From the IMG/VR virus record IMGVR_UViG_3300045988_136447, positions 2,554-66,553 of that record: a stretch of 64,000 bases of DNA. One strand, given 5' to 3'. This stretch comes from a virus. The notes under the pieces were generated by a model. That model was not told the origin of the DNA. It worked only from the letters and a program-made list of their open reading frames with translations, and made no database searches. Shown here one piece after another: positions 1 to 64,000 of this stretch. Made by a program: the position numbers and the translations under genes. Within the stretch, counting starts at the first letter, position 1, and each line of letters begins with the position of its first letter.

Positions 1-162
1 ATGAAGCATGAGAAAGCAAGTAATTAATGGGATGAGGTCGTTCACCGAAATTGATGATAAAATCAAAATTCATTCTCGTTATTGGAGGCATATTAGAATT
101 ATCGGTGTAACTTACTTTGGGGGGTCGTATTCCATCGAAATTGAAGTAGGGGAGCCCATAAA

Positions 163-252
163 ATGAAAACCGTTGGACACTGGTTAAAATATTCAATCGC
201 GCCGTTGGCTTTTTGGGCGGCGGTAATCGCAGCCGCAATCGTTACAGAATAA
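163..252 (+). CDS. tiny hydrophobic peptide (29 aa, MKTVGHWLKYSIAPLAFWAAVIAAAIVTE), single predicted TM helix
   Basis: ATG with GGGGAG upstream; below the 60-aa ORF-track cutoff; paralogue follows immediately. Confidence 0.35.
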   Translation: MKTVGHWLKYSIAPLAFWAAVIAAAIVTE

Positions 253-262
253 AGGATTAGCG

Positions 263-346
263 ATGAAAACCATCTTGTACTGGCTTAAATATGCCGCCAT
301 TCCGATTGCGTTTTGGGTTGCTGTAATCATTTGTGTAATTTGGTAA
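263..346 (+). CDS. tiny hydrophobic peptide (27 aa, MKTILYWLKYAAIPIAFWVAVIICVIW), tandem paralogue of 163..252
   Basis: AGGA RBS 6 nt upstream of ATG; shares MKT..WLKY..P.AFW.AVI pattern with the preceding peptide. Confidence 0.35.
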   Translation: MKTILYWLKYAAIPIAFWVAVIICVIW

Positions 347-367
347 TCAAACATAAGGAAACAAGCA

Positions 368-1027
368 ATGAAATTTAATATTGATGTCAAGAAAAATGAA
401 GTTGTAAACAAGTACGAAGCTGAACTTGCCGAACTCAAAGAAACTGAAACGGTGCTTAAGGGGCTCCCCGATGTGTTTGAGGATTTCGAATTCTTTTTCT
501 ATTCCCCTAGGAAGATGCAGAAGAATGTGATGGGAGTTGTACATTTTTATTGTGATGATGTCAATGAGATTATCGATACCCTGAATAAGGTGCCGGATTT
601 GCTCCCAATTTGCCTTGTAAACGACGGTTGCACATCGGCATATCCGCGCTGCTGCGTGGATATGGATAAGTACAGTAAATACAATTCAAATAATCTCTAT
701 TGTAAAAAATTGAAAGTTCCATATACGCTTGCGGCAGAAGGCTACACCCGCCAAACACTTCCTAGTGTTATCATTAGATGTTTTTACAATATTAAAAATT
801 ATGGGATTGTGGCTGTATGGATATCCGTAAAGAGTAAAGAGTTAGAATCATTCGGTGTTTACTTTGATGCAACATATCGCACATTTAAAGGCGATATTCT
901 TGAAAGTTCTATCAGATTCAATTATCAGTTTACTACTTTCAGAGTAAAAGTATTGTTTCCGAACGTTGTTAAGTTTGAGGGTTACAATTCTTCCGGTACT
1001 CATCTGTTTTATTCGGAGGTTGAATAA
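368..1027 (+). CDS. hypothetical protein
   Basis: 219-aa ORF, AAGGAA RBS, normal composition. Confidence 0.5.
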   Translation: MKFNIDVKKNEVVNKYEAELAELKETETVLKGLPDVFEDFEFFFYSPRKMQKNVMGVVHFYCDDVNEIIDTLNKVPDLLPICLVNDGCTSAYPRCCVDMDKYSKYNSNNLYCKKLKVPYTLAAEGYTRQTLPSVIIRCFYNIKNYGIVAVWISVKSKELESFGVYFDATYRTFKGDILESSIRFNYQFTTFRVKVLFPNVVKFEGYNSSGTHLFYSEVE

Positions 1028-1029
1028 AC

Positions 1030-1218
1030 ATGAGTAAAACGATGCGAAAATGCAATAAGTACCGTTATTGCTATGTTATTCAGGTGAAGAGCGATGGTGT
1101 ATGGCAAGATTGCATGTATCATAGCGATAGAAAATTTATGTACTCGGTGTATAATGGACTAAAATATAAAAGTACGTGTACAGATATACGCATCATACAG
1201 CGGAGGATTTTTAAATGA
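1030..1218 (+). CDS. hypothetical small protein
   Basis: 62-aa ORF tightly packed between neighbours (ATGA overlap with next gene). Confidence 0.3.
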   Translation: MSKTMRKCNKYRYCYVIQVKSDGVWQDCMYHSDRKFMYSVYNGLKYKSTCTDIRIIQRRIFK

Positions 1219-1502
1219 CAGTCTATGAGTTGAAAACTTTACCCATCGATACGATTGTCAAGCTCCATAATATGGCTGGAGGTAATCGCATATATTGTAT
1301 GGATGACGACGAAGATTTTAACCGGGTTGATGATATCGTAACAGAACATCTACGGGTAAAACGTAATTCGGCATTATGGGAATTTGATTCCGCTATGCCA
1401 TACGTTGTAATCGAGCATGGGGATGTAATGAGTTACAACGAAAAAGCGATAAGAGACTATATAGACTACGCCCGAATTATCGAATATGTGCTGTATTCGT
1501 AA
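1215..1502 (+). CDS. hypothetical protein
   Basis: 95-aa ORF, translationally coupled to upstream ORF. Confidence 0.4.
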   Translation: MTVYELKTLPIDTIVKLHNMAGGNRIYCMDDDEDFNRVDDIVTEHLRVKRNSALWEFDSAMPYVVIEHGDVMSYNEKAIRDYIDYARIIEYVLYS

Positions 1503-1609
1503 AATAGGGCAGAAAGCCGCTTCTGAGACGACTTAGTACCTCCCCGTATGGTTTACCTGGTTACTTGCTAAGTCGTCCCATAAGGCTAAACTAAAGGTGT
1601 TTAACGGCT

Positions 1610-1990
1610 ATGACAAATGAACAGTTACAGAACAGTATAAACGCGGTCAAGAATGTAGCGGCGTTTACGGCACTAATGCGAAGTTCTGCAATCGATGAAC
1701 AGATTAAATTATCTGAATACCTTTGCGCTAAAATATTCATCAAGTCTCACACTCCGCGCAATCCAATAGATGATAGTACAGTATTGTATCATCCCATCGA
1801 AGAAGAGATTGTGAAAGCGATTGCAAGCGGTATAGACGTCGATGACTTTGTAGCACAGTTTGTAAGTATGGATATGCGATCGTCGGCATCTATGCTTCGC
1901 AGACGTTATCACAAGATCGCGCATCTACTCTCGATTTATCAGGCATATAGTAAACCACCAATGCAAATCAATTTAGACGGTAAAATTTAG
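1610..1990 (+). CDS. hypothetical protein
   Basis: 126-aa ORF; convergent with the minus-strand gene 1987..2547. Confidence 0.45.
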   Translation: MTNEQLQNSINAVKNVAAFTALMRSSAIDEQIKLSEYLCAKIFIKSHTPRNPIDDSTVLYHPIEEEIVKAIASGIDVDDFVAQFVSMDMRSSASMLRRRYHKIAHLLSIYQAYSKPPMQINLDGKI

Positions 1991-2547
1991 TCATGTGCAT
2001 CGGCATCTATAATCACATCTTTTGGTTTTTCCTGCATGTTGAAAACCACCGTGAGCTTTCCTCCGGTATGTGCATCGGCATTTGCGTCTCCGATATTGGC
2101 AACTTTTACAAGCGTATTGATTGCGTTAACCACATCGGCAGGTTTGTTTTCTTCCTGATTTATAATGTTTTCGAGGCGTTTTGTGACACCTATAATCGTC
2201 GGCTTGTTGATTTCCCATTCTGCTGCTCTGAGAAATTTAATCCGTTCTCTTATCCTTTGTTTCATCATCATGCGGCGCATATTGTTGATGTCGATGTGAC
2301 GGATTCCGGTGATTGGCGTCATGTACTCTCGGTATGCTGTATAATACTCTTCCGTGGTATGTGCATCGGCATCTATAATCCAATTAAGGAAATCTTCAAC
2401 ACGTTTATCCGCAATTGGGATTGCGGGATCGGCATCCTTGTCGTCAAGGCAGGCAGGGAGGCAGTCAAGTGCATCGGCATTTGTATCGATTACTTTTTCA
2501 CCTGTATTTTCTCTGCGTTCAATTTGATTTTTAAGTTTAAAAGCCAT
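1987..2547 (-). CDS. acidic protein with repeated DADAH(T) motif (IIDADAHD, DANADAHTGG, IIDADAHTTEEY, DKDADPAIPIAD)
   Basis: 186 aa, AAAGGAG RBS 7 nt upstream on minus strand; normal composition, whereas the opposite-strand ORF is Cys/Phe junk; the underlying DNA carries a repeated TGCATCGGCAT motif. Confidence 0.5.
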   Translation of the reverse strand: MAFKLKNQIERRENTGEKVIDTNADALDCLPACLDDKDADPAIPIADKRVEDFLNWIIDADAHTTEEYYTAYREYMTPITGIRHIDINNMRRMMMKQRIRERIKFLRAAEWEINKPTIIGVTKRLENIINQEENKPADVVNAINTLVKVANIGDANADAHTGGKLTVVFNMQEKPKDVIIDADAHD

Positions 2548-2628
2548 CTGGAATCTCCTTTTTGTTTCAATATACCATGATACAGTAAAAATTACAAATA
2601 AAAGTTAAAAATTAATGCGCAATAGGGC

Positions 2629-2657
2629 TTGAAACTGTGACGCGTGAATGCTACATT
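2629..2657 (+). promoter_or_regulatory. sigma70-like promoter (TTGAAA-17-TACATT)
   Basis: gggcTTGAAActgtgacgcgtgaatgcTACATT. Confidence 0.45.
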
Positions 2658-2691
2658 AGTTAAAACCGGCGCAATAGACCTAGGAGTAACC

Positions 2692-2979
2692 ATGCAGACT
2701 GTGTATGAAGTCATCGGCGTCCTTGACGCGCACACATGTGTAATCGTCGGCATCTTCACTGACAGGATTGCAATGTGTGATAAGTTGCAGGAACAATTTT
2801 CGAAATGTTATTTGAAGTCAAACGGCAAGATGATCGATATTATCCCTGTAAGCGTCGGCATCTGTATGCGTAATAGATTCTGTAAACTGTACAGTAAGGA
2901 ATCAGGAAAAGAGTTGTACCGAATTTACGCGATAACGTTAAACAAAGTGAATCCTGAGTTGCATGAAAGTTTTAAGTAA
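2692..2979 (+). CDS. hypothetical protein (contains LDAHT motif)
   Basis: Start moved to ATG 2692 (AGGAG RBS), because the upstream part of the 2644 ORF overlaps a sigma70-like promoter. Confidence 0.4.
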   Translation: MQTVYEVIGVLDAHTCVIVGIFTDRIAMCDKLQEQFSKCYLKSNGKMIDIIPVSVGICMRNRFCKLYSKESGKELYRIYAITLNKVNPELHESFK

Positions 2980-4486
2980 AAACGATTATTTATACTATAA
3001 AAGAGATGGTAAGCATTATCGGGTTCCGGCTTCCGATAAAAGCATAAATGCTTTATTGCGCAGGAATTATGACTGTTCCGATGTTCTTACTTTAGGTGGC
3101 AGATTGCGCGTCCCGCTGTATCCATATCAGTATCAGGCGCTTTTACAGGCTAAGAATCACAATTGGAATATTTTAGACGCGGATAGTATGGGATTGGGGA
3201 AGACCCCAACGGCGCTGGGGTGCATCGTTGCCTCGAATGCAAGGAAAGTGCTTATCGTGTGTCCAGCCGCGATTAAGTATCAGTGGAAACGGTATATTGA
3301 AAACTGGGTAACGAAGCCCGGAATCATGTATGTGTGCGAAGGGCAGAAGTTTGAATATGGTGACTGCCTGAGTGTGAAACACGCCAACTACGTAATCATA
3401 AACTATAACATATATGATTATTGGATAGACCTGTTTTGTAAATTGAAGTGGGATATGGTTGTGTACGATGAAGCACATCGGATCAAGAAGGTGAGTATAC
3501 CATCGGCACCTGTAAGGTGCTCTGCCGCTGCTGATATGCTTGTGCCGCACGTTAAATCGTGTATATGCTTAAGCGGCACCCCCTTGACGGATCGCACCGC
3601 CGACATATGGCATATTGTGAAACTTGTGAATCCAAACTTGTTTCGATCATACTTTCTGTTCCAGCAGCGGTATTGCGGGGGAGCATCCGGCGCGTTTTCC
3701 AGCGAATCGAGAAGCGCCAATACGATAGAGCTGCATAATAAGCTGATCGATAGCGGCGTCATGATTCGCAGAACGAAAAAAGATGTGTACAAAGAGATAC
3801 CGAGAGTTGATATCGACGTAGTTCCGTTTAATGTTCGTTCCGCTGCACTGGATACGCTGGAAAGGGAGGCCCGGCATCAGACATTGTGGATGAAGAAACA
3901 GACCGGAAAACAACGCGGGGCCGCTATGTTTAAAGTTCGGCAGTCTTTTGAGAAATACTTACAGGAGGCGATACGATTAAAATTACCGTATATTGTAGAG
4001 TGGCTTAAAGATTTCATGAATGAAACCGATGAAAAGATTGTGATAGGCTGTATACATAAAGAACTGTGCGGAAATGCGCTGTATCGTGAATTTGAGAGGT
4101 CTGCTGTAATCATCAATGGGGATGCGTCGGCAAAACAAAAAGACAAACTTCTTACCGAGTTTAAAACCAACAAACAAAAAAGGATGCTGATATGTAACAT
4201 ACAATCTATGAAAGAAGGGGTGGACGGCCTTCAAAACGTGTGCAGCCATATGGCGATATGCGAACTGCCGTGGTCTCCCGCGGACATCGATCAGCTTATC
4301 GCCCGTCTAGATCGGAACGGGCAGAAAGAGCGTGTGAATGTTTCGTTCCTTGTGGTGTATGACAGCATCGACGAAATGCTTGTCCGTACTTTGGATAGAA
4401 AAAAGAAGATAACAACGGAAGTTCTTGACGGCAGAGCTCCGCATAGAAAAGAATTATTGGTAAACCTATTAACCGGAGGATGTTGA
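2963..4486 (+). CDS. SNF2-family (SF2) DNA helicase/translocase
   Basis: Motif I SMGLGKT, motif II DEAHRIKK, motif III LSGTPL, motif VI ARLDRNGQ. Confidence 0.85.
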   Translation: MKVLSKNDYLYYKRDGKHYRVPASDKSINALLRRNYDCSDVLTLGGRLRVPLYPYQYQALLQAKNHNWNILDADSMGLGKTPTALGCIVASNARKVLIVCPAAIKYQWKRYIENWVTKPGIMYVCEGQKFEYGDCLSVKHANYVIINYNIYDYWIDLFCKLKWDMVVYDEAHRIKKVSIPSAPVRCSAAADMLVPHVKSCICLSGTPLTDRTADIWHIVKLVNPNLFRSYFLFQQRYCGGASGAFSSESRSANTIELHNKLIDSGVMIRRTKKDVYKEIPRVDIDVVPFNVRSAALDTLEREARHQTLWMKKQTGKQRGAAMFKVRQSFEKYLQEAIRLKLPYIVEWLKDFMNETDEKIVIGCIHKELCGNALYREFERSAVIINGDASAKQKDKLLTEFKTNKQKRMLICNIQSMKEGVDGLQNVCSHMAICELPWSPADIDQLIARLDRNGQKERVNVSFLVVYDSIDEMLVRTLDRKKKITTEVLDGRAPHRKELLVNLLTGGC

Positions 4487-4487
4487 A

Positions 4488-5000
4488 ATGAAAGATGGTA
4501 CGAAGCTTGTCATCGTGAATGTGTGCGCGATTGTATTGATTATTTGGGTGGCAGTACTAGGTGCTATCGGGATTCATTATGCTCTTCCCGATCGGCAAAA
4601 GGAAGTCAAGTATGAAGAACCAGTAGTCGAAAACCCGAAAAGCAATGTAAACGTATGCGGACACATCATAGGTGAAGAGTTTGTACCGAAACCGGAGTAC
4701 AAACATAACTTGAAAGGAGACGCCTACATTTACTGGTATGATGCTGTTACTATGATTACGTTTCGTCCTGTAAATGGAAGACTGAAATACGCATCCATTA
4801 CTAAGTTATGCGTTGATGGTGCAGACTGCTACGCTGAGTATTCCGAGATGGGAGCGTATTATGTTAATAGATATGGTGCGAAACCTCAGAAGCAGCCTGA
4901 TTCTCTTCTTACAGAGGACGGTGTATGTATCGATTTGAAGTGCAAAATTGTAGACGGTAAGTGGTTTCTTTCCGTAGTGATCGCTAAACTTGACAAGTAA
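4488..5000 (+). CDS. membrane-anchored protein (N-terminal TM helix)
   Basis: LVIVNVCAIVLIIWVAVLGAIGI hydrophobic segment; ATGA coupling to upstream gene. Confidence 0.5.
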   Translation: MKDGTKLVIVNVCAIVLIIWVAVLGAIGIHYALPDRQKEVKYEEPVVENPKSNVNVCGHIIGEEFVPKPEYKHNLKGDAYIYWYDAVTMITFRPVNGRLKYASITKLCVDGADCYAEYSEMGAYYVNRYGAKPQKQPDSLLTEDGVCIDLKCKIVDGKWFLSVVIAKLDK

Positions 5001-5009
5001 AGGTGCAGT

Positions 5010-5639
5010 ATGAATATCAGTAATATCAGTGTGTACAATCTCGAGAAAGCAGTCGTTGCCAGCGGATACCCCATGCTTACCGAATACGACCCTTGCAGGG
5101 TAATGGACGAAGTATCTGATGTAAAGGAATGGATCGAAACCTATTACAGCATGAAAGGTCAAGCCCCTAATAAGCATATTCAGAGAGCCATTCGCCTGTG
5201 CCAAACTCATTCTAATTCCGGGCATTGTAACTTTCTGTCCGGCATCCTTGTGACGATGGATGTTACAGCCTCTAACGTGTGGTGGCTGCAATGTGGGAGG
5301 TACCACTTTATTCAAAATGTATCTTCTATGTCGAAAATGCACAAACTCAAGGCTATGAGAGCTGCCAAAGATGAATATATGTTTCATCCTAAAGTATCAA
5401 CCGTGATACAGAATGAGTTTTTCGATGACGACGTATTTTCAGATGTGAACGATGACGAAGAACTTTCGTATTCGTGTCCTATGGGAATGCTGCTGACTGC
5501 ACATATCTCTACAAATTATTTGCAGTTGCGAACGGTGTATGAGCAAAGAAAGAATCATAAACTCAGTGAGTGGAGGATGTTTTGTAATATGATCTCTACG
5601 TTACCATTCGGCCCTGAATTTATTACGCAAAAATTTTAG
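5010..5639 (+). CDS. hypothetical protein
   Basis: 209-aa ORF in replication module. Confidence 0.45.
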   Translation: MNISNISVYNLEKAVVASGYPMLTEYDPCRVMDEVSDVKEWIETYYSMKGQAPNKHIQRAIRLCQTHSNSGHCNFLSGILVTMDVTASNVWWLQCGRYHFIQNVSSMSKMHKLKAMRAAKDEYMFHPKVSTVIQNEFFDDDVFSDVNDDEELSYSCPMGMLLTAHISTNYLQLRTVYEQRKNHKLSEWRMFCNMISTLPFGPEFITQKF

Positions 5640-5643
5640 TAAC

Positions 5644-6564
5644 ATGATAAACGGGATTGTACAGCTTCTGGAAGATAACCACATTCCTTACAAACTACGT
5701 AAAGAGTGGGCCAATGTATGCTGCCCTTACTGTGGTGATAATGGTTTTCATTTGGGTCTCACAGACGATGGGAAGGCAACATGTTTCCGGTGCGGAACTC
5801 ATAATATAAATTCTGTAATCCATGAGCTGTTACACTGCGGAGCATCGGAATCAAAATCGATTGTACGGAGGTACATATGCAGATCGAAAAGTGAGCGTAA
5901 CGATGATCCTGCCAGATTATGTTCGTCGGCATTTGAGTTTAAAGTTCCTTCGTCGGGAAATATATTGAGAGCCAAATTTCCTTTCATGTACTTGAGAAGA
6001 AGATTTAAATGGATGTCGATAGATGAGTTTGTAAGCATGGTAAAGCGCTGCGGTATTACATACACGGATAACGAGTTTGTAATGCCGAAACCCGACGGCA
6101 ACCTTACCGGAATGTTTGCAGGGAGGATCGTGTTTCCGTTGATCCATAATGGGATACCTGTATCTTATCAATGCAGGGATTACACGGACAATTGCAAAGT
6201 AAAGTACATGACTGCTTATCCTGAGTATGAACGGATAATGCACAAAGACGTCTTGTATGGGGAAGATGACGTACCTTACAGTAAAGTAATTGTGTGTGAG
6301 GGAGTGTTTGACGCTCTCAGCATCGGTGCAGGGGCCGTACACACCTTCGGTGTCAAGTGGAGCAGAAGCCAGGCTGAATCTCTTTGTGCATACGATAAAG
6401 TGTATATCGCTTATGACAATGATAAAGCTGGAAAACTCGGTGCGGAATCGTTGGCCAGTGCGATTAAGCATCGTGTAAAAGTGGCTATCGTCAGGGTGTC
6501 GGCAAAAGACATAAACAGTTGCAGTCAATCAGAAATAGAAGATATCAAAGCACTTATACAATAA
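5644..6564 (+). CDS. DNA primase (CHC2 zinc finger + TOPRIM domain)
   Basis: CCPYCGDNGFH...CFRCG zinc ribbon near the N-terminus; VCEGVFDALS and YIAYDNDKAG TOPRIM acidic motifs. Confidence 0.75.
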   Translation: MINGIVQLLEDNHIPYKLRKEWANVCCPYCGDNGFHLGLTDDGKATCFRCGTHNINSVIHELLHCGASESKSIVRRYICRSKSERNDDPARLCSSAFEFKVPSSGNILRAKFPFMYLRRRFKWMSIDEFVSMVKRCGITYTDNEFVMPKPDGNLTGMFAGRIVFPLIHNGIPVSYQCRDYTDNCKVKYMTAYPEYERIMHKDVLYGEDDVPYSKVIVCEGVFDALSIGAGAVHTFGVKWSRSQAESLCAYDKVYIAYDNDKAGKLGAESLASAIKHRVKVAIVRVSAKDINSCSQSEIEDIKALIQ

Positions 6565-6573
6565 GGAGGAAGT

Positions 6574-7836
6574 ATGCAGGGATCGGAAATATGGGCTGAA
6601 AGTTGGGGCGTACTGCCGGAAGTTCCTTTGTTTGAAGACAAAGTTACCGGAATCAAATATGATTTCAACTACGGATTTCGATGCCATTCCCCGAGCGACA
6701 GCGACGATATGTTTAACATTCATATCGAAACATCCGCAGGTGACGTATTGTGCGACATACCACTTGCCGCCGGATGCAAGTGGAGCTTTCCTTTTAAGTA
6801 TTACATGGACTACACGGTTACGATAACCGGGAAGCATGGTGTATTCCGGGAGACGCTTGATCTTACTGATAAAACAGTTATGATTATGTGCAGCGTAAGG
6901 ACGCTTGGAGATTCTATTGCATGGTTGTCCGCCGTTCCTGCCTTTGAAAGAAAGCACAAATGTAAGTGTGTGTGCGTCGTGAATAACGATATCTATGAAC
7001 TGCTTAAGGATTCAGAGCAGATCAAAGTAATTAAACTTGAGGATAAATGCAATTACACTCCATATGCTACATACTACTTGGGTTTGTTTTTCGATGAATC
7101 ATACAGTAAATTTTGGCAGCCGTATGATTTCAGGCTTGACGGCCTTCATGAACAGGCCAAAAACATTTTAGGAATCCGCAACGAAGAAACCCGGCACCTT
7201 GAGCTTAGAGACGCAGGCACGAATCCACTGGCCGGTAAAAAGTATGTGTGTATCTCATACTCCGGCAGTAAGGCGAACAAGTTTTGGAATAATCCGATCG
7301 GATGGAAGAAGGTGGTCAAGTACTTGCATTCATTGCAGTATGCAGTTGTGTGCATCGACAAATCTGATGTATGCGGAATTGCCCCCCTATACTACTACAT
7401 GCCGAACGGCGTGATTGACATGACCGGAGACCTTTCTTTGCAGTCAAGAGTTGACGTGCTTAAGGGCGCTGAGATGTTCATCGGCATGGCAAGCGGGCTT
7501 TCGTGGCTTGCATGGTGCAGCGGAGTGCCGGTCGTTATGATTAGCGGTTTCAGTCTGCCGTATGCAGAATTTTACACAAAGTATCGTGTAATCAATACAA
7601 TGTGTGAGTGCATCGGATGCTGGAATGACACGAGAATTCAGTTTTCTCGCCATGATTACATGTGGTGTCCCCGTATCGATAACGAGCTGCAAGCGCTCAA
7701 AGTCTCGGACGCTGAGAGCGAAGCAGAATACCGTCGCCTTTCGCAAAAACGCTTTATGTGTACACAAACCATTACACATAATATGGTTATACAGAAAATC
7801 AATGAAGTTTTAGAGGATCAGCACAGGGAAAATTAA
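6574..7836 (+). CDS. protein with C-terminal GT9 (heptosyltransferase-like) glycosyltransferase fold
   Basis: C-terminal half matches the GT9 pattern: KYVCISYSGSKANKFW...GDLSLQSRVDVLKGAEMFIGMASGLSWLAWCSGVPVVMI (compare G.LSL.EL.ALI..A.L.IGNDSGPMHLAAAL). Confidence 0.5.
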   Translation: MQGSEIWAESWGVLPEVPLFEDKVTGIKYDFNYGFRCHSPSDSDDMFNIHIETSAGDVLCDIPLAAGCKWSFPFKYYMDYTVTITGKHGVFRETLDLTDKTVMIMCSVRTLGDSIAWLSAVPAFERKHKCKCVCVVNNDIYELLKDSEQIKVIKLEDKCNYTPYATYYLGLFFDESYSKFWQPYDFRLDGLHEQAKNILGIRNEETRHLELRDAGTNPLAGKKYVCISYSGSKANKFWNNPIGWKKVVKYLHSLQYAVVCIDKSDVCGIAPLYYYMPNGVIDMTGDLSLQSRVDVLKGAEMFIGMASGLSWLAWCSGVPVVMISGFSLPYAEFYTKYRVINTMCECIGCWNDTRIQFSRHDYMWCPRIDNELQALKVSDAESEAEYRRLSQKRFMCTQTITHNMVIQKINEVLEDQHREN

Positions 7837-7857
7837 GAGCGGAAATTATTAATTTAT

Positions 7858-7911
7858 GGGCTTGAAATAAGTTAAATTCATGTTATATTACATTATTAAC
7901 TTATTTCAAGC
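7858..7911 (+). promoter_or_regulatory. sigma70-like promoter (TTGAAA-16-TATATT) embedded in a 16-bp-arm inverted repeat
   Basis: GCTTGAAATAAGTTAA ... TTAACTTATTTCAAGC. Confidence 0.5.
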
Positions 7912-7925
7912 ATGGAGAAAACCAA

Positions 7926-8720
7926 ATGTTTGACGTCCCTATTTTGTTTTTTGATTTGGAAACCACAGGGGTTGATCCTGAGGAAGACAGGATTGTACAG
8001 TTTGCAGGTATCAGGACGACACCGAATCATGAGCCTGTCGAGTTTACCTTTAAGTGCAATCCTGAAATCGAAATTTCAGAAGGAGCAAGCAGAGTTCACG
8101 GCATCACGAATGAAGAAGCCAAGCAGTATGCTGCTTTCGATGCTTTTTCTGATAAACTTTACCGCATGGCACATGGTGCCATTTGGGCAGGGTACAACAA
8201 CTTCAAGTTCGATATCCCGATGTTTATGAATGAGTTTAAAAGACGCGGGCTTAAAGTTCCTGAGTGTGCCGGAGTGCTGGATGGTTATAAGCTTTTCACG
8301 CATTTTTACGGCCCGGCAGGGAAAGGAAAAAGAACGCTGAAAGCTGCACACGTGCATTACTGCGGTTACGAATTTGAAGATGCGCACGATGCCGTGGCTG
8401 ACATCAAGGCTACGATCAATGTGTTTGAAAACATGATCATCGAACATGGAGATGACCTCAAAGCGTTTCTTAAGGTGTCGGAAGCGATCCCGCTAAAGAT
8501 CGACTTTAAAGGGATGTTCACTTTCGATCCTAAACGGAAAGTAGCCGTATTGGGGTACGGCAAATACAAGGGGGTTCCCCTCGCGGAAGTTCCGGTATCT
8601 TACTTCAAGTGGATTATCGACACGACCGGATTCAATGCAGATACAAAGAAAATCGCAAGCGAAGCCTGTCGTGGTATTTTTCCTCAGTACCAAAGGCCGA
8701 AATTTAAACGTAATTTCTGA
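7926..8720 (+). CDS. DnaQ-like DEDDh 3'-5' exonuclease
   Basis: Exo I FFDLETTG, Exo II YNNFKFDIPM, Exo III HDAVADIKAT. Confidence 0.75.
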   Translation: MFDVPILFFDLETTGVDPEEDRIVQFAGIRTTPNHEPVEFTFKCNPEIEISEGASRVHGITNEEAKQYAAFDAFSDKLYRMAHGAIWAGYNNFKFDIPMFMNEFKRRGLKVPECAGVLDGYKLFTHFYGPAGKGKRTLKAAHVHYCGYEFEDAHDAVADIKATINVFENMIIEHGDDLKAFLKVSEAIPLKIDFKGMFTFDPKRKVAVLGYGKYKGVPLAEVPVSYFKWIIDTTGFNADTKKIASEACRGIFPQYQRPKFKRNF

Positions 8721-9070
8721 TGTGTACAAAAGCTGTTTTATGCGAAATGCTGTATGAGTTACAGTCGAATCAGCTTGAAGTGATACTTGTCCCTCAAGAT
8801 GAACCAGCCAATGTGGGGGCTTGTATTCGTGTGGCGGTTGCATTTAATTGTCAGTGGTACAGGGAACTGTGTGATGCATTTGAATCGAACAGGAAGAGAA
8901 AATATAAAAAATTTAAAACAAAAGTAAAACGTAAGCGTATAGAGCATATACTTTTACGTATGATATCAGGAATTAATGTAGGAGGCATATACGCTGAATG
9001 GATCAGGGAATACGCCACCAAGATGCAGGAAGAATATGATAAGGGAGTAATGAGTTATGGGGCGCAATAA
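8720..9070 (+). CDS. hypothetical protein
   Basis: 116-aa ORF coupled (ATGTG overlap) to exonuclease gene. Confidence 0.4.
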   Translation: MCTKAVLCEMLYELQSNQLEVILVPQDEPANVGACIRVAVAFNCQWYRELCDAFESNRKRKYKKFKTKVKRKRIEHILLRMISGINVGGIYAEWIREYATKMQEEYDKGVMSYGAQ

Positions 9071-9071
9071 G

Positions 9072-9230
9072 ATGATCGGAGAGCAGGAATTTAAAAGAAT
9101 TCAAGAACTTAGAAAGGCCGGATGGTCGTATAAGGCGCTTGGTGAGAAGTTCGGAATTAGTGCCGTATCAGTTTACAAATACCTTTCTGGAAAAACGAAA
9201 TTCGACAGCACGGAAGATGAGAACGCTTAA
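9072..9230 (+). CDS. small HTH DNA-binding protein (52 aa)
   Basis: GWSYKALGEKFGISAVSVYKYL helix-turn-helix; below ORF-track cutoff. Confidence 0.35.
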   Translation: MIGEQEFKRIQELRKAGWSYKALGEKFGISAVSVYKYLSGKTKFDSTEDENA

Positions 9231-9567
9231 TTTAGATTATGGAAATGAAGATTCAGAATTTAACGATGAAGAATCAGCGGCTTCCAAGATACTAAGCAGG
9301 ATAAAGTCGTCTGTTCAAATGCCTTTACGTATGCCATATGGCAAAAAGATGAGAGCGTTTGAGGTATATTTTTCAAAGTTTGATGAAGATACCATAAATC
9401 GCTTTATCAGTAAGCTTTCCAGTTCTGTATGGGTTAAGAATTCTCGGTTCTCGTTGGAGATGGTTGTGCGCGACGATATGGTTAATACGATATTTTTGGG
9501 TACTGCTGATCCGACGGTGTGCAGATATTACAGTATCGAAACTCTTACACTGAAACCTTTAAAATGA
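9217..9567 (+). CDS. hypothetical protein (start uncertain, table ORF begins 9139)
   Basis: In-frame ATG 9217 overlaps the end of the small HTH gene; upstream part of the 9139 ORF overlaps another frame's gene. Confidence 0.35.
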   Translation: MRTLNLDYGNEDSEFNDEESAASKILSRIKSSVQMPLRMPYGKKMRAFEVYFSKFDEDTINRFISKLSSSVWVKNSRFSLEMVVRDDMVNTIFLGTADPTVCRYYSIETLTLKPLK

Positions 9568-10175
9568 AATGCAACATCTGTGGTTCTACTTTAAAGCAGT
9601 ATGTGCTTTTAGGGGTATCATCAGGTCAGCAGACTGAACTATGCCCGAAGTGCCAAGCTGCCTGTGTCGAAGAGGTACGCGCAGTAAACAAAGCTATGAT
9701 TTCTAAGCACTTAGAATCACAGCACGTTCCAATCAGATATCATGAAGCCAGATTACAGAAAGAACATCTCGCTTTCCCAAGCGGGAGGGAAGTGCAGAAT
9801 GGGGAGAAGGGTTTATATATTTTTGGCGATTCAGGTGTAGGCAAGACTTGGCTCCTTGTAGCTTGGATGAAGTATTATCTCAGTAAGGGGGCAGCGTGTA
9901 CTTATGTTGACTGGTCTGATTTTATGGTTGACTTGAGAATGGATATTAAAACATACCAGTCAAAGAAAGCGCACATACTAAGATCAGACTGTGTATTTAT
10001 AGATGACTTTGATAGTTCCAATCCGTACATGTACGATGTCGTGTACAATCTAATTAACAGTTTGTACAGTTGTGGGAAAGTGCTGTTTCTCACAAGCATC
10101 GATCTTCCGACACAGCCTAAAATTGCAATGAGACTTGGTGAGATTACATCTCAACTGCACGTCATAAGACAGTGA
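9564..10175 (+). CDS. DnaC/IstB-like AAA+ ATPase with N-terminal zinc ribbon (putative helicase loader)
   Basis: CNICGS...CPKCQ; Walker A GDSGVGKT; Walker B VFIDDFD. Confidence 0.55.
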   Translation: MKCNICGSTLKQYVLLGVSSGQQTELCPKCQAACVEEVRAVNKAMISKHLESQHVPIRYHEARLQKEHLAFPSGREVQNGEKGLYIFGDSGVGKTWLLVAWMKYYLSKGAACTYVDWSDFMVDLRMDIKTYQSKKAHILRSDCVFIDDFDSSNPYMYDVVYNLINSLYSCGKVLFLTSIDLPTQPKIAMRLGEITSQLHVIRQ

Positions 10176-10185
10176 GTATACTTAT

Positions 10186-11751
10186 ATGGAACTTGAAGAC
10201 GTATCGAATGAGTTTGAGAATAGAATCTGTTATCTATTAGCAACTTCTGATGCTTATATTGACGAAATATCGTGTGTGTATCAGAGGGGATTGTTATCGG
10301 GTAAATACTATTCTTTGTTTGCAAAGTTGTGTCTTGCTTACTATAAAAAGTTCAAGCAAGCCCCTAAAGACAAGTTAAATCGCTTTTTAGACAACGCTTC
10401 CGTGTTGAATAAGTTGTCGGCCGATGACAGGGCCGAATTAAAACTTATTGTAAAATCGTTTGCAAATGAAAAAGAGTGTACGGATATTGACTTTGAAATA
10501 TCCGAAACATTTAACTACTTTCAAGCAACGGCCATTAACCTTGTAAGTAAGGAAGCGCAGGAACTTACAAACGAGGGAAGAATAGAAGAAGCTAAGTCTC
10601 TTCTTGCCAAGTGCGAATCATTTGATCGGGGGAAGGTATCCGGAACCGACGTTTACGCTCTGTCTGATTCAGATATCGAATCTACGGTAAATGAAACGTA
10701 TGAGCAAATAATTACGCTTCCGGGAGCGCTCGGTAAAGTTATGAATAATACGCTGGTGCGTGGAGGATTCATAACATTTGTAGGGAGAATGAAGTCAGGA
10801 AAAACCTATAACATCATGGAGCTGTGCCGATATGCAAGAAATCAGGGTAAGCGTGTGATTCTGTTTTCGGCAGGGGACATGACACAGAATCAGATGATTA
10901 TGCGGGTGTGGCAAGCAGACGCGCGCACGACTTCAAATAAGTATTATCAAGACATGCAGCGTATTCCCTATCTTGACTGCAAAAGAAACCAAATTGGGAT
11001 GTGCATGAACCGGGAAGGTTCCGGAAATCTGCTCAATGACTTTAAGGAAGTTGACCCGTACATTAAAGATGACAATAAGGAGTATAAGCCGTGTACGAAA
11101 TGTGCAAATTCAAGCCAAGATAAAGAATCATACGATTTTGCAATTACGTATAGGAAAGTGCGACGCCCCATTCTCGACAGCGGCATGGTGCAGCGGCTGA
11201 GGGATAAATGGATAGCGTCAGGAAACAAAGGTGTTTTGCATATCGAACACGCCCCGTCAGGAACCCTTACCGTAGCAAAGAGAAGGGCTATCATCAGGAG
11301 CGTGTGCAAGAAATATGGATGGGATCACCCTGACGTAATCGCATATGACTACGCCGGTATTCTTGCGCAGGAGAAGGGGGATGAGCGTGAAAGCACACAT
11401 TACATATGGCAAACTATGCGGGCAGAGGCAGACCCCGAGATGTTCGACTGTCTCGTCATAACTGCAATGCAGTCAAACAGCACATCATTTAATTTTGAGG
11501 ATTTAACGATTCGGTCGTTCTCCTTGGATAAACGATGCTTTGACGAGGTATCGGCAGCTTTTGCAATAAACTGCACTCCGGAAGAGCGGAAAAACGGAAT
11601 TACGAGAATTGCAGCCCTCCTAAAGCGCGAGCATCCGTTTGACGAATCCATGCAAGCCGAGTGTTACGGCTGCCTCGCACTTGGTACTCCTTGGATATGC
11701 TCGAGGATCGTTTTTAGGGAGCCGCCCAAGCCTTTGCAGTTTAGCAAATAA
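10186..11751 (+). CDS. DnaB-family replicative helicase
   Basis: Walker A GRMKSGKT; FSAGDMTQNQMIMRV matches DnaB FSLEMS...RL; YDYAGIL like H2 motif. Confidence 0.7.
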   Translation: MELEDVSNEFENRICYLLATSDAYIDEISCVYQRGLLSGKYYSLFAKLCLAYYKKFKQAPKDKLNRFLDNASVLNKLSADDRAELKLIVKSFANEKECTDIDFEISETFNYFQATAINLVSKEAQELTNEGRIEEAKSLLAKCESFDRGKVSGTDVYALSDSDIESTVNETYEQIITLPGALGKVMNNTLVRGGFITFVGRMKSGKTYNIMELCRYARNQGKRVILFSAGDMTQNQMIMRVWQADARTTSNKYYQDMQRIPYLDCKRNQIGMCMNREGSGNLLNDFKEVDPYIKDDNKEYKPCTKCANSSQDKESYDFAITYRKVRRPILDSGMVQRLRDKWIASGNKGVLHIEHAPSGTLTVAKRRAIIRSVCKKYGWDHPDVIAYDYAGILAQEKGDERESTHYIWQTMRAEADPEMFDCLVITAMQSNSTSFNFEDLTIRSFSLDKRCFDEVSAAFAINCTPEERKNGITRIAALLKREHPFDESMQAECYGCLALGTPWICSRIVFREPPKPLQFSK

Positions 11752-11775
11752 TTTTAACTTTTTAACTTTTAACTA

Positions 11776-11803
11776 TTGCATTTGAAAATTCATGTGCTAT
11801 TTT
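11776..11803 (+). promoter_or_regulatory. sigma70-like promoter (TTGCAT-16-TATTTT)
   Basis: Intergenic, preceded by TTTTAAC x3 A/T tract. Confidence 0.4.
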
Positions 11804-11841
11804 AAGTGGTAAACCCAACTAACCAACAGGAGAAAACAGTA

Positions 11842-12567
11842 ATGGCGAGTAACGAGCAACTGGTGGCGCTTAAGCGTTCTTTGAACAGCTTCAAGGGAAA
11901 CTATACAAGAGCGCTCAAAAAGGCCGCAAACGCGAAGGAAATGGACAAGGTACGTGATACCTATCGCCCGAAAATTGAAGAGCTCGAAAAGAAAATTCAG
12001 GCGCTCGACCCGAGCAGGAAAAGGGTAAAGACGGCCTTTACACTGAAAGGCATGTCGCGTAAAGATAAAGTTATTGCCGTATTTAAGGCGATCGCTAAGG
12101 AGTTCAATCTCGAAGACGGTGAGATCGACGGTGTTGTAACGAAAGATGAAGATTTCATTGTCGCTACAATTAAAGGCACTTACGATCAGATTCTCGAAAC
12201 TGATTTCATCAATATCGAACCGGAACTTCGTAAGTTCATGGTTGAAGAGCTTGATTTTGTACCGTTCGATCAGCGAAAGCTTGCCGAAGAATCAGCAAGC
12301 AAGCGCCTTGCCAATGCGACGTATGAAGACTGCATTGCCGCTACTCTGTTTACGGAATTTGACGGCAAAGTGGACGCTTCCGAGTGGAGAGCCAAAGCAT
12401 GTTCAATGTATAAGGGTATCCATAAGTGCGTCCCCAACCGCATTACGCGCACGTTTGACGCTATGGTGAAGCTGTTCACCCATCCGAATGTCCGTATCCT
12501 TATCAAGTGCGAAGATCATCCGGGTGACGAGGTTTACAACATCAATTTGAAAGCGAAGATTAACTGA
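11842..12567 (+). CDS. hypothetical protein
   Basis: ATG 11842 with AGGAG RBS (table ORF uses upstream GTG 11806). Confidence 0.45.
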   Translation: MASNEQLVALKRSLNSFKGNYTRALKKAANAKEMDKVRDTYRPKIEELEKKIQALDPSRKRVKTAFTLKGMSRKDKVIAVFKAIAKEFNLEDGEIDGVVTKDEDFIVATIKGTYDQILETDFINIEPELRKFMVEELDFVPFDQRKLAEESASKRLANATYEDCIAATLFTEFDGKVDASEWRAKACSMYKGIHKCVPNRITRTFDAMVKLFTHPNVRILIKCEDHPGDEVYNINLKAKIN

Positions 12568-13598
12568 TGGCTACGACACTTAACAGAAAAACGTTTTACG
12601 AGGCCATTCAATGCCTCAAAGACAACGTTACGCCTTCTGAACTTGCGGAGGCGTCCACTTATGCGGTGTTCTGCAATAATCGTATTTGTTGCAGTAATGA
12701 TTCCGTAGGCGTTAGCGTTCCTTTGGTTACGGACGTCAAGAACTGTGCGGTAGAACTGCAACTACTGTACGACTTCATTCGTAAAATGAATGATAAGGAA
12801 GTCATTATCGGCATGCAAAATGGGAATCTCAAGATCAAAGGCAAGAATTCCGTAGCCGAGTTTGCGGTGCGTGAAGATATCATTTATGATGAATCTCTTA
12901 TCCATCTGAACGTGAATGACTTCAAGCGTCTCCCCGAGACGTTTGCGACTGCCTTGAACTTTACAGGATTCGCAACTGATGGCACGAAAGAAGCATACAG
13001 CCGCTGCGTAATTCATGACGGAGCAATGTACGCCTTGTCCAATGTACGGGCGGCAAGATTCTTTATGGGAGAAGAAGCGAAAAGTCTATTTGACGGAATG
13101 ACATTCATTTCTCCTGAGTGTATCGGTTTTGTAAACAAAATGTGTCCGAAGAGGTATTATATCTCTGACGGCTATGTGCATCTCTATGACGACGAAATGC
13201 GCATTTACAGCACGAGAACACGTTCAGACGCAAACTTCCCGATCAACGGTGCGGATGAAGCCCTTGAACTGCCTTCGTCATCGGAATTCCGTTTTCCTCC
13301 TGATTTCGATCAGGTGCTTGACAGGTGCAATCCTTTCAGCGGGAGGGATGCCAAAGTCAAGAGGGTGACGATCGACATTGAAAAGGGAGTTCTTACCATC
13401 CTTGCTAGGCGGGAGGATGGGAGTACGTTCCGTGAGCGGGTTGCGAATGTGCAATGCAAAGAGCACGTAAGATTCACCGTTCTGTTGAAACTGCTTTCCG
13501 ACATGGTTAAGCTTGTCGAGGTGTTCAGGGTTGATTCAAGCAGGATTGTCGGCACAGCGCCGATGTATACCTGTATGGCTTGTTTGTTTGAGGAATAA
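12567..13598 (+). CDS. hypothetical protein; candidate sliding clamp by size and context (speculative)
   Basis: 343 aa, between helicase and polymerase, in a genome that encodes a clamp loader; no motif evidence. Confidence 0.4.
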   Translation: MATTLNRKTFYEAIQCLKDNVTPSELAEASTYAVFCNNRICCSNDSVGVSVPLVTDVKNCAVELQLLYDFIRKMNDKEVIIGMQNGNLKIKGKNSVAEFAVREDIIYDESLIHLNVNDFKRLPETFATALNFTGFATDGTKEAYSRCVIHDGAMYALSNVRAARFFMGEEAKSLFDGMTFISPECIGFVNKMCPKRYYISDGYVHLYDDEMRIYSTRTRSDANFPINGADEALELPSSSEFRFPPDFDQVLDRCNPFSGRDAKVKRVTIDIEKGVLTILARREDGSTFRERVANVQCKEHVRFTVLLKLLSDMVKLVEVFRVDSSRIVGTAPMYTCMACLFEE

Positions 13599-13600
13599 AA

Positions 13601-14815
13601 ATGCTCGACCTTCCGCACATTGTACCGGAGTATGAAAACTCTAATTGCTCTGCTTGCAGACTAGATTGTGGTTCACGGCTGCAATTGGCAGGACATGGCC
13701 ATAAGAAAATTCTGATTGTGTTCGATGCCCAAGACGCAATTCAGCAGACTACAAAAACGTACTTTTGCGGAAGTCGTTACACTTACGTTCGTGATCTGCT
13801 GTACAAGTACGGCATTACGACGGATGACATATGGATGACTTCCACCATTCAGTGTTATTCCGAGTACAAAGAAGAGCAACATGCCATTCACTGCAAGCCA
13901 AACCTCATCAAGACAATAAAGAGGCTTAAGCCGGTACTCGTGATCGGTTTTGGTGAATTTACAGCTAAGATGCTGCTGTCTTACATCATTGAAGACGGTA
14001 TTTTCCTTGACCGAGTTCACGGTTGGGTGCATCCTAATCGTGAACTGGGCTGTAACATGATGTTTACGTACACTCCCCATCCGGGTTCGGCAAAGTATAA
14101 GACGATCGAGGAGTTCATTATCGAGCGCGACGTACATATGGCTATTAAAAGCCTTGCCAAGCCGCCTGACACGTACACGCCGGAAAACAAGTGTGTACGC
14201 CTGCTTGAACCTAAAGAGGCCGCCATGTGGCTGCGAGACCGCATAAATGACAAAACAGAACGGTTTTCCGCTCTTGACTACGAGACTAACTGTCTGAAAC
14301 CGTATAATCCCGCTGCCAAATTGTACAGTTGTGCGGTATGCGAAGATCGCGATAACTCATATGCGTTTAAGATAGATGATACAACGTATTCTCTTATGCG
14401 TGAGTATTGGGCCACAAAGCATATCAGGAAGATAGCACACAACAGTGCGTTTGAACGCATGTGGACTATGGTTAAATTGAAAGTAATGCCAAGAAGACTG
14501 ATCGCTGATACCATGTTGCTAGCTCATGTTCTTGACAACAGAGACGTAAAGTGGCTGTCGATTAAGTTTATCGGCCCTATGCTTACCGGATGCTCCGTAT
14601 GGAATGGCCATATCGAATCTTACTTAGAGCCGAGTAAGCAGGATAAGAAGCTGTACGGAGAATATGCCTTGAACAGGGTTGCATCAATACCGATCAGGCA
14701 GCTTCTTACATACAACGCAATCGATAGTCTTGTAGAGTTTCGTACATTTTTCAAACTGTATGAAATGCTTAAAAATTTTTACGGTACTTTCCCGATTGAA
14801 AGCGAGAGCGAATAA
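13601..14815 (+). CDS. family A DNA polymerase, N-terminal 3'-5' exonuclease part (separate ORF)
   Basis: Exo motifs LDYETNCL and AHNSAFE; stop TAA overlaps the ATG of the next ORF (TAATG). Confidence 0.7.
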   Translation: MLDLPHIVPEYENSNCSACRLDCGSRLQLAGHGHKKILIVFDAQDAIQQTTKTYFCGSRYTYVRDLLYKYGITTDDIWMTSTIQCYSEYKEEQHAIHCKPNLIKTIKRLKPVLVIGFGEFTAKMLLSYIIEDGIFLDRVHGWVHPNRELGCNMMFTYTPHPGSAKYKTIEEFIIERDVHMAIKSLAKPPDTYTPENKCVRLLEPKEAAMWLRDRINDKTERFSALDYETNCLKPYNPAAKLYSCAVCEDRDNSYAFKIDDTTYSLMREYWATKHIRKIAHNSAFERMWTMVKLKVMPRRLIADTMLLAHVLDNRDVKWLSIKFIGPMLTGCSVWNGHIESYLEPSKQDKKLYGEYALNRVASIPIRQLLTYNAIDSLVEFRTFFKLYEMLKNFYGTFPIESESE

Positions 14816-16188
14816 TGATTACGCCAACTACAATGGATGCCTTTAAACTTGTGATGATGGGGGAAGAGGCACTTACTCAGGTATCCGTCAATGGATTTAA
14901 AATTGACAGGGACTACTACGAGAGACAGAAGCCCGTTATCCAAGAAGAAATCAAGCGTTTACGCACTCAGATACTCACTCAGTCGGAGATCGGAAGATGC
15001 TGGCATGAGAGGTATGGGGCTAAGACTAACATCGATTCCAACGATCAGTTGAAAGCCGTACTTGAACACGATATCCATTTCGATAAATTCAAAATCACGG
15101 ACAAGGGCGGTAAGTCGGCAGATGCTTCCGTCATCGAAAAGCTGCCCTATGAGTTCAGTAATCCATTCAGCCGATATAAGCAGTTCGGCAAAATGTGGGG
15201 AAGCCTTATCACTCCCATCATGCTTGGTGCAGACATAAATGGGTTTGTGCACCCAAATATCAATCTTCACACCGTGAGAACTTACCGATCGTCATGCGAT
15301 TCCCCTAACTTGCAGCAGGTTCCGAAGCATAACAAGTTGATTAAAGAAATCGTAAGAAACGGGTTCATACCTAGAAGTCCCAAGAGGATGCTTGCTGAAA
15401 TCGACTTGCAGTCTGCTGAGGTTAGTGTTGGCTGCTGTCTGCACCGTGATAAGCAGATGTTGCAATTCCTGCACGACAAGACGATCGACATGCATACATT
15501 CGTTGAGAAAGAGTTTTATAAGCTCAATGATGATGAATTGTGTAAGGAGTTGCGATCTTCCGTAAAGGGAAGATTTGTGTTTGCTTCATTTTACGGAGCA
15601 GGTGCATCATCGATGGCCGCCTCGCTGTGGGAGTATATAGAAGAATCGAATTTCACACTTCCGACAGGCGAAAAGCTGAAAGACCATATGGCCAAGTTAG
15701 GCGTAGTCGACTATGACACCTGTCTCCAGCATACGGAAAGGGTATTCGATTGGTATTGGAATACTCTCTTCAAGGAGTACGGTGCATGGAAAGAAGCCAT
15801 ATGGGATTTGTACAAAAAACAGGGATACTTAGACTACCCAACCGGATTCCGTGTGGTTGCCGCGATGACAAAGACACAGGCTATGAATACGATTATTCAG
15901 GGGTCTACGTTTCACCTGCTTCTACTGACGCTTATTGAGTTGCAGAAGCGAATGACTTACTATAAGTTAGAATCAAAAATAGTATGTCAGATTCATGACA
16001 GTATCGTTTTGGATTTACTCCCTTCGGAGCAACAGACTGTTTTTGATCTGTATCTTGACAGCCAGGCAGCAGTACGCAAGCGTTGGCCGTGGCTTCTGTA
16101 TCCGATTACCGCAGATGCGGATATCAGCGAAGTAGGCGGTACATGGGCTCACATGACAAGTTATGGAGAAATTACGCATGCAAGCTGA
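14815..16188 (+). CDS. family A DNA polymerase, polymerase (palm/fingers) part
   Basis: Motif A EIDLQSAEVSV, motif B RSSVKGRFVFASFYGAG, motif C QIHDSIVLD. Confidence 0.8.
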   Translation: MITPTTMDAFKLVMMGEEALTQVSVNGFKIDRDYYERQKPVIQEEIKRLRTQILTQSEIGRCWHERYGAKTNIDSNDQLKAVLEHDIHFDKFKITDKGGKSADASVIEKLPYEFSNPFSRYKQFGKMWGSLITPIMLGADINGFVHPNINLHTVRTYRSSCDSPNLQQVPKHNKLIKEIVRNGFIPRSPKRMLAEIDLQSAEVSVGCCLHRDKQMLQFLHDKTIDMHTFVEKEFYKLNDDELCKELRSSVKGRFVFASFYGAGASSMAASLWEYIEESNFTLPTGEKLKDHMAKLGVVDYDTCLQHTERVFDWYWNTLFKEYGAWKEAIWDLYKKQGYLDYPTGFRVVAAMTKTQAMNTIIQGSTFHLLLLTLIELQKRMTYYKLESKIVCQIHDSIVLDLLPSEQQTVFDLYLDSQAAVRKRWPWLLYPITADADISEVGGTWAHMTSYGEITHAS

Positions 16189-17056
16189 TAACTTTGTACA
16201 CTCACCGATGACATATACAGGGTCTAAGGATAAACTGTTATCCTTTTTACTTCCCTTATTCCCTGATAATATATGTACGCTGTATGATATGTTTTGTGGT
16301 GGACTAGCCATCACACTCAATACAAAAGCGGAAAAATATGTTGCAAATGATATATGCAGGCAGCTGATCTGTATGTATAACCACATGCGCATTGCCCGGA
16401 CTTCACTGTTTACACATAGTGTAGATGAGGTTATTTCTAGGTATGCCATTGATACTTTAAGTGTGGAATCATACAATAAACTAAGAGATGATTACAACTT
16501 TATAGTGGCAACGCGGAGAGAGACTGAGTTTGACAGCGCCGTTATGTTATTTGTGTTAATTGCATATGCATATAACAGCGTTGTACGGTTCAATTCTGAT
16601 GGGGAATTTAACACCCCTGCTGGTAAACAGAATAACAATCTAAACCCAAAACGTCGTGAGGCACTAAAAGAGTTTATTAACACTATTGTAAATAAGTATG
16701 TACTGTTTACGGCTATGCCTTTCAATGAAGCTATGCCGCAAATAGAACACATGGATAAGAACGATTTTGTATACTGCGACCCACCGTACATGCTTACGTC
16801 TGCGGAGTACAATAAATTGTGGAGTTACAGTAATGAGTACCTGTTATACTCTACGCTTGACAAACTTAATGCCACAGGAGTGCGGTTCGGGTTATCAAAC
16901 GTAGTCCGGTACAAAGGGAAGTTTAATCATGTGTTAGCTGACTGGATGAGTAAATACACAGTACATTTTATAAACAAGGACGCTTATGCTGGAAGTTACC
17001 GTGTGAAAAGAAAAGAAGATGACATTACACAAGAAGTGTTTGTTTGCAACTACTAA
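16178..17056 (+). CDS. Dam-like N6-adenine DNA methyltransferase
   Basis: DPPY motif (VYCDPPYMLTS); N-terminal SAM region YDMFCGGLA; GGAG RBS before ATG 16178. Confidence 0.7.
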   Translation: MQADNFVHSPMTYTGSKDKLLSFLLPLFPDNICTLYDMFCGGLAITLNTKAEKYVANDICRQLICMYNHMRIARTSLFTHSVDEVISRYAIDTLSVESYNKLRDDYNFIVATRRETEFDSAVMLFVLIAYAYNSVVRFNSDGEFNTPAGKQNNNLNPKRREALKEFINTIVNKYVLFTAMPFNEAMPQIEHMDKNDFVYCDPPYMLTSAEYNKLWSYSNEYLLYSTLDKLNATGVRFGLSNVVRYKGKFNHVLADWMSKYTVHFINKDAYAGSYRVKRKEDDITQEVFVCNY

Positions 17057-17076
17057 ACCAACTGAAAGGGAATAAT

Positions 17077-18027
17077 ATGTCACTGTATTTGAAGTATCGC
17101 CCGAAAACGTTTGATGAGATTGTCGGGCAGCCGGACGCCGTAAAGCTCATGAAGGCGATTGTTGCTCAGAATCCCGAAGACCGCCCGAAAGTATTTCTCT
17201 TTGGCGGGGCTTCCGGCTGCGGCAAGACTACCCTCGCTACTGTATTTGCGAGGGCGATTGGGTGTGATCCTAACCACTCAAACTTTACGGTTATGGATGC
17301 GTCAAAAGACCGCAGCATTGACAGGATCAGAGAACTGTGTGACATGATGGGTACGCGGCCGATCGGCAAAGAAGCGCAGGCGCGTATCTTCCTCCTTGAC
17401 GAGTGTCATCAATTATTGAAGCCCGCGCAAGAAGCACTTCTTAAGAAATGTGAGGATACCCCTCCGCAGACGATTATCATTTTTGCGACTACGGAACCTG
17501 ACGCTTTGGGCAAGGCTCTGAGGAGCAGGTGTAAGATCATTACGATCAATCCGATGTCAAACAAGTCTATTTACGATAATCTTAACCGGGTTATCAAAGC
17601 GGAGGGTATCAAAATTGATGACAAAGACGTTATTAAGATCGCAAGAGCTTCTGACGGGAATACGCGTGTGTCATTACAAATTCTTGAAAACTACATGCTT
17701 AATGGCATGAATGCTGACAATGCAATTTCGATGTGCGGAGGCATGGGTGAGGAGCTGAAAGTTGATACGATCGAAATCTGCCGGATCATTGTCGGCAAGA
17801 AGCAGAATGAATGGGAAAAAGTAGCCGCTTTTTGCGCAAAGTACAAAGGGCAGGGAGAATCTGCCCGTCAAGCTATTTTAGGTTATTTGCGCTCTTGTAT
17901 TTTGAAAAGCACAACCATGAAAGATCGGATGCGATTTGCTACGCTGATCGAAGTGTTTTCTGTCCCGCACTATGACTGCTCAGACGCTGCACTTCCTATG
18001 CAGATTGCGTTTGCTCTTGAAGTGTGA
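17077..18027 (+). CDS. clamp loader ATPase (DNA pol III gamma/tau-like or RFC-like)
   Basis: KYRPKTFDEIVGQ N-terminal box; Walker A GGASGCGKTT; Walker B LLDECHQL; SRC motif LRSRCKI. Confidence 0.75.
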   Translation: MSLYLKYRPKTFDEIVGQPDAVKLMKAIVAQNPEDRPKVFLFGGASGCGKTTLATVFARAIGCDPNHSNFTVMDASKDRSIDRIRELCDMMGTRPIGKEAQARIFLLDECHQLLKPAQEALLKKCEDTPPQTIIIFATTEPDALGKALRSRCKIITINPMSNKSIYDNLNRVIKAEGIKIDDKDVIKIARASDGNTRVSLQILENYMLNGMNADNAISMCGGMGEELKVDTIEICRIIVGKKQNEWEKVAAFCAKYKGQGESARQAILGYLRSCILKSTTMKDRMRFATLIEVFSVPHYDCSDAALPMQIAFALEV

Positions 18028-18028
18028 T

Positions 18029-18355
18029 ATGGGTACAAGTACGTCATCGCTTGAAGTTGCCGATGTAGTCGGCAACCTCATTGCACAGATTATTTATGAC
18101 GCGATATACAATTCACATTCGGATATCGATGATATAAAGAAGTCTGTGAATGCTTTGTTGCAACTCAATCAGGAGGTATTGGAATCGCTGTACCATGTCA
18201 AAGAAAACAGATATAAGCGCACTTTACATGTCTGTAAAAGAGTTGAACATTTTATTGCGGGAGCATCGTATAAACCTTGTTGTAGATTTTATACACGAAA
18301 CTGCTTGCGACGTTTTAGACGACTTGGGCGTGCTGAAACGGATAAACGAGTATGA
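18029..18355 (+). CDS. hypothetical protein
   Basis: ATG immediately after clamp loader stop; overlaps the 18150..18548 ORF, so one of the two is likely wrong. Confidence 0.3.
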   Translation: MGTSTSSLEVADVVGNLIAQIIYDAIYNSHSDIDDIKKSVNALLQLNQEVLESLYHVKENRYKRTLHVCKRVEHFIAGASYKPCCRFYTRNCLRRFRRLGRAETDKRV

Positions 18356-18548
18356 CTATAACGTGTGTAAGAAATTCAGTTATGCTAAATGGCATACGAC
18401 TGTAAAAAACAACACGGCACATTACTTGCCCATGCTGCCACATCATCTGTATGCTATGTTTTTAGTGTGTAGAAAAATGACCATCGAAGATAAAATTATA
18501 GTTATCGAAAATTTTGAACAGACAAGGATATGGAAAAATGTCTATTGA
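18150..18548 (+). CDS. hypothetical protein (start uncertain)
   Basis: 132-aa ORF; possible later start at 18195. Confidence 0.3.
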   Translation: MLCCNSIRRYWNRCTMSKKTDISALYMSVKELNILLREHRINLVVDFIHETACDVLDDLGVLKRINEYDYNVCKKFSYAKWHTTVKNNTAHYLPMLPHHLYAMFLVCRKMTIEDKIIVIENFEQTRIWKNVY

Positions 18549-19863
18549 AGTAAAGATTGTGCATTTTATCAAGGGCATCACTGCATCAAATAAGCGGAAT
18601 GACAAGAGAAACTTCCTGAGTGCGTTTTCGCGTGATGAAGATATCAAGTTGTTTCTCTCGTACATGTATAACCCGTACACTACATTTGGAATCACAGGAA
18701 ATCAGGCAATTACGCATAACTGCTCAGACTGCAAATGCACTGATATCTTTATGTTGTTTAGGATGCTTGCAGAGCGCAAGCTTACTGGAAATAATGCGCT
18801 GTCTGCCGTAAAGTATTATATTGAAACTGCGGCATCCGCAGTTGTCGCATTTCAGCCCGAATATGACTTGACCTCTATTCGAAGTATCTTTGTAGATATC
18901 TTTAATCGCAATTTGAAAATCGGGATCGACAGTGCGACTATCAATGAAGTGCTTATAGGCCTGATTCCTGAATTTAAGGTTGCCCTTGCATTCGACATTA
19001 ATAAAAACGAAAAGTATAGAGATAGGATTTCCAAGGAAGAATATCTCATTTTGCGCAAGCTGGATGGCGTCCGTTGTATCACTATCATTAAGGATCATGA
19101 CATAAGATTTTTCTCAAGAATTGGTAACGAGTTTACTTCACTCGGCACTCTCAAGCGTGAGTTACAGAACTTTGCCAATTTCCACAGAGACTGCGTACTC
19201 GATGGCGAACTGTGCGTAATTGATGACGAGGGAAGAGAAAACTTTAAAGAAGCGGTGTCGCAGATCAAGCGCAAAAATTATGATATGGAAAATGCGCACT
19301 ATAAAGTCTTCGACTACCTGACTTACCCGGAGTTTATGGGGTGTGTTGAAAGCCCGAAGTATGAAGATAGACTGAACTTCATCAGGAAAAGATTCGAGGG
19401 CCTGTCTCCGTCCGTAAGCGTAGTCGGAGCGGTAAGATACACCCCGTATAACTTTACGAAGGCACAGTGCATTGTTGAAAAAAGAGGGTATGAAGGCCTG
19501 ATTCTCAGGGCGAATCAGCCTTATCTGGCGGGGCGCACTTCCGATCTTTTGAAGGTCAAAAAGTTTGTGAGTGCGGAATACGTCATTGAAGATACGATTG
19601 CAACCGAAATGAACATGATGGACATGAATGGGCGCATGGTGCCTGTAAAATGTTTGGGGGCCTTTGTGATTCGCCACAAGGGTAATCCGGTATCAGTCGG
19701 CAGCGGGTTCACCGCCGAGCAGCGTATCGAGTTTTTGAAAAATGAAGAGAAGTACGTCGGAAGAACAATTACGGTTAAATATTTTGAAGAGACAACGGAC
19801 GCGCATGGCGCTGCCAGTTTGCGCTTCCCCATTTTCGTCGGTTTCCGAGATACATTAATTTAG
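18538..19863 (+). CDS. ATP-dependent DNA ligase
   Basis: Adenylation motif KLDGVRC (KxDGxR); AAGGA RBS before ATG 18538. Confidence 0.8.
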   Translation: MSIEVKIVHFIKGITASNKRNDKRNFLSAFSRDEDIKLFLSYMYNPYTTFGITGNQAITHNCSDCKCTDIFMLFRMLAERKLTGNNALSAVKYYIETAASAVVAFQPEYDLTSIRSIFVDIFNRNLKIGIDSATINEVLIGLIPEFKVALAFDINKNEKYRDRISKEEYLILRKLDGVRCITIIKDHDIRFFSRIGNEFTSLGTLKRELQNFANFHRDCVLDGELCVIDDEGRENFKEAVSQIKRKNYDMENAHYKVFDYLTYPEFMGCVESPKYEDRLNFIRKRFEGLSPSVSVVGAVRYTPYNFTKAQCIVEKRGYEGLILRANQPYLAGRTSDLLKVKKFVSAEYVIEDTIATEMNMMDMNGRMVPVKCLGAFVIRHKGNPVSVGSGFTAEQRIEFLKNEEKYVGRTITVKYFEETTDAHGAASLRFPIFVGFRDTLI

Positions 19864-19883
19864 TAATTTTCCGTTTAGGGTAC

Positions 19884-19911
19884 TTGTAAAGTTAAAAACA
19901 CCTGCTATATT
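19884..19911 (+). promoter_or_regulatory. sigma70-like promoter (TTGTAA-16-TATATT)
   Basis: Intergenic between ligase and the next gene. Confidence 0.5.
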
Positions 19912-19944
19912 AAGTTAAACCAAAACTAACACAAGGAGGCGGCA

Positions 19945-20241
19945 ATGTCGAGTATTTGCACAAAAGAAGACTACGTACAGTACACAGAAGAGTACGTAAA
20001 TGCGCTTGGGAAGAGCATGAAAGCAACGGCTGCGTATGAGATCGCCAAGCACAAAACACGCTTGAAACTCTATGCAAAGAAAGCAGCCGGAGAGAAGTAC
20101 ACGGAAGAGCAGATCAGAACGATGTCCATTGTGGAAAATGAGGAGCTGTACATCGAGTATATGAACGCTTCCTGTCGACTGGAAAAAGCACGTTCCGTGC
20201 TTGAATGTATGAAAAATATCTACAACAAGGAGGATAAGTGA
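19945..20241 (+). CDS. hypothetical protein
   Basis: 98 aa, AAGGAGG RBS, downstream of a sigma70-like promoter. Confidence 0.5.
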   Translation: MSSICTKEDYVQYTEEYVNALGKSMKATAAYEIAKHKTRLKLYAKKAAGEKYTEEQIRTMSIVENEELYIEYMNASCRLEKARSVLECMKNIYNKEDK

Positions 20242-21392
20242 TGGGTAACGCGCAAACTTTTCTTGAAAGGCTGAGAGCCGAACGTGAACGGCGTCTTGCA
20301 AAAAACAAAGAAGCGGTCAGCGGAGAATCTCGGGAATTTCTCCTCACCGAAAATCTTCCGGAAGGGAATAAACTGTGGTGGCCTTCCGAAGATACGGAAG
20401 TCACGATGCACATTCTCCCCTTTATGGTGGGGAAGAAAGACAACATTGCGGAAGAGGAAGTCGGGCATTTCGCTATTGTGCGGAAAGTGAAAATCCATTT
20501 CCTCCCGAATCGGGCGGTAAAGGTGTGTCCGGAAACGTATGGGCATACTTGCCCGCTGTGTGAAAAGTATCGCTCGTATGCCAAAGACGAGCGAAGCAAG
20601 AAGGGCAGCCCGGCCACGAAGTACAAAGCAAAGGAACTCGCCCTTTTCAACGCGCTTTTCAGAGTTCCGGGCAAGGACGGAAAGAATCGTCTTGAGGTTC
20701 GGGTTGTGCGCGGAGGTGCTTTCGCCGGGTGGGAAAGCATCATGAAAGAGATCAAAGGCGAAGCTGCCATTAAGGCAAATGCACCTTATGCAGACAAGAT
20801 TTACATGTTTGACGATCTTGTCGATGGGTATTGGATGAATATCCGGTGTAATAAGGCTTCCATTGCTGGCGGGAGCGGCACTGGGGATGCATCGTTCATG
20901 CAGTTTACCCGCGTGAATCTTTTGTGGAAAGAGAAGTCTTCCCCGATCCCCGAAGCCATCATTCCCCGCATTGCGGATATCGACATGCTCATCCCTCCCC
21001 CGGCTACAGCCGATGAACTTCGGTCGGCCTTTGATATGAAGGATGCCAGCGTCACGGAAGCGGAGGAAGAGGAGTTCGAAAGTCTTGAACTTTCGAACGA
21101 GACGCTTGATGAGATTGACTGCGGCCCCAAAAAGAATCCGGAGCCGGAGCCGGAAGCCGAAGAAATCGACGATCTCGAAGAGATGGAGGAAGAAGTGAAG
21201 GGAGAGGTTGAAGAGGAGCCCGAGCCCGAGCCTGAGCCGAAAAAGAAAGCAGAAGTCAAGCGCAAACCCGCCAAGAAGGTCGAGCCGGAGCCGGAACCCG
21301 AGCCGGAGCCGGAAGTCGAAGAAGCCAAATCCGAAGATTCGGAAGAATCTGATGATAGTGACCCCTTTGGCGATGACGAGTTTGATTTGTAA
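20238..21392 (+). CDS. SSB-like protein with EPEPEP repeats and acidic C-terminus (DDSDPFGDDEFDL)
   Basis: Acidic aromatic C-terminal tail as in T7 gp2.5, T4 gp32 and SSB; position in replication module. Confidence 0.45.
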   Translation: MMGNAQTFLERLRAERERRLAKNKEAVSGESREFLLTENLPEGNKLWWPSEDTEVTMHILPFMVGKKDNIAEEEVGHFAIVRKVKIHFLPNRAVKVCPETYGHTCPLCEKYRSYAKDERSKKGSPATKYKAKELALFNALFRVPGKDGKNRLEVRVVRGGAFAGWESIMKEIKGEAAIKANAPYADKIYMFDDLVDGYWMNIRCNKASIAGGSGTGDASFMQFTRVNLLWKEKSSPIPEAIIPRIADIDMLIPPPATADELRSAFDMKDASVTEAEEEEFESLELSNETLDEIDCGPKKNPEPEPEAEEIDDLEEMEEEVKGEVEEEPEPEPEPKKKAEVKRKPAKKVEPEPEPEPEPEVEEAKSEDSEESDDSDPFGDDEFDL

Positions 21393-21401
21393 TCAATAAC
21401 T

Positions 21402-21427
21402 TATAGGGGAGGTGTTCCCTCCCCTAT
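21402..21427 (+). terminator. intrinsic terminator hairpin after the SSB-like gene (AGGGGAGG-TGTT-CCTCCCCT, then T-rich)
   Basis: Seen directly. Confidence 0.6.
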
Positions 21428-21433
21428 TGAGGT

Positions 21434-21643
21434 TTGATAATGGAGATCGGCTACAAACGTACGGTCAGAGTAAGAGCTTACGAATGTATTACGATGGAAG
21501 TCACCGCAGAGGTTGACGAATTCGATTTTACAGAGCTTAAGCAGAAACTCGACAAGGAAATCGAAGAACATGCCGCATACTTAAAGGTAAAGGGAAGCGG
21601 CGTGTGTGACGAAGACGAAGAACATGCTATTTACGAAGAATGA
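21434..21643 (+). CDS. hypothetical small protein
   Basis: 69-aa ORF after terminator hairpin. Confidence 0.35.
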   Translation: MIMEIGYKRTVRVRAYECITMEVTAEVDEFDFTELKQKLDKEIEEHAAYLKVKGSGVCDEDEEHAIYEE

Positions 21644-21948
21644 AAAGACACAGAAAAGAGGTAGACGATATCTACCACGTTGAGCTTGATCTCAATCAAG
21701 TTAATCCCTCTATGTCAGTTGACGATTTGAGGGAGGTTGCACTTCGTAATAACGTGTACCTAAAGTATAAGCGGGATTCGGGACTTACCGACGAAGCTTG
21801 GGTGAGGGCTCTTTCCATCAAAAATGAAAGGGAGCGTGCATATTCGAACCTTACAACTATGGTTCCGAATACCATACTTAACAAGGCGCGAATCGTGTCG
21901 CTCTCAGTTAAAAAACTTGTTTCGACACTACATAACAGAGGATTATAA
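21640..21948 (+). CDS. hypothetical protein
   Basis: 102-aa ORF, ATGA-coupled. Confidence 0.4.
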   Translation: MKRHRKEVDDIYHVELDLNQVNPSMSVDDLREVALRNNVYLKYKRDSGLTDEAWVRALSIKNERERAYSNLTTMVPNTILNKARIVSLSVKKLVSTLHNRGL

Positions 21949-21950
21949 AC

Positions 21951-22832
21951 ATGAAGAAAATCGAAGCTCCTGAAAATGCGGCAAAACTTCTCGTTGATGT
22001 TCGTGGTGTTCTTTATGGTGCCTTCTTTTGGGCGCGAAAAACTTACAATATGGAGAACACGAAAGAGTTTCACGGAGCTATTCTGTACAGATTCTTTCAG
22101 AAGCTGAAATATGCGCATTACTACGCAAATACGAATCGCATTTATTTCTGCCTCGATTCAAAAGAATCGAAACGCAAGGAACTTTACCCTGAGTACAAAG
22201 CGAATCGCATCAAAAATGAAGACCTGATTGCCTGCTTTCCGTTTTTTGAAAAAATACAGAATACCATTCTCCCCGGAATGGGATTCAACAACGTAGTTCA
22301 GTACGAAGGTCTCGAAGCTGATGACATTATCGCCTCTATCTGCATCAATGAAAAGAAGCTCCCTGTTGTAATTTACTCTGAGGACGCTGACCTGTATCAG
22401 TGTCTTAAAGGCAACGTCACGATCCTCAGCCCGAGCCACTCATCTGATAAATTTCCGTCTTTGATGACGGTATTGAAGTTTCAGAAAATTTTTGAGCTCG
22501 ATCCGTCCATGTGGGTTGAAGTGAAGGCTATTGCAGGGTGTGCGACAGACAACGTTAAACTCTTGAAGGGGATCGGTGAGACTACCGCTATCAAGTATCT
22601 GAAAGGCGAACTCAAGGGCGGGATGAAAAAGGCCCTGATCGACGTCAGTCCTGATGTTATCGCGTTTACAAGAAAGCTCGTTGAGCTGCCGTTCGGTGGC
22701 GAAGTTCTTGATATCAAGTATAAGCCCGATGACTTCAACAAGGAATACTTTGCAAAAGTGATCCAAGAATATGGTTTGGCTTCTATGGCCACTGATTCTT
22801 TTTGGAACGATTTCTTTGGGTGGGGTGCATAA
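21951..22832 (+). CDS. 5'-3' exonuclease / flap endonuclease (FEN, PolI 5' nuclease-like)
   Basis: GLEADDIIASI; SEDADLYQCL; HhH motif IAGCATDNVKLLKGIGETTAIKYL. Confidence 0.8.
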   Translation: MKKIEAPENAAKLLVDVRGVLYGAFFWARKTYNMENTKEFHGAILYRFFQKLKYAHYYANTNRIYFCLDSKESKRKELYPEYKANRIKNEDLIACFPFFEKIQNTILPGMGFNNVVQYEGLEADDIIASICINEKKLPVVIYSEDADLYQCLKGNVTILSPSHSSDKFPSLMTVLKFQKIFELDPSMWVEVKAIAGCATDNVKLLKGIGETTAIKYLKGELKGGMKKALIDVSPDVIAFTRKLVELPFGGEVLDIKYKPDDFNKEYFAKVIQEYGLASMATDSFWNDFFGWGA

Positions 22833-23284
22833 TGGTTTTTATCGGGATTGATCCGGGAAAAACAGGAAGCATTACCGTGCTGGACGAGAAGGAAGGCACG
22901 GTAAATATCACATCAATGCCTAAAACGATTGCAGAAATGCAAGACGTGTTTGATTCTATTTGCAGTAATCGGAATATGAATGAACTCTATGCCGTACTGG
23001 AACAGGTTCATTCTATGCCGGGGCAGGGGGTTGCTTCATGCTTTACGTTCGGTAAAGCCTATGGGTGGCTTCAAGCCATGCTTGCCGCACATCATATTAA
23101 GACGATCGAGATTACCCCCCAAAAATGGATGAAACTGATCGGTGCCTTGCCGAAAGACAAGCACGCCCGTAAAGTCGCAATTCAGGATTGGGTACAAAAA
23201 CGGATCGGCAGGGCCTGCGGTCTTGGGGTTGCCGATGGGGTTGCACTTGCTATTTTATGTAAAGAGATTTGGAGGTTGAAATGA
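22832..23284 (+). CDS. RuvC-like Holliday junction resolvase
   Basis: MVFIGIDPGKTGSITVLDE matches the RuvC N-terminal IGIDPG..G motif. Confidence 0.6.
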   Translation: MVFIGIDPGKTGSITVLDEKEGTVNITSMPKTIAEMQDVFDSICSNRNMNELYAVLEQVHSMPGQGVASCFTFGKAYGWLQAMLAAHHIKTIEITPQKWMKLIGALPKDKHARKVAIQDWVQKRIGRACGLGVADGVALAILCKEIWRLK

Positions 23285-23514
23285 ACTACGTCCCTAAACT
23301 TGGAAGATACATTGCAGAGCACGATATCGACCTTCGTCACACCGCAAAGCGTTTGCATATTTCGCTGAATGCGGCGCGGCGCTATGCCTATGAAACAGGC
23401 ACAACACGGATGTTTGCTGCTATGGCTTGGGCTTATGCGCTGAATTGCACGCCTGAGGATTTGCTCGAAACAAAAGAAACTGGTGATGCGTTGCAGTGGA
23501 AAGACAAGAAATAA
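23269..23514 (+). CDS. hypothetical small protein (possible HTH)
   Basis: 81-aa ORF. Confidence 0.4.
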   Translation: MEVEMNYVPKLGRYIAEHDIDLRHTAKRLHISLNAARRYAYETGTTRMFAAMAWAYALNCTPEDLLETKETGDALQWKDKK

Positions 23515-24695
23515 AATCCATCGAGCTTGTCAACATCCAAAAGCACAAGCACATCACATTGTCGCTTTCCGGTATCAACGTATTAATCGGAGAGACGGAA
23601 AGCGGCAAAACGTCAATTTTACGCGGTATTCTGTGGAACATCCTCAACAATACGTCTGGCGAAAAGCTCCTCAATAACGATGGCGCAAAGGCCTGCTCTG
23701 TGACCATTACATGCGGTGACGATGTAGTGTCTCGGAACTGGAGTAAAACGGAAAACACTTACGCATTAAACGGCAAGAAGTTTTCCGCTATCAGAACGTC
23801 TGTTCCGGATGAAGTAAGTAAGCTGTATGCCGTCGATTCCGTAAACATACAGCGCAGACGCGACGTGCCGTTTATGGTGTACTATAAGGACACTGAGTGC
23901 GCTAAACAGTTTGGGGATATGCTGGACGTATCGGAAATCGATCAAACGATCGGGGCCAGTAATGCCCATGTACGCGAACTTAAAACGGAATGTGACGCCC
24001 TGAGCGCCGCGGTATCAAGCGGTGAAAAGGAGCTTGAAGAGCTTTCGTTTATCGATGAAGCTGCTGAATCGTTTTCTGCAATCAAAGAATTAGTAGTGTC
24101 TGCTGATTCTGAGGAAAGAAAACAGGAACGTTTTGGGGTTTTATCCGAGAAACTCACGCAAGCCGCCGAGTACACAAACAAGTACATCGCGCTTGGTGAC
24201 GCACTTAAACAGTTTACTGCGCTTGACAAGTTCAGCGAAGATATAACCTGTATTCAGGGGCAGTTGGAAACCTATATAACTTTGCATACTTCTCTAATGA
24301 GTACGAAGAAGCTGTTTGATAAGTACACTAAGTATGATGAAGCTTATCATCTATTAATGTACTTTAATAATGATGCATCTGTACTTAGGGAAATTATTGC
24401 AGGGGGCAAAGAGCTTTCTGCTCTGAAAAATGAGCTTGTATCTTTAGACTGCTCTAAATTTGAAAATTTAGACGAATCCATTAAGGAGCTGAATCAGATC
24501 ACCAACTCTGCCGAGGAGATCGGTGCTATTGAAAATAAGGTTCATTCTTTATTTTTACTTTCAACGGACTACGTACAGGCGCAGACAGACAAAACGAAAA
24601 AAGAAGATCGGTACAGTGCTCTTCAACGGAAATTCAAGTCAGAAATGCCGAAAGTATGCCCGCTGTGTAATCAACCGATAGAGGTGCATGAATGA
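23496..24695 (+). CDS. Rad50/SbcC-like ATPase, N-terminal half (Walker A plus coiled coil, ending in CPLC hook-like motif)
   Basis: INVLIGETESGKTSIL Walker A; long coiled-coil; C-terminus ...KVCPLCNQPIEVHE; GTG start. Confidence 0.6.
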   Translation: MERQEIKSIELVNIQKHKHITLSLSGINVLIGETESGKTSILRGILWNILNNTSGEKLLNNDGAKACSVTITCGDDVVSRNWSKTENTYALNGKKFSAIRTSVPDEVSKLYAVDSVNIQRRRDVPFMVYYKDTECAKQFGDMLDVSEIDQTIGASNAHVRELKTECDALSAAVSSGEKELEELSFIDEAAESFSAIKELVVSADSEERKQERFGVLSEKLTQAAEYTNKYIALGDALKQFTALDKFSEDITCIQGQLETYITLHTSLMSTKKLFDKYTKYDEAYHLLMYFNNDASVLREIIAGGKELSALKNELVSLDCSKFENLDESIKELNQITNSAEEIGAIENKVHSLFLLSTDYVQAQTDKTKKEDRYSALQRKFKSEMPKVCPLCNQPIEVHE

Positions 24696-25573
24696 AAATA
24701 CTTGCCATAGCGGATATGCACTTGACGGAGCACAGGCCGGTATGCCGCTCTGAAAATGAAAACTGGATTCAAGTAATTGATGAAAAATTCAATCAAATCA
24801 GAGACATGGCAGAAGGATTCTGCGCAGATCAAATCGTCATAGCAGGTGATGTTTTTGACGTTCCGGCAAGAAATACAAACTGGTTCATGTGTCAGTGCAT
24901 TACATGGTTTGATATGCTGAAAACCGTTTGCCCGGTGAATGCAATTCCCGGAAATCATGATTTGATTATGGGGGATCAGGACAGCATTTACAGTACAAGC
25001 TTCGGCATACTCGAACAGGCAGGATGCATCTCTATCCCTGAGAATTTAGGGATTATCCCTTACGGAGAAACTAGAATTCAAGGGGAAACTAAGGCAGTTG
25101 TTGCCCATCAGGGACTATGGCTGAAAGAAAAACCGTTTGAAGGGGCTTCTGACAGCGGAAATGTGCATACTTGGGTGAAAGAGCATTTGCCGGAAGAGTG
25201 CAGACTTCTGATTACAGGACATTTTCACGTTCCGTTCTGTTGCAAGTCTGGAAACACTGCGGTTATTAACTGCGGAAGTATGTTCCGTCTACGGGCCGAT
25301 CAGGTAGACTACCAGCCCGGAATGTGGTTGATTGACTACGATCAAAAGTCAGATTCCGTAAAAGTAAAACGAATGCCGTTTATCCTCACAAACCAAATCA
25401 GGAGAGACTACATTGAAGAAGCAGAAGAAAAAAAGAGACTTGAATCTCTGGTGGGTTCTGTTGAAGGAGACTTTGAATTGTCGCTCAATTTCAAAGATAA
25501 CTTTTACAACCTCACGTCTGAAATTGACAATCGAGAAGAAATAATCAAAGAGTTTGAAAGGTGTACTAAATGA
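24692..25573 (+). CDS. Mre11/SbcD-like nuclease (calcineurin-like phosphoesterase)
   Basis: MKILAIADMHL; IAGDVFD; IPGNHD; GHFH motifs. Confidence 0.8.
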   Translation: MKILAIADMHLTEHRPVCRSENENWIQVIDEKFNQIRDMAEGFCADQIVIAGDVFDVPARNTNWFMCQCITWFDMLKTVCPVNAIPGNHDLIMGDQDSIYSTSFGILEQAGCISIPENLGIIPYGETRIQGETKAVVAHQGLWLKEKPFEGASDSGNVHTWVKEHLPEECRLLITGHFHVPFCCKSGNTAVINCGSMFRLRADQVDYQPGMWLIDYDQKSDSVKVKRMPFILTNQIRRDYIEEAEEKKRLESLVGSVEGDFELSLNFKDNFYNLTSEIDNREEIIKEFERCTK

Positions 25574-25815
25574 ATGTAGCGGAAGAACTTTGTGATCTCA
25601 AACGTGCGTTGGAGACGGCAAAAGAGAATCGTGATCGTGCTCAAGGAAAACTTGAAGTGTTGCACAAGCAGCTTGAAGAGTATGGATTCACTTCCATTGA
25701 AGAACTTCAAAACGCCATCTCTGAGTTGAAATTGTCATACGAAAAGAAGAAAGTTGAGATTCAGGAGAAGATCAATGATTTCAAAAGAAAATATGGGGAT
25801 ATGCTCAACGATTGA
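25570..25815 (+). CDS. coiled-coil segment, probably part of SbcC C-terminal half (frame differs from next ORF)
   Basis: Heptad-rich sequence; overlaps 25754..26398 in another frame. Confidence 0.4.
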   Translation: MNVAEELCDLKRALETAKENRDRAQGKLEVLHKQLEEYGFTSIEELQNAISELKLSYEKKKVEIQEKINDFKRKYGDMLND

Positions 25816-26398
25816 GCAGTCACTACAAAATAAGATTGCATATAAAAATGTAATCATTAAACAGTTGGATGCCAAGAAAGCTCAATACGCTAAACTGAAA
25901 CATGAACTGGAAGTTGCGACAAGTACTCAAGCGCTGATTCAGGAAGCCGCACAACTTACACTATCCAGCATTTCGGTCAAGATAGATACCATCGTAACTA
26001 AGGTTATTCAGACGGTGTTTTCGAAGCCGTATAAATTCCATTTGGAGTTCAGAATCCTGTATGGGAAACTCGCTACGGATATGTATCTTGAGAGAGACGG
26101 AAAGCGCTATGATCCGAAATCAGATAACGGTGACGGCATGGTAGATATCGTAGCGCTGGCACTGAGGGTTGCAGTAATCTGCCTGGATAAGCGAAACTTG
26201 AGAAGGATTCTTATTCTTGATGAGCCTTGCGGAGCACTGTCCGTAAACTTCCAAGAGTACCTTGGAAAGATGTTGGAGTATTTTAGAGAAAAATTGAACT
26301 TTCAAATTTTTATGATTGCGGCACATGGTTCAAATTTGAATATCGAATCCGCAAAATATTTTGATGTTCAGAATTTCATTGAGAATGGAGAATACTAA
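25754..26398 (+). CDS. Rad50/SbcC-like ATPase, C-terminal half (Walker B, D-loop, H-loop)
   Basis: ILILDEPCGALSV Walker B/D-loop; FMIAAHGSN H-loop. Confidence 0.6.
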   Translation: MRFRRRSMISKENMGICSTIEQSLQNKIAYKNVIIKQLDAKKAQYAKLKHELEVATSTQALIQEAAQLTLSSISVKIDTIVTKVIQTVFSKPYKFHLEFRILYGKLATDMYLERDGKRYDPKSDNGDGMVDIVALALRVAVICLDKRNLRRILILDEPCGALSVNFQEYLGKMLEYFREKLNFQIFMIAAHGSNLNIESAKYFDVQNFIENGEY

Positions 26399-26401
26399 TA
26401 A

Positions 26402-26422
26402 AGGGGGCCGAGTGGCCCCCTT
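26402..26422. terminator. bidirectional intrinsic terminator hairpin (AAGGGGGCC-GAGT-GGCCCCCTT) between convergent arms
   Basis: Perfect 9-bp GC stem with T runs on both sides. Confidence 0.7.
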
Positions 26423-26427
26423 TATCA

Positions 26428-26814
26428 TTACACTCCGGTGACAAAGAACTTACGTGTAAACTTATCGTAAGTAATCACGTAAGTCACGTCAGCGGTCAGA
26501 GAAGTAGCGGTAAGCTGCGCCCCCGTAACTCCCGAATACAGCGGAGCGGAAGAACCGCAACACGTAGCGAGAAACACGAGGTTCGATGCCGTAGGGCTGA
26601 TAATCGGAATATTAACCCGAAAAAGCTCATTCCGGCACAGATTGCACATTCTTGCATTGATTCCAACGTTCATAGACGTATCGGAAACGGAAACCGAAGC
26701 CTTATACACCCAATTACCGTTGCAGTCTCGATACTCATTACTGCAAAGACAGTTGCAAGCCATAGTATCACCTCCTTCCATTGAGGATGGGATTAGTTGC
26801 AACCGCAACCGCAC
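26428..26814 (-). CDS. Cys-rich hypothetical protein (last gene of late operon)
   Basis: 128-aa ORF. Confidence 0.4.
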   Translation of the reverse strand: MRLRLQLIPSSMEGGDTMACNCLCSNEYRDCNGNWVYKASVSVSDTSMNVGINARMCNLCRNELFRVNIPIISPTASNLVFLATCCGSSAPLYSGVTGAQLTATSLTADVTYVITYDKFTRKFFVTGV

Positions 26815-27239
26815 GAGGGATACGACTTCACGCCACAGCCTGTAACGATGCTGTTAAGGGTATTGTTGACCTGCGAAAGCTGATTGTTGGTCTGGCAGCC
26901 CACGGCATTGACGATCGCCTGAGTGCGGAGAGCCTGAATCTCATTCGCCTGATCGGTGATCTTCTGCTGATTGATAGCGGCAAACCCTTCACGGATAAGC
27001 TGCGCATTCGCATTGGTCTGCTGAGCGATGAAGTTGAGTCCGGCGCGATTCTCACCAGTATATTCGCCTTGCTGGAAACAGGTCTGACAGCCGCCGCCTT
27101 GCATCGCATTGCCACAGCTTCCAAATCCATTTCCGAAAGCGTTGTTTTTACCAACGAGATAGCCGCCGATACCACCGATTACAGCGCCCCAAAGCGGCCC
27201 CCAACCGTTACCCGTGTTGTTTGTGACTGTTTCGTACAT
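26793..27239 (-). CDS. Gly-zipper / Cys-rich protein (GAVIGGIGGYLVG; C-terminal SCGCGCN)
   Basis: 148 aa; GxxxGxxxG glycine-zipper hydrophobic segment; Gln/Asn-rich. Confidence 0.45.
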   Translation of the reverse strand: MYETVTNNTGNGWGPLWGAVIGGIGGYLVGKNNAFGNGFGSCGNAMQGGGCQTCFQQGEYTGENRAGLNFIAQQTNANAQLIREGFAAINQQKITDQANEIQALRTQAIVNAVGCQTNNQLSQVNNTLNSIVTGCGVKSYPSCGCGCN

Positions 27240-27251
27240 AATCCGTACTCC

Positions 27252-27770
27252 TTATTGCGCTTTATTACTATCTGAATCAGAGCTTGCGCCAGCTTCCGAT
27301 TCAGCCCACGGCGGCTTACCGCCGACCGTGGTACGTTCAACTTTAGGCATCCCATTAGTTTCTTCCGGCTCTTCCGGGATAAGTCCGGCAGCTTTCGCTT
27401 TCGGAATGAATCTTTCAGCCACGTTGTCAGACAGAACTTTCAGCTTTTCGACAGTGGTATCCTTCCATCCCCTGTTCTTTCTGAACGAAATACATACGTC
27501 CATAAGGGAGTAGCCGGAAAGACTGGCGGCGGCAATTTCAGATTCCCAATCTGCAAATCCAAGAGCAAGCCCCCCCTGATAATACCTATCAAACATTGCT
27601 TGCTGTTCTGCCGCTTTATTGACAAGTCCGGGGCCGTTGTTGACGGTATCGATAAATGTGTTGAAAGATTTGATAACATGATCTGCCGGTTGTCTGAATA
27701 TGGATTCAATCTTAGCTTTTGTGCTAGGATTATTCATAATGAAAGGCATAATCAAATCTTGAAGATTCAT
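27252..27770 (-). CDS. hypothetical protein
   Basis: 172-aa ORF. Confidence 0.45.
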   Translation of the reverse strand: MNLQDLIMPFIMNNPSTKAKIESIFRQPADHVIKSFNTFIDTVNNGPGLVNKAAEQQAMFDRYYQGGLALGFADWESEIAAASLSGYSLMDVCISFRKNRGWKDTTVEKLKVLSDNVAERFIPKAKAAGLIPEEPEETNGMPKVERTTVGGKPPWAESEAGASSDSDSNKAQ

Positions 27771-28111
27771 TACTCTTCCTCCATGAGATCATGCGCAAAA
27801 CTGGAAGTCTGAAACTCCATAGCTTCGTAGATCACTTCGGCGAAAGTAACCCAATCACCGGTGACAACGGCTCTACGGATGGCATGAGCGATTTCGTCTT
27901 TCACTTGATCTTCCGTTTTCGGTTTGAAATCGAGGCAGAACACGTTTCTCAAGTTTTCACGGGCCTTATCATGCATCTCTTCAATGTATTCGGATGCCTT
28001 GTCGCACATGTGGGAATACGACCGCATATGATGCTTAGCGATCAGTTCAATATCCGCGCAGTGGAGTTCGACCTCTTTTCCGTCATGCAGCTTAAATTTT
28101 ACGAGTTCCAT
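27770..28111 (-). CDS. hypothetical protein
   Basis: 113-aa ORF, ATGA-coupled. Confidence 0.45.
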   Translation of the reverse strand: MELVKFKLHDGKEVELHCADIELIAKHHMRSYSHMCDKASEYIEEMHDKARENLRNVFCLDFKPKTEDQVKDEIAHAIRRAVVTGDWVTFAEVIYEAMEFQTSSFAHDLMEEE

Positions 28112-28221
28112 ATAACCACCTCAAAGTATTACATCTAACGAGTGAATTCCCGTTGACTGGTGATACATTATTGCAATCGTAATTGTAATGCAAAATAAAA
28201 AGAACATGACTATTGAAAATA

Positions 28222-28623
28222 TCAATAGTCATGTTTAAAGGAATTTAAAATCGAGAGAATGTCTCGAAAAGCTGTTTTATCGAATTTTAGAGACTTGTCC
28301 GGGTACACCTCATGGCGCAACCACAGCCTCCTGCGGCAATGATTGCATACTTGATTTGCGTTCATCTCCTCTTTCGGGAAGTATTTACCGCAACCACCTC
28401 TACAACGTACTCCCCTGTTACACTCCTCTTTATGTTTGGCTTGTTTAAAGATGTAATCATGTAAGCATACCAGTGTAGCGTAATCGTAATGGTAAATCGG
28501 TCTACCAAACGCGGTCTTAGTTGTGAACACCGGATCGATCTCAAGTTTCGAAAGCAGCCACCTAAGCGTTTTATCCGGTAATCCGGTTATTTTCATAAGC
28601 TGTTTTCGGGTATAAGTTTCCAT
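28222..28623 (-). CDS. HTH plus Cys4 zinc-finger putative regulator
   Basis: KQLMKITGLPDKTLRWL HTH; CRGGCGKYF...CNHCRRR. Confidence 0.5.
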   Translation of the reverse strand: METYTRKQLMKITGLPDKTLRWLLSKLEIDPVFTTKTAFGRPIYHYDYATLVCLHDYIFKQAKHKEECNRGVRCRGGCGKYFPKEEMNANQVCNHCRRRLWLRHEVYPDKSLKFDKTAFRDILSILNSFKHDY

Positions 28624-28643
28624 GTAAAATAACCTAAAATCGT

Positions 28644-28690
28644 GTCACTGTGATGTCACTGTGATGTCACTGTGATGTCACAGTGACATT
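28644..28690. promoter_or_regulatory. operator-like array: GTCACTGTGAT x3 tandem followed by palindrome ATGTCACAGTGACAT
   Basis: Seen directly in the sequence, immediately upstream of the minus-strand HTH/Zn regulator gene. Confidence 0.5.
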
Positions 28691-29057
28691 AATTTCGACT
28701 CCTAGACAGGGTTTGCCGCGCGTTGTCGTAGGCGCGTTTGGCATTATCTGCGGTGGTTTGCATTTCTTTCATCTGTGACGTGAACTCGGAAAGTTCTCTT
28801 TGAGTAGACGCAAGATCACGATTCAAGATCAAAACCAAGATAAATGCGATTAGGGCTAAAGTACTTGTCAAGAGGTGGAAGGCGCTGCTTGCGATAAACA
28901 AAATCATGATAACCGTTTTGTTTGAAACCACTTGTTTATCAACGCTGTGCTGGATGTGCTCTTTGAATGCTTCCCAATCATTCATCTGTTCGATGTCAGA
29001 CTTCAATGGATTATTTTGGAGCATACTCATTTCCTTATTTAGTAGTTGTGCGGTCAC
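28689..29057 (-). CDS. membrane protein with central TM and C-terminal coiled coil (possible lysis or spanin-like)
   Basis: VIMILFIASSAFHLLTSTLALIAFILVLIL hydrophobic segment. Confidence 0.4.
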   Translation of the reverse strand: MTAQLLNKEMSMLQNNPLKSDIEQMNDWEAFKEHIQHSVDKQVVSNKTVIMILFIASSAFHLLTSTLALIAFILVLILNRDLASTQRELSEFTSQMKEMQTTADNAKRAYDNARQTLSRSRN

Positions 29058-29844
29058 ATACAGAGTGAATCCACTTAATTACTTCCTGTGTATCAAACGG
29101 TTTAATGCCGTCTGCGTCAATGTACGCAATCGGCCGTTTCCGATAATAGGTAAACGGAAATTTGTTGTGCAAGTGCAAAACCCTTCCCGGGTACATTGCC
29201 GCGGCCATACAGAGGGTTCCGGAGTTTACCCCGATGAATGCTTGGCATTGCTGTAAAACGCCTGTAAACGCTGTTACAGACGGTTCTACACCGCGCGTAG
29301 AGCAGTTTACAAAGTCATACGGTTCATTCTTGACATTATACTGCATGTGCCGGAAATACACTTCGATCGGAACTTTACCGCAGGATTGAATAGCCTGCCA
29401 CACTTGTTTAGCAACGTGGTACGGGATATTATAATTTGAGTTGCTGTTGCACATAAAAGATACCCCGATAAACGGAGACTGTACTTTAGGCGGTTGCCAT
29501 GTGAAATCCAAACTCAAATCAAAATCAATTCCAAGCTCATGAATGCAGCAGCACTCCGGTTTGGAATACTTTTGAAATCTATAATCAGTTGGAGTTTCGT
29601 GAAATACGATTACAAATACATAGTCATAGTATGCCTGCTCTTTTGGCTGCGGAAAGATATCAGTTCTTCCTTCAGCCCATTCAACTGCAATTTCACTCTG
29701 TGGGTACTGATTTTGAAGCCGCAAAAGGAGCGGCATAAACATAACATCATCCCCAAGACCATGAGGAAAGTAAAGAAGGGCTTTGCATCCTTCTTTAAGA
29801 TACTCCGCTACTTTCTTTTTACTAAAATCTCTAATTATAATCAT
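29035..29844 (-). CDS. GT9-like (heptosyltransferase-fold) glycosyltransferase, short form
   Basis: LYFPHGLGDDVMFMPLLLRLQNQYP (N-terminal GT9 pattern); AFIGVNSGTLCMAAAMYPGRVLHL (C-terminal GT9 pattern). Confidence 0.5.
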   Translation of the reverse strand: MIIIRDFSKKKVAEYLKEGCKALLYFPHGLGDDVMFMPLLLRLQNQYPQSEIAVEWAEGRTDIFPQPKEQAYYDYVFVIVFHETPTDYRFQKYSKPECCCIHELGIDFDLSLDFTWQPPKVQSPFIGVSFMCNSNSNYNIPYHVAKQVWQAIQSCGKVPIEVYFRHMQYNVKNEPYDFVNCSTRGVEPSVTAFTGVLQQCQAFIGVNSGTLCMAAAMYPGRVLHLHNKFPFTYYRKRPIAYIDADGIKPFDTQEVIKWIHSVCDRTTTK

Positions 29845-29846
29845 AA

Positions 29847-30578
29847 TCAGTGTTGTTTAATAAACAAATGAAATTGCATACACGAAATTTTACCTAAATG
29901 GATAATCGAAAATCCACATTTTTCTGCAATACATCTCAGCGTATTTTTTGAATACAGCATTACGTGTCCAACCCTCGGACACGTATAGTAATTCGTCTTC
30001 ACCTCCATCATATCATCAGTCACATCAGTACTGACAAGTACTGCACCTCCAAGATAAAGCATATTACTGAACTTTTTAAATGTCTCAACAATATTGTAAT
30101 CGTGTTCAATCACTTCTGTACAGGTTATCAGCTCATATTTATCGCGAAGTGGCTCTGCGTTTACAGAGTAGTATGGATCATAGCCATACACTCTTGAAAA
30201 TCCATCTTTACGCAATCTATCGATCCAAAATCCATTACCGCATCCGTAGTCCAAAATGTAAGCACCGGAGCATAGATAATAGTTGAACATTGTATGCATT
30301 AAATTATACATACAGGTAGGTCTATTTCCATGTTCATTGATAATATCAGAATCATACTTTGCGTATGCCTCATTGTAAACATGTTCTTTAAACTCTGAAG
30401 TGCCCCAATTACGTTGAGTTTCTGAGAAATAAAGACCACACTCACTACAATGCCTGTAATCGATAGTAGGGCTGAAGTCAGACCCATCAAGGTTGATTTT
30501 CCCATTCCTGAAAGGAACTGTAAACACAAAATCGGAGCTGTATCCGCAGACTGGACACAAGGTGGTATTTGTAGTCAT
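29847..30578 (-). CDS. class I SAM-dependent methyltransferase with N-terminal zinc ribbon
   Basis: CPVCGYS...CSECG; motif I ILDYGCGNGFW. Confidence 0.65.
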   Translation of the reverse strand: MTTNTTLCPVCGYSSDFVFTVPFRNGKINLDGSDFSPTIDYRHCSECGLYFSETQRNWGTSEFKEHVYNEAYAKYDSDIINEHGNRPTCMYNLMHTMFNYYLCSGAYILDYGCGNGFWIDRLRKDGFSRVYGYDPYYSVNAEPLRDKYELITCTEVIEHDYNIVETFKKFSNMLYLGGAVLVSTDVTDDMMEVKTNYYTCPRVGHVMLYSKNTLRCIAEKCGFSIIHLGKISCMQFHLFIKQH

Positions 30579-30805
30579 TGTTTACTATCTAATTTGGTTT
30601 CTATTCGATTTAAGGATGCCCTGAATTCCATACACTTATCTTTACAGTCTGATCGTAGCATGTAATCTTCTCTGGTATCATGCAACAAATCAGCAATCTC
30701 TTTTACTGAGGCAGTAAGTTCTTTAAGATTTGGACGGTAGACAAACGCAGCAATCCCCCATACCGCGCCGACAATTCCAACAATATAAGAGATCGATTCA
30801 AGCAT
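30575..30805 (-). CDS. small N-terminal TM protein (holin-like candidate)
   Basis: ISYIVGIVGAVWGIAAFVY hydrophobic segment; 76 aa. Confidence 0.4.
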   Translation of the reverse strand: MLESISYIVGIVGAVWGIAAFVYRPNLKELTASVKEIADLLHDTREDYMLRSDCKDKCMEFRASLNRIETKLDSKQ

Positions 30806-30912
30806 TAAGCGCGTTCCTCCGTTTTAATTTTTAATATAGCGCGCTTATTCGTAAATGCAAGTAATTTTATAAAATTAGCATGGGAAACCTATAAGGTTTC
30901 CCATTTATTTTA

Positions 30913-31359
30913 CTATTCTACGGAAGGTGTAGGATTGGAAATTTGGCTGTTATCTGTTGTATTCTTGAGCAAATCAACTCGATACTGCCAATAGAGTTTC
31001 ATGACTTCGATATAGGAGGCTGCGGCTTCCGGGGAATTTTCGGAAAGGTCGACCAGATAGCCGGTGATCTGCGGGCCGACGTCGCGGCGCAGGCGTTTCA
31101 CGCCTTTGATGTTTCCGGTACTGTCGTCGACCGAAACGCCGTTGTCGGCATCGATTTCGACATCCCAGCTTGCGTTCTCCCGGCTGACGTCGATGACGTT
31201 CAGGCCGTCCGTGTAGCTGGCATTAGCCGTTGCGTTCTGCGGATCAATCCCGAGATTGACACGGGTCCCGAGCGTGAAGGCTCCTGTGTTGTGGCTGCAT
31301 CCCGGCAGCAGCAGCGCGGCGGCGATGACGGTGATGGTGATAAGAATTGTCTGTTTCAT
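30913..31359 (-). CDS. lipoprotein (signal peptide plus LLPGC lipobox), GC-rich
   Basis: MKQTILITITVIAAALLLPGCSH; lies in GC-rich island next to fibre genes. Confidence 0.55.
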   Translation of the reverse strand: MKQTILITITVIAAALLLPGCSHNTGAFTLGTRVNLGIDPQNATANASYTDGLNVIDVSRENASWDVEIDADNGVSVDDSTGNIKGVKRLRRDVGPQITGYLVDLSENSPEAAASYIEVMKLYWQYRVDLLKNTTDNSQISNPTPSVE

Positions 31360-31563
31360 TGTTTCCGGTCTCCTTTATTTAATGATCGCGGCGGTTGTCG
31401 CCGCGATTGCCACGATGGTGGTCGCACGCTTTGTACGACACTTTATGTTTGTCGATCTTGTTGATTTTCCGGAGCATCTGGTTCTGCCCTTTTCGATGCG
31501 TTTCTGCACCCGCAGCCGTCCGAGCAAAAGCGGGCCTACGACTGCAAAGATTTTCCGACGGCT

Positions 31564-32013
31564 TCAAGATGCTCCATTGGCCGCCTCCTTGTACTTCCAC
31601 GCCCAGCCGCCGAATTCGCGCAGGATCGCGTGAAACTTCCGCATCTGTTTGCGAACCCAATAGCGGCGCGGATCGTACCAGCCGTAGCGGTAATTCGCCA
31701 GCTTCAGGCCGTTTTCAAGCATCTCGTCGTCAGCGTCCTTGCGTTCCGCTTCCGTACCGCCGAGCGCGCAGCGGATGTCGTGGATATCGGCGGCAAGAAC
31801 AAGGGTCGGGTTCAATCCGCTGATCACCTCCCGCAGCCATTCAGGCATCCAGTCCGCGCCGATGCCGTTGCAGACGCGACAGGCGCGTTCGCGGTCAAGC
31901 AGCAGTTCCGCGCCGGAAAGTTTCGCCGCTTTCGCAAGCGCAATTTTCTCTTCAATTTCATTCAGACTGTACATCCGTAACCTCCTGTTCCGCTTGTGTC
32001 TCTGCCAATTCAT
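31564..32013 (-). CDS. hypothetical protein (GC-rich island)
   Basis: 149-aa ORF; high local GC makes other-frame ORFs spurious. Confidence 0.4.
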   Translation of the reverse strand: MNWQRHKRNRRLRMYSLNEIEEKIALAKAAKLSGAELLLDRERACRVCNGIGADWMPEWLREVISGLNPTLVLAADIHDIRCALGGTEAERKDADDEMLENGLKLANYRYGWYDPRRYWVRKQMRKFHAILREFGGWAWKYKEAANGAS

Positions 32014-32500
32014 CCATTTTCGCCCGGACTGCTTCGATGGTCAGATCGAACGCGGCGAGCCAAACCGGAACGCGCGAATCCTTTAGGTCGATCTGCCCAC
32101 CGGGAGCGGCGTCGGAGGTCAGCAGCGCCAGTCCCGCGATGCCCTGCTTGAAGGTATCCGGGTTCTGTAGCGCCGCCGCCAGCTGATCCGCTGGAATCAG
32201 CGCATAGAGCGCGTTGATGAACGCTTCCTTATCCACCCATTCTTCCGTCGGTTCCGGCTCGGGAAGTTCGATGATCTCGCCGTCCACGATGTCCAGACGC
32301 GAAAGCGGCAGCGTGCTATCACAGCGCAGGTAGCCGTGTGCGGCGTAGTATTCCGCGCCGCGATAGGGCGGGATGGGCGACTCCTCGACGTATCCGTTGA
32401 TTTTTCGTATGTATCTCATTGGTTCCTCCAAAGTTATGCTTGTTTCGGCGTCAGCGCCGCGATTTCGGCGGCGGAAAGCGCACGGTCGAACAGCAGACAC
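31958..32500 (-). CDS. hypothetical protein, possible tail fibre assembly/chaperone by position
   Basis: Directly downstream of fibre-like gene; likely start at MRYIRK (32419). Confidence 0.35.
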   Translation of the reverse strand: MSAVRPCAFRRRNRGADAETSITLEEPMRYIRKINGYVEESPIPPYRGAEYYAAHGYLRCDSTLPLSRLDIVDGEIIELPEPEPTEEWVDKEAFINALYALIPADQLAAALQNPDTFKQGIAGLALLTSDAAPGGQIDLKDSRVPVWLAAFDLTIEAVRAKMDELAETQAEQEVTDVQSE

Positions 32501-34140
32501 GAATGAATTTTTCCGTAATAGTTACTCCACAAACCATTGCGATTATCCATCAGCGCGAATGAATCGGGACAGGCATAACCATCCATTTTCGGAATCCCGT
32601 TAACAATTTCTGATTTAAGCAGAACTCCGCAATGATAAATGGAAAGTCTGGTTTTATCATCCATCAGCTCGACAACAGCGACAACGGAGTTACGTCCGGC
32701 CAGATGGCCGGGGAGGATTGCCTCCGACAGATGTCTGGCGCCTGCAATATCTACGCTGACTTCGAGTCGATATTCAAGCGTATCTACATTGAGCTGCTTA
32801 TTGTAATTGACGGCAAGCGGAGACGGGATACTTCCTTTCGACGCCCCTTGTCCGGCAAGTTCTTGTTTACAATAATTAACGGATTCATTTTCCAAAGCCG
32901 CCGCGTCAAATTCAACGAACAATGTGTAATCTGAAATTTTTCCGCGCAAATCCAGCGCGGTATCGACCCTCGCCGGTCGCGTTTCGTCCGCCGCCTCGAA
33001 CGCCCCCCGGTTGGTGCGGACGTTCGTTTTCGTGATGAGCCGCACCCGCTCCGCTTCGGACGGATAGCTCCAGACGGTGCGGCCGGAGGTCAGGCTTTTC
33101 CAGTACGTTTCGAAGATGACGCCGTCGAAATCGGAGACCGGAGCCGTTGTTGAATAAACCGCAATTTTCTTCGTTCCAGCCGAAGAAGTTGCCACAACTT
33201 CACCGTCAAATTCGACAGTGACGAACAGGCCGACGCGCTGAATACGGATCGTGTGTTCTCCAAGCTGCCGAATGCGGTCCAGCGGAATCATAAAGGCACC
33301 CACGTCCGTCAGGCGGATGACGCTGTAATTGCCGCCCGTACCGTCACCGGCAAAAGCAATATTGATGCTGCCGTTCTGCGAATTGTGATAGAAAATCTGG
33401 CTGATCGCCGAGCCTTCCGGATAACCGTCCAGCCGGTAGCGGATGAAAAATTCACAGTCATCCTCCCCAATCGAAGGGGCGGTTGTTTCTTCATCCCGCC
33501 ACGCCTCCGGCTCCTCCGCGAAGTTGCGCGGAACGGGCGACGGCCACGGATTCGACGTGTCGTTCAGATCGGAGTATGCTGCCTGCCAGACGGCCGTTCC
33601 CGTCGAATCGTCGGTCAGGGAAACCGCGTGAAGCGTCACCGGGGCGGAGGTCGTCACCACCCGGTTGTAAGCGGACGACTCCACACGTTCGCCGCTCTGC
33701 TCGTACACCGGGCCGTCCACCGTAACCCGTAACGTGGCGCCCTCGACGGCCAGGGTGACTTCATGCCGCCCGGCCAGCGAAGACGCAAACGGAGCGTACA
33801 CGAACACCCCGCCGTTGAACGAGTAACTTCCGAATACAAACCGGCAACCGCGGGCGTCCTTGTCCAATGCAAAGGAGATTCTTCCGTTGCTCTGGTACAT
33901 GATCCAATAGCTGCCGTTTTCGAAATCGTCGGCAACCGTGAAGTCGAACGTAAAGTGATAATCGCTCGTCCAGGGGAGCGACGAATACATGGCGGCCTGT
34001 AGCGCATCCCACCGGTATCCCTCGCTGAAGTCGCGCGGCATCGCCGGGCGCAGACGGCTCCACCAGGAGCCGCCCCGGTCGGGCGTCAGGCAGAGCAGGC
34101 AGGACGGATCCTGCGCGGCGTCGGTGATCGGGTCTCTCAT
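32434..34140 (-). CDS. putative tail fibre / receptor-binding protein (GC-rich)
   Basis: 568 aa beta-rich; position in distal tail module; ATGA overlap with upstream fibre gene. Confidence 0.4.
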   Translation of the reverse strand: MRDPITDAAQDPSCLLCLTPDRGGSWWSRLRPAMPRDFSEGYRWDALQAAMYSSLPWTSDYHFTFDFTVADDFENGSYWIMYQSNGRISFALDKDARGCRFVFGSYSFNGGVFVYAPFASSLAGRHEVTLAVEGATLRVTVDGPVYEQSGERVESSAYNRVVTTSAPVTLHAVSLTDDSTGTAVWQAAYSDLNDTSNPWPSPVPRNFAEEPEAWRDEETTAPSIGEDDCEFFIRYRLDGYPEGSAISQIFYHNSQNGSINIAFAGDGTGGNYSVIRLTDVGAFMIPLDRIRQLGEHTIRIQRVGLFVTVEFDGEVVATSSAGTKKIAVYSTTAPVSDFDGVIFETYWKSLTSGRTVWSYPSEAERVRLITKTNVRTNRGAFEAADETRPARVDTALDLRGKISDYTLFVEFDAAALENESVNYCKQELAGQGASKGSIPSPLAVNYNKQLNVDTLEYRLEVSVDIAGARHLSEAILPGHLAGRNSVVAVVELMDDKTRLSIYHCGVLLKSEIVNGIPKMDGYACPDSFALMDNRNGLWSNYYGKIHSCLLFDRALSAAEIAALTPKQA

Positions 34141-35546
34141 GGCTGCACCTCCAGAATGACGCTGAGGACGACCGCCGTGACGGGAGTGTTCCCGGAATCT
34201 ACGAGGGTGTCGCGTGCGTCGTCAGTGTCGCGCCGGAGCGCAAGCGTCCCGGAGGCGACTTCGAGTGCGAATTCCGCCACGGCCGGAGCCGCTCCGACTG
34301 CAACGACGAACGAGGTGCCGGAGAGCTCGGAGCCGTTCACGACCGGCACGAGGACGATGTTTCCGGTCACGCCGGAATCGATGCTGACCGTCTCGAGCGA
34401 AACGCGCCGGAGACTCCGCACTCTCCCCCGGAAGCTCAGCTGCCGGAACGCCGTATCGAGATACCGGCAGTCGCCCCACGTCTCATCCGCCACCGCCATC
34501 TCCGTCACAGGGTCTGCGATGATCGTAGGGCCTGTCTCTCCGCGCAGCGGGATCGCCGCAGACCAGTCTGCCGATGTCGCCGAGTTCTTGACATAGAAAT
34601 TCCCCTCGTCAGTGGCGAAAAAGACGAAACCCTCTGCCTCCGCGTCATACTGCGCCCGTTCCGAAACCGGCCCCGAAGCATCAAATGCCAGTCCGTTGCC
34701 CGGATCACCCTTGATGTTGATAGGTGTAGGATTAGGCAAGTCCCCATCGTTTATCCACGAAATAACACCGTCAGAACTTACACTGGGGGTGTATATAAAT
34801 CCACGTGCGACGGCGTACCCGGAGCTCCAATCAGCCCCGATATTGGCAATTCTTTCACGGTAATAGTTATCATGATCCTCAGATTGAGAATCAAACCACG
34901 TAATACCATCTTCACTCCACTGACGCTCCAGCGGATTGCGAAAATAGGAATTGATAAATGCAATCGCTTCAGTGCCTGTAGGGGGAACCACTTGTGCAGA
35001 ACTCCAATCACGGATTGTATTTTTAGCAATAAACGGTATCCATGCAATTGTTGAAGGATTTGACAATCCTTGCATATACTGCTTGACATTGATGTATACG
35101 CCCGTATTGATGCTTACTTTGTCCGTTGTAACTTCTTTAAACTTAACGGTATCGGAATTTATCCTTATAGAAAGTTGTCCGGATGCAAAATCCGCTGTCC
35201 CACCGTCAACCCAGTCACCCTCGATATTAAACATATTGGAAGTAGGGTCTGCTTCGTCAAACGGAATGACAGACTGAAGAGATTTTGCCATCAGATAGTC
35301 GTCATCATCAAAGTTGTTATCAGCGACAAACACAAATGAAGTATCTGTGTCAAATGAAATCGGAGTGAATGTAACAGCTCCAGCTTCGTCCATCTGACGC
35401 TCACCGAACTGAATGCACAGGATTTGCCACTGGCCACGCTCAATATTGATATAGTCAGAGGATTTCGTGACAAAAGCCCCGTCTGCATACACCTGAGCGC
35501 GCGTATTTATGTCAATGTATGTAAGGGTCTTTTGCATATATGTCAC
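34137..35546 (-). CDS. putative tail fibre protein, chimeric (AT-rich 5' part, GC-rich 3' part)
   Basis: Composition switches at about 34700 within the ORF. Confidence 0.45.
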   Translation of the reverse strand: MTYMQKTLTYIDINTRAQVYADGAFVTKSSDYINIERGQWQILCIQFGERQMDEAGAVTFTPISFDTDTSFVFVADNNFDDDDYLMAKSLQSVIPFDEADPTSNMFNIEGDWVDGGTADFASGQLSIRINSDTVKFKEVTTDKVSINTGVYINVKQYMQGLSNPSTIAWIPFIAKNTIRDWSSAQVVPPTGTEAIAFINSYFRNPLERQWSEDGITWFDSQSEDHDNYYRERIANIGADWSSGYAVARGFIYTPSVSSDGVISWINDGDLPNPTPINIKGDPGNGLAFDASGPVSERAQYDAEAEGFVFFATDEGNFYVKNSATSADWSAAIPLRGETGPTIIADPVTEMAVADETWGDCRYLDTAFRQLSFRGRVRSLRRVSLETVSIDSGVTGNIVLVPVVNGSELSGTSFVVAVGAAPAVAEFALEVASGTLALRRDTDDARDTLVDSGNTPVTAVVLSVILEVQP

Positions 35547-35590
35547 CTCGTTTTAGCATAATATACTCCGATACTTTCAAATTTCAATCA

Positions 35591-37525
35591 CTAAACAAAG
35601 GATATATCTACAATATCAGAATTATAGTCTTTTCCTGTAAACGTAAGTAAACTACCAGAAGACGCACCCCCGACGCCTTCTCCTGCGATCCCGGCAGTCT
35701 CTGTCCAGTTCATCCATGTAAATGCTGCGCTGCCATCGCCTCCACGTCTTGCATACACATTTGAATTATCTATACCGTTTCTACCAATCACCCTGTAACC
35801 ATTGCCACCGCCCCCACCAGACGGATAGCCGCAAGTTATAGTTCCCGGTTTTTGCAATCTGACACGTAACCCAAATTGATGTTCCGGGCTGATAGCTGTT
35901 GCATAACCCCTGACGGTAGTCATAGTGAACCACCAACGACTGGAGTATATAGACCCACCCACAGACCAGTTATAGCCGTAAACTTCTCCTTGTGAAATAA
36001 GAGTTTCCAGATTTTCACCATCTGGAAGTTGTGCAATACCTCCCTGTGTTATCTGCACAGTAGTGTCACTTGCGTTCTTTATTTTTAAATCAAATACAGG
36101 AGGATCAAGCTCAAAGTTGTTGAATCCATTTTTGTATGGGCCGTATGTACATGTATTGTGCATAGTGATACTATTATTATAAGACTGACCTATACTTGTG
36201 GTCATGCTAGCAAGCCTAACCAAATTTCCTGTTCCATTATGTATAACATTTAAGTTTATGTTACTATTTTTAACATAAACTGCCTCAAACCACAGTGAAC
36301 TATCGACAGTGCCACCCTCCCTGTCGTGATTGCGCGTACCATACTCATTAGATGAGGTATACTTACCTCCCTTTCCGGCTCTTACATTGCTTAAGTCTAA
36401 GTTTAGATTAAATGTACAGGCGTTTACGTAATTTCCGAAGTCCAAAGACAACCCAAGACCATAGACGCCACCGCCATTTCCACACCCTCCATCAGAGTAA
36501 GAAGAGGAAGCTAAACCGTTACCGCCATCACCTCCCCTGCAAGATGGGGCATACGTTACGTCAATTACACATCCATACATCTTTTGGGGGGAAAGATGGA
36601 TAGCTTCTGAACCACCAGTAATACCACCCGATGAGTAGCCGCCATCAACCCCGTCTCCACCACTTCCGGGGTTTCCATAATGCAAATCGAAGGTACAGGA
36701 ATCGTATGCATCAGCACGTAGCCGTATTATACCCGCATCCCCTCCAGCACCACCATTAACCCCGCTTGCTCCGGATGCACCGTTTCCTCCGTTTCCAGTA
36801 GTGATGTCAAGATGGCACTTATACAGATAATTATAACGGCCTGAAAAAAGAGTGAGCCACGGGGTATCACCTTCAACTATATCAGAACCGCTCTTGTAAA
36901 TAGTTTTGTGTTTTGGAGCTGTACCCTCTTCACCACTCTCTGTACCATCTGTTCCGTTATGTTGTACCACCGTAAATGTGCATGTATGAAATACAACCCC
37001 TCCCAAGCAAATACAGGCAGCAGTCAGATTTGAGCGGTCGTAGATCAAAGGCACGGCTTCGCTGGTTTCATACCGGAATGTACAGTTATGGATAACCAAG
37101 TAGTTATAAAAATCAGCTACCGCATTATCTAACTGATTATACACCATGTAGTCAACTACACCACGCACCAGTACATGAACCACTTGCCGCTGTGACACGG
37201 TTGTGTAATGGATTAAGGGATCATGCAACATATCATTCAACGAGGCGTAAGCTGTTTCCCACGACAAGCCATTTCCGCTGACAGCCTTTGAATGGTCTAC
37301 GTATACGGTGTTTCCGATACAGTTAATAGTTGGTATCTCATTGGTACTAAGGCTAAAGTACGCAGGTACTCCACGGCTGTACCCTATGGCCTTTGTCATT
37401 CTAGGGTATCCGACAACAACCCCCTTATTATATGTTCCCGGATTGTAGATCGACCCTCTACGGGTTAAGGCCCCGGCAGGGCCATTAACAGCTAGCGATC
37501 CACGTTTTGTCATGTTTGCAAACAT
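35591..37525 (-). CDS. Gly-rich putative tail fibre / baseplate protein
   Basis: GNGGNGASGASGVNGGAGGDAG... repeats. Confidence 0.45.
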   Translation of the reverse strand: MFANMTKRGSLAVNGPAGALTRRGSIYNPGTYNKGVVVGYPRMTKAIGYSRGVPAYFSLSTNEIPTINCIGNTVYVDHSKAVSGNGLSWETAYASLNDMLHDPLIHYTTVSQRQVVHVLVRGVVDYMVYNQLDNAVADFYNYLVIHNCTFRYETSEAVPLIYDRSNLTAACICLGGVVFHTCTFTVVQHNGTDGTESGEEGTAPKHKTIYKSGSDIVEGDTPWLTLFSGRYNYLYKCHLDITTGNGGNGASGASGVNGGAGGDAGIIRLRADAYDSCTFDLHYGNPGSGGDGVDGGYSSGGITGGSEAIHLSPQKMYGCVIDVTYAPSCRGGDGGNGLASSSYSDGGCGNGGGVYGLGLSLDFGNYVNACTFNLNLDLSNVRAGKGGKYTSSNEYGTRNHDREGGTVDSSLWFEAVYVKNSNINLNVIHNGTGNLVRLASMTTSIGQSYNNSITMHNTCTYGPYKNGFNNFELDPPVFDLKIKNASDTTVQITQGGIAQLPDGENLETLISQGEVYGYNWSVGGSIYSSRWWFTMTTVRGYATAISPEHQFGLRVRLQKPGTITCGYPSGGGGGNGYRVIGRNGIDNSNVYARRGGDGSAAFTWMNWTETAGIAGEGVGGASSGSLLTFTGKDYNSDIVDISFV

Positions 37526-37527
37526 AC

Positions 37528-38553
37528 TTAACTCTCTATGAACGATTCATCAAACAGTACACTTTGAATGGTATCAACTGTTGTACTTGTCCATTTTATA
37601 TCTATTACACCGGAAGTATGGCCTGTGATGTCAGAAACGGCATCATATTGCGACTGCATACCCGAAGAAGAGCTTGAAATTACAATTTCTGATGAGGATA
37701 TTGGTACAGTTGAACCAGCAGCATATTGCGGAGCTTTCCATCCGACAAATACGGGAAGCGTGTACGGTGTGTTGGACACAAATATCCCTGATGGATTTGC
37801 AGTTCCGGCTATGTAGCCATTCACCATGTAATTTCCCGAACTCAACTGCACTGACCCGTTTGGATTACATAGATATTTGTAATCAGAGCCTGTACTAGAC
37901 GTAATAGGCGGCCCCGGAAGGGTACACCACGGCCCAATATATGTAGGGCCGATATCAACAGGGGTGTTTTGCTTTAGAAGCTGTGTAGCTTTGAGTGTTT
38001 TTGTACTCTCATCCCACGTGTAATACCCTATCTGGATTACACTCCCATTGACGCCTCTGACATAGGGTGTACTATTCTCCAAAACGTATACGGCAGGAGT
38101 TTTTGTAACATCCATCACCAAAAACACGTAACGAGTTCCTGGAGTTTTTGACAGCGTATACGATGACACGTAGAACAGATCACCATTACCGAATCGGCAC
38201 TTGCCGGAAGTTCCAGATTTTGGATCATTGGCGTCAACAACTACAATAAACGGAACATTCGACTTTGTGCCGTCTTCATTTTCAACTTCACGGATTTCAG
38301 TTGTAATCGTAAACTGATACTTCTCTCCCGTCGCGGCAGCTTTAGGGGTTTCCGTTTGCGGCAGAGAAGAAGCAATGCCATTCGGTGACGCAGGTTTCGG
38401 TTTTACATAAGCCTGAATCCCGGTTGAAGTTCTGCGCCATGTGACATCTGTTGAATCGACAGGTTGCAGAGCCACAAGCTCTTTGTAGATCATACCCAAG
38501 ACATGACCTAATCCTTGTGTGTAGGTAGTTGGTCTGAACCACTTAAGTTCCAT
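37528..38553 (-). CDS. tail/baseplate structural protein
   Basis: 341 aa, Ser/Thr/Gly-rich, in tail module. Confidence 0.4.
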   Translation of the reverse strand: MELKWFRPTTYTQGLGHVLGMIYKELVALQPVDSTDVTWRRTSTGIQAYVKPKPASPNGIASSLPQTETPKAAATGEKYQFTITTEIREVENEDGTKSNVPFIVVVDANDPKSGTSGKCRFGNGDLFYVSSYTLSKTPGTRYVFLVMDVTKTPAVYVLENSTPYVRGVNGSVIQIGYYTWDESTKTLKATQLLKQNTPVDIGPTYIGPWCTLPGPPITSSTGSDYKYLCNPNGSVQLSSGNYMVNGYIAGTANPSGIFVSNTPYTLPVFVGWKAPQYAAGSTVPISSSEIVISSSSSGMQSQYDAVSDITGHTSGVIDIKWTSTTVDTIQSVLFDESFIES

Positions 38554-38555
38554 AC

Positions 38556-40418
38556 TTAATCCTCAACATACGAATTATCATACTTAGGATTCCAATACAA
38601 CATAGTGAGCGCCTGAATAGTGCACGTGACATTTGTCCACGTTTCATTGTAGCGGTCAACCGTCTCGTTAAGGCTGATATTCGTACCCTTATAGCTTGTA
38701 AATTTACTCGATTTGACATACTTTATCGCATTTTTATAGTATGTGGAAAATGAACGTCTAAGTATAGTACGTGCATTTCCTCGATAATACAAGCTCACAC
38801 TGCACTCAAACATTGGAATTTTTTTGTCGATGTAACTTTTATCCCAAAACCGATCTCTGCCATCCCATTGCGGATAATTTGTTTTATGAGACCTTTCAAG
38901 TACAATAGGAGATACTTCCAAGCACTTCCACGGCATGAAATAGATATTTCGAATACTGTTTCCATCCTGTGGCCAATCTTCTTTAGTAGTCCATGACGGC
39001 TGCGCGTACACGTAACCTGACATCACCAAGTCAGTAAGATCACCTTCCTTAATCGAATCGTACTTATTTTTAGGAATCCTACCAGTTACAGTTGCCCCGC
39101 TATCATCCGTGTACTGACCTATCGGGTAGATAATCGTATCATACCCGATTTTTTTATTGCCCTTAACGGCGGCTATAATGGCACTCTCTGTCCACCCTTG
39201 AACGGCATTGCTTGTCTCAGATGACATATTGATAAATGTCTGAATACTCTGCTGATAGGTAAAAGTGGTTGTAGGAGGAAAGTTAATAATGTAGTAGTCT
39301 ACACCGGAAGCACCCATAGCCCACCCGCACCACAAAGGTTCAATAACGATCTCAGTACTGCTCATTGAGATACCGATTTGATCTTCAAGTTCCTGCTGAT
39401 CCGGGTAGTCGTCAGTGACGATGTTCAATTCATGCTCACCGTGAGCAACTGTATTTACAGAAACTTCGCTGACTGTGCTTCCGGGAAGTCCCAATTCAAG
39501 TGCTTCCTGCCCGACAAGGCCGTCAAATGAATCTTTCAGCTCTTCCGTACTCTGATAGATGATCGTATTTGTAGTATTGATCTCTTTTCCATCTTTGTAC
39601 GTCCGCTTATCTGTACGCACATGCCGCAGTGAGACGTGACGGGCTTCAAACGTGATATTATACCCGAGAACACCCTCTGCTGAAACATTGATGTTATTGA
39701 TAAGAAATCCTGAGTTCGCAGGGAGACCGATGTACTCGGAAGCGTCAGAGCCGATCTCCGGCTTAATCCATGATTCATAGACCGAGTTTGAATAACGCCA
39801 TACAGCAGTGCGCGTTCTCTGCCCGAAGGCATCCACAGTCTCGGCAGGATTTCCGATCATCATCTTAGCCATATCTTTGGCTGTGAACGTAATCAGGTAT
39901 CTTGTCTTTGTCTGAGCTTGGTAACTGGAATTCTCCATCAGAAAAGACGATCCGGCCCACGTTACGGTAGTACCGCTTTCGATCAGATAGTTATCAATCT
40001 CAAGCGGAGAATCGCTTTTGATGTCGATCTGATAAGAAATCGATTTTGTAATCTCATTATTATTTGTGACTTCAACCGATACGTTACCGACTTGTCTCAT
40101 AACGGAAAGGTTCTGCGCATTAGTGAATGTCACCTCGTAATGAGTTCTACCGTCAACGCACACAATGTCGATTGACTGGCAGATGAACGCATCATCTTCT
40201 TCAAATTCAAACGCTTCTCTTCCATCATTCTGCTGGATCGGCCGTTTGTACGGGTCTCCGATATTGCCTGCCCACTCTTCGACCTCATTCTGAAACGCCA
40301 GCCATTTGGCAAAAACATTGTCGCTTTCATCATCAATCAACATCCAAGTAGTTGTGATCGACATGAAACCTTCTTGGTCAATATTTATAGCGGGAGACCC
40401 TTTTAAGCTTACAAGCAT
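38556..40418 (-). CDS. distal tail protein (Dit/Tal-like by position)
   Basis: 620-aa ORF immediately downstream of tape measure. Confidence 0.45.
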   Translation of the reverse strand: MLVSLKGSPAINIDQEGFMSITTTWMLIDDESDNVFAKWLAFQNEVEEWAGNIGDPYKRPIQQNDGREAFEFEEDDAFICQSIDIVCVDGRTHYEVTFTNAQNLSVMRQVGNVSVEVTNNNEITKSISYQIDIKSDSPLEIDNYLIESGTTVTWAGSSFLMENSSYQAQTKTRYLITFTAKDMAKMMIGNPAETVDAFGQRTRTAVWRYSNSVYESWIKPEIGSDASEYIGLPANSGFLINNINVSAEGVLGYNITFEARHVSLRHVRTDKRTYKDGKEINTTNTIIYQSTEELKDSFDGLVGQEALELGLPGSTVSEVSVNTVAHGEHELNIVTDDYPDQQELEDQIGISMSSTEIVIEPLWCGWAMGASGVDYYIINFPPTTTFTYQQSIQTFINMSSETSNAVQGWTESAIIAAVKGNKKIGYDTIIYPIGQYTDDSGATVTGRIPKNKYDSIKEGDLTDLVMSGYVYAQPSWTTKEDWPQDGNSIRNIYFMPWKCLEVSPIVLERSHKTNYPQWDGRDRFWDKSYIDKKIPMFECSVSLYYRGNARTILRRSFSTYYKNAIKYVKSSKFTSYKGTNISLNETVDRYNETWTNVTCTIQALTMLYWNPKYDNSYVED

Positions 40419-40419
40419 C

Positions 40420-43400
40420 TTATTGCCCCTTAACTACAATCGTGTTGTTTGTTTTCATAAAGTTATAAATATCAAGAACTGTCTTACCGGTAGACGCCTG
40501 CGCGTATTCCTGAGACCTGACATAAGCATCAAGAGTGCGGGCCACCGCACTCTGCGCCGATTGAGCATTCTTGTAGTTTGGAATGCCCCGGGTTTCCACG
40601 GACGGCGGCTGCGCTAACGCAAATGAAGCTCGCGGCCCCATTAAGCGTGTCATAAGGTTCAGGCTATGGTAAAGTGCGTCTTGCGTTAAGCGGCCCTTAG
40701 CGTCCTTGTTAGAGGCAAATTGTTGTATCTGATTCAGCATGGCATTTTGTACTTCACGCTGCGCGGCCCCAAAACCCTTAGTTGCGAGGGCGGCATCAAT
40801 TTGAGCATTCTTTAAACTCTCTGTCGCCTGTTGCAGTCGGAAAAACGATTCAACGGTGGGAGATTCGCGATACCGCTGTTCGAATTGCGCAACTTCCTGA
40901 TTCGCTCTGGAAACCCGTCCACTGTATACTTGCCGGACACCGGCCTCGTATGTCGATCCCGAAATCAATCCGGCATTCTGTTCTTTTTCAAGCTGTTGAA
41001 GTCGATATTCTTCTGCCTCATTGATAGCATTAAAATACTTTTCAGACGCAGTATTGTGCTGCTTTACGAGCTCTCGAAGCTGCCGTTGCAAGATGGAAGC
41101 TTGTGATCCCCGCACCCCGTTCGACAACTGCTTTTCGACATACTCGATTTCATCTTGCAAGCCATCAAGGACAGTTTTCTGCATGTTTTGCCGGGCAATC
41201 AGCAGTGTGTAAGATACACGGGAAGTATCAAGCCCTGTACGGTAGAACTGCTGCTCCGCATATGCTGTAATGTCCTCGATGACAGATTCAATATACACAG
41301 AGGATGCTTTTTGAACTTTTTTGCGTGCGGCTGCAAGCTGCTTCCCCGCGTTGTCGATTGCACCAACAATTTTATCCCGCGCACTAGCCTCCAATCTGTC
41401 TTTAACCTTGTCGTAGGCAGTAACGATGGCAGACAGAAATTCTTCGTGTCTTGTCATCATTTCAGATTCGTATTCAAGTCTTGAAGTCAGGTCTTCAACC
41501 CTGCTTACGTCCCGATTCTGCAACAAGTAGCGGGCGCGAGATTCCCCGACGTACTCTTTATTTAGTTTGTGGGCTTTCTCCAAATCTTCGATGTAAAAAT
41601 TAAGATTCACGCCGATAAGATTAGACAGGGCGCTCGCCACTTTACGTTGCGCTTCCCTGAATCTCTGAGTACGCACAGCTTCCGTTTCAGTCGAATTCAC
41701 TTTTTGTATTTGTGAATTCAGTGAAGAAATCACGTTGAACAGAATATTTGTTTGGATATCGCTAAGACCTTTAGCGATGTCAGCATCGCGTAAGGCGGCG
41801 ACATCCTGAACATTCAGAAGTTTATTAAGTTCTGAATAATCACCGGAGCGTGTGGCGTCTGCCAGCATCCGTTTAATGGTATCTATTTGAGACGAAACGC
41901 CCCCTGCCTCTACAAATCTATTAACAGCAGAAAGGTGTCCAGCTGTTAATTGAGGATAGTCACTGAATTCTTTCTGCGTTTCCGGTGTGAGGCTGTAAAA
42001 CCTTGAATAAGGACTACTGCGCTTCTGTGCCAGAGATACGTCATAAGCCGAAGCAAGCCTGTCGATAGCGGAGTAGAAAGCGGTACTGCGGGCTCCTACA
42101 ATCGCATTAGCATCAAATGTTTCCCGCTGGAACCTAGCCAAGCCTTCTAAGGAATCCTGATAACCCCTCTGCGCGTTTTCAATAGATTGTGTGCGCACCG
42201 TTCTGCGGTCGAGTTCCTCACCGTAAGATTTATTCAGTCTTGAAATTGTTTCCTGCAACTGCTCTTTCGTTTTTGCAATCGCTATTTCTGCTTTGAGATT
42301 TTCAGCTTCATAGCTTGTAATCTCATTAGCCATTTTCAAGCTATCAACTCGAGTATTTGCCTGTCTGCGCAGTGCGGCTACATTATGCTGCTCATTCTCT
42401 GTTTCCTGTTTATCGGTATCAATTCCGTAAAACGCATTAACAATGCTTTTAATGAAACCAGAATCCGCAAAATTGAATCTTTCTGCTATCGCTTTTCCGA
42501 TATTGTACCCGATGTCTGCGACAGACCACGCGGCAATAGCAGAAAAGATGCTGTTTCCGATTTTAGACAGCAGACTTCCTGTACCTGTAATTTCACTCAG
42601 TGTATTGGTTACACTGAATTTTCTCCCAACACGAGATGCCATTGAATTGGGATCACGCGGAAACCGAACACCATATGCTTTTGCATACTGATTCAGATCA
42701 CCGGAATCGAGCATGGCCTTCTGTTGATTGAGCTGTGTAAGGCGATTACGCGAAATCGCAAGTCGCTTAGTGGCCGCGTCAAGTCGGTCATGCGTTGTGA
42801 TAAATCTTCTTGTGTATCTGTTTTCAAGATTACGCAATCTTGTTTGCTCTCTAAGAGATGCATTCGATTCTTGCGCAAGTCTGCGTTGCATTTGCACATC
42901 AAGAAGATTATCAGAAGCTACTTGTGCCTTTCCTCCGGCAGACAACAGTCCTCTAAACGAAGAACGAACTCCACGTCTGGCAGACTGCAATTTACGATTA
43001 AGGGAATTTCTTTCAGCCTTCACCGCTTCATTTCTAGCCGTAGCAGCAATCGCGGTATTAGCTGCCTGCGCTCCACCTCTAGGTACAACAGTGGATTGTA
43101 CAGAAGAGGCGGCTCCCGTAGCCCCCGTTGCAACATTATGAATAGCCGCCCGGATGTCATACAGCTCTTTTTTCAAGGCCCTAAGTGCCGTAACTACAAT
43201 GTAAATGTAAGTAGCGTAACGACTAAGGGGCTTAGTATCCCCGAATCCCTTCATGACAGCTTCCGCAAGCCCATACACCGATCGAGTTACCGGCTCGATA
43301 TCGGAACCGATCTGAATCAGCGTCTTTTCCGTTTGAGCACGGAGCCTGACCAAATCCTTATAGGCAGTATCGATTTGCTTTGTAAATGCCTCTTCACCCG

Positions 43401-44325
43401 TTCCGGCCCCAAGCTCAAACTCCCTAAGGGTAGTCATGAAGTTATCGAATTGCCGCCCGGTAAGAGACAGCACAGCACGTCCGGCACGAATATTACCGAA
43501 CATCTTTTCTAGAGCTTCAACGTTACCGCCTACTTTATCGTGCAGCTCTTGCAGCGTTGCGGTAAATCCCTTAGCTTGGAGTGCGGAAGCCCCAAGTTCG
43601 ATATTCCACTTGCGGGCTTCTGCCGCTGCCTGTAAAGTAGGCTTAATCAGGCTGTTGAGCATCTGATTAAGGCCGATCATCGATTGACTGGCCGATTGTG
43701 TACGAGACAAAATAGCAATCGCCGCACCAAGCTCGTTTAACGATACGCCTGTCTCGGCAGCGTTATTGATGACAAGACCTAGAGTACGAGCAAGTTCATC
43801 ACCATGTGCCTTACCTTCCCGAACGGTCAAGTACAGGAAGTCAACAAGCTTTTGGGTATCTTGAATGGACAAGTCATACGCATTTGTGAGCGTAGTCATG
43901 ACGTTGCCGGTGTTCTCGATATCAGCTCGGATAGTAGTTGCCGCTTTACCGACAGCTTTCACATAGTTGGCGACGTCATCAGTTGTGCCGCGCACACCGG
44001 AGGAAATCGTTTCATAGAAAGTGGATGCCGTGTTTGACGGTCTGCCGAACACGTTGTCAAGTTGCAGCAGCGACTTTTCTATCTTTTTGATCTGTAATTC
44101 TGTGATTGCAGAAATATCAGCGATGATTTGGTTGAACTCATTCGCCGCTGCCGTAGCCGCATAAAAAGTACCTGCCACGCCGCCAGCACCAAGCCAGCGA
44201 CGGGCAGATTGGTAGATTGACGAAAGACTACTTTCTACACTGTCAGAAGTGCTATCAAACGCGGTGTTGAACGGCGAAACATCCGCGCTTACCCGTGCCA
44301 ACAAATCAAATACAGTCGTAGCCAT
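40420..44325 (-). CDS. tail tape measure protein
   Basis: 1301 aa, alpha-helical and coiled-coil rich, preceded by two small chaperone-like ORFs. Confidence 0.65.
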   Translation of the reverse strand: MATTVFDLLARVSADVSPFNTAFDSTSDSVESSLSSIYQSARRWLGAGGVAGTFYAATAAANEFNQIIADISAITELQIKKIEKSLLQLDNVFGRPSNTASTFYETISSGVRGTTDDVANYVKAVGKAATTIRADIENTGNVMTTLTNAYDLSIQDTQKLVDFLYLTVREGKAHGDELARTLGLVINNAAETGVSLNELGAAIAILSRTQSASQSMIGLNQMLNSLIKPTLQAAAEARKWNIELGASALQAKGFTATLQELHDKVGGNVEALEKMFGNIRAGRAVLSLTGRQFDNFMTTLREFELGAGTGEEAFTKQIDTAYKDLVRLRAQTEKTLIQIGSDIEPVTRSVYGLAEAVMKGFGDTKPLSRYATYIYIVVTALRALKKELYDIRAAIHNVATGATGAASSVQSTVVPRGGAQAANTAIAATARNEAVKAERNSLNRKLQSARRGVRSSFRGLLSAGGKAQVASDNLLDVQMQRRLAQESNASLREQTRLRNLENRYTRRFITTHDRLDAATKRLAISRNRLTQLNQQKAMLDSGDLNQYAKAYGVRFPRDPNSMASRVGRKFSVTNTLSEITGTGSLLSKIGNSIFSAIAAWSVADIGYNIGKAIAERFNFADSGFIKSIVNAFYGIDTDKQETENEQHNVAALRRQANTRVDSLKMANEITSYEAENLKAEIAIAKTKEQLQETISRLNKSYGEELDRRTVRTQSIENAQRGYQDSLEGLARFQRETFDANAIVGARSTAFYSAIDRLASAYDVSLAQKRSSPYSRFYSLTPETQKEFSDYPQLTAGHLSAVNRFVEAGGVSSQIDTIKRMLADATRSGDYSELNKLLNVQDVAALRDADIAKGLSDIQTNILFNVISSLNSQIQKVNSTETEAVRTQRFREAQRKVASALSNLIGVNLNFYIEDLEKAHKLNKEYVGESRARYLLQNRDVSRVEDLTSRLEYESEMMTRHEEFLSAIVTAYDKVKDRLEASARDKIVGAIDNAGKQLAAARKKVQKASSVYIESVIEDITAYAEQQFYRTGLDTSRVSYTLLIARQNMQKTVLDGLQDEIEYVEKQLSNGVRGSQASILQRQLRELVKQHNTASEKYFNAINEAEEYRLQQLEKEQNAGLISGSTYEAGVRQVYSGRVSRANQEVAQFEQRYRESPTVESFFRLQQATESLKNAQIDAALATKGFGAAQREVQNAMLNQIQQFASNKDAKGRLTQDALYHSLNLMTRLMGPRASFALAQPPSVETRGIPNYKNAQSAQSAVARTLDAYVRSQEYAQASTGKTVLDIYNFMKTNNTIVVKGQ

Positions 44326-44335
44326 TTACCTTCCC

Positions 44336-44620
44336 TCAATCTTTTATTTTTGCTTGCCGTTCAGCCTCCCGTTTAGCCTCCTCAGTGACAACAGACTTCA
44401 ACAAGTCTTTGTCCTCCCTAATTTTAGATTTTTGAACGTCTACAAGTCCGTCAAGGACAGATTTATCATAGCCCGCCGCCCTCCCGGTGTATGCTGTTAA
44501 GCTGTCTAGGGCATCAGCTTTCTCAGACAACTGAAAGAGTCTGATTACGTGACAAAACGGTGTGTCAAGAAGAGCTTTTAAGGTGTAACCTTTAAAAACC
44601 CGCATTATGTTCATCAACAC
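44336..44620 (-). CDS. tail assembly chaperone (T-like part)
   Basis: Position upstream of tape measure. Confidence 0.4.
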   Translation of the reverse strand: MLMNIMRVFKGYTLKALLDTPFCHVIRLFQLSEKADALDSLTAYTGRAAGYDKSVLDGLVDVQKSKIREDKDLLKSVVTEEAKREAERQAKIKD

Positions 44621-44631
44621 GTACTCAAATT

Positions 44632-45195
44632 CTAATTTGTCGGGGAGGGCTCCTTCGTAGGGTTTTGCTTTTTACCCGCTTCCCTGCCATCTTCTTTCTC
44701 TTCATTCAGTGCAGCAGCTCCCCACAACATCAATTGAAGAACTTGAATAGTAAGTGCATCTTCACCCTTCTTCAAGAGTTCAATGATCGGAGTTCCTGCT
44801 ACATATTTTCCAATGAATTCATGGATTTCATCCGTGAGTTCATGGCTTTTCTTCACAAGTTCGCCGATCTTTTTATGCGTGTCTTCAATGGCGAGCATGG
44901 CTTTTTCGATCTGATCGAGCGTAAACTTTTCTTTCAGTTCCTCCGCTCTTTCAGGATGCTCTTCAAGCTCTTTCTTAGCTTCTTCACAGGCTGCTGCCCG
45001 CTGCGTAAGTCGCACTTGAAGAATCGCATGCTGTGTGCGAAGGGACGAATGCCGAGAAAGAAACGTCTGTGCCATAGCCGCATCACGGGCAGTAATCAAC
45101 GGGAGATCATACATTGTCCCGTCAGGGAACGGGATTTGCACCTGTTCCCTGTATGCTTCCATGTTTTCAAACGAGATGCCGGAAATTTTAGGCAT
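44632..45195 (-). CDS. tail assembly chaperone (G-like)
   Basis: Acidic 187-aa protein between tail tube candidate and tape measure. Confidence 0.4.
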   Translation of the reverse strand: MPKISGISFENMEAYREQVQIPFPDGTMYDLPLITARDAAMAQTFLSRHSSLRTQHAILQVRLTQRAAACEEAKKELEEHPERAEELKEKFTLDQIEKAMLAIEDTHKKIGELVKKSHELTDEIHEFIGKYVAGTPIIELLKKGEDALTIQVLQLMLWGAAALNEEKEDGREAGKKQNPTKEPSPTN

Positions 45196-45214
45196 GATAA
45201 ATCCTTATTTATGA

Positions 45215-45697
45215 TTACGCCTTGCTGGAAACCATAAGATATGCGCCCGCACTATCAACATACGCCTTGAAGTTCAACGAAAGACCTTGAGGCGTAGTCT
45301 TCATGAACGAAATCCCATCGTCCATAAGCGGGGTAGCTTTCGGCAAGGTGTAAATTTTCGTATCCGAAGAATCGAGCGGAACCAGTTTCAATTCAGAAGC
45401 AATCGATTTCATATCGATTCCGATAGGATCGCTGAATGTGCCGTTATCCGCACCCGGAATGAGGTTAAGATTTTCCTCGTTGACCTCACCAAGAATGCAA
45501 TCAACTGACGCTTCCATCTCTGTGATAATGTCCTTAAGAGGAAGTGACGCTTGATCCGGCGTAATCGGTGTAGGTGTCATTGAGATGTTGATCTTGACAC
45601 TGTCGTTGAGTGTGTATCCAAGGCACCGACTATTGTAAAACAGTGCGGCAGGCCCCATGTGGATATCGGCAGGATTTCCTTGAAAAACATCAGCCAT
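45215..45697 (-). CDS. putative major tail (tube) protein
   Basis: Position and size. Confidence 0.4.
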   Translation of the reverse strand: MADVFQGNPADIHMGPAALFYNSRCLGYTLNDSVKINISMTPTPITPDQASLPLKDIITEMEASVDCILGEVNEENLNLIPGADNGTFSDPIGIDMKSIASELKLVPLDSSDTKIYTLPKATPLMDDGISFMKTTPQGLSLNFKAYVDSAGAYLMVSSKA

Positions 45698-45710
45698 GGT
45701 AATACCTCCG

Positions 45711-46097
45711 TTATTTAGCTGTAATTCTTAAATTAGCCGAAACGGTATACGCCGTTTGCGTATTTACCATTATTTTTATCGGCATTGTAATGTACTCTAC
45801 TTCGGTGTAGATTGCAAGTCCGTTACCTAGCGGATCACCCTTTTTATTAAAGTTTTCAGTTATTTTCTGAACATCCGTGACACACTCAGGGCGGCCTTTT
45901 CGATTTTCTACGATTCGTGCATTGCATTTGATTAATCCGTGCTGATCGCTCTCTTGTGATTGAATGTCAGTAACGTATGCGCTGCGATTAACAAGCTGTT
46001 CAGGATTATACATTTTATCACATACAATCCCGTCATTGAAAACCGTATCACAAAGATCACAAAGGTAATCTTCAATCAATTTTACGTTACTATTCAT
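45711..46097 (-). CDS. head-tail joining / tail terminator candidate
   Basis: Position. Confidence 0.35.
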   Translation of the reverse strand: MNSNVKLIEDYLCDLCDTVFNDGIVCDKMYNPEQLVNRSAYVTDIQSQESDQHGLIKCNARIVENRKGRPECVTDVQKITENFNKKGDPLGNGLAIYTEVEYITMPIKIMVNTQTAYTVSANLRITAK

Positions 46098-46764
46098 TCA
46101 TCTCACCGTCTATCTGATCCGCTGCACGTTCAAGCATAGCATTAATCACATCTTCCGACAAGTTTTCGTTATAACTGAAAAGTCGTTTTGCAATACCTTT
46201 TGCAAGATTATTGCCCTGTTCGATGTCATACCAAGCACGAGTAAGGAATCGGCTACCGACACGTTCACCAACGGCTGCTTCTTTCCTGTGCTTGCGTTTT
46301 AATCCATCTTTTGTTTCACCGATGAAATCATCATAGTAATCATGGATATATGCAATCAATTCAGGAGAAGAAGTCGGATACCCTCCGGCAGCGGCTATCT
46401 TATCATAACTACTATGCCATGAATCAAGAACACCAACAATCGCAGTTATACGCCCTCTGCCCTTGAGACTTGTAATTTCTGGTACAGATACCTTGATAGA
46501 ATGCTCAAGAGCCCCCGAATAATGCGGAGCACGTGCAATCGCCCCCCTTCCGACTTCACGTACCGTACTTTTAATTTCCGCAAGGGCGGCTTCGAGCATC
46601 TTTTTCTTGATATCGTCTGTAAAGGTCTTCCAGCCTCTGAAATTATGGGAAAACGTGAATGAATAGCCTTTTGCTTGAATGGAGAAAGATTCAGCATTGC
46701 GTATTGCTCTGCCAATAGGAGGATTGTAATCCGCTCCTCTTTCTCCAAATCTGCCTCTAGCCAT
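46090..46764 (-). CDS. structural protein (head-tail module)
   Basis: 224-aa ORF. Confidence 0.4.
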   Translation of the reverse strand: MARGRFGERGADYNPPIGRAIRNAESFSIQAKGYSFTFSHNFRGWKTFTDDIKKKMLEAALAEIKSTVREVGRGAIARAPHYSGALEHSIKVSVPEITSLKGRGRITAIVGVLDSWHSSYDKIAAAGGYPTSSPELIAYIHDYYDDFIGETKDGLKRKHRKEAAVGERVGSRFLTRAWYDIEQGNNLAKGIAKRLFSYNENLSEDVINAMLERAADQIDGEMNE

Positions 46765-47104
46765 TCGAACACCTTATTGTATAGCCCACAAGTTCACCGT
46801 AAATATCAGGTCTTGGGCTGACGCCACTGACATAGTATTCTTTACCGCGCCACGTACAGACGTCACCAATCTGTGGAGTTGCATGTGATCTAGGATTATC
46901 ATCCGTATCCGACGTATAGTGAACCAGCGTACCAATGTTTGTAAAAGCGGCAGAGCCCATCATTGCGAACTCTTCCGTAGACTGACCCCTGAAAATGCCG
47001 TAACCAAAACCGATACGAACGCGGGAAATTTCCGCTTCGTCCCGGTCTTTTACGACTTCAAAGACTTCAATCTTATTTTCTTCTACAACTAAGTGATCTA
47101 GCAT
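46757..47104 (-). CDS. head-tail connector protein candidate
   Basis: 115-aa ORF. Confidence 0.35.
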   Translation of the reverse strand: MLDHLVVEENKIEVFEVVKDRDEAEISRVRIGFGYGIFRGQSTEEFAMMGSAAFTNIGTLVHYTSDTDDNPRSHATPQIGDVCTWRGKEYYVSGVSPRPDIYGELVGYTIRCSNG

Positions 47105-47538
47105 TACCGAATAATCCTGACATCTTGGCAGATCATACCGAGGTATTTACCCGCCGGGCTGTTTTTGATTACAGAAATGATAGCTCCACCATTATTGCCG
47201 CCGTTACCTGTACCGGAAACGTATGTTTCACGACCAATCCCGTCAACCGTTACGGATGTGGCTCCAAAAATTCGATTATTTGTAATCTGATTGAGTTTAG
47301 CCTTATTTGTATACATGTACACGGCCCACTCAAACACTGCCGCCTGATAAGCCGTGTAAGGCTTACTTTGGCTGATTACATTTGAATCGATGTTTGAAGT
47401 TCGCAAAGCGGCATTGATGTCATTTTCAGCGGTTTCAATCAAAATCGCCTTATCCTCAGCACTGATCTTATTCCACACGTCACGGTTCATAAAATTAGTG
47501 CTGAAATAATCATCTGCCATTTCAACGGTATTAAGCAT
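47104..47538 (-). CDS. head completion / connector candidate (start trimmed to MLNTVE)
   Basis: N-terminal 104 aa of the table ORF look non-protein-like and overlap the upstream gene; ATGCTTAA start/stop overlap. Confidence 0.4.
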   Translation of the reverse strand: MLNTVEMADDYFSTNFMNRDVWNKISAEDKAILIETAENDINAALRTSNIDSNVISQSKPYTAYQAAVFEWAVYMYTNKAKLNQITNNRIFGATSVTVDGIGRETYVSGTGNGGNNGGAIISVIKNSPAGKYLGMICQDVRIIR

Positions 47539-47998
47539 TGGGTTTCCTCTTCCTGAATGTAGGAATGTGGCGATCCAGTTCGCTGTCGTTCTGGGGATCG
47601 TACTTCCCTTTACGTTCAGCTTCCTCAAGCGCCTTTGCCTTTCGTTCCCTTTCTTCTTGTGCCTTAATATCGTCAAACGGATCGACGAAACTTTTCTGCA
47701 CAAGCCAACTGGAAATTTTACGGACTTCACTCCTTCTGTAATCCGGAAGCTTGTTTGTAAACTCAACCGGAAATTCAGCTGCATGAGAAGCGATAACAGG
47801 CTCAAACGCCTTTCTATCTTTAACTGCGATGTACACTTTGTAGTAGTCATGGCGTGATGGATTATAATCTTTACGATTCATCCGATGATCCAAGTCCTCG
47901 TACAAAATGCTAAAGCAACTAGCATAGAATTGCGCCTGAGGAAATTCCGTAGGGCTGGCCAGTAAAACAATCCTGCGATCAAACATTATGCACTCCAA
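47531..47998 (-). CDS. hypothetical structural protein
   Basis: 155-aa ORF directly downstream of capsid gene. Confidence 0.45.
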   Translation of the reverse strand: MECIMFDRRIVLLASPTEFPQAQFYASCFSILYEDLDHRMNRKDYNPSRHDYYKVYIAVKDRKAFEPVIASHAAEFPVEFTNKLPDYRRSEVRKISSWLVQKSFVDPFDDIKAQEERERKAKALEEAERKGKYDPQNDSELDRHIPTFRKRKPNA

Positions 47999-48031
47999 AA
48001 TAGGGGCCTTTCGGCCCCTATCGGTTCACGA

Positions 48032-49051
48032 TTAGGAAACGATACGAACGTTTGTAACCTGCGAAACCTCATCAAGGGCGGCCTTCGACTTGATGAGGAC
48101 ACCGGCCGTAAGCTTTTCGGTATTGACCCACATCTCCCAATTCGACGAGTTGGAAAGTTCCGAATCCGTAGGATTGGTTCCGACGGTGGACTTGAGCTGG
48201 TAGCCCTTGACATAATTCCACATGTCACCCTCACCCTGAAACAGGGACGCAAGGTTTTCGTTGCCGACCTGGGTCTGCATGGCAAACTGTGTATTGCCAT
48301 TATCCCGAAGCGTGACCGCGTTGTCCGTAAGGAACAGCGTTTTGTACTTGGTAGCGCCGCTGTCCTGATAGGTGAGCTCGGGGTTATCCGTAACGATAAC
48401 CGGCTTATTCATGGTGGCCGGAGTGCCGCCATACATCATGAGACCCTCGCCAAGCGTAAACTTGGTATTGAGAACCTGATCCTTGAACAGGGTGAAAAAG
48501 ACCGCCGAGTGCATAATCAGAGCCCGGAGACGGCTGGCAGCGTCACCGAACCGCGCCATCGCGTCAATTTCGGTGGCCATGCTGAAATTCTGCGAACCAG
48601 CATCAACGACACAGTTTGTGCGGCTCCCGATGGCGGCAGCGCAAATTGTGATTGCCTGTTTGACGGTGAATTCCACTTTCTTTTCGGCCAGCTTTCGGCC
48701 AACCATGAACATGACTTCATCATTTGTCATGTTGTCGGAAGTCTTGAAAGCTGTCCACTGCCACGCAACGGGCTTGAACTTCCAAAAGGTCTTGAACGCG
48801 GTATGCTCGGCGCGTTCGATCTTTTCAGCAACCTGTGCGCTGTCGGTAGTGATGTCGCGGCGCTCCATCGTGCCGAAATCACGGAAAAACGCCTCATGCT
48901 TTTTCGTGCCTGTGGTGTTTTCCGATTCAAGACGGATCGTACCGCCGCTGGCGGCATTCAGAATGTTGACAGCGTAAGTCAGCTGCTCAATATAGCCTGT
49001 ACGCAGATATTGATCGTAAGGCAGGAGGTCAGACAGAAATGTAAGTGCCAT
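48032..49051 (-). CDS. major capsid protein
   Basis: 339 aa following the scaffold gene in the order terminase, portal, scaffold, capsid. Confidence 0.65.
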   Translation of the reverse strand: MALTFLSDLLPYDQYLRTGYIEQLTYAVNILNAASGGTIRLESENTTGTKKHEAFFRDFGTMERRDITTDSAQVAEKIERAEHTAFKTFWKFKPVAWQWTAFKTSDNMTNDEVMFMVGRKLAEKKVEFTVKQAITICAAAIGSRTNCVVDAGSQNFSMATEIDAMARFGDAASRLRALIMHSAVFFTLFKDQVLNTKFTLGEGLMMYGGTPATMNKPVIVTDNPELTYQDSGATKYKTLFLTDNAVTLRDNGNTQFAMQTQVGNENLASLFQGEGDMWNYVKGYQLKSTVGTNPTDSELSNSSNWEMWVNTEKLTAGVLIKSKAALDEVSQVTNVRIVS

Positions 49052-49063
49052 GACTGCAATCCT

Positions 49064-49729
49064 TTACTGTTCGGGAGATTCGCCCTGCTCATTGCGCACC
49101 AAATTCAGGTAGGCGTCATTCCCATTTTCTTTAATGTACTTGACTTTTGTAGCAACATCCCACTGGCTTACCGGAGTTTTGACTTCGGCATGGGCCGGAG
49201 GCTGCTTGCCACTCCCCGAACCGCCATTGACCGGAACGAGGCACAATTCAGGTTCTTTCTCCTTGACTTCGGAAAGAAACCCTTTGAGCTTTTCGGGATC
49301 ATTCACATCAACCCCTTCTTTCTGTGCTTTCCACACAAGGTAGTCAGGATTCTTGAAAATGACACCAAGCTCATTTTTTGTAGCGAGTGTTGTGAACTTC
49401 AAGAGATTGCTTGTTTCAGACGCTTTAGTCCGCAATTCGTTATTTTCCGTAGTCAGGTTTTCAACCTTACCGGAAAGTTCCGAAAGTTGCGCATTGACTT
49501 GATCTTGCACTCGCTGTTCCGCTTCCGTTGCCGCAGTCTTGAGTTTCTCGTTTTCTTCTGTCAGTGTTTTGATTTGAGATTCGAGTTCGCTCTTTTTCTG
49601 AGACACCTCATTGAAGCGATACGTAGGACGAAATTCCCTGTCAAAATCAGCAATTTCTTCCTGAGTAAGTGCTTCCCCGCGCTTAATCTTCGCCATCAGT
49701 TCTTTGTAGTCCATACTGCTCCTTATCAT
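49064..49729 (-). CDS. scaffolding protein
   Basis: Coiled-coil, charged (KLKTAATEAEQRVQDQVNAQLSELSGKVENLTTENNELRTKASE). Confidence 0.6.
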   Translation of the reverse strand: MIRSSMDYKELMAKIKRGEALTQEEIADFDREFRPTYRFNEVSQKKSELESQIKTLTEENEKLKTAATEAEQRVQDQVNAQLSELSGKVENLTTENNELRTKASETSNLLKFTTLATKNELGVIFKNPDYLVWKAQKEGVDVNDPEKLKGFLSEVKEKEPELCLVPVNGGSGSGKQPPAHAEVKTPVSQWDVATKVKYIKENGNDAYLNLVRNEQGESPEQ

Positions 49730-49803
49730 TTTATACGCGGTTTTGTCCGCTAATCCTTATAATACACTGCAATTCAAAATTTTCAAGTAGGTTTTTACTT
49801 ATT

Positions 49804-51453
49804 TTACAGATTTTCCCCCTTACTGATTGAAGCTGTTCTACTTTTAGCATAATCGCTGCGACTGCGGATGCCGTCAGGGGTGCTCCCACTTGCGTCAGTC
49901 TTGTGTTTAGCCTTACTGTCAAACGTCATTGGGGCGACTGCCTGTGTATTGGCATCAATTTCTTTCTTGATCTTTTCATACACCTCATCAGGCACGTGAC
50001 GGATTGTGTCAAGGGTATCGAGGGCGGTGATCTTGATCTGTTTCTGATACTCATTTCCAGCGTCAAGATTAGCAAACTCAACAATTGCCGCAATCACAGA
50101 TTTCAATTCGTGAATATCATAATTTGTGTTGTACAGGACTTTCGGAATCTTGATCGAGGGATCAAACAGGTTCATGAATTTCCACACTTTGTTCTCAAGT
50201 TCCTGCAAGTGGGAAGCGATCCCCGAAAGCTGTGCGGCAAGACTGATGTTGTCTGCGGACTTACTTTCCGCAGAAGAGCGCTGTGTCGTATCAACACCAA
50301 TAAGAAATCCGTACATCTTAATCAGTGTATTGATAAGACGGTCGTCATGCTGGATGATGCTTTCGATATTGGCCCCATTCGGTTGAATGTAACGAGAAAT
50401 GCCCCGTTCTTCCGCATCTTCCGGGATATGCTTGGTACGGGACAGCACCAAACTCGCTTCCTGAGCAATGATCTTTTCAACAGCCGGGTCGTTGATGTCC
50501 AGTGTGGGATTCTCCTGTTGGAGCTTCATCCTGATACGAACGATCGTAGATTGAAGGGTAGAGGGGAGAACCAGTTGCCCATAAGTTTGTTTAAGGATAT
50601 TGGTAAGCAACTCAGATTCCCCCTTAAGTACGGAATCGTGAATTGTAAGAATATCATCGATTTCAGGTACATTGAAATATCGATTAAACATGATACTGGA
50701 ATACGGGATGGCAGGAACGACACCAAGGGTATTCACATGCGGATCGCTGGCGATGATAAGATCAACTGGCTCCGGATCGTCTCCATTGTCAATGATGTAA
50801 TCAAAAGTCTGCCAGTATTCTTTTGTGTAAAGTGTTCTCCTGAGTTTTACAACTGGCTTCCTTTTCGGATTGCTTTTTTCAGTGATAGTCTCTTGCCGGA
50901 TCACCCAACTCAAGCTCCCGTCAGAATCGTAGTCCCAGTCAGGGATATCCATAGGAGCAAGGGCCTCCGCATACGGTCTGATTTTGTCTCGTTGCTTCGT
51001 CTTGAGGTCAACAAGATTATAGTTGAGTGCTGGATTATCGATGAAAACCCAAGCAAGACCATAGATTGTATGATAGTCAAATACTTCGCGCATGACGCTG
51101 TTAACGGATTTACTTTTCCGGTCGAAGTCGTCCGCGATATCCGCATTCACATTTTCTCTGCGCGGCGGTTTTGAGAAAATGTAATCCCCAAATTTACGAG
51201 TGCTGTATTTAATCAAATTGATGTTATATGAGTATTGTTTCCGATCGTTAAACTCTTCATCCGTTTCCGACGGGTGCTTCTGCAATGTATTCTCGATATA
51301 CGCGCGTCCACCATTGTACGCGCGCGTAGCCTTACACCACAAAGGAAGAAGTTTACAATAGTACGGATGTTTTCGCGTGAAAACGTAAAAATTAGGGTCA
51401 TTCGCACTGACAGACGGCACTAGCGAATACAAAGATTCAAGTTCCATATTCAT
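49804..51453 (-). CDS. portal protein
   Basis: 549 aa between terminase large subunit and scaffold. Confidence 0.6.
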   Translation of the reverse strand: MNMELESLYSLVPSVSANDPNFYVFTRKHPYYCKLLPLWCKATRAYNGGRAYIENTLQKHPSETDEEFNDRKQYSYNINLIKYSTRKFGDYIFSKPPRRENVNADIADDFDRKSKSVNSVMREVFDYHTIYGLAWVFIDNPALNYNLVDLKTKQRDKIRPYAEALAPMDIPDWDYDSDGSLSWVIRQETITEKSNPKRKPVVKLRRTLYTKEYWQTFDYIIDNGDDPEPVDLIIASDPHVNTLGVVPAIPYSSIMFNRYFNVPEIDDILTIHDSVLKGESELLTNILKQTYGQLVLPSTLQSTIVRIRMKLQQENPTLDINDPAVEKIIAQEASLVLSRTKHIPEDAEERGISRYIQPNGANIESIIQHDDRLINTLIKMYGFLIGVDTTQRSSAESKSADNISLAAQLSGIASHLQELENKVWKFMNLFDPSIKIPKVLYNTNYDIHELKSVIAAIVEFANLDAGNEYQKQIKITALDTLDTIRHVPDEVYEKIKKEIDANTQAVAPMTFDSKAKHKTDASGSTPDGIRSRSDYAKSRTASISKGENL

Positions 51454-51464
51454 AATTTTCTCCT

Positions 51465-52760
51465 TTAAAACACAAATGCATTCATTTTATCCACACCATA
51501 AGAAATATACCGCACGCAGTCGATAACGTCATCATCTATTTTGATGGGAGATTCCTTATTCGACACTTCGCTGCTGCTTTCATGCCAAGAATAGTTTTGA
51601 AACTCCGTGATGATGCTTTCACATGTGTTAAAAACTTGAAGTCTTGGTTTTCCGGTCTTACGATTGATCATTAATCTCTGGGCGATAGAATTAATCCCAT
51701 CAGCCACCGACTTATGAGCGGGTTTCGTATAGATACCCTCTGATTGTAAGTATGCACGATCTGCCGCAGCATGGTCAGCCCATCTTACCATGTAAATATC
51801 TTTATTCTTTTTCTGATAGTCGTTGATCTCGTTTGCGGCTTCACGGATTGTAATTCCAGATTTTTTAAAATCATGGTAAAAGTACAGAATATCGTTCACA
51901 AAGTCATGCGCTGCGCATACAAATGCAAACGGGTGTTTGTACCCAAAGTCGATCGCTGAAAACTTAGCCCAATACGGGGGTATAGTAAAAGGCTCTACAA
52001 CGTGTATGCGCTCATCAAATTCTTTGAAAATCTGCCCCTCACCCCCACACCACCTGCCATGCAACATTCTTTCTCTTTGAATTTCAGGGAGCGCGTCAAG
52101 TGTATCAATGTATCCCGGAGGTAGATTCTCTAGGTTGTCATAGGCTGTCCAGTGCAACAGAGCGTGTTTATCTGCATCTTTGAGCTTCTTAAACGGCTTG
52201 GAAGCAGGATCAAGTAGCTGAACTCCCCAAATGTACAGCCAGTGCCTTTCAGACTGCGGATTGCAGTCGAGAATCATCTTGTTTACCGCTACAAATGTTC
52301 CGGTGATATCTTTCACTTTCTGTGCAAGACGGGTTTTCAGCATGCCGATAACTTGATAAGTCATCTGCGTAGCCTCGTTACAGAAAATCGTAATGTACTC
52401 AGTACCCAAACATTTCTGCGCTCGATCTTCATCATCAAGACCACCCAATACGATTACAGAACCGTTACTGAATTGAACTTTCAACTCAGATTTTACTAGC
52501 GTGTATTCGCTATCAGGGATGTACAGATTCAGATACTTGGGCAAGGAATCATCCCAAATTGAATTACGTGCGTCAACCAAATTTTTGCGCACAATGAGTT
52601 GCCGACTTCCGGGAAACTGAAACGCTCTTCCAATCATATATTCCATAATAAGGAAGGTTTTACCGGAGCGTGATCCTCCGGTAAACAAGATCGTTTCCTT
52701 ATCCGGGTTTTGAAGCAGCTCAAGCCCCGTTTTCTGTTTAGCTGTCAGCTTTAGCGGCAT
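51465..52760 (-). CDS. terminase large subunit
   Basis: Walker A TGGSRSGKT near N-terminus; size 431 aa; position. Confidence 0.8.
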   Translation of the reverse strand: MPLKLTAKQKTGLELLQNPDKETILFTGGSRSGKTFLIMEYMIGRAFQFPGSRQLIVRKNLVDARNSIWDDSLPKYLNLYIPDSEYTLVKSELKVQFSNGSVIVLGGLDDEDRAQKCLGTEYITIFCNEATQMTYQVIGMLKTRLAQKVKDITGTFVAVNKMILDCNPQSERHWLYIWGVQLLDPASKPFKKLKDADKHALLHWTAYDNLENLPPGYIDTLDALPEIQRERMLHGRWCGGEGQIFKEFDERIHVVEPFTIPPYWAKFSAIDFGYKHPFAFVCAAHDFVNDILYFYHDFKKSGITIREAANEINDYQKKNKDIYMVRWADHAAADRAYLQSEGIYTKPAHKSVADGINSIAQRLMINRKTGKPRLQVFNTCESIITEFQNYSWHESSSEVSNKESPIKIDDDVIDCVRYISYGVDKMNAFVF

Positions 52761-53157
52761 CTCTTTCCTTATCCTTATTTATCTCTACCGTGAGTTGATG
52801 TACAAATTTTCTGTAAATCGATTCCATAAGATAAGTCAATGATTCGTGTTCTTTTTTGAAATCAATGTTGACTTCATCCAATATATTTATGGCGCAATGT
52901 AAAACTTCATGTGCAAGCGAACCGTACTCACTGCACGATCCCGTAAATTCAGGCATCCAGATTACATATTTTGTGCCGAAATATTCATGCTGAAAGGTAA
53001 ATGCACCTGCTGCCCATGTTGAGGGTACTAACCCCTCTGTACTTTCCAGTCCCTTACACAGTTTGCGAATATAACGATAAAACTTATCGCGCGGCCCCAC
53101 AAACAAATAACAGGGGGCTGAGTATACATCAACATAGTAAAAATAACTACTCTTCAT
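52738..53157 (-). CDS. small HExxH zinc-metallopeptidase-like protein (ImmA/IrrE- or SprT-like)
   Basis: SLAHEVLHCAINIL. Confidence 0.45.
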   Translation of the reverse strand: MKSSYFYYVDVYSAPCYLFVGPRDKFYRYIRKLCKGLESTEGLVPSTWAAGAFTFQHEYFGTKYVIWMPEFTGSCSEYGSLAHEVLHCAINILDEVNIDFKKEHESLTYLMESIYRKFVHQLTVEINKDKERDAAKADS

Positions 53158-53482
53158 ATCGGGGCTCCATCGCTTCCACTACCCACACATCCTGAAAGTT
53201 ACCGGTATCCAATAGTGCGGTAGCTATCTCTTCTGCTTCCTCGTAGCATGGGAACTCTGTTTTACGGTACCGTTCCGGTACCGTGACTGCTCTTTTATGG
53301 TGCATACATATATACAACCTGCGCGGGCTCAGTTTCCGTTGTACCGTAATAAACCATCTGCGGTTCATTGTAGGCTTCTCTACCGGAACTCCATGCTTTA
53401 CCATGTTGGCGTATGCATGTTTGCCGCACAGAATGACGCAGGAATCGTCTTTAAGACTTTCTTCAAGAACAAGTTTGTACAT
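53147..53482 (-). CDS. hypothetical protein (small terminase candidate by position only)
   Basis: 111-aa ORF upstream of large terminase. Confidence 0.3.
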   Translation of the reverse strand: MYKLVLEESLKDDSCVILCGKHAYANMVKHGVPVEKPTMNRRWFITVQRKLSPRRLYICMHHKRAVTVPERYRKTEFPCYEEAEEIATALLDTGNFQDVWVVEAMEPRYEE

Positions 53483-53484
53483 GG

Positions 53485-53688
53485 TTATACTCTCCTGTTG
53501 CTCAATTCGGCATCAAGTCCGGCATTCAAGAAACACATCTGAGCATACCAGTTGGTTTTCACGCAGTAATTCCGGCAAACGTCACATGACCTGTTTAGTC
53601 TTTTACAGTATAGGTCATCACTGTTGATTCTGATTCCGTACATGCAGTTTTCACATGCCACATCGCGTATGACTGTCTTGGTTTTCAT
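53485..53688 (-). CDS. Cys-rich zinc-finger protein, first gene of late operon
   Basis: CENC...CKRLNRSCDVCRNYC. Confidence 0.4.
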   Translation of the reverse strand: MKTKTVIRDVACENCMYGIRINSDDLYCKRLNRSCDVCRNYCVKTNWYAQMCFLNAGLDAELSNRRV

Positions 53689-53712
53689 ATATCTCCTTTA
53701 TGGTGTTACTTT

Positions 53713-53740
53713 AATATACTTAGTTATGTTAATTTGTCAA
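53713..53740 (-). promoter_or_regulatory. sigma70-like promoter for late minus-strand operon (TTGACA-16-TATATT)
   Basis: Reverse complement reads TTGACAaattaacataactaagTATATT. Confidence 0.6.
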
Positions 53741-53782
53741 CCACTGTAAAAATAAAAAGCAAAAATAAAGTAAAAACCGCAA

Positions 53783-53811
53783 TTGACATTTTTCAGCTGC
53801 CATGCTATATT
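53783..53811 (+). promoter_or_regulatory. sigma70-like promoter (TTGACA-17-TATATT) upstream of the tRNA genes
   Basis: aaTTGACAtttttcagctgccatgcTATATTag. Confidence 0.6.
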
Positions 53812-54114
53812 AGTTAACGAAGGCGGCTTAGCGGGCTTCAACGCGACAGCGCTATGGTCAAATTCCGCGTACCAGCAGCGTTGCCGCCTTACTTTATCAA
53901 GGTTACTATGTGGTTTAAGAAAAAGCATTTGTTTGTGTCTTATTTCGGGTATAAAGATCATACTAACGGCAGGGAATGGGTATTTGGGAATTGTTTTGAT
54001 TTTCAATTCGAAATCTCAAAGATAACTCCCCGCACTTTGTCGCTTGCAGAAACCGATATTAAACAAAAATGTGAACTTGATAACGTTGTTATAATCAATT
54101 TTAAGTTGTATTAA

Positions 54115-54189
54115 GCCGATTTAGCTCAGTGGTAGAGCAGCAGTTTTGTAAACTGCCTGTCATCGGTTCAAATCCGATAATCGGCTCCA
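54115..54189 (+). tRNA. tRNA-Thr (anticodon UGU)
   Basis: Cloverleaf folded by hand: acceptor GCCGATT/AATCGGC, D arm GCTC/GAGC, anticodon stem GCAGT/ACTGC with loop TTTGTAA, T arm ATCGG-TTCAAAT-CCGAT, 3' CCA encoded. Confidence 0.8.
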
Positions 54190-54194
54190 AATAT

Positions 54195-54268
54195 GGACGT
54201 ATGGTGTAACGGCAGCACAGTTGATTTTGGTTCAACTAGCGCAGGCTCGAATCCTGCTGCGTCTACCA
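54195..54268 (+). tRNA. tRNA-Gln (anticodon UUG)
   Basis: Acceptor GGACGTA/TGCGTCT (two G-U pairs), anticodon stem GTTGA/TCAAC with loop TTTTGGT, T arm GCAGG-CTCGAAT-CCTGC, CCA encoded. Confidence 0.7.
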
Positions 54269-54287
54269 TTAATCAAAGGAAATAATT

Positions 54288-54425
54288 ATGCCTGTAAAGA
54301 AGTGTCAGAGCGGGAGTAAATCCGGTTACAAGTACGGAGATTCCGGTAAATGTTACGTAGGAAAAGGAGGGAAAGCAAAGGCAGAAAGCCAAGGCAGGGC
54401 GATCAAGGGAAATCAGGGAAAATGA
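54288..54425 (+). CDS. small Lys/Gly-rich protein (45 aa)
   Basis: AAAGGA RBS; below ORF-track cutoff. Confidence 0.35.
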   Translation: MPVKKCQSGSKSGYKYGDSGKCYVGKGGKAKAESQGRAIKGNQGK

Positions 54426-54583
54426 GCAGTTTAATTGACTACATTGGCCGCAAGGAGCCCCCCGCGAGTGCCCCAAGCTGCCGGAATCTTGATTGCCTGT
54501 ACAATGAAGATGGCAAATGCACACAGGGGCTCGCGTGTAAACAGGATGAAACTTACGAAAAGAAATGGTTCAAACATGCCTAA
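54422..54583 (+). CDS. small Cys-containing protein (53 aa)
   Basis: ATG overlaps upstream stop (ATGA); CRNLDC...CTQGLAC. Confidence 0.35.
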   Translation: MSSLIDYIGRKEPPASAPSCRNLDCLYNEDGKCTQGLACKQDETYEKKWFKHA

Positions 54584-54767
54584 TCAAAAACCAAAACAAC
54601 AATTTCACAAACTAGTATGCTACAACACGTGTGAGGCGATGCAAATCCTAGACATGCTGGTACGGCACTGGGATTCAATCGGCATGAAAGTCGTAGACGA
54701 AAAATGGAATATCAAATACCGCATCACAACCGTAGAACTCATTACAGAGAAACACAATGAAGATTAA
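54576..54767 (+). CDS. hypothetical small protein
   Basis: In-frame ATG; upstream part of the table ORF overlaps other genes. Confidence 0.35.
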   Translation: MPNQKPKQQFHKLVCYNTCEAMQILDMLVRHWDSIGMKVVDEKWNIKYRITTVELITEKHNED

Positions 54768-55185
54768 GTTTAAGAAACTCAGCAAAACCGCTGTTGCCCC
54801 GTTTCAGGGGAGTAAATTTGCCGCAGGATTTGATCTTACAGTTGATGAATTGGAGTTTTCTAACGATCAAATAAAGTATAATTCTAATATTGCAGTTGAA
54901 ATTCCTGAAGGCTATGTTGGATTATTGTTTCCTAGAAGCAGCGTTTACAAGTATCACATCCTACTTACAAACAGTGTCGGGGTGATCGATTCTGACTACA
55001 GGGGCCCCATTAAAGCGGTGTTCCAGCGAGAAGAAGCTATCCGCTATAAGATTAGCGGATATAGGGTCGGTGAAAGGTTCGCGCAGCTCGTGATCGTTCC
55101 TAATCCTAAAGTAGAGTATGTTGAAACGGAAGAACTCAGTGAGACTACGCGCGGCACCGGCGGCTATGGGAGTACCGGAAAATGA
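54757..55185 (+). CDS. dut: dUTPase
   Basis: AAGFDL; PRSS; GVIDSDYRGP motif 3; C-terminal RGTGGYGSTG motif 5. Confidence 0.8.
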   Translation: MKIKFKKLSKTAVAPFQGSKFAAGFDLTVDELEFSNDQIKYNSNIAVEIPEGYVGLLFPRSSVYKYHILLTNSVGVIDSDYRGPIKAVFQREEAIRYKISGYRVGERFAQLVIVPNPKVEYVETEELSETTRGTGGYGSTGK

Positions 55186-55373
55186 GCAGAAAACTGTGTA
55201 AGCATAGAGTTGCGGTCATCATCGAGACTAATGTTCCAATCGACAAACAAGACGCCCTGAACTATGTGAATCACGTGGTGCAGATAGCACTGGACAATAT
55301 GCCGATTGACGAGTTTGTGTCTGAACCTAAACCAAAAACATATGTGGAAATTGAAGATGTTACAGTTGGATAA
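55182..55373 (+). CDS. hypothetical small protein
   Basis: 63-aa ORF, ATGA-coupled. Confidence 0.4.
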   Translation: MSRKLCKHRVAVIIETNVPIDKQDALNYVNHVVQIALDNMPIDEFVSEPKPKTYVEIEDVTVG

Positions 55374-55617
55374 GTATGAAGTTGTGCCGATACTTCTTAC
55401 GTTTGTGGGTATCGGATCAGTAGCTGTTCTTTTATCTTTGATATTCTATTCTATTACCTGCAAAACAGTTCCAAGTCAGGAAACGGATGTTGTTATCGAG
55501 ACTATTGAGTATGACGGTTGCGAGTACCTTAAGTATTCCCCAAATCGCGGCTCATCCTACTGCTGCCTGACCCATAAAGGGAACTGCAAACGCTGTGCAG
55601 AAAGAAATGGTAAATAG
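55357..55617 (+). CDS. small membrane protein
   Basis: VVPILLTFVGIGSVAVLLSLIFYSI TM; start uncertain (table 55306). Confidence 0.4.
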   Translation: MLQLDKYEVVPILLTFVGIGSVAVLLSLIFYSITCKTVPSQETDVVIETIEYDGCEYLKYSPNRGSSYCCLTHKGNCKRCAERNGK

Positions 55618-55708
55618 ATTTCTAAAAATTAACGGAATCGTAGCTTGATTTATCGTAATTACAGGCTATTTTATACGTAAAGAGGTTGCCGTCTCTTTTC
55701 TTGCCTTT

Positions 55709-55746
55709 GGGGGAGGGAGGGTTTGTTGGTTTTCCTTCCCTCCCCC
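55709..55746. terminator. G-rich hairpin (GGGGGAGGGAGG...CCTTCCCTCCCCC)
   Basis: 12-bp stem; no canonical U-tract. Confidence 0.4.
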
Positions 55747-55819
55747 ACCTATCGCGCCCCTCAGTGAACTTTTATTCACAGATCAGGAATAAAAATAGTA
55801 ACTTTGGGGCTATTTTTAT

Positions 55820-55847
55820 TTGCAATTCTCCAATTCAATGTTATATT
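55820..55847 (+). promoter_or_regulatory. sigma70-like promoter (TTGCAA-16-TATATT)
   Basis: tTTGCAAttctccaattcaatgtTATATTg upstream of the HTH gene. Confidence 0.5.
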
Positions 55848-55912
55848 GTAGTATAGTGCAGTAGAAAACAAGGTGTGCTGTACTTTTACCCACAACTAAA
55901 ACAAGGAGAGTT

Positions 55913-56266
55913 ATGCGGACGTACACAAAATACACAAAAGCGGGCGCGCTGGTGTCTAAATTTATGCGCACACAGGGCATTTCCTGCCTTTCCGTCTGCC
56001 AAAAGCTCAATATCCACCCAAGCTACCTGAGCAATGCACTGAGAGGGCGATCCCCTTTCGGGATCGCCCTCTACGACAACCTGGTACAGGCGTACAGTGG
56101 TCTCTTTACCGAAAAAGAAAAAGAAGAGCTGTACCGTGCCGTGTGGGATGGGAAGAAAGAGCTGCGAGTTGATGTATCCTGTTGGGATATTGACAGTAAG
56201 ATTAAACTTGCAACACTTGCCGAATCCATTAAAAATGAAATTGAAAACTCAAAAAGGAATAAGTAA
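55913..56266 (+). CDS. XRE-like HTH regulator
   Basis: QGISCLSVCQKLNIHPSYLSNALRGRSP. Confidence 0.5.
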   Translation: MRTYTKYTKAGALVSKFMRTQGISCLSVCQKLNIHPSYLSNALRGRSPFGIALYDNLVQAYSGLFTEKEKEELYRAVWDGKKELRVDVSCWDIDSKIKLATLAESIKNEIENSKRNK

Positions 56267-56481
56267 TGAAACTCATCGAATTTAAACTGACACTCGCAGT
56301 CCCGTGTGACGTTGACGTAGAACCCATTAAAGAAGCAAGTATTGGGAATACGATAAGAGACTATGCATCCAACTGTAATATCGAAGAGTGCGGAATTGAG
56401 TTGGCCAGAATGGACAAACCGCAAACGGCATCAGAGCCCAAGGCACAGTCCGGTACCAAACAAGCAAACAAAATGAGGTGA
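56266..56481 (+). CDS. hypothetical small protein (paralogue of 59512..59667)
   Basis: MKLIEFKLTLAVPCDVDVEPIKEAS... versus MKVINFTLTVIVPNDINDPVKPES... Confidence 0.45.
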   Translation: MKLIEFKLTLAVPCDVDVEPIKEASIGNTIRDYASNCNIEECGIELARMDKPQTASEPKAQSGTKQANKMR

Positions 56482-56484
56482 AAG

Positions 56485-56613
56485 ATGAGATTCGAAATCA
56501 CAATGCGCAACTATTTCTGCATCACGGAAGAAGATATTCTCGACGCAATCGTTAAATGTATTGGTGTGGATGAGGACGACATTGAAGTAACTCAGATCGA
56601 TACGTGTGAATAA
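56485..56613 (+). CDS. small acidic protein (42 aa)
   Basis: GAGGTGAAAG RBS. Confidence 0.3.
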   Translation: MRFEITMRNYFCITEEDILDAIVKCIGVDEDDIEVTQIDTCE

Positions 56614-56614
56614 C

Positions 56615-56704
56615 ATGAATGAAATACTCCGATTAATAGGGATCATGGCGATATTGACTGCGTTTATATGGTTAGCCATAGGGGACAATTGGGATGAATA
56701 CTGA
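56615..56704 (+). CDS. tiny TM peptide (29 aa)
   Basis: MNEILRLIGIMAILTAFIWLAIGDNWDEY. Confidence 0.3.
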   Translation: MNEILRLIGIMAILTAFIWLAIGDNWDEY

Positions 56705-57101
56705 CTACACGCTGACGGAAGAGGAAACGGCTAGAGTTGAGGGGGAAGTAGAGAAGGAACGAAACTACTTACAAGCGGTACGCAAGTGTACCGATAAAGA
56801 AATTGAAAAGATGCTGCGGCTCGTCCGTAAACGGGCAGAACAGAACATTATTTACTTTAAATTAAAGAAAAAAGAAGGGGAAGAAAGACTTAGAACTGCG
56901 AGATGTGAAGTAGTGCGAGAATCCTTAGTTGAAGCGATCGACACTACTTTTAAACTTTTGTTTCCTCCGGAAAACCCTGAAAGCAATCGTGTAAAGGTAC
57001 TTAGTGAATCACAGATCAAGTTCCTCGTAGAGCGCACAGCCGCAATCATCACTGCATATGTGCATGAATCTGTAAATAAAACTGAGGAAAACCAGCAATG
57101 A
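56694..57101 (+). CDS. hypothetical protein
   Basis: 135-aa ORF. Confidence 0.45.
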   Translation: MNTDYTLTEEETARVEGEVEKERNYLQAVRKCTDKEIEKMLRLVRKRAEQNIIYFKLKKKEGEERLRTARCEVVRESLVEAIDTTFKLLFPPENPESNRVKVLSESQIKFLVERTAAIITAYVHESVNKTEENQQ

Positions 57102-57184
57102 ACTGGCCACAAGCTACTGTCGATATCGCAACCGGGCTATTCGCCGTTCTTGTGCTTTACATAGTCATGGTTAAAACTAACTAA
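57098..57184 (+). CDS. tiny TM peptide (28 aa)
   Basis: MNWPQATVDIATGLFAVLVLYIVMVKTN; ATGA-coupled. Confidence 0.3.
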   Translation: MNWPQATVDIATGLFAVLVLYIVMVKTN

Positions 57185-57222
57185 CTAAACCAAATACCAA
57201 TAAATCAAGCAGAAAGATCAAC

Positions 57223-57378
57223 ATGAAATATGCGAGCGTCTGTTCGGGAGTGGAGGCGGCCTCCCTCGCGTGGAAGCCGCTCGGATGGGAACCGGTGTGG
57301 TTTTCCGAAATCGAGCCGTTTCCGTGCGAAGTGCTGGCTCAACGCTTCCCCGGAGCGCTGGAAGGAGCGGGAAAATGA
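57223..57378 (+). pseudogene. N-terminal fragment of a C5-cytosine DNA methyltransferase (motif I region), truncated at 51 aa
   Basis: SVCSGVEAASLAWKPLGWEPVWFSEIEPFPCEVLAQRFPG resembles the C5-MTase N-terminus (FSGIGG...WFSEID...); locally GC-rich. Confidence 0.45.
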
Positions 57379-57539
57379 AGTGCGATATTTGTAAAGATGA
57401 CTTTCCGGACGATGAATTGGTGGAAGCTGACATTATGACGTGTGACGATGACGGCAACATTTGTGAAGGCCCCAAATCTAATGTGTGCTACATGTGCCGC
57501 ACACTCATTGTTGCGGTGGGTATCGAAAATCAGAGCTGA
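57375..57539 (+). CDS. small Cys-rich protein
   Basis: MKCDICKDD...CDDDGNIC...CYMC; GGAGCGGGAAAATG RBS. Confidence 0.4.
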   Translation: MKCDICKDDFPDDELVEADIMTCDDDGNICEGPKSNVCYMCRTLIVAVGIENQS

Positions 57540-57674
57540 ATAATTAAAAAGAACAGCGGAATTCGAGGAAACAGAAAAATCTGATTCGACAAATTCCGCT
57601 TGTTCAGCGTTAGATACTGTTAATGTAGCATATTTTGTCAACTTTTCAAGGTTTTACACAGTAGAGGATTTGAA

Positions 57675-58058
57675 ATGAGCGAAGAGAAATGCCAGAAGTG
57701 CTGGAATGGTGAGTATCCACTTTTTATCGAGTGGGACGAATCCATGCAGATGGAGTTCGTTGACGACGAGGAAGAATTGGTGGAGTTTTGCACTTCGCAC
57801 CAGCTTAACCCGCGCGAACTTCAGTATTATGATGCGGTACCCCTGTATGCGTGGGAGGGTGTTCACATCGATACTGAAGAATTGGAAAACGACGACGGAG
57901 AACTGGACGAAGAAGTTCAGGCGCTTATTGATGAGTTCAGACAGAAGCTCCGGACGATAAAACGTCCCATCATACACTGGGCTTCTGATAGGCCGATCAA
58001 AATTTCTGCGTCCCTGTTGGAAGAATGGTATGCAAAAGTGAAGGGTGGTTTAGCATGA
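57675..58058 (+). CDS. hypothetical protein (CxxC N-terminus)
   Basis: 127-aa ORF. Confidence 0.5.
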   Translation: MSEEKCQKCWNGEYPLFIEWDESMQMEFVDDEEELVEFCTSHQLNPRELQYYDAVPLYAWEGVHIDTEELENDDGELDEEVQALIDEFRQKLRTIKRPIIHWASDRPIKISASLLEEWYAKVKGGLA

Positions 58059-58194
58059 ATGAACTTGAATCGGGCGTGCCGCCACTGAAGCTGTGCAGGC
58101 AGATTTCTGGACAGCTTTCCGAACTGTTGAACTGCCCGGTCGTCTGCAAGTACGACGAATCGGAAAATCGAGTGAGCAGCAAAGGAGGTTTGAG

Positions 58195-58431
58195 ATGAGC
58201 GAATGGGATAACTATTGCGATGAAATCGGCGGTGTTTGCAAGGATATGGAAGCGCAGGCCGCCCGGATCGCGGAGCTGGAGGCAGAGAATGAGCGGTTGC
58301 GGAAGGAGCTGAATCTGATCGGCACCAAAGCTGATTTTTGTGCTGATGAATGTGAATACGGTCCAGACGCGACAAGTTTTAGATTGATTGCTGATGACGC
58401 GAAACGTGCGCTGAAAGGAGCGGGAGAATGA
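58195..58431 (+). CDS. small coiled-coil/Cys protein
   Basis: AAAGGAGG RBS; AARIAELEAENERLRKEL. Confidence 0.45.
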   Translation: MSEWDNYCDEIGGVCKDMEAQAARIAELEAENERLRKELNLIGTKADFCADECEYGPDATSFRLIADDAKRALKGAGE

Positions 58432-58913
58432 GCGAAGAATTGAAACCGTGCCGCCGTTGCGGTCTAGATGTGTCTTCAGATGGGATTGAAGTTACACAAA
58501 CCGATACCGGAACATATACGGCAAGATTCGAGTGTCCGGATTGTGGAGAAGTGGCGGAAACGTGTATGAGACATTCTTCCGAAAATTTTGCAATCGCTGA
58601 TGTGATTGATGATTGGAACCGGCGTTGGATTGATCCTGCTCTAACCGCTCGAATCGAGGAGCTGGAAGCAGAGCGCGACCGACTCCGGGAGGCACTGAAA
58701 GAAGTTCTGAACTGTGAAGTTGTAACGGACAATGGAGATTATTCTAAAGGCGGTACTGGATTCGATTGTAATGAAGTAAAAGAAATTATACGCGGGGCGC
58801 TGGAACATGTGGTAAAATTACTTGATCGCCCCATGCTTAAAGTCGATATGTGCTTGTATATGGATAGCGCTATAAGAGTGGCGCGTGAGGCGCTGAAAGG
58901 AGCGGAAGAATGA
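58428..58913 (+). CDS. zinc-ribbon protein with coiled coil
   Basis: CRRCG...CPDCG; ARIEELEAERDRLREAL, a paralogous segment to the upstream gene. Confidence 0.5.
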   Translation: MSEELKPCRRCGLDVSSDGIEVTQTDTGTYTARFECPDCGEVAETCMRHSSENFAIADVIDDWNRRWIDPALTARIEELEAERDRLREALKEVLNCEVVTDNGDYSKGGTGFDCNEVKEIIRGALEHVVKLLDRPMLKVDMCLYMDSAIRVAREALKGAEE

Positions 58914-59245
58914 AATGTCCGAAGTGTAGGTCAGTACGTGTTTCTAAAGAGCGCCGGATCGATGGTAATTACATTTGCATGGACTGCCACCATCGTGGGA
59001 AGCCTGAGGAGTTCCGTCAGAAAACCAACTTTGAAAAGCTGACCGCCAGCCCGGAGGCGCTGGCAGAAGAAATGGTATTTGAATCCATAAAGGGAATATG
59101 GAGATACAGGATCGGCGAGAAAATATCGATGCAGGCTTTTCGAAGTAGAGGGGAAGCAGAACAAGGCGCGGTCGAATATCTCAAGCATAGGTATGAACAG
59201 GGCTGGCTGGACTGGCTGAACAGTCAGGCGAAAAGCGAGAGGTGA
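58910..59245 (+). CDS. zinc-ribbon protein
   Basis: CPKC...CMDC. Confidence 0.5.
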   Translation: MKCPKCRSVRVSKERRIDGNYICMDCHHRGKPEEFRQKTNFEKLTASPEALAEEMVFESIKGIWRYRIGEKISMQAFRSRGEAEQGAVEYLKHRYEQGWLDWLNSQAKSER

Positions 59246-59248
59246 GAA

Positions 59249-59455
59249 ATGAGTTGTGATAAATCAAAAATAACTCCGATGTGCATCAATTGCTCGCGCT
59301 ACAGGGAAAGTATTCTTTATGGCGGTCATGCATCTTGCAACAAGCGAAAGACAATCATTAAAGATGAGTATGCTGTCTGTTCTGATTGGAAATTGTCAGA
59401 ACAAAAGCGTAAAATCGCAATTTTTCAGCAAATGCAGAAAATCGAAGATAAGTAA
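59249..59455 (+). CDS. small Cys-rich protein
   Basis: 68-aa ORF. Confidence 0.45.
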   Translation: MSCDKSKITPMCINCSRYRESILYGGHASCNKRKTIIKDEYAVCSDWKLSEQKRKIAIFQQMQKIEDK

Positions 59456-59511
59456 TACATATAGTGATTTAGCGGTAATACTGGATTCAAAATGTAAAGG
59501 TTATAAATAAA

Positions 59512-59667
59512 ATGAAAGTAATAAATTTTACACTTACAGTGATCGTACCGAATGATATTAACGATCCTGTTAAACCGGAAAGTCTTTTGGAGTGTATGCG
59601 AAACTATGCTGAGGAATTAAACCTTACTGATTGTGCAATTGAAATCAGTCAAGAAAAAGCTAAATGA
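59512..59667 (+). CDS. hypothetical small protein (51 aa), paralogue of 56266..56481
   Basis: Sequence similarity to 56266 ORF; ATGA-coupled to next gene. Confidence 0.4.
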   Translation: MKVINFTLTVIVPNDINDPVKPESLLECMRNYAEELNLTDCAIEISQEKAK

Positions 59668-60068
59668 AACAATACAGTATACACTGTGAATGGGAACATA
59701 AAATGAACGAGTACAAGATTAATGAAATATTTATCCATACTGATGGCAAAGTCTATCAATGCGTAAGGGCTGAAGGCACTTGCGAAGGGTGTGCACTTAG
59801 ATGTGGGTGGGACTGCCCCGGTAGGTCTTGTACCGGGGATGAAAGAAAAGATGGTATCGATGTTAAGTACGTTCTAGTCACGGAGCCCTCCAACGGGATG
59901 CTTTACCGCGCCGGAGACGGGGAAATGTACCAGTTAAAATACAGAGATCCACCATCAGTCGGATGCGCCTGTAATGTTGGCATGTACGGTTGCGGCTGCC
60001 TTGATGATAGGGTGTGTCGTATAGTATTGGAATGGGATCGTTATTGGGGAAATACATTTGATGAGTGA
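59664..60068 (+). CDS. Cys-rich hypothetical protein
   Basis: 134-aa ORF. Confidence 0.5.
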   Translation: MKQYSIHCEWEHKMNEYKINEIFIHTDGKVYQCVRAEGTCEGCALRCGWDCPGRSCTGDERKDGIDVKYVLVTEPSNGMLYRAGDGEMYQLKYRDPPSVGCACNVGMYGCGCLDDRVCRIVLEWDRYWGNTFDE

Positions 60069-60080
60069 TTATTATGATGT

Positions 60081-60311
60081 ATGTTATGCCATGTGGCTTC
60101 GTGGCTTGCCAAGCCCCCTATTGATAGTTATGAATACCTGCACTTGCATTGCGATATGAATGATGAGGCCATTGTCAATCATTTTGAAAAACAGACAAGG
60201 GATGCGGAATTGGATCATTATCAGAAAAAAGAAAGCGAGTATTCAAGAAAGGAGCAAGAATGCGTTGCCCGGATGTTGCGGGATGGTTATGATATAGATG
60301 ATATATTTTGA
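60081..60311 (+). CDS. hypothetical small protein
   Basis: 76-aa ORF. Confidence 0.4.
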   Translation: MLCHVASWLAKPPIDSYEYLHLHCDMNDEAIVNHFEKQTRDAELDHYQKKESEYSRKEQECVARMLRDGYDIDDIF

Positions 60312-60333
60312 CAACTACTTACTATTTTATAAA

Positions 60334-60447
60334 ATGATAGATAGGGACGAGCGGGAGGCATTTATTCTTGTTGGAATTACAATTTTAATTTCAGTAATTA
60401 TTATTGTTTCAATTTGCTATGGGTGTGCGTGTCACGTTGGTTTATGA
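60334..60447 (+). CDS. tiny TM peptide (37 aa, MIDRDEREAFILVGITILISVIIIVSICYGCACHVGL)
   Basis: Paralogue pair with next peptide. Confidence 0.3.
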   Translation: MIDRDEREAFILVGITILISVIIIVSICYGCACHVGL

Positions 60448-60469
60448 CTAAATAAAGAGGTTGAAAGAG

Positions 60470-60583
60470 ATGATAGATGATGAGCATGAAGATGTAAATT
60501 TTTATGGGATTACTATTTTGTTTACGTTTTTCATTGTGGTGGCGCTGGTGGGTTGGTTGCTTTGTCGGATGGATATAAGTTAA
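60470..60583 (+). CDS. tiny TM peptide (37 aa, MIDDEHEDVNFYGITILFTFFIVVALVGWLLCRMDIS)
   Basis: AAGAGG RBS; shares MID.E.E...GITIL with the preceding peptide. Confidence 0.35.
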   Translation: MIDDEHEDVNFYGITILFTFFIVVALVGWLLCRMDIS

Positions 60584-60641
60584 CAATTCTAAAAGTTGGG
60601 GGCGAGTGTGTGTACAACACTAACCCGCCCCCGCCACAAAA

Positions 60642-60700
60642 ACTCGAGCCGATTTGGTGCTCCTAATAGTTAGGGATTCATAACCAAATCGGCTCGATTC
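60642..60700. terminator. long inverted repeat (CGAGCCGATTTGGT ... ACCAAATCGGCTCG) between convergent genes
   Basis: 14-bp arms seen in sequence. Confidence 0.5.
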
Positions 60701-60882
60701 GATTCGATTTTCGATTTTAACTTATTGCTTAATCCCCCGGTTTACTTGCTTCGATATCGTTTATATGCGCTGCCGGATCGCTTGATCCCGGTTTTCGGTT
60801 TTCGTACACCCGGCAACCTGTCCGCTTTCTTGATATAGTGTTTCATACGACCGCCGGGCGGTTGCGCCCGGCCCGATAACGA

Positions 60883-61518
60883 TTACTTGCCAACTTCCGG
60901 GGCGGCCGCTTCCTTGCCGTCCTCCTTACCATCCTCCTTACCGTCCTCCTTACCGGCTTCCGTCTTGGCCTCCGCTCCCTGTTCAGCCTGAATCGGAAAA
61001 TTGACCTGTTCACGCAAGTAGACCAGCGCGGGTGACGGCTCCGGCACCACAGTATACCCATTACGGACGGCGGCAATCAAGGCTTGCGCAATCGTTCTTG
61101 TTGCGGCGATTGCCATGTCCTCCCCTGTTGCGTCACGCATAACCCGGACGCAAGCCCGCGCGAAAGCGTCTACTTCACCGCGGTAGCCTGTGAATGTAAA
61201 ACCCTCGCAACAGACAAGCCGCGCTGCAACTTCGGCCATGGTAAGGGCCTGTGGCTTATTGGCCGCCTTGACCTTTTCAAGCGCCTTAGTAGCGGCCTGA
61301 ACGGTTGCGGAAGCCGTCATAATCTTTTCAACGTCACCGGAAGCGGCAATTGTGCGAAGATTGTTTGTAGCCTCCTCCAAAGCCGCCTCAGCTGCCTTAA
61401 CGACGGGCGAAACGGCGGGTCTTGCCAGTTCCGCAATCATGCGGCTATAGGCCGTTTCCGGCAAGACTTCAATGCCTTCCTTGGCGATTTTCTCGTTGAT
61501 CTCTTTCATGATATCCAC
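60883..61518 (-). CDS. GC-rich Ala-rich protein with C-terminal KEDG x3 repeats
   Basis: 211-aa ORF; local GC about 58%. Confidence 0.5.
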   Translation of the reverse strand: MDIMKEINEKIAKEGIEVLPETAYSRMIAELARPAVSPVVKAAEAALEEATNNLRTIAASGDVEKIMTASATVQAATKALEKVKAANKPQALTMAEVAARLVCCEGFTFTGYRGEVDAFARACVRVMRDATGEDMAIAATRTIAQALIAAVRNGYTVVPEPSPALVYLREQVNFPIQAEQGAEAKTEAGKEDGKEDGKEDGKEAAAPEVGK

Positions 61519-61576
61519 CTTTCGTTAGTTTTGGCGGCCGCTATGGACGCCTGTTACTGTATTCACCTTATTTTAA

Positions 61577-61933
61577 TTAATCACGATTGCAATAATTAAG
61601 TTTATAGACTTTTACAACTGCTCCGCTATCGTCCTCAATATCATAACTGAAAAACATTTCACAAAATCCGTATACTTCATTAGAAGATACATTATTCAGG
61701 CTGCAATGTGAAATAGTGTGTACCGTAACGAAATTATCACAAAACACCAATTCACAGTCTATAATCGAAAGCGTATGATCAATAAACGAATGCTTTTTGG
61801 CGTGCCGCCTAACCAAATCGTAAATACGTGCTTCCGTATCAAGTTTATTGCTTTTCAATTCTTTAATACGATTGCGGATTCCTTTTCCGTATACGCTTCT
61901 GCTAAAATCGCTGGTAATGTACTTAATGTTCAT
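61577..61933 (-). CDS. hypothetical protein
   Basis: 118-aa ORF. Confidence 0.45.
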   Translation of the reverse strand: MNIKYITSDFSRSVYGKGIRNRIKELKSNKLDTEARIYDLVRRHAKKHSFIDHTLSIIDCELVFCDNFVTVHTISHCSLNNVSSNEVYGFCEMFFSYDIEDDSGAVVKVYKLNYCNRD

Positions 61934-61989
61934 GATTACGCCTCCCTTGCTAGTTGTAACCTTTCATTGGTTTTGGCGGCAAGTTAAAC

Positions 61990-62301
61990 TCAACGTATAA
62001 ATCCCGGCACTGACACAATTTGTCCGTTAACATATACAGCGTCCGGGTGACCATACGCCGGACAAACAAGGTCAGCACGTTGCGGCTCGGCCGTTTTCAC
62101 AATTTCCGCCACAATATAAATTGTGTTTTGAGAGGCGACAGGGAGATTTACCACCTCATGCTTGATAGTCGCGATGCCATTCGAATCGAAGCCTGTGCAT
62201 GTAGCAGTTCTACGCGCAATGATTCCGGACGGCGGAAAGACCCTGCCGTCATTTAGCCGCACTTCATATGCCGTACAATTGACAAACTTTATAGTGTTCA
62301 T
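61990..62301 (-). CDS. hypothetical protein
   Basis: 103-aa ORF. Confidence 0.45.
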   Translation of the reverse strand: MNTIKFVNCTAYEVRLNDGRVFPPSGIIARRTATCTGFDSNGIATIKHEVVNLPVASQNTIYIVAEIVKTAEPQRADLVCPAYGHPDAVYVNGQIVSVPGFIR

Positions 62302-62546
62302 GATTGCGCCTCCTTGTGTTGTGTTTTCCTGTTACAGTATATAACATACATGCTTTTCAGAACAATTCAAGCATGTTTTCAAAGAATTTTTAACTTATTT
62401 TTCGATAACAGAAAAATTCAATTATTTTCACGGTTTATTGCAATTCTAACTTGACTTTACGGGAAATATGTGCTATCGCGCGCACGTACATTATATAGGG
62501 CGGCGGCCGGGCGAATTTAGTTCAGGAATTGGCGATCAAAGAGTTT

Positions 62547-62612
62547 ATAATTAGGATTTCCTGATAATTAGGATTTCCTGATAATTAGGATTTCCTGATA
62601 ATTAGGATTCCG
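62547..62612. repeat. 17-bp tandem repeat ATAATTAGGATTTCCTG, about 3.8 copies
   Basis: Perfect tandem copies seen directly. Confidence 0.9.
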
Positions 62613-62662
62613 GAAGCAGCCGCCCCGGGCTGGGATTGCGTAATCATATGTATATGGATTAT

Positions 62663-62873
62663 TTTATATGCATCGGCATCCAAGTTTTGATTTTATATGC
62701 ATCGGCATCCGATAATGATATTTGTGTTCATCGGCATCTGGTATTGATATTGATATCAATAGCGGTATTTAAGTTAACGGAATAGCACAAATCGCTCATT
62801 TTATGATTTTATAGGGATGGCGGCCTATGGTACTGAAATGATACCATGGTTCAATTTTATATGCATCGGCATC
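62663..62873. repeat. 3 copies of TTTTATATGCATCGGCATC (62663, 62691, 62855) plus a CATCGGCATC variant at 62729 and the palindrome TTGATATCAA
   Basis: Seen directly; same CATCGGCATC core as in gene 1987..2547. Confidence 0.85.
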
Positions 62874-63542
62874 TAAGTTATGACTGGATGTCGTGTTTTA
62901 TACCAAATAACACAAATGTATTTAGGCTTTCCGGCGGGATAATATCACAAAATGCAATGTGGTTATGGTGATTTTGTGCTACTTTTTATGATTTGCTATT
63001 GAAATTTCCGGGAAGAGCGCGTATATTTATATGTTGAGGGGGCGGAATAGTGATTAGCGTAAACTATTTGCAATGATGTAGATACAAAAGTATAGGCGGC
63101 GGCATATGATGTACGATTTCCGTAAAAGATTATGATTGTGCGGGCGTCGGACGAATGGTGATTTCGTGCTATTTATTTATCACATTTTATAATCCCAAAT
63201 AGCATATAATCATTACCAAAGATGGCAAACGCTACCGCTCAGAAACATGTTTCTAAGTTAATAAAGGTACTTTATAAATTAACTTTACAAAGTATCCATG
63301 GTATCGAAATAGTACCATAAACGGCACGCGCAATAGCACAAAACAATCACCAGCCCGCCCCCGTCTGGCTATGGATTCCGGCTAGCTATGGATGCCCCCA
63401 TAAAGATTACGTATTGATTACGTCCCGCCTGATTATGGCTTCCACAATAGCACAAATCGCTCATCCGGCCAGGTACGTTGATGCCGGATTTCGCCTCAAC
63501 TGCCTTTGCAGAAAGTTAACGATAATAGCACAAAACGCTCAT
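62781..63542. repeat. dispersed AATAGCACAAA(A/T)CGCTCAT motif family: direct copies at 62781, 63332, 63446, 63524; inverted copies at 62968, 63157
   Basis: Seen directly; three copies identical over 19 nt. Confidence 0.8.
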
Positions 63543-63656
63543 CAACGCCGTAAACGATCTGTATTGATTATCGGGTTTATTTCCCGGACGGAAGGGGACT
63601 TACCGTTTGTAAAGTAAATTGATTTACAGGGGGCGCGCGGGCTAACAACCCTTAAA

Positions 63657-64000
63657 TTTTCAACGGAAACGGCTCTCTGACGCGACTTAGCATATTGCCG
63701 GTAAATTATGCGCCCGGGCCGACGAGCGAAGCGAGGAGGCCGTTTGCGTTGAATTTTACGGCATTCTAACATAACTCGAAAAGAGCGGCCGCAAGGACGC
63801 GAATTTTCGAATAAGCGGAAACGAGACAGTATCGATTTTTTCAACGGAAATGGCTTTCTCATGCGACTTGTTACATTGCCGGTAAATTATGCGCCCGGGC
63901 CGACGAGCGAAGCGAGGAGGCCGTTTGCGTTGAATTTTACGGCATTCTAACATAACTCGAAAAGAGCGGCCGCAAGGACGCGAATTTTCGAATAAGCGGA
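63657..64000. repeat. about 181-bp tandem direct repeat (at least 1.9 copies, truncated by window end)
   Basis: Copy 1 63657-63837 and copy 2 63837-64000 nearly identical. Confidence 0.85.

What the first reader, a model, noticed from the sequence alone, without database searches (positions are those of the whole stretch)
163..346. Tandem pairs of tiny single-TM peptide genes at several loci
At 163..252 and 263..346 two adjacent 27- to 29-aa ORFs encode near-identical hydrophobic peptides, MKT..WLKY..P.AFW.AVI. A second unrelated tandem pair of 37-aa TM peptides, MID.E.E...GITIL, sits at 60334..60447 and 60470..60583. Single tiny TM peptides also occur at 56615..56704 and 57098..57184. All are below standard ORF-calling thresholds. 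Recurrent duplicated micro-membrane-proteins are reminiscent of type I toxin-like peptides, membrane-depolarising peptides, or small regulators of host membrane complexes.
Basis: seen in the sequence. Interest (0 to 1): 0.55.

Follow-up and report, generated by a model that had tools for sequence, protein, structure and literature searches.

The report
Conserved tiny membrane-peptide genes in phage
Six 27- to 37-codon genes in the early and replication operons of an uncultured human-gut phage are real, conserved genes for single-helix membrane peptides; genes of this kind are common in phages, and what these ones do is still unknown.

Summary
All six ORFs are at the stated coordinates. A1/A2 and B1/B2 are true paralogue pairs (alignment z = 12.8 and 7.7). 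A1/A2 are 56% identical, not "near-identical".

Related gut-phage contigs support coding:
- A2 is intact in every clade contig covering the locus, always 21 nt before the same 219-aa gene.
- C and D co-occur in 8/8 viral contigs, and B1+B2 in 5/5 contexts.
- Substitutions are mostly synonymous or conservative (D: 8 synonymous, 1 non-synonymous, P = 6.5e-5).
- Frames survive a 3-nt insertion and in-frame fusions.
- A seventh hydrophobic ORF, used as a control, is broken by a stop codon in 8 of 9 relatives.

All six sit inside co-directional operons, with ATGA stop/start overlaps or short gaps. Four have Shine-Dalgarno sites.

The window's A1-A2 adjacency is derived: relatives carry from a short remnant to several small genes between them. 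A1 is dispensable (decayed in some relatives, fused in one).

There are no hits in Pfam, NCBIfam, PHROGs, PADLOC, PDB or 50,697 phage records. Type I toxin-antitoxin architecture is not met for A, C and D and is unsupported for B.

Verdict: real, unannotated, lineage-restricted membrane micro-proteins. This is a new member of a known kind, of modest interest.

The parts
1..11 (+). 3' end (last codons and TGA at 9..11) of a roughly 324-aa gene cut by the window start. Its stop overlaps the start of the 52-aa ORF (ATGA).
   Evidence: The window start aligns with L064 2811..; the L064 324-aa gene ends at 2821 and the next gene starts at 2818. The homologue in L036 is 76% identical in protein and is followed directly by A1.
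8..166 (+). 52-aa ORF upstream of A1. Its TGA stop (164..166) overlaps the A1 ATG (163..165).
   Evidence: It is found fused in frame to the A1 helix in P0004 / L064.
163..252 (+). A1: 29-aa single-helix peptide, MKTVGHWLKYSIAPLAFWAAVIAAAIVTE. Variable paralogue of A2.
   Evidence: ORF; SD -8.1 kcal/mol. Intact in L005, L009, L089 and L101 and in the second phage type L036/L088. Window vs L036: 7 synonymous, 6 non-synonymous, pS 0.35, pN 0.09, P = 0.016. Decayed or frameshifted in L001-L004 and L007.
263..346 (+). A2: 27-aa single-helix peptide, MKTILYWLKYAAIPIAFWVAVIICVIW. The conserved (core) member of family A.
   Evidence: Intact, same length and always 21 nt upstream of the 219-aa gene in all 9 related viral loci, and present in further gut metagenome contigs. 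Window vs L003: pS 0.36, pN 0.09, P = 0.022. SD AAGGA, -5.8 kcal/mol.
368..1027 (+). 219-aa gene of unknown function, the constant downstream neighbour of A2.
   Evidence: No Pfam or PHROG family. Only relatives of 82% identity or more among 5.8 billion clusters. The AlphaFold model was unusable (pLDDT 36).
56485..56613 (+). 42-aa ORF whose stop lies 1 nt before the C start codon.
56615..56704 (+). C: 29-aa single-helix peptide, MNEILRLIGIMAILTAFIWLAIGDNWDEY. Its 3' end overlaps the start of the 135-aa ORF by 11 nt.
   Evidence: Present in 8/8 related viral contigs together with D; the only variants are R6Q, N25E and D27N. Too few substitutions for a selection test (2 synonymous, 2 non-synonymous, P = 0.17).
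56694..57101 (+). 135-aa charged ORF between C and D. It is replaced by a much shorter intervening stretch in three relatives (C-start to D-start 204 nt instead of 483).
   Evidence: No Pfam, PHROG or PADLOC hit.
57098..57184 (+). D: 28-aa single-helix peptide, MNWPQATVDIATGLFAVLVLYIVMVKTN. Its ATG overlaps the TGA of the 135-aa ORF (ATGA).
   Evidence: Window vs L014: 8 synonymous, 1 non-synonymous, pS 0.41, pN 0.016, P = 6.5e-5. Intact in 7 of 8 viral contigs and truncated in contig 156706. SD -5.6 kcal/mol.
60308..60335 (+). Strong sigma-70-like promoter match (TTGACA-16-TAAAAT, 11/12). Its -10 element overlaps the B1 ATG.
   Evidence: One of only 4 sites scoring 11/12 or better in the 64 kb (expected 1.2 +/- 0.9); two of the others form the divergent pair at 53713..53811. 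Retained in L114 and L116, TTGATA in L042, deleted in L115. Function not shown.
60334..60447 (+). B1: 37-aa single-helix peptide, MIDRDEREAFILVGITILISVIIIVSICYGCACHVGL (a 49-aa form is possible from the ATG at 60298).
   Evidence: Present with B2 in 5/5 contexts. The frame survives a +ATT codon insertion (L116) and an in-frame N-terminal replacement (L115). A +1 T in L114 puts the 60298 ATG out of frame. Core codon columns: 4 synonymous-only and 6 amino-acid-changing (five conservative hydrophobic replacements plus stop-to-Leu in L116). No SD at 60334 (+2.7 kcal/mol).
60470..60583 (+). B2: 37-aa single-helix peptide with an acidic N-tail, MIDDEHEDVNFYGITILFTFFIVVALVGWLLCRMDIS. Last gene of the + strand operon.
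   Evidence: SD AAAGAGG, -7.0 kcal/mol. Five sequences: 5 synonymous-only against 2 amino-acid-changing codon columns; variable positions 1/1/5 by codon position. One of only 2 representatives found among 1.84 billion proteins.
60598..60720 (.). Two strong hairpins (60598..60632 and 60644..60697) followed by a T-rich tail. Terminator region between the convergent + and - strand operons.
   Evidence: MFE -56.6 kcal/mol against -30.6 +/- 3.8 for shuffles, z = -6.8. DNA homology with relatives that lack B resumes at about 60570.

Best explanation
The six ORFs are genuine, translated micro-genes of an uncultured human-gut phage that carries its own replication module. Each encodes one hydrophobic helix that inserts into the host cytoplasmic membrane.

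They are made from the polycistronic early and replication-region mRNAs, by their own Shine-Dalgarno sites and/or by coupling to the upstream cistron. They fall into three unrelated groups that each occur as a two-peptide set:
- the A1/A2 paralogues;
- the B1/B2 paralogues;
- C and D, which bracket one ORF.

A2, C and D are present in every clade contig examined. B1+B2 and A1 are gained, lost, fused or decayed among close relatives.

My inferred mechanism is that they are accessory membrane-acting factors. The helices of a set pair in the membrane and either modulate a host membrane function (exclusion of competing phages, a transporter or an envelope complex) or hold neighbouring soluble phage proteins at the membrane. 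They are not autonomous toxin-antitoxin modules or lysis genes.

Shown: ORF reality, conservation, coding-type substitution pattern, hydrophobic single-helix character, operon embedding, and lack of membership in any described family. Inferred: membrane insertion, topology (by the positive-inside rule: A1, A2 and C N-in; B2 and D N-out), pairing, and any effect on the host.
For: Coding:
- A2 is intact and length-invariant in 9/9 related viral loci.
- D shows 8 synonymous to 1 non-synonymous change, P = 6.5e-5.
- A1, A2, B1 and B2 each show an excess of synonymous changes, P = 0.016-0.028.
- B2's variable positions fall 1/1/5 by codon position.
- Amino-acid changes are hydrophobic-for-hydrophobic.
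- The frame is kept through a codon insertion (L116) and through in-frame fusions (P0004 = 52-aa ORF::A1; L115 = 13 codons of the 134-aa gene::B1).
- Negative control: the hydrophobic ORF 53642..53749 is interrupted by a stop in 8 of 9 relatives.

Translation context:
- ATGA overlaps at 52-aa/A1 and at 135-aa/D. C starts 1 nt after the upstream stop.
- SD energies are in the range of long genes for A1, A2, B2 and D.
- A1 also overlaps the stop of the 323-aa gene in a different phage type, L036.

Membrane character: hydropathy equals the KdpF control and the hydrophobic moment is low.

Sets: A1/A2 z = 12.8 and B1/B2 z = 7.7. B1+B2 co-occur in 5/5 contexts and C+D in 8/8.

Accessory nature: B is absent from the close relatives L015, L017 and L019, which carry other cargo at the same operon end. 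A1 is decayed in L001-L004 and L007.

Location: among SNF2 helicase, primase, dUTPase and a weak Lar-like match (below the Pfam cut-off), not in the structural block.
Against: - There is no direct evidence of translation, membrane insertion or any phenotype.
- All relatives are close (82% protein identity or more for the 219-aa neighbour). Substitution counts per peptide are therefore small: 4-13 events per comparison, and C is not significant (P = 0.17). The pairwise tests share lineages.
- B1 lacks an SD, and a strong promoter-like site would start transcription inside it. Its core shows 6 amino-acid-changing against 4 synonymous codon columns.
- The natural fusions come from single contigs and could be defective genomes or assembly errors.
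- Pairing and partner-tethering rest only on co-occurrence, adjacency and my reading of small-xxx-small motifs in the sequences.
- The host is known only as a hint: a 70% identical terminase in an Acutalibacteraceae MAG contig.
Confidence: 0.6

Rival explanations
1. Type I toxin-like or abortive, membrane-depolarising peptides. Each small hydrophobic peptide would be a toxin whose synthesis is held in check by an antisense RNA, or would be expressed to kill or arrest the host.
For: Size, a single hydrophobic helix and charged tails resemble Hok, Fst, TisB and BsrG-type toxins (my knowledge). The B locus has some stand-alone features: an 11/12 promoter-like site just upstream, a 10/12 promoter-like site on the opposite strand inside B2 (60498..60470), a terminator-like hairpin on the - strand at 60270..60252, a strong terminator downstream, and presence/absence variation among close relatives.
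Against: A1, A2, C and D are embedded in co-directional operons with ATGA overlaps or 1-21 nt gaps. No antisense promoter or terminator match lies next to them. At B, promoter-like matches overall are not enriched over shuffles (12 against 9.0 +/- 4.0). The antisense -35 degrades to TTTACG in L042 (sequence). The putative 219-nt antisense RNA folds no better than shuffles (z = -0.43). L115 has lost the sense promoter yet keeps both genes. There is no hit to any NCBIfam or Pfam toxin family.
Confidence: 0.1
2. The reading frames are translated or conserved for reasons other than their products. Examples: upstream ORFs whose translation merely couples ribosomes to the next gene (A2 to the 219-aa gene, C to the 135-aa ORF), or DNA or RNA elements that happen to be open.
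For: There is tight coupling to neighbours. A2 is always exactly 21 nt upstream of the 219-aa gene, and in the same frame. All relatives are close, so conservation alone is weak. The B1 region could serve as promoter and 5' leader for B2.
Against: A pure coupling uORF has no reason to keep a hydrophobic helix, invariant W/K/Y/P/F positions across paralogues that are only 56% identical, or an excess of synonymous changes. Paralogues and in-frame fusions conserve the peptide rather than the position. Rfam finds nothing but two tRNAs in the window. The control ORF in a conserved non-coding region does acquire stops.
Confidence: 0.1
3. Lysis-timing components (holin, antiholin or pinholin-like proteins, or lysis inhibitors).
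For: They are small phage membrane proteins, and two-component pairs are reminiscent of holin/antiholin systems (my knowledge).
Against: At 27-37 aa with one helix they are shorter than typical holins (my knowledge). They lie in the + strand early and replication operons with helicase, primase and dUTPase, far from the - strand late block. The late block has its own membrane-protein candidates at 28689..29057, 30575..30805 and 30913..31359. B and A1 are dispensable among close relatives. No endolysin was identified next to any of them.
Confidence: 0.07
4. Secreted or released amphipathic peptides (leaderless or two-peptide bacteriocins, phenol-soluble-modulin-like peptides) acting on other cells.
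For: They form tandem pairs of very small peptides below ORF-calling thresholds, as in enterocin L50A/B or the psm-alpha genes (my knowledge).
Against: Hydrophobic moments are 0.11-0.14 with mean hydropathy like a transmembrane helix, unlike the PSM-alpha3 and delta-toxin controls (0.56-0.59). Net charge is negative or near zero for B1, B2, C and D. No immunity or export genes were recognised nearby. There are no family hits.
Confidence: 0.03

Closest known systems
Small-gene families predicted in phage genomes (Fremin et al., Cell Rep 2022, listed as reference 32 of PMC11364881; Sberro et al. 2019 for the human microbiome)
   Same: They are ORFs of fewer than 50 codons, found by conservation, in phage genomes from metagenomes. 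[quoted passage not shown] They have no functional annotation.
   Different: I could not read the Fremin catalogue (not held), so I do not know whether these exact families are in it. In the collections I could search they are almost absent: 4 clusters for A, 1 for C/D and 2 representatives for B.
Bacterial small regulatory membrane proteins (KdpF, AcrZ, MgrB, MgtS, PmrR, CydX; my knowledge)
   Same: They are 25-50 residues with one transmembrane helix and act by binding larger membrane complexes. The hydropathy profile of the six peptides matches the KdpF control.
   Different: There is no sequence similarity to any of them (Pfam, NCBIfam and PDB searches). These peptides are phage-encoded, occur as paralogous or co-occurring pairs, and have no identified partner complex.
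Type I toxin peptides (Hok/Sok, Fst/RNAII, TisB/IstR, BsrG/SR4, TxpA/RatA; my knowledge)
   Same: Similar size, a single hydrophobic helix, frequent location on phages and prophages, and duplication into paralogues.
   Different: There is no antisense RNA gene, no autonomous locus for A, C and D, no family hit, and toxicity is untested.
Phage morons (promoter-gene-terminator cargo inserted between conserved genes, as described for HK97/HK022-type phages; my knowledge)
   Same: The B locus lies in a window-specific insert at an operon end. It has a strong promoter-like site before it and strong terminators after it. Close relatives carry different cargo at the same place.
   Different: The promoter is unverified and would start transcription inside B1. 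L115 keeps the genes without it. No integrase was found among the window ORFs scanned, so prophage-state expression, the usual rationale for morons, may not apply.
YidC-type small coat proteins such as Pf3 coat (44 aa; acidic N-tail out, basic C-tail in; my knowledge)
   Same: B2 (and D) have an acidic or neutral N-tail, one helix and a basic residue after the helix, which suggests N-out insertion without a signal peptide.
   Different: This is an analogy of topology only. They are not virion genes by position, and there is no sequence similarity.

Membership tests
Type I toxin-antitoxin system | Small hydrophobic single-helix peptide of about 20-60 aa | tested here: met
   27-37 aa; KD17 2.2-3.2; uncharged runs of 16-29 residues.
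Type I toxin-antitoxin system | Antisense (cis- or divergently encoded) small RNA antitoxin overlapping the toxin mRNA | tested here: not met
   No opposite-strand promoter or terminator matches next to A or next to C and D. At B there is only a 10/12 match, which degrades in L042. The putative antisense RNA folds at z = -0.43. Rfam finds only tRNAs. Consensus scans cannot exclude an unconventional RNA.
Type I toxin-antitoxin system | Autonomous locus with its own promoter and terminator, not part of a translationally coupled operon | tested here: not met
   ATGA overlaps and 1-21 nt gaps to co-directional neighbours for A1, A2, C and D. B is inconclusive: promoter-like site 60308..60335 and terminators 60598..60720.
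Type I toxin-antitoxin system | Growth arrest or membrane damage on expression | not testable with these tools
   Needs inducible expression.
Type I toxin-antitoxin system | Sequence membership in a described toxin family (Hok, Fst/Ldr, TxpA/BsrG, Ibs, ShoB and others) | tested here: not met
   No NCBIfam or Pfam hit at E <= 10 apart from noise.
Holin / antiholin | Located in a lysis cassette next to an endolysin and expressed late | tested here: not met
   The peptides lie in the + strand early and replication operons (helicase, primase, dUTPase). No endolysin domain was found in neighbours. Timing of expression was not tested.
Holin / antiholin | Membership in a PHROG or Pfam holin family | tested here: not met
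   No PHROG hit better than E = 0.1 and no Pfam hit.
Known small membrane regulators (KdpF, AcrZ, MgrB, CydX and others) | Sequence match to the family model or to a solved chain | tested here: not met
   Pfam, NCBIfam and PDB sequence searches were empty or noise.
Known small membrane regulators (KdpF, AcrZ, MgrB, CydX and others) | Physical association with a defined membrane complex | not testable with these tools
   Needs pull-down or two-hybrid experiments.
Amphipathic secreted peptides (PSM, delta-toxin, leaderless bacteriocins) | Amphipathic helix with a high hydrophobic moment, usually cationic | tested here: not met
   Hydrophobic moment 0.11-0.14 against 0.56-0.59 for controls. Net charges are +1, +2, -2, -5, -3 and 0 for A1, A2, B1, B2, C and D.
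Anti-phage defence system components (PADLOC) | Match to a defence-system protein model | tested here: not met
   No hit for any peptide at E <= 1. The 219-aa neighbour gives only a weak partial match to PDC-S26 (E = 2.9e-4, 18 bits).
Conserved phage small-gene family (operational: an ORF of fewer than 50 codons kept open under purifying selection in several genomes) | ORF intact in independent genomes | tested here: met
   A2 in 9/9 viral loci plus gut metagenome contigs. C and D in 8/8 (D truncated in one). B1+B2 in 5/5. A1 in two phage types.
Conserved phage small-gene family (operational: an ORF of fewer than 50 codons kept open under purifying selection in several genomes) | Excess of synonymous over non-synonymous change | tested here: met
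   D P = 6.5e-5; A1 0.016; A2 0.019-0.022; B1 0.022; B2 0.028; C not significant at 0.17. Counts are small and the genomes are related.

The most novel reading that the evidence does not exclude
The micro-peptides are detachable membrane anchors. Each set of helices would tether the soluble proteins encoded next to it to the host membrane: the 323-aa gene or the 52-aa ORF with A1, A2 with the 219-aa protein, and C and D with the ORF they bracket. Together they would build a membrane-bound early or replication complex.

The naturally occurring in-frame fusions (52-aa ORF::A1 in P0004/L064; the N-terminus of the 134-aa gene::B1 in L115) would then be 'Rosetta-stone' versions of the same arrangement. 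The linkage of A1 to the 323-aa gene in two otherwise different phages would reflect a two-gene functional unit.
Probability: 0.12. Interest if true: 0.55.

Novelty: new member of a known kind. Interest (0 to 1): 0.3.

Why it matters
Standard gene callers skip ORFs this short. A2, C and D are missing from the searched protein collections as free-standing genes and appear there only inside longer or fused ORF calls. This phage therefore carries at least six real membrane proteins that an automatic annotation would not show.

Small single-helix proteins are a recognised but functionally unexplored class in phages. Here there are three independent two-peptide sets, one of which (A1) travels with a partner gene across two phage types. 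These are compact, testable candidates for phage factors that act at the host membrane, such as superinfection exclusion, control of transport or envelope complexes, or anchoring of phage proteins. The result does not open a new category or settle an open question.

Tried and rejected
1. Near-identity search of window 1..3000 against 50,697 phage records found nothing. tblastn of A2 and of the 49-aa B1 form against the same collection found nothing; the low-complexity filter may mask such helices.

2. PHROGs, Pfam, NCBIfam and PADLOC scans of all peptides gave only noise. PDB sequence searches gave nothing.

I therefore used artificial concatenations, A1+A2 and C+D, as queries, and DNA patterns.

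4. The relaxed family-A DNA pattern in the metagenome collection returned 42 loci. Only 9 are true family members. The rest are unrelated longer ORFs, for example HWFKYCFRPIPFW in 112-aa ORFs.

5. The generic B pattern in viral contigs returned 23 loci, of which only L042 is real.

6. I first read L036/L088 as sharing only the 94 nt of A1 with this phage, that is, a mobile micro-gene. That reading was wrong. The window simply starts 8 nt before the end of the 324-aa gene, which L036 also shares (76% protein and 78% nt identity).

7. I first favoured the 49-aa form of B1 because the 60298 ATG has an SD-like site (-7.7 kcal/mol) and a gene caller used it (P0006). L114 carries a 1-nt insertion that puts that ATG out of frame, so the conserved ORF is the 37-aa form.

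8. AlphaFold2 of the 219-aa neighbour with its shallow 9-sequence alignment gave mean pLDDT 36. It was unusable, so no fold search was run.

9. The homologue search for the 219-aa protein found only relatives of 82% identity or more. It could not test whether the A2-219 linkage is ancient.

10. The Fremin et al. 2022 paper is not held.

11. Lipoprotein signal reading of A2 (VIIC): rejected by inspection, because cleavage would leave a 4-residue product.

12. Host: one genome scan gave only a 70% identical terminase in an Acutalibacteraceae MAG contig. This is a hint, not an assignment.
Full report
**What the window is.**
The 64-kb window (44.9% G+C) is most of the genome of an uncultured tailed phage.
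- It has a large terminase (51465..52760, PHROG E = 2e-35).
- Its portal (49804..51453) is only 24-28% identical to portals of isolated phages.
- Its replication module comprises an SNF2 helicase, a Toprim primase, a weak DnaB-like match (below the Pfam cut-off), family A polymerase split from a UDG/exonuclease protein, ligase, a clamp-loader-like ATPase, a 5'-3' exonuclease, dUTPase and a Dam-type methylase.
- No integrase was seen among the ORFs scanned.
- There is no near-identical record among 50,697 phage genomes.
- Close relatives are IMG/VR contigs of 59-70 kb and human-gut metagenome contigs.
- The only host hint is a 70% identical terminase on a contig of an Acutalibacteraceae MAG.
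- Genes run on the + strand from about 53.8 to 60.6 kb and from 1 to 26.4 kb, and mostly on the - strand from 26.4 to 53.5 kb and from 60.9 to 63.9 kb.

All six ORFs are at the stated coordinates.
- Each has an uncharged stretch of 16-29 residues with Kyte-Doolittle 17-residue maxima of 2.2-3.2 and low helical hydrophobic moments (0.11-0.14). These values equal those of my KdpF control and differ from the amphipathic PSM-alpha3 and delta-toxin controls (control sequences are from memory).
- A1/A2 and B1/B2 are real paralogue pairs: alignment scores are 12.8 and 7.7 standard deviations above composition-preserving shuffles, with 0 of 2000 shuffles as good. No other pairing stands out.
- A1 and A2 are 56% identical, not "near-identical". 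Eleven positions are invariant across ten family-A sequences (M1 K2 T3 W7 L8 K9 Y10 P14 F17 W18 I22).
- B1 and B2 are 39% identical.
- Only 9 of 253 ATG ORFs of 25-50 codons in all six frames are this hydrophobic, and six of those are these peptides.

**Family A (163..346).**
The gene chain reads as follows:

| Element | Junction to the next |
|---|---|
| End of a 324-aa gene, cut by the window start (TGA at 9..11) | ATGA overlap |
| 52-aa ORF 8..166 | ATGA overlap |
| A1 | 10 nt |
| A2 | 21 nt, including an AAGGAA Shine-Dalgarno site |
| 219-aa gene 368..1027 | |

A2 is the conserved member.
- It is intact, 27 codons long and in the same place in all nine related viral loci, and is also found in gut metagenome contigs.
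- Between the most divergent pair, pS is 0.36 and pN 0.09.
- Replacements are A/V/I/T/S exchanges within the helix.

A1 is variable.
- It is intact in L005, L009, L089 and L101.
- It is fused in frame to the 52-aa ORF in P0004/L064.
- It is reduced to an N-terminal remnant in L001-L004.
- It is truncated and frameshifted in L007.

The tandem adjacency is derived.
- Relatives carry from a 20-codon remnant (L005, L009) to several small genes between A1 and A2.
- The window sequence corresponds to a deletion between two copies of AATAAAGGA.

A1 also occurs in a different phage type (L036/L088, which has a T7-like terminase and a tyrosine integrase).
- There it directly follows a homologue of the 324-aa gene, again with an ATGA overlap.
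- Across that distance A1 shows pS 0.35 and pN 0.09.
- A1 is better conserved at the DNA level (84-93%) than its 323-aa neighbour (78%).

**C and D (56615..57184).**
- C starts 1 nt after the stop of a 42-aa ORF, and its end overlaps the start of a 135-aa ORF.
- The TGA of the 135-aa ORF overlaps the D start codon.
- C and D occur together in all eight viral contigs found with a D-specific pattern.
- The ORF between them is either about 135 aa or is replaced by a much shorter stretch.
- D is truncated in one contig (156706).
- D gives the cleanest selection signal: 8 synonymous to 1 non-synonymous difference, P = 6.5e-5.
- C has too few changes to test (P = 0.17).

**Family B (60334..60583).**
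B1 and B2 are the last two genes of the + strand operon. They lie just before two strong hairpins and a T-rich tail (z = -6.8).

They sit in an insert that the close relatives L015, L017 and L019 lack. Homology with those relatives resumes at about 60570, and other cargo occupies the site.

I found the pair in four other sequence contexts, always together: L042, L114, L115 and L116.
- B2 shows 5 synonymous-only against 2 amino-acid-changing codon columns.
- B1 changes are conservative.
- The B1 frame survives an added ATT codon (L116).
- The B1 frame also survives replacement of its N-terminus by the first 13 codons of the neighbouring 134-aa gene (L115).

B1 has no Shine-Dalgarno site.
- A strong promoter-like site lies at 60308..60335 (TTGACA-16-TAAAAT). 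It is one of only four 11/12 matches in the window, against 1.2 expected. Two of the others form the expected divergent pair at 53713..53811.
- Its -10 element overlaps the B1 ATG.
- If it is active, it would transcribe B2 but not a translatable B1. This is unresolved.

**Controls and family searches.**
- The hydrophobic ORF 53642..53749 lies in the conserved promoter region and is interrupted by a stop codon in 8 of 9 relatives. The conservation test therefore does discriminate.
- None of the peptides matches PHROGs, Pfam, NCBIfam, PADLOC or any PDB chain.
- Rfam finds only two tRNAs, at 54115..54268.
- In a 5.8-billion-cluster protein collection, family A is represented by four clusters. All are longer or fused ORF calls from this phage group.
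- C and D are represented there by one cluster.
- Family B has two representatives among 1.84 billion.

**Interpretation.**
The evidence supports real protein-coding micro-genes for single-pass membrane peptides. They are expressed as parts of early and replication-region operons by their own ribosome-binding sites (A1 -8.1, A2 -5.8, B2 -7.0, D -5.6 kcal/mol, against a long-gene median of -6.4) and/or by termination-reinitiation coupling.

By the positive-inside rule (inference), A1, A2 and C would be N-in, and B2 and D N-out.

Three features suggest accessory factors acting at the host membrane or anchoring neighbouring proteins there:
- their organisation as two-peptide sets;
- their linkage to particular neighbours;
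- the gain, loss and fusion seen among near-identical genomes.

That functional step is inference only.

The type I toxin reading fails its architectural criteria for A, C and D, and has no positive support for B. A lysis role is unlikely from position. An amphipathic secreted-peptide role is unlikely from the physico-chemical profile.

**Novelty and score.**
Small transmembrane ORFs are a recognised, abundant but uncharacterised class in phage and microbiome genomes (PMC11364881 and the works it cites). These are new, lineage-restricted members of that class.

I score interest at 0.3. The finding is solid and corrects an annotation blind spot, but a specialist would not be surprised, and no mechanism is established.

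Noticed in passing
window 62302..63541: A 1.2-kb stretch with no long ORF that is full of repeats: a perfect 17-nt tandem repeat x3.7 (ATAATTAGGATTTCCTG, 62547..62609); a 29-nt unit x3.2 (62663..62756, with a further copy at 62854); and a 19-nt motif AATAGCACAAA(T/A)CGCTCAT x4 (62781, 63332, 63446, 63524). It looks like an iteron, origin or regulatory region.
   Followed up: partly
window 63657..64000: A 181-nt tandem repeat (1.9 copies, 95% identical) running off the window end. It is also present in relatives, about 2.4 kb upstream of A1 there. If the genome is circular or permuted, the window therefore lacks roughly 2 kb, including most of the 324-aa gene.
   Followed up: partly
window 53713..53811: Two back-to-back 11/12 sigma-70-like promoter matches on opposite strands, between the late - strand block and the early + strand block. 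These are probably the real divergent promoters.
   Followed up: partly
window 53642..53749 (+): A hydrophobic 35-aa ORF (41 aa from a TTG start) overlapping that promoter region. It is interrupted by a stop codon in 8 of 9 relatives, so it is probably not a gene. I used it as a negative control.
   Followed up: yes
window 28121..28225 (-): Another 34-aa hydrophobic ORF (TTG start, MIFSIVMFFLFCITITIAIMYHQSTGIHSLDVIL) that fills the gap between two - strand genes.
   Followed up: no
window 344..370: The A2 TAA stop and the ATG of the 219-aa gene are in the same reading frame, 21 nt apart, with no indel in any relative. Read-through would give the 219-aa protein an N-terminal helix. In-frame spacing has a 1-in-3 prior, and there is no evidence of recoding.
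   Followed up: partly
L064 2818..3024 (P0004); L115 1338..1478; P0003: Natural in-frame fusions of the peptide helices to neighbouring ORFs: 52-aa ORF::A1; the first 13 codons of the 134-aa gene::B1; and a frameshifted upstream ORF running into A2. Each is known from a single contig or cluster.
   Followed up: partly
window 60883..61518 (-), repeat at 60911..60955: A 211-aa ORF with a C-terminal (GKED)x4 repeat encoded by a 12-nt tandem repeat. No family hit.
   Followed up: no
window 6574..7836 (+): A glycosyltransferase family 9 (heptosyltransferase-like) gene inside the replication operon (E = 2.3e-8). This is an unusual cargo gene for a phage whose only host hint is a Firmicute MAG.
   Followed up: no
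window 54115..54268 (+): Two adjacent tRNA genes, Thr(TGT) and Gln(TTG), at the start of the early operon.
   Followed up: yes
window 28689..31359 (-): Membrane-protein candidates in the late block: 122 aa with a central helix; 76 aa (30575..30805) with an N-terminal helix; and 148 aa (30913..31359) with a lipoprotein-like N-terminus ending LLLPGC. This may be the lysis region. There are no family hits.
   Followed up: no
window 59450..60570 compared with L015, L017 and L019: The operon end is a cargo-swap site. Relatives carry a different gene there (conserved motif HPKHYAGYPASIECIDITRHLNF..GNAVKYIWRAGKKGG, which I recognise from memory as DUF3310-like; not tested) or a 297-aa gene, instead of the 134-aa, 76-aa, B1 and B2 set.
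   Followed up: partly

Follow-up and report, generated by a model that had tools for sequence, protein, structure and literature searches.

The window, meaning the whole analysed stretch of 64,000 nucleotides from IMG/VR virus record IMGVR_UViG_3300045988_136447, contains at 23496-26398 on the + strand four translationally coupled genes, which, from the ORF list and the sequence of the window, encode in order the N-half of a split Rad50/SbcC, an Mre11/SbcD-type nuclease, a small protein and the C-half of the split Rad50/SbcC (Table 1). An earlier note on this DNA had listed four ORFs here and had placed the nuclease gene between the halves, and both observations hold. The N-half/nuclease and nuclease/small-gene junctions are ATGA overlaps, and at the last junction the C-half start overlaps the small gene by 41 nt and has a Shine-Dalgarno sequence (AGGAGA) 6 nt 5' of ATG 25775. 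This ATG, and not TTG 25754, is most likely the start of the C-half; public gene calls use it and give an identical product, the 207-aa protein P0001. In addition, an HTH-like ORF overlaps the start of the N-half; its position is weakly conserved in related phage loci, and its membership of the split-Rad50 system is uncertain.

Upstream of the operon lie genes for helicases, a sliding clamp, DNA polymerase, a clamp loader, ligase, a 5'-3' exonuclease and a Holliday-junction resolvase, and the operon is part of the replication/recombination module of a tailed phage. Comparison of the DNA of this region with deposited phages returned a 40-bp low-complexity match to Gordonia phages and nothing more.

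Table 1. Genes and motifs of the split Rad50/SbcC locus (positions of the window).
Feature	Position	Strand	Remarks
HTH-like ORF	23269..23514	+	81 aa; overlaps N-half start
N-half of split Rad50/SbcC	23496..24695	+	399 aa; GTG start
Walker A GETESGKTS	23589-23615	+	N-half, aa 32-40
Q-loop-like NIQ	23844-23858	+	N-half
CPLC	24657-24668	+	N-half, aa 388-391; eight residues from the C-terminus
Mre11/SbcD-type nuclease	24692..25573	+	293 aa
Motif I DMH	24710-24721	+	nuclease
Motif II GDVFD	24845-24859	+	nuclease
Motif III GNHD	24950-24961	+	nuclease
Motif IV VAHQG	25100-25114	+	nuclease
Motif V GHFH	25217-25228	+	nuclease
Small helix-loop-helix protein	25570..25815	+	81 aa
GFTSIEEL loop	25684-25707	+	small protein
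C-half of split Rad50/SbcC	25775..26398	+	207 aa; mechanical ORF from TTG 25754
Signature-like DNGDG	26123-26137	+	C-half
Walker B ILILDEP	26207-26227	+	C-half
D-loop CGALS	26228-26242	+	C-half
H-loop AAHG	26318-26329	+	C-half

Family assignment of the halves and the nuclease

The matches of these ORFs to the Rad50/SbcC and Mre11/SbcD families lie far beyond chance. The N-half carries the Walker A/Q-loop lobe, and the C-half carries the lobe with the signature, Walker B, D-loop and H-loop. Because the N-half has no signature motif, Walker B or H-loop, and the C-half no Walker A, neither is a complete ATPase, and this division of motifs shows that neither half alone should be able to bind and hydrolyse ATP. 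In the window and in every relative inspected, the two lobes and the arm are spread over three separate genes and do not form one polypeptide; ~90 homologues and the best 150 representatives contained no fusion.

Profile matches and predicted fold bear out the proposal that the first ORF encodes a true Rad50/SbcC N-lobe, Walker A included. Its family profile aligns with M. jannaschii Rad50 (3aux) across profile positions 2-204, which is the entire N-lobe (3e-17), and a structure-based Foldseek search with its AF2 model returns the Rad50 N-domain 1f2u first, and not an unrelated SMC-like ATPase fragment. The protein also matches phrog_16465 'exonuclease' over its full length (2.5e-19; protein 5-372, profile 4-387 of 491), phrog_77 'SbcC-like' (3e-11) and Pfam AAA_23 (5e-7), and a bacterial N-half matches the archaeal Rad50 model PRK01156 at positions 3-394 of 895 (8e-13). 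Walker A and the C-terminal C-P-x-C are invariant in all 17 aligned N-halves (349-480 aa) and are likewise kept in further N-halves of 300-537 aa derived from the loci. The CPLCG at the N-half end is identical to the E. coli SbcC hook (SbcC 506-510), and in several phage-clade tails a third Cys or His follows it. Matches to Pfam Rad50_zn_hook are weak, occurring in 3 of the 17 members with a best E of 0.066; that of L026 (1e-4) is below the cut-off. The view that the split lies at the zinc hook is correct in that the chain breaks directly after CPLCG, but the ATPase-side pieces number three, not two.

The last ORF, which had been read as a Rad50 C-lobe, consists of a 78-aa N-terminal helix followed by this lobe, with Walker B, D-loop and H-loop in place. 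Its AF2 model (pLDDT 85) finds as best Foldseek matches C-terminal half-chains of SMC/Rad50 proteins (6qpw_E, 5h66_B, 9a9j_B, 1f2t_B and 1ii8_B). It matches phrog_15167 'ATPase' over the full length (6.3e-25; protein 20-198, profile 14-192 of 211), the family profile aligns full-length with the Rad50 C-lobe 3qkr_B (3.5e-3), and a bacterial C-half matches Rad50 PRK01156 at positions 687-892 of 895 (9e-14). Among C-halves, Walker B (DE) and the H-loop His are invariant and the signature-like motif is conserved, with two invariant Gly; it reads RGGG or SGGG in other clades, but in the window clade it is NGDG and not SGG. This speaks against the Rad50-type machine favoured below: in P. furiosus Rad50, a serine change at the signature position reportedly impairs ATP-dependent dimerisation (PDB 1US8 title).

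The nuclease ORF is complete, with motifs I-V all located, and its reading as an Mre11/SbcD phosphoesterase is borne out by Pfam matches above cut-off (Metallophos, 39.5 bits, cut-off 21.5; Metallophos_2, 45.7 bits, cut-off 27, 9e-12), by phrog_100 'SbcD-like' (1.4e-12) and by the match of its family profile to E. coli SbcD (3.6e-17). Its C-terminal ~55 aa have a helical look with a central break, a pattern that is conserved across clades, and may form the Rad50-binding helix-loop-helix.

In NCBIfam, no Rad50/SbcC equivalog reaches its cut-off for any piece; in Pfam, the generic AAA_23 alone passes for the N-half, with AAA_15 also matched, and no family passes for the C-half of the window; and PHROGs holds no link between the phrog_16465 and phrog_15167 families. 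The generic Pfam matches, together with weak NCBIfam matches of the N-half to PtuA and MADS3 and Foldseek matches to RecF, RecN, SMC and retron ATPases, could suit an unrelated SMC/OLD/Septu-like ATPase of defence or anti-defence that lies beside an Mre11-like phosphoesterase and an unrelated small ABC-like protein. This reading is very improbable, as the motif sets of the two halves are complementary, the halves co-occur in all loci inspected, Rad50 is the best match both by profile and by fold, the terminal CPLCG is identical in sequence to the SbcC hook, and the neighbours are replication/recombination genes with no defence island.

Conservation of the split

The gene boundaries recur in more than 25 independent contigs, down to ~25-30% identity; they are identical in nine contigs of IMG/VR and in many assemblies of other samples in Logan, ENA, JGI and NCBI. 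Homologues of the C-half are all ~190-220 aa long and those of the N-half 349-480 aa, dN/dS of 0.03-0.29 across all four genes indicates purifying selection, the pieces are set apart by clean intergenic spacers in the bacterial relatives, and the stand-alone C-half family of ~200 aa comprises 2,812 clusters at E<=1e-10. Seen in isolation, the small ORF and the C-half look like the product of a frameshift, being in different frames with their 41-nt overlap, and one might suspect an sbcC broken by assembly or sequencing error or by recent pseudogenisation, with the nuclease mis-joined. However, because the boundaries recur, the spacers are clean and dN/dS is well below 1 for each piece, neither assembly nor a frameshift accounts for the split, and an artefact or decaying gene is scarcely conceivable. 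The earlier note had itself raised a single sbcC disrupted by assembly error, which does not agree with the recurrence of the arrangement in many independent assemblies. The idea that a programmed frameshift fuses the small ORF with the C-half was also considered and rejected: the overlap varies, there is a spacer in bacteria, and ATG 25775 has its own Shine-Dalgarno sequence.

All four genes are found together in nearly every full-length locus inspected; these loci come from the phage clades (L011-L020 and L036-L042), Bacillus phages and recA-linked bacterial loci, and vB_BboS-125 has no annotated nuclease in the stretch read. The order N-half, small gene, C-half is conserved in nearly every clade, with extra genes interposed in L024/L026 and in 0305phi8-36, and the small gene and the C-half overlap by 4 to 41 nt in phages and are separated by a spacer of 10-13 nt in bacteria. 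Only the phage clade has its nuclease gene between the halves: the order in Clostridia is recA-nuclease-N-half-small-C-half-rny, and in phBC6A51 the nuclease is downstream. The split was therefore not caused by insertion of the nuclease gene. Its place beside recA in several families of Clostridia suggests that the system also serves true cellular repair, beyond phages.

Small protein, rod and possible assembly

The 81-aa ORF had been taken for part of the descending C-terminal piece of a two-polypeptide Rad50. It is not a frameshifted C-half but a separate conserved gene (dN/dS 0.10-0.23), and the two-polypeptide proposal gives way to three non-nuclease polypeptides. In nearly all related loci inspected, the gene immediately precedes the C-half; in L024/L026 it is instead directly downstream of the N-half. 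No fusion of the small protein to either half was found among ~90 N-half/C-half homologues or the best 150 representatives, and four longer matches (P0135, P0104, P0185 and P0181) carry a membrane-protein N-terminal extension or low-complexity C-terminal tails and are not fusions. Its conserved internal loop, G-F/V-x-S/P..EL, would fit a hairpin better than a single unbroken helix. Against PDB and NCBIfam, the small-protein profile gives generic coiled-coil matches alone; its weak HMM matches lie mostly in descending-arm regions of Rad50/SMC/RecN models, coiled-coil matches being promiscuous, and its best alignment to E. coli SbcC (529-592, directly after the hook) is statistically weak. A detached Rad50-binding domain of Mre11 is unlikely, because the nuclease retains its own helix-loop-helix-like C-terminal tail.

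The rod of the N-half (~235 aa, with long helices predicted from ~aa 145 to 383) belongs to a family of rods with ~3-7 copies of a 47-residue repeat, the periodicity being derived from a shuffle-controlled self-similarity periodogram; a repeat HMM seeded on phBC6A51 'ERLxVP' units was dominated by the phBC6A51 protein and did not generalise. Among members, rod length varies from ~140 to ~355 aa (~2.5-fold) in steps of ~47 aa. In contrast, small proteins of 77-89 aa and C-halves of 199-221 aa show no such variation, and the repeat array is unlike the coiled coil of E. coli SbcC. Therefore, the rod may not be a classical antiparallel coiled coil. Reconstitution through hook and coiled-coil pairing, put forward in the earlier note, is thus a hypothesis whose simple one-to-one form, ascending against descending strand, fails for most members and is possible in the shortest only. 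In the minimal member, L042, a rod of ~140 aa faces ~134 aa of small protein (84 aa) plus C-half helix (~50 aa), which fits canonical arm pairing. The AF2 model of the N-half, of moderate confidence (pLDDT 70.6, pTM 0.32) and of a lone monomer that may fold back artefactually, has a helix break at 316-325 followed by a helix at 326-383, which is consistent with a distal fold-back. A Foldseek search of BFVD returned other short N-half-like viral proteins, but at very high rmsd, and these matches are therefore uninformative on rod topology. N-half-like proteins without the other parts also turn up in giant-virus structure libraries.

Overall, we favour, with a probability of about 0.72, a four-gene phage operon for a DNA-end-processing machine of the Mre11-Rad50 type, with the Rad50 subunit divided among separate polypeptides. 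By analogy with Rad50 catalytic domains, which gave crystals when their N- and C-terminal segments were co-expressed (chains A and B of PDB 1F2T/1II8), the N-half and C-half would join without a covalent link as a single ABC head. Within the N-half, the first ~50 rod residues would form the arm base together with aa 4 to ~55 of the C-half, its N-terminal helix, by pairing; the helix-loop-helix tail of the nuclease would dock on this base, and two heads would dimerise around ATP with the nuclease dimer below. More speculatively, the 81-aa protein could be the next stretch of the 'descending' strand, such that the return path of the arm is made of detachable pieces; the rod repeats beyond the first ~three could fold back on themselves or pair between complexes; and the terminal CPLC of two N-halves could share a zinc ion, as in the Rad50 hook. 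For these last three features, the odds are roughly even. By analogy with T4 gp46/gp47, the likely function would be processing of DNA ends and hairpins for recombination-dependent replication and repair.

The same components and the same split head might instead form another architecture, in which the rod is self-sufficient, either by intramolecular fold-back or as a homodimeric rod stapled by a terminal CxxC-zinc site, and the small protein is an adaptor or regulator and not an arm segment, e.g., a latch bridging the heads or a nuclease-head link, like a mini-kleisin or an Nbs1/Sae2-type cofactor. Variation of the rod in ~47-aa steps beside constant partners, the hairpin suggested by the loop of the small protein, the third Cys/His, which could complete a zinc site within one chain, and the lack of fusions are in favour of this architecture. 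However, the order N-half, small gene, C-half has the colinearity expected of a full-length Rad50 with two cuts in its descending arm, the L042 lengths fit canonical pairing, and the weak matches of the small protein, promiscuous as they are, point mostly to the descending arm; we consider this architecture rather unlikely.

Going beyond the favoured assembly, one may tentatively imagine a natural 'open-ring' Rad50, with a return strand of detachable subunits (the ~80-aa protein and the C-half helix) and the hook motif at the chain end of a modular 47-residue-repeat rod, as an ancient, widespread lineage of Clostridia and diverse phages, although this remains on the doubtful side. If true, the arm would contain non-covalent gates usable for DNA entry and exit or for nuclease switching. 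How ATP-driven head movements travel along the arm, and where DNA enters and leaves the ring, are open questions in the field that are usually approached via engineered cuts and crosslinks. A natural split with a return strand from small subunits would be a ready-made separation-of-function version, whose interfaces could be separately deleted, fused or crosslinked, and the variable number of 47-residue repeats would provide arms of graded length without engineering. Present annotations call the halves 'exonuclease', 'SbcC', 'chromosome segregation ATPase' or 'hypothetical', and thus genomes such as that of 0305phi8-36 seem to have a truncated Rad50 or none. In the full-text literature, with most subscription journals outside the coverage, no description of a naturally split Rad50/SbcC was found, and the split, which is shared by many uncultured phages and lies beside recA in some Clostridia, is apparently previously undescribed.

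Comparison with known systems

In the usual arrangement, the lobes of Rad50, SbcC and SMC proteins are joined in one chain by a long antiparallel coiled coil that is folded at the hook or hinge, and to our knowledge Rad50 is a single chain in every characterised system. The window system exhibits several similarities to E. coli SbcCD and archaeal-eukaryotic Mre11-Rad50, including a bipartite ABC head with Walker A N-terminal and the other motifs C-terminal, a helical arm, the CPLCG hook motif, an adjacent motif I-V phosphoesterase and a recombination/repair context, but there are also differences. Unlike SbcC (1048 aa, one chain), the window Rad50 has one cut just past the hook and a second ahead of the returning arm's base, its hook motif is at the chain terminus, and its arm is made of 47-aa repeats in variable number; the nuclease (293 aa) is ~100 aa shorter than SbcD (400 aa); and the window clade has an NGDG signature and a nuclease gene between the halves.

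T4 gp47/gp46 and T5 D12/D13 are similar in that each is a phage nuclease and ATPase pair among replication/recombination genes, and the role of phage Mre11-Rad50 is presumed to be end processing for recombination-dependent replication. T4 gp46 and T5 D13 are single-chain Rad50 homologues, and we know of no conserved ~80-aa third subunit in the T4/T5 systems.

Mre11/Rad50 fusion proteins, including gp8 of Bacillus phage 0305phi8-36, have been described, and an ATPase segment was reported missing in this phage (Yoshida, Claverie and Ogata, 2011; PMC3175470). This gp8 holds an N-half of the same family, to which the window N-half aligns over 98% of its length; unlike in the window, the nuclease is fused to it. 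The 'missing' segment is gp5, a member of the C-half family three genes downstream, and gp7 is the small protein; these assignments are absent from PMC3175470.

Finally, engineered split heads (PDB 1F2T, 1II8, 3QKR, 5H66 and 6QPW; chains A and B) resemble the assembly proposed for the window system in that N and C polypeptides form a functional ABC head, and it is their C-terminal half-chains to which the C-half model aligns best. However, these heads are laboratory truncations without most of the arm and hook, whereas the split in the window is natural and conserved, and is accompanied by a long arm and a hook motif.

Four ORFs encoding a divided Rad50 and its nuclease

Positions 23496-26398 of the window are filled by four consecutive plus-strand ORFs, the features of which are collected in the table together with those of their surroundings.

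Features of the locus and of its genome setting (window positions)
Feature	Position	Strand	Characteristics
N-half	23496-24695	+	399 aa; Walker A, aa 32-40; long helices predicted, about aa 145 to 383; CPLC, aa 388-391
N-half rod	23940-24650	+	47-residue periodicity
N-half tail	24657-24692	+	CPLCNQPIEVHE
Stop/start overlaps	24692-24695, 25570-25573	+	ATGA; link N-half, nuclease and small gene
Nuclease	24692-25573	+	293 aa; above Pfam Metallophos and Metallophos_2 cut-offs; SbcD-like PHROG match; five of five phosphoesterase motifs
Small gene	25570-25815	+	81 aa
C-half	25775-26398	+	207 aa; DNGDG, ILILDEP, CGALS and AAHG as signature, Walker B, D-loop and H-loop, in that order
C-half signature	26123-26137	+	DNGDG
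DNA polymerase, first ORF	13601-14815	+	phrog_17 positions 479-831
DNA polymerase, second ORF	14815-16188	+	phrog_17 positions 845-1236
Cys/His-cluster protein	20238-21392	+	384 aa; no PHROG match
HTH-like ORF	23269-23514	+	81 aa; overlaps N-half start
Large ORFs	32434-34140, 34137-35546	-	no PHROG match
Nearby replication genes		+	helicases, sliding clamp, DNA polymerase (two ORFs), methyltransferase, clamp loader
Nearby repair genes		+	ATP-dependent ligase, 5'-3' exonuclease, Holliday-junction resolvase
Virion genes	beyond 26.4 kb	-	terminase, portal, major head protein, tape measure

A profile built from 17 family members of the N-half matches M. jannaschii Rad50 (3aux) at 3e-17 over the whole N-lobe, and the Rad50 N-domain 1f2u is the top PDB match of the N-half AF2 model. 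The AF2 model of the C-half (pLDDT 85, pTM 0.67) starts with a single helix of 78 residues that leads into an alpha/beta lobe, and its top PDB matches are C-terminal half-chains of SMC/Rad50 heads (6qpw_E, 5h66_B, 9a9j_B, 1f2t_B, 1ii8_B), all from heads crystallised as two-chain constructs. In addition, bacterial N-halves match positions 3-394 and bacterial C-halves positions 687-892 of the 895-position archaeal Rad50 model PRK01156. Each piece is half an ABC ATPase, because their motif sets are complementary, the N-half having no signature, Walker B or H-loop and the C-half no Walker A. The signature is nearly invariant in the window's clade, and its counterparts are RGGG in bacterial and Bacillus-phage members and SGGG or AGGG in more distant members; ATP-dependent engagement of the heads may be tuned by this NGDG, which replaces SGG. 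The family profile of the nuclease matches E. coli SbcD at 3.6e-17. An earlier note had read Rad50 N- and C-lobes and an Mre11/SbcD phosphoesterase from the sequence alone, and the structure matches bear out the former and the Metallophos cut-offs, motifs and SbcD match the latter.

The C-half gene overlaps the small gene by 41 nt. Its start in public gene calls (identical 207-aa product, P0001) is the ATG at 25775, which a Shine-Dalgarno sequence, AGGAGA, precedes by 6 nt, whereas a mechanical ORF list starts it at TTG 25754. Replication and recombination genes lie on the plus strand and virion genes on the minus strand, which marks the window as a tailed-phage genome of about 60-70 kb whose replication/recombination module ends with the four genes. 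Nine IMG/VR contigs, 21-70 kb long and nearly identical, share these genes, and no likeness to deposited phages was found at the DNA level.

Several other features of this genome deserve mention. A second split enzyme is the DNA polymerase, whose two adjacent ORFs share one base and match successive stretches of a single polymerase profile, phrog_17. The HTH-like ORF has weakly similar counterparts (25-35% identity) at the same place in three related loci (L013, L015 and L017), and may be a regulator or an extra component of the module. The 384-aa protein has a long acidic tail rich in Glu and Pro (EPEPEPEP...) and a Cys/His cluster (CPETYGHTCPLC) that we take to resemble the zinc motif of T4 gp32; judging by this likeness and by its position, it may bind single-stranded DNA as a gp32-like protein. 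The sole blastn matches of the region are low-complexity ones between the Glu/Pro repeat DNA and Gordonia phages. Finally, GC content is 0.52-0.56 at 32000-36000 versus about 0.43 elsewhere, and the two large minus-strand ORFs there may be genes for tail fibres or receptor binding that were acquired recently.

Conservation of the split and variation in gene order

Homologues of the C-half in a collection of 5.8 billion proteins are nearly all 192-216 aa long, apart from two shorter fragments, at identities down to 31%, and those of the N-half are 349-480 aa. When 1.84 billion representatives were searched exhaustively with a profile, the number of C-half relatives came to 4,058 at E<=1e-3, of which 2,812 reached E<=1e-10 and 405 reached E<=1e-30, with a length of 190-230 aa in nearly all of the best 150. 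Gene boundaries are unchanged in contigs with diverged members (25-60% identity), and dN/dS among close relatives is low for the N-half (0.10-0.29), the small gene (0.10-0.23), the C-half (0.03-0.11) and the nuclease (0.06-0.10; two informative comparisons). Homologue lengths, kept boundaries and low dN/dS exclude an assembly error, a frameshift and a decaying pseudogene, so that the divided sbcC proposed in the earlier note is genuine. Within this large, uncharacterised family, the window copy is unremarkable.

Besides the two halves and the nuclease, the locus has a fourth conserved component, the 81-aa ORF. A gene for a small protein of 77-92 aa is present in every inspected locus, as in BC1854 of phBC6A51, gp34 of the Bacillus phage vB_BboS-125 and gp7 of 0305phi8-36. 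Its place is immediately before the C-half, save in L024 and L026, two related Methylocystaceae-binned contigs, and in the Bacillus phage 0305phi8-36, in all of which the two are separated by other genes. The family pattern is a helix (~35-45 aa), a loop (G-F/V-x-S/P..E-L) and a second helix (~25-35 aa), and a search of PDB, Pfam, PHROGs and NCBIfam found no specific relatives beyond generic coiled-coil matches. An origin as a frameshifted part of either half is ruled out, because short spacers set the bacterial small gene apart from its neighbours. The idea that the two C-terminal ORFs might be one must thus be abandoned, and the two-polypeptide Rad50 first envisaged becomes one with three ATPase-side pieces, namely the N-half, the small protein and the C-half.

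The order N-half, nuclease, small gene, C-half, sometimes with small extra genes inserted, holds throughout the window-like phage clade (the window and loci L011, L013, L015, L017, L019, L020, L036-L039, L041 and L042), for which the earlier note had given N-half, nuclease, C-half in the window, but it does not extend to bacterial loci, phBC6A51 or 0305phi8-36. Bacterial loci (Thermoanaerobacterales, Tepidanaerobacteraceae, Tissierellaceae, Syntrophomonadaceae and one Logan assembly) have the order nuclease, N-half, small gene, C-half; in phBC6A51 the nuclease lies downstream of the C-half, and in 0305phi8-36 (L001, record 146905-150941) gp8 is the nuclease fused to the N-half. Nuclease placement varies among clades, and thus its position between the halves is a clade feature, the constant being the order N-half, small gene, C-half. 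The gp8 protein has been published as an Mre11/Rad50 fusion without one ATPase segment (Yoshida et al., PMC3175470). Its absent C-lobe is gp5, encoded separately three genes downstream, and gp7 is the small helical protein; these two complete the published description.

In four bacterial loci (L016, L021, L022 and L023; contigs up to 482 kb), the split block lies between recA(-recX) and rny-ymdB, a position that is a conserved core chromosomal neighbourhood in several Clostridia families. In L024 and L026, a response regulator and a histidine kinase lie between the small gene and the C-half. Furthermore, BFVD contains short N-half-like proteins (306-370 aa) from other uncultured phages and one giant virus, for example, V9SFP0 (Tunisvirus, 370 aa), A0A516LLJ5 (338 aa) and A0A6J5MNC5 (317 aa), with labels including 'GajA/Old/RecF-like AAA' or 'SMC protein', and the split architecture may reach past the clades examined here.

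The arm, the hook and a proposed assembly

The N-half rod, the helical stretch after the N-lobe, has a 47-residue periodicity family-wide (also in L002, L016, L017, L021, L023 and L026), with a mean z in shuffle-controlled self-similarity of 16 proteins of 4.4 at offset 47 and 3.4 at offset 94; z is 2.9 for the window and 6.5 for the highest member. The same periodicity was not found in the E. coli SbcC arms (z = -0.1 and -0.9). Rod lengths group around 3 to 7 times 47 aa, at ~140 (L042, the minimal member), ~185, ~235 (window) and up to ~355, if a ~23-aa longer N-lobe, our own estimate, is allowed for in the bacterial clade. In BC1852 of phBC6A51, 'ERLxVP' closes each repeat unit.

All N-halves have an invariant C-P-x-C 7-25 residues from the C-terminus. 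The consensus, (V)CPLCG, shares its core with the E. coli SbcC hook, QPCPLCGST, and the N-half profile aligns with E. coli SbcC 163-512, stopping on the hook; matches to Pfam Rad50_zn_hook are all below threshold, the best being that of the L024/L026 type of N-half (537 aa) at 1e-4. Many tails of the phage clade have a third Cys and/or a His 3-10 residues past CPLCG, for example, CPLCGNSCEEHK, CPLCGKERCND and CPLCGSEGCKHQ, whereas bacterial N-halves have instead a 20-25-aa Cys-free tail. In some clades, to judge from these residues, the zinc site may be completed within one chain. We infer that the N-half hook may bind zinc and dimerise.

Overall, the locus sits in a recombination context and combines two complementary half-ATPases with a complete nuclease and a small helical protein; the four are inherited together, share one orientation and translational coupling, and show purifying selection. 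In Rad50, an active head forms from N- and C-terminal segments when these are co-expressed (PDB 1F2T, 1II8). From this established biochemistry, a single head would arise from the N-half and the C-half, and the helix of the latter (aa 4 to about 55) would pair with the opening stretch of the N-half rod; the tail of the nuclease would dock on that helix-rod base, and two heads would sandwich ATP above a nuclease dimer.

The weakest step of the proposal is that the small protein would be a piece of the arm's returning strand. This is suggested because the gene order N-half, small gene, C-half is colinear with full-length Rad50, because in L042 the rod is about as long as the small protein and the C-half helix taken together (~134 aa), and because the N-half AF2 model leaves roughly 110 outgoing-helix residues uncovered. 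This model of the window's N-half (pLDDT 70.6, pTM 0.32; modest confidence) has a break at 316-325, after which helix 326-383 runs back, a fold-back that may be an artefact of modelling a lone chain. The small protein and C-half keep constant lengths whatever the rod length, which would fit equally well a repeat rod that is self-sufficient, with the small protein as an adaptor or latch, a reading that we consider rather unlikely. With the small protein in the returning strand, extra repeats would form a distal fold-back, and the CxxC would lie part-way down the arm in long members.

Relation to known systems

No curated Rad50/SbcC model reaches its cut-off for any piece. The pieces are labelled 'exonuclease' and 'ATPase' in PHROGs and 'Exonuclease SbcC' and 'Chromosome segregation ATPases' in GenBank, and these labels are unrelated to one another. 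No published description of a natural Rad50/SbcC split was found in the full-text literature searched, in which subscription journals are incompletely covered. The interest of the locus lies in the architecture of the family, a three-piece Rad50 with an arm of 47-aa repeats. By homology and function, the split system is an Mre11-Rad50/SbcCD system; however, it lacks one of the structural features that define Rad50/SbcC, namely a single chain with a coiled coil that turns back at the hook.

Follow-up and report, generated by a model that had tools for sequence, protein, structure and literature searches.

Gene content and base composition of the locus

The window, that is, the whole 64-kb stretch of DNA that was analysed, is of metagenomic origin (100%-identical proteins are found on a 66.5-kb JGI contig) and would represent a siphovirus of about 64 kb and 44% GC with its own replication genes. 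The segment described here (Table 1) holds, on the minus strand, all the ORFs and motifs quoted in an earlier sequence-only reading: ORFs of 469, 568, 180, 149 (AADIHD) and 148 aa (LLPGC), the last being the sole lipobox ORF of the window. The likely true starts shorten the two small ORFs, g180 and g149, to 153 and 136 aa, and the g180 counterpart of the Victivallis loci is likewise called as 153 aa.

Table 1. Features of the fibre locus and of its flanks (positions in the window)
Feature	Coordinates	Strand	Remarks
g76, backbone gene, small protein	30575..30805	-	N-terminal TM segment, charged Cys-containing helical tail
Terminator-like hairpin, 11-bp stem	30880..30904	.	Directly 3' of the lipoprotein stop codon
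Lipoprotein gene, lipobox LLPGC	30913..31359	-	Chimeric; downstream edge of the island at 31,045-31,054
Frameshifted remnant of the cassette 66/67-aa single-TM protein gene	31379..31577	-	Sixth island gene
g149, 136 aa from Met14	31564..31974	-	PLA2-fold protein (predicted), AADIHD
g180, 153 aa from Met28	31958..32419	-	Directly after the fibre genes
g568, distal fibre / receptor-binding candidate	32434..34140	-	Start codon overlaps the g469 stop
g469 C-terminal domain, aa 343-469	34137..34520	-	GC-rich, GC3 ~0.8; invariably accompanies g568
g469 middle module, aa 282-342	34521..34703	-	Starts at the collagen-like hinge INIK/GDPGNG, the upstream edge of the island
g469 N-terminal anchor module, aa 1-281	34704..35546	-	AT-rich, phage backbone; GC3 0.34-0.54

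The jump in GC content that had been placed at about 30.9-34.7 kb is real, windowed GC and GC3 agreeing on it. Positions 31,001-34,700 contain 58.6% GC against 44.0% across the remainder, and form the sole multi-kb GC anomaly within the 64 kb. In 400-bp windows, GC rises from 0.37 (30,600-30,999) to 0.58 (31,000-31,399), stays at 0.48-0.68 up to 34,400-34,799 and is 0.43 by 34,800-35,199; the 1-kb bins from 31 to 35 kb read 0.58, 0.54, 0.59 and 0.60, and all the others 0.38-0.53. In 500-bp windows, the mean is 0.441 (SD 0.039) outside the island and 0.583 inside (n = 33 windows), and the GC3 of the island genes is 0.66-0.71 compared with 0.32-0.46 in the flanking genes. As had been proposed, the jump begins inside ORF 34137..35546; the low-coordinate edge, however, is not at 30,900 but at 31,045-31,054, inside the lipoprotein gene. 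Both edges are thus intragenic, at codon 281/282 of g469 and at codons ~102-105 of the lipoprotein gene, and the junctions map to 34,701-34,705, 34,520 and 31,045-31,054.

A chimeric fibre protein and its presumed distal partner

Within ORF 34137..35546, GC3 passes from 0.34-0.38 (aa 61-260) to 0.72-0.86 (aa 301-470), and the chimera of an AT-rich N-terminal and a GC-rich C-terminal part seen in the sequence-only reading corresponds to a backbone anchor bearing an imported distal part. The anchor module is 80% identical in nucleotides to that of the sister phage L008, an identity that ends at nt 34,705, and the homology with L010/L009 (94% nt) begins at 34,701, just where that with L008 ends. 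Many proteins that end in other C-termini carry the N-domain (aa 4 to ~249), at 42-93% identity. In the following part of the protein, PHROG tail-fibre family 17587 matches aa 273-313, and the hinge motif recurs in the collagen-containing proteins P0117-P0120. The C-domain occurs at 85-96% aa identity on proteins of ~316 aa with unrelated N-termini, and a profile search found no PDB relative for it. The Victivallis copies L016, L017, L020, L021 and L022 begin to share sequence with one another at the aa 342/343 boundary of g469, and the similarity of L016/L017 to the window starts at the same boundary, 34,520. We suggest that the C-domain is a docking platform for g568, whose conserved N-terminus would presumably dock onto it.

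The 568-aa ORF is fibre-like, as had been noticed. It consists of a conserved N-terminus of 35 aa, two homologous domains of ~165 aa (A versus B, hhalign probability 97.7%) and a C-terminal ConA/LamG-like domain; Laminin_G_3 scores 17.4 bits on g568 itself, below the cutoff of 27.6, and 31.5 and 28.9 bits on its homologues in L005 and L001. Sequence searches found no solved-structure relative of g568. Proteins of Victivallis lenta and Victivallales CCUG 44730 match g568 at 97-100% identity, and the g568 alleles are hypervariable (33-99% identity) among phages that are otherwise 90-96% identical and whose neighbouring genes show 94-99% identity. The next gene, g180, has no family match in Pfam, PHROGs or NCBIfam searches, and its slot is filled by CBM_5_12 proteins in other versions of the cassette; its position suggests a fibre-assembly helper.

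Origin of the island

The phage probably infects Victivallis, a gut bacterium of the Lentisphaerota; in the loci examined from its chromosome and prophages, GC is about 57-61%, to be compared with 58.6% in the island; it is the phage backbone, rather than the island, that is the compositional outlier. Positions 30,980-34,520 are 94.5% identical in nucleotides to a six-gene cassette in the Victivallis chromosomal contigs L017-L019, and 32,233-34,532 are 97.2% identical to prophage L016 of Victivallales CCUG 44730. The same cassette stands at the end of the Mu-like prophage L021 and within the integrase prophage L020, and a Victivallis chromosome also holds an intact stand-alone copy, which would suit a host-beneficial function such as exclusion. 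The sister phage L008, AT-rich throughout, has both the g469 N-module and the lipoprotein in common with the window, at 88% and 86% aa identity respectively; it is devoid of the island and has a 1,769-aa fibre in its place.

The swap of a receptor-binding module from a higher-GC source is therefore supported, but the donors are prophages and a chromosomal copy of the phage's own host lineage and not the phages of another host. Very probably, the phage exchanged its fibre tip by recombining with GC-rich temperate phages or prophages that reside in this host; base composition and the variety of GC-rich backbones in which the cassette occurs suggest this direction of transfer. The imported block of 3.7 kb would extend from codon 282 of g469, at the collagen-like hinge, to codon ~103 of the lipoprotein gene, thereby bringing the two distal modules of g469, the lectin-like g568, g180, g149, a now-decayed TM gene and, from the lipoprotein gene, its 5' two-thirds. 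The exchange works because its flanks, namely the fibre hinge/module boundaries and the highly conserved lipoprotein gene, are common to donor and recipient.

The lipoprotein gene and its neighbours

In the lipoprotein gene, the first ~103 codons belong to the GC-rich allele and the last ~45 to the AT-rich backbone allele, with a clean switch from the L004 type to the L008 type between 31,054 and 31,045 over 190 informative sites. Between GC- and AT-rich alleles, the core of the protein (G20-L105) has a pS of 0.72-0.93 and a pN of 0.053-0.064: it is strongly conserved through a complete GC-to-AT recoding. This conserved backbone gene, present also in island-free L008, encodes a protein with a beta-rich, very highly conserved core. 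Its homologues number 314, and the genome matches are confined to the Lentisphaerota save one 64-kb contig, which is binned to a Lachnospiraceae MAG.

The AlphaFold2 model of g149 (pLDDT 95.4) shows a PLA2 fold, and the protein is a distant relative of DUF1353/TtaP. The top Foldseek matches are the Tuber borchii PLA2 4AUP (probability 0.99-1.0) and the prokaryotic PLA2 1FAZ, the best viral one is a PLA2-domain protein of a Vibrio phage (TM-score 0.73), and residues N36, G37, G39, H65 and D66 are invariant across 98 homologues. The resemblance of the AADIHD ORF to DUF1353 noted earlier is thus borne out as a distant relation, and a true DUF1353 gene occupies the same slot in a prophage of V. 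vadensis. TtaP, a DUF1353 protein, has been shown experimentally to be a PLA2 (PMC11525133). A signal peptide is absent from g149, so that nothing points to Sec-dependent export.

The genes for the PLA2-like protein and the lipoprotein lie at most ~1 kb apart in L008, L020, L021, L023, L027, L028, L029, L031 and L032, in inverted order in L031 and L032 (Oligosphaera). Their linkage is found in nearly all the genomes examined, usually with a small single-TM gene alongside, the TM partners being short (62-113 aa). The V. vadensis prophage ends with genes for DUF1353 (Pfam), for a 62-aa TM protein and for the lipoprotein, the last before host DNA; in an unrelated phage of 34% GC, a comparable group encodes an HExxH protein, a lipoprotein, a PLA2-like protein and a TM protein, and prophage L016 has a Pfam holin in the slot after the fibre genes. 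The window retains one intact copy of each module member, the redundant incoming TM gene having decayed: compared with the intact genes of L006 and L017, the remnant has two 1-nt deletions and a stop after 13 codons, and the HMM of the intact family matches the remnant frame with E = 4e-8. The backbone gene g76 (99% identical in L008; PHROG 462/1009 matches at E ~4e-5) shares the architecture of the cassette TM protein; the cassette-TM HMM matches it only at E = 0.075, which does not establish homology. The terminator-like hairpin, which is kept in L008, lies between g76 and the lipoprotein gene and counts against their pairing.

Discussion

Two readings would deny that anything was imported. 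The block could result from the mis-assembly of Victivallis chromosomal or prophage reads onto a phage contig, since the source is a metagenome, host DNA nearly identical to the block exists, and a single IMG sample supplied most of the sister contigs. However, both junctions are in frame within continuous ORFs, the chimeric 469-aa fibre protein has 225 member sequences in independent assemblies (P0001), is carried by 7 IMG/VR contigs, one of them from a second sample, and occurs on an HMP-derived contig, the chimeric lipoprotein allele is found again on several contigs of 60-69 kb, and the block is 94-97% and not 100% identical to the host copies, so that an artefact is highly improbable. Just as hard to credit is an ancestral block whose high GC results from amino-acid or codon selection on the fibre genes. 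Fibre genes are often compositionally odd, and GC is as high as 0.54 around the major capsid gene too; this reading is nevertheless contradicted by a shift carried for the most part by third codon positions (GC3 0.66-0.86), by the near-identical counterparts in several unrelated prophages of high GC, and by the recoding of the lipoprotein, which L008 encodes at GC3 0.33 with saturated synonymous divergence.

The role of the lipoprotein is more debatable. The sequence-only reading held that it travels with its cognate fibre and masks the receptor, like Llp of T5 or Cor of T1/phi80. Its lipobox signal, its place at the end of the fibre operon, with no further gene before the host DNA in prophages, the intact fibre and lipoprotein cassette kept in a Victivallis chromosome, and the precedent of T5, also virulent, which encodes Llp beside its receptor-binding gene, would fit such a role. 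On the other hand, the protein has no family match in Pfam, PHROGs, NCBIfam or PADLOC at the thresholds used, spanin families included, and, far from co-varying with the fibre, it stays 86-90% identical (aligned residues) across phages, island-free L008 among them, in which the adjacent fibre proteins drop to 33-59% or are replaced. It is tied instead to the PLA2-like gene, usually with the TM gene and even with the order inverted, and DUF1353 genes, distant kin of g149, sit in the lysis cassettes of annotated phages. Receptor masking is thus not supported and we regard it as unlikely. Somewhat less probable still is an enzyme/immunity pair, in which the PLA2-like protein would be a virion-borne or injected enzyme that breaches the membrane at entry and would be neutralised by the lipoprotein, which faces the periplasm, and the TM protein, thereby shielding the infected cell or lysogen and excluding superinfecting relatives, in the manner of T4 Spackle versus the gp5 lysozyme or of the T6SS Tli lipoproteins versus Tle lipases. 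The tight adjacency of the two genes in variable order, the lack of a signal peptide in g149, the placing of DUF1353 proteins among tail genes by PHROGs (phrog_1158) and the DUF1353-type gene that follows tail-fibre and chaperone genes in several phages are consistent with it. Specific co-evolution, however, would not predict that between the window and L008 the lipoproteins are 86% identical and the PLA2-like proteins just 24%, and phages of E. coli and Salmonella keep DUF1353 in the lysis cassette, far from the tail genes.

The explanation we prefer, to which we give a probability of roughly 60% as a whole, combines a prophage-derived fibre cassette and a lipoprotein belonging to an envelope/lysis module. 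This module would consist of the lipoprotein, placed in the outer membrane, the PLA2-like enzyme and a small protein with one TM segment; it closes the tail-fibre operon, the place at which temperate siphoviruses have their lysis genes. After breach of the inner membrane, the soluble enzyme would gain access to membrane lipid; the TM protein would be holin- or i-spanin-like and the lipoprotein o-spanin-like, or would target the enzyme, together breaking the outer membrane. Known phages offer parallels: endolysin, holin and Rz-like spanin, then DUF1353, in Bas80; lysozyme, an unnamed ORF and DUF2514, then DUF1353, in gmqsjt-1; a phospholipase a few genes on from the holin in AH02; and tail fibre, a 218-aa protein, DUF1353, a lipobox protein, a membrane protein and lysozyme in Nitratiruptor NrS-2. 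In FNU1, DUF1353 adjoins an amidase (PMC6591296).

The sequence-only reading had named an o-spanin with an adjacent i-spanin as the alternative to receptor masking; an i-spanin/holin-like gene does abut the lipoprotein gene in the donor cassettes, but the lipoprotein is not of a known o-spanin family. The combined size of the lipoprotein and TM pair (~205-225 aa) and the Cys in the TM partner are within the ranges of two-component spanins (PMC6139136). Against the module reading, no endolysin or holin was recognised beside the module or elsewhere among the window ORFs tested, the TM partners are short, and the stand-alone copy in a Victivallis chromosome would fit exclusion. Well-studied o-spanins such as lambda Rz1 are short, proline-rich and largely unstructured. 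The beta-rich, conserved core of the lipoprotein is unlike lambda Rz1, which counts against an o-spanin role; furthermore, in L023 and L028 the TM protein has another lipoprotein, small and helical, as its neighbour, which is the more convincing o-spanin candidate and implies a different function for the conserved one. We give even odds that the lipoprotein is a member of a conserved module acting late on the host envelope, and not a receptor mask.

In conclusion, the exchange of g568 alleles among near-identical phages may alter the recognition of surface glycans or strains, and the island is a clear yet ordinary instance of host-range module swapping.

The phage and its GC-rich island

The GC discontinuity claimed by the sequence-only reading is confirmed, no larger one being present in the window, and the ORFs quoted in that reading were all found, on the minus strand. 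In windows of 400 bp, GC is 0.37 at 30.6-31.0 kb, rises to 0.58 in the next window (31.0-31.4 kb), stays at 0.48-0.68 through to 34.8 kb and has fallen to 0.43 by 34.8-35.2 kb; the 1-kb bins of 31-35 kb (n = 4) have values of 0.54-0.60, against 0.53 or less in all the other bins of the 64 kb. The island (31,001-34,700) has a GC content of 58.6% and the remainder of the window one of 44.0%, the means over 500-bp windows being 0.441 outside (SD 0.039) and 0.583 inside (n = 33). The shift falls mainly on third codon positions: the island genes have a GC3 of 0.66-0.71 and the flanking genes one of 0.32-0.46, and GC3 climbs from ~0.36 to ~0.8 along the 469-aa ORF (g469). Elsewhere, a short second GC-rich patch (60600-61500, 0.54-0.59) lies over a 211-aa Ala/Glu-rich ORF, and its composition may merely reflect amino-acid content.

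The late operon is of siphovirus type (terminase, portal, HK97-type capsid protein, tape measure) and lies on the minus strand, the fibre genes of the island belonging to its tail module, where they follow the tape measure and tail-tip genes. The plus strand encodes a family-A polymerase, a DnaB-like helicase, a primase, a ligase, a Dam methylase and exonucleases, and it also carries two tRNA genes. No integrase was seen among the large window ORFs tested, a non-exhaustive set, and no endolysin or holin was recognised among the ~45 window ORFs tested. Searches of 50,697 GenBank phage records gave no match for the region (megablast, blastn) or for the lipoprotein and the g149 product (tblastn); many relatives, on contigs of 62-70 kb, are present in IMG/VR and other metagenome assemblies.

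The g469 protein consists of three modules. The N-terminal anchor (aa 4-~249) also occurs on many proteins whose C-termini differ; after it come a short repeat/hinge segment and a C-domain of ~127 aa, which proteins of ~316 aa with unrelated N-termini share at 85-96% identity. The gene after every C-domain of this type is of the g568 type, and all the g568 variants conserve a ~35-residue N-terminus, the remainder being variable. We infer that g568 docks on the C-domain, which would explain why the two move together. The g568 protein has 674 homologues and contains two homologous ~165-aa domains (hhalign probability 97.7%) and a third with a sub-threshold match to Laminin_G_3 (17.4 bits), a family for which its homologues at loci L005 and L001 are above the Pfam threshold (31.5 and 28.9 bits); a DUF6273 domain is added in some alleles. 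Profile searches of PDB sequences with g568 and the g469 C-domain returned nothing usable. Its position, architecture, lectin-type domains and hypervariability support g568 as a candidate receptor-binding protein. Along this gene, GC declines from 0.73 over residues 1-35 to 0.61 in domain A, 0.57 in domain B and 0.50 in domain C (GC3 0.49); the donor loci are also lower in GC over the domain C stretch (~0.48-0.56, 500-bp bins), and this distal lectin-like domain may be an older import from a lower-GC source.

Origin of the island

The backbone of the sister contigs L003-L006 is ~90-96% identical in nucleotides to the window, and their versions of the 568-aa gene differ (33-99% aa identity). 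The DNA of the sister phage L008 is AT-rich over its whole length, and a gene for a 1,769-aa fibre takes the position of the island; L008 shares with the window the fibre N-terminus (aa 3-281, 88% aa identity), the lipoprotein (86%) and g76 (99%). The g469 protein is matched over its full length in L003-L006, over aa 4-284/292 in the protein entries P0003 and P0004, and over aa 3-281 in L008. An explanation by a DGR or hypervariable repeats was dropped, the variation among relatives being whole-module replacement.

The probable source of the block is found in the chromosomes of Victivallis. Positions 30,980-34,520 are 94.5% identical in nucleotides to the chromosomal cassette copies L017-L019, positions 32,233-34,532 are 97.2% identical to the prophage L016, and g568 is 97-100% identical to proteins of Victivallis lenta and Victivallales bacterium CCUG 44730. 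Exact-peptide patterns of g568 gave no match in the species-representative genomes; these patterns were too strict, since the protein search gave Victivallis. The complete genome CP027227.1 carries three copies of the cassette (L016, L021 and L022) and another integrase phage, L020, carries it too; the GC content of the Victivallis cassette loci, 57-61%, matches that of the island. The near-identity to Victivallis chromosomal DNA implies that the recombination took place inside a Victivallis cell. Among the species-representative genomes, the lipoprotein family is found in Victivallaceae, Victivallales, Lentisphaeria MAGs and Oligosphaera ethanolica; the sole match in a non-Lentisphaerota genome is a phage-sized contig (CAAGKF010000394.1, 64,445 bp; locus L030) binned to a Lachnospiraceae MAG, which is probably a mis-binned phage of the window's family. 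This confinement to Lentisphaerota, together with the near-identity to the host, makes the 44%-GC backbone, and not the island, the compositional outlier: the GC content of the island is that of the host.

At the upstream junction, homology to L008 ends at 34,705 and homology to the GC-rich fibres of contigs L010 and L009 begins at 34,701, that is at codon 281/282 of g469, between INIK and GDPGNG of a collagen-like motif. All five Victivallis copies share sequence from one and the same point, nt 34,520 (codon 343 of the window gene). At the downstream junction, 190 informative sites of the lipoprotein gene switch in one clean step from the GC-rich type of sister contig L004 to the AT-rich type of L008 between 31,054 and 31,045. 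The junctions at both ends of the island are in frame and the chimeric fibre protein is seen again among clustered sequences (n = 225) and in contigs of at least two samples, so that an assembly artefact is very unlikely. On the right-hand side, sharing stops inside g180 for L016 and inside the PLA2 gene for L021, and for L020 and L017 it continues as far as the end of the lipoprotein gene; this variation among copies shows that exchanges were repeated and independent. The swapped receptor-binding module suggested from the base composition is thus supported, with host prophages as the source, three junctions mapped and the unit of exchange defined.

The stand-alone cassette of CP027227.1 is intact (346-aa fibre, g568, 153-aa protein, 136-aa PLA2-like protein, 67-aa TM protein and 138-aa lipoprotein). 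It has housekeeping genes on either side, other phage genes are absent within 10 kb, and it lies ~30 kb from a Mu-like prophage that ends in the same cassette. No convincing direct or inverted repeats were found flanking it. Loci L017 and L022 are 99.2-99.8% identical and come from the same species, and the stand-alone copy therefore represents one event and not recurrent capture; it may be what is left, at the right end, of a Mu-like prophage that was otherwise deleted, or else a locus kept for its function. A larger hybrid is seen in a 59-kb contig (IMGVR_UViG_3300045988_165616; loci L010/L013), whose tail-gene half has 61-67% GC and is 97-99% identical to the GC-rich phage contig L009, and which passes, downstream of the fibre cassette, into the AT-rich backbone DNA that the window's family carries; the contig would have arisen either by recombination of a whole tail module or by chimeric assembly.

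Features of the window and of the related loci (positions without a locus or accession are those of the window)
Feature	Location	Strand	Remarks
GT9 (heptosyltransferase-family) gene	6574-7836		clear member of the family
g122	28689-29057		122 aa; central TM segment and C-terminal coiled coil; 2 kb from the lipoprotein gene
g76	30575-30805	-	
Lipoprotein gene	30913-31359	-	
TM gene, window copy	31379-31577		
g149	31564-31974	-	PLA2-like
g180	31958-32419	-	
g568	32434-34140	-	
g568 distal domain C	32434-33000		aa 381-568
g469	34137-35546	-	
Tape measure gene	40420-44325	-	followed by genes for 620, 341, 644, 469 and 568 aa on the same strand
tRNA genes Thr-TGT and Gln-TTG	54115-54268	+	adjacent
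211-aa Ala/Glu-rich ORF	60883-61518	-	KEDG repeats at the end; without family match
L016	CP027227.1		prophage with integrase and holin
L021	CP027227.1		cassette ends a Mu-like prophage
L022 (= L017 locus)	CP027227.1		stand-alone six-gene block between GFO/IDH oxidoreductase and RRM genes
Stand-alone cassette	L017:8971-13191; L022:8970-13188		Victivallales CCUG 44730, CP027227.1, ~1.738-1.742 Mb
HExxH protein genes	L024:6987-7472; L029:2217-2612; L035:4090-4443		without family match
DUF1353 gene, Escherichia phage Bas80	L036:3995-4336		final gene of lysis cassette
DUF1353 gene, Salmonella phage gmqsjt-1	L039:2995-3336		final gene of lysis cassette

The PLA2-like protein

The g149 protein is likely to be 136 aa long, starting at Met14. 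The best fold matches of its model (pLDDT 95.4) are fungal and bacterial secreted PLA2 (4AUP, probability 0.99-1.0; 1FAZ), and it superimposes on a Vibrio phage 'PLA2 domain protein' of BFVD with a TM-score of 0.73. Residues Asn36, Gly37, Gly39, His65 and Asp66 do not vary across 98 diverse homologues, and the counterpart in L008 has a weak match to prokaryotic PLA2. We regard g149 as a predicted PLA2-fold enzyme with a conserved His-Asp dyad. The resemblance of its AADIHD motif to DUF1353, pointed out from the sequence, proves right, if distant: g149 itself has no match to Pfam PF07087 (DUF1353) at E<=0.1, one of 65 family members reaches DUF1353 (5.7e-5), and in a V. vadensis prophage the same slot is occupied by a true DUF1353 (PF07087) gene.

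DUF1353 is a class of PLA2 whose founding member is TtaP (Gartly et al. 2024, PMC11525133); ttaP is found with ttsA, whose relatives are prophage muramidases, in one five-gene islet (PMC11525133). Like DUF1353/TtaP, g149 is ~110-140 aa long, with an all-helical PLA2 fold and an invariant His-Asp pair, and like ttaP in the islet of ttsA, or the DUF1353 genes of Bas80, gmqsjt-1, NrS-2 and FNU1, it adjoins genes of putative lysis type. It is set apart from them by a helical extension at its N-terminus and by a conserved loop, CNGIG, and it is known from its sequence and model. In PHROG phrog_1158, and in deposited genomes too, DUF1353 proteins are labelled 'tail assembly chaperone'; this label is probably wrong, since in Bas80 and gmqsjt-1 the gene ends the lysis cassette and the founding member is a proven PLA2.

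The lipoprotein gene

The lipoprotein has a good type II signal peptide (MKQTILITITVIAAALLLPG/C) with a lipobox kept in its homologues, and it is the only lipobox ORF in the 64 kb. It has 314 homologues, and no match in PHROG (E<=0.01), Pfam/NCBIfam (E<=0.1), PADLOC or PDB (profile search). Its AlphaFold2 model, built with 49 homologues, is poor (pLDDT 47.5); in 49 diverse homologues the mature core Cys21-Leu105 is almost invariant. The GC-rich and AT-rich alleles have GC3 values of 0.76 and 0.33, with a saturated pS (0.72-0.93) and a pN of 0.05-0.06, which indicates an old backbone gene under strong constraint and not cargo. The protein is 86-90% identical where g568 is 33-59% identical or replaced by the 1,769-aa fibre.

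Some relatives (L023:8001-8552; P0181, P0192, P0199, P0205, P0221 and others) have a lipoprotein ORF with ~40 additional residues, in frame, at its upstream end. The extension is the C-terminal glycyl-radical motif of the anaerobic ribonucleotide reductase NrdD (CGE..EVYSRVxGYFRPVSNWNKGKKEEF; Pfam NRDD) and seems to have been left behind by recombination with a phage nrdD gene. Directly on the 3' side of g76 (29035-30578) come two genes: one encodes a Methyltransf_23 protein (243 aa) and the other a 269-aa protein without family or structure match, which, from reading its sequence, we suspect to resemble a family-9 glycosyltransferase; with the GT9 gene present elsewhere in the window, phage-encoded modification of envelope glycans is possible as another route to superinfection exclusion.

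The PLA2-like, TM and lipoprotein genes as a module

The lipoprotein and PLA2-like genes are at most ~1 kb apart in nine loci, which belong to different genomes and phages of Lentisphaerota and two of which have the inverted order, and a small TM-protein gene is usually beside the pair; an unrelated 34%-GC phage has an analogous set (HExxH protein, lipoprotein, PLA2-like protein and TM protein). In the donor cassettes, the gene for a 62-67-aa single-TM protein lies between the g149 and lipoprotein genes and ends 4 bp before the latter or overlaps it. The window copy of this TM gene has two 1-nt deletions and would be a pseudogene, homopolymer sequencing errors being also possible. The g76 gene is 107 bp downstream of the lipoprotein gene, past a hairpin; it shares with the cassette TM protein only the architecture, the match between them (E=0.075) being too weak to establish homology. 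No match was found for g180 and the small TM proteins in Pfam, PHROGs, NCBIfam and PADLOC, or for the lipoprotein and the small TM proteins among spanin families. The TM partners have 1-3 Cys in the tail, which may be periplasmic, and there is no Cys in the mature lipoprotein; of the 528 known spanin pairs, 507 have one or more periplasmic cysteines (PMC6139136).

Other candidates are present. The g122 protein, with weak matches to an Rz-like spanin PHROG (E=0.007) and to coiled coils of Lpp/FtsL type, is an alternative i-spanin candidate, and the extra helical lipoprotein of loci L023 and L028 is a better o-spanin candidate than the conserved lipoprotein. Three unrelated versions of the module encode, just upstream of the PLA2-like and lipoprotein genes, a small HExxH protein (117-161 aa) that may be a peptidase partner; in the window this slot is taken by g180.

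Discussion

The model we propose for the island combines these observations. Donor and recipient share the hinge and module boundaries of the fibre on one flank and the conserved lipoprotein gene on the other. Recombination of a co-infecting or resident GC-rich phage with the AT-rich phage at these shared points would replace everything between them; the window would then have held two TM-protein genes, the incoming one and g76, and the incoming copy would have decayed. Events of this kind are known, and the present one is a new and well-documented case from an unstudied pair of phage and host. The tail-fibre genes P2 H, Mu S, lambda stf and T4 gp37-38 are modular and exchanged among unrelated phages, a mosaicism reportedly described by Haggard-Ljungquist and co-workers in 1992. 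As in these fibres, the recipient keeps a conserved N-terminal anchor, the distal part and the downstream helper gene are swapped as one block, the junctions fall at module boundaries, and one distal cassette is found on unrelated backbones (Mu-like prophage, integrase siphoviruses and virulent siphovirus). Here, by contrast, the partners are an apparently virulent phage of 44% GC and ~57-61%-GC prophages of one host, which renders the import compositionally conspicuous, and the block runs past the fibre genes into an envelope module and ends within the lipoprotein gene.

As to the function of this module, we favour a late, envelope-directed role of the lysis type for the PLA2-like/TM/lipoprotein trio (probability about 0.5), on the basis of the presence of DUF1353 in the lysis cassettes of annotated phages of diderm hosts, the holin slot of L016, and a spanin-like size and, if the TM-protein tail is periplasmic, Cys content. 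Mycobacteriophage LysB is a lipid esterase of the lysis cassette which breaches the outer lipid layer after the wall has been cut; the comparison bears on the way of working only, the fold and substrate of g149 being unrelated and its lysis role being one that we infer. In Bas80, endolysin, holin and Rz-like spanin precede DUF1353; gmqsjt-1 has lysozyme, an unnamed ORF, DUF2514 and DUF1353; and Nitratiruptor phage NrS-2 has nearly the gene order of the window (tail fibre, 218-aa protein, DUF1353, lipobox protein, membrane protein and lysozyme). In AH02, a phospholipase follows a few genes after the holin, and the slot between the fibre genes and the integrase is occupied in L016 by a holin. 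FNU1 has an amidase beside DUF1353 (PMC6591296). The donor arrangement, an N-terminal-TM gene with tail Cys followed 4 bp on by a lipobox gene, resembles the separated two-component spanins lambda Rz/Rz1 and T4 PseT.3/PseT.2, with a combined length of ~205-225 aa and a Cys content that may fall within broad criteria (PMC6139136); in the window phage the lipoprotein is the sole one. Against this role, no endolysin was found in the window, the L023/L028 helical lipoprotein would make the better o-spanin, and no homology of g76 to the cassette TM protein could be demonstrated. The lipoprotein is itself unlike well-studied o-spanins such as lambda Rz1, its core being beta-rich and very highly conserved. 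The set also departs from the two-component spanins: the TM partner is only 62-113 aa long, the gene order varies, and in the window the upstream partner is an apparent pseudogene with its candidate replacement, g76, downstream past the hairpin.

The receptor-blocking lipoproteins Llp of T5 and Cor of T1 and phi80 (Cor is also encoded by N15) had been named in the sequence-only reading as the model for a superinfection-exclusion function. The window protein is likewise a lipobox protein of the outer-membrane type encoded beside receptor-binding genes, yet it is about twice as long and without detected sequence similarity to them, it does not track the fibre, and it is linked to the PLA2-like gene in nearly all the genomes examined, usually with the small TM gene; receptor masking is therefore not supported and we consider it unlikely. 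That same linkage could be read as an enzyme/immunity pair formed by the PLA2-like enzyme and the lipoprotein, a reading we hold to be quite improbable. Beyond the favoured lysis-type role, a more far-reaching and less likely reading is that the trio would be an undescribed phage system that breaches the diderm outer membrane by phospholipid hydrolysis, instead of or beside spanin-type fusion, with the lipoprotein as the subunit anchored in the outer membrane for targeting or activation. The lipoprotein gene would in addition serve as the downstream homology arm for fibre cassettes among very different Lentisphaerota phages.

In conclusion, our observations give a base-by-base view of a virulent-type phage re-tooling its receptor-binding tip from the resident prophages of its host, and they identify natural exchange points for fibre engineering: the collagen-like hinge, the module boundary common to five independent copies and the crossover in the conserved downstream gene. 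To our knowledge, almost no phages of Victivallis or Lentisphaerota have been described or studied, and an uncultured 64-kb gut phage family is now tied to the host genus Victivallis (Lentisphaerota). The part that deserves experiments is the PLA2-like/TM/lipoprotein module, which came as a by-product and may prove of more use than the island: a PLA2-fold gene locked to an orphan conserved lipoprotein is a testable candidate for a lipid-hydrolysing step in lysis or entry.
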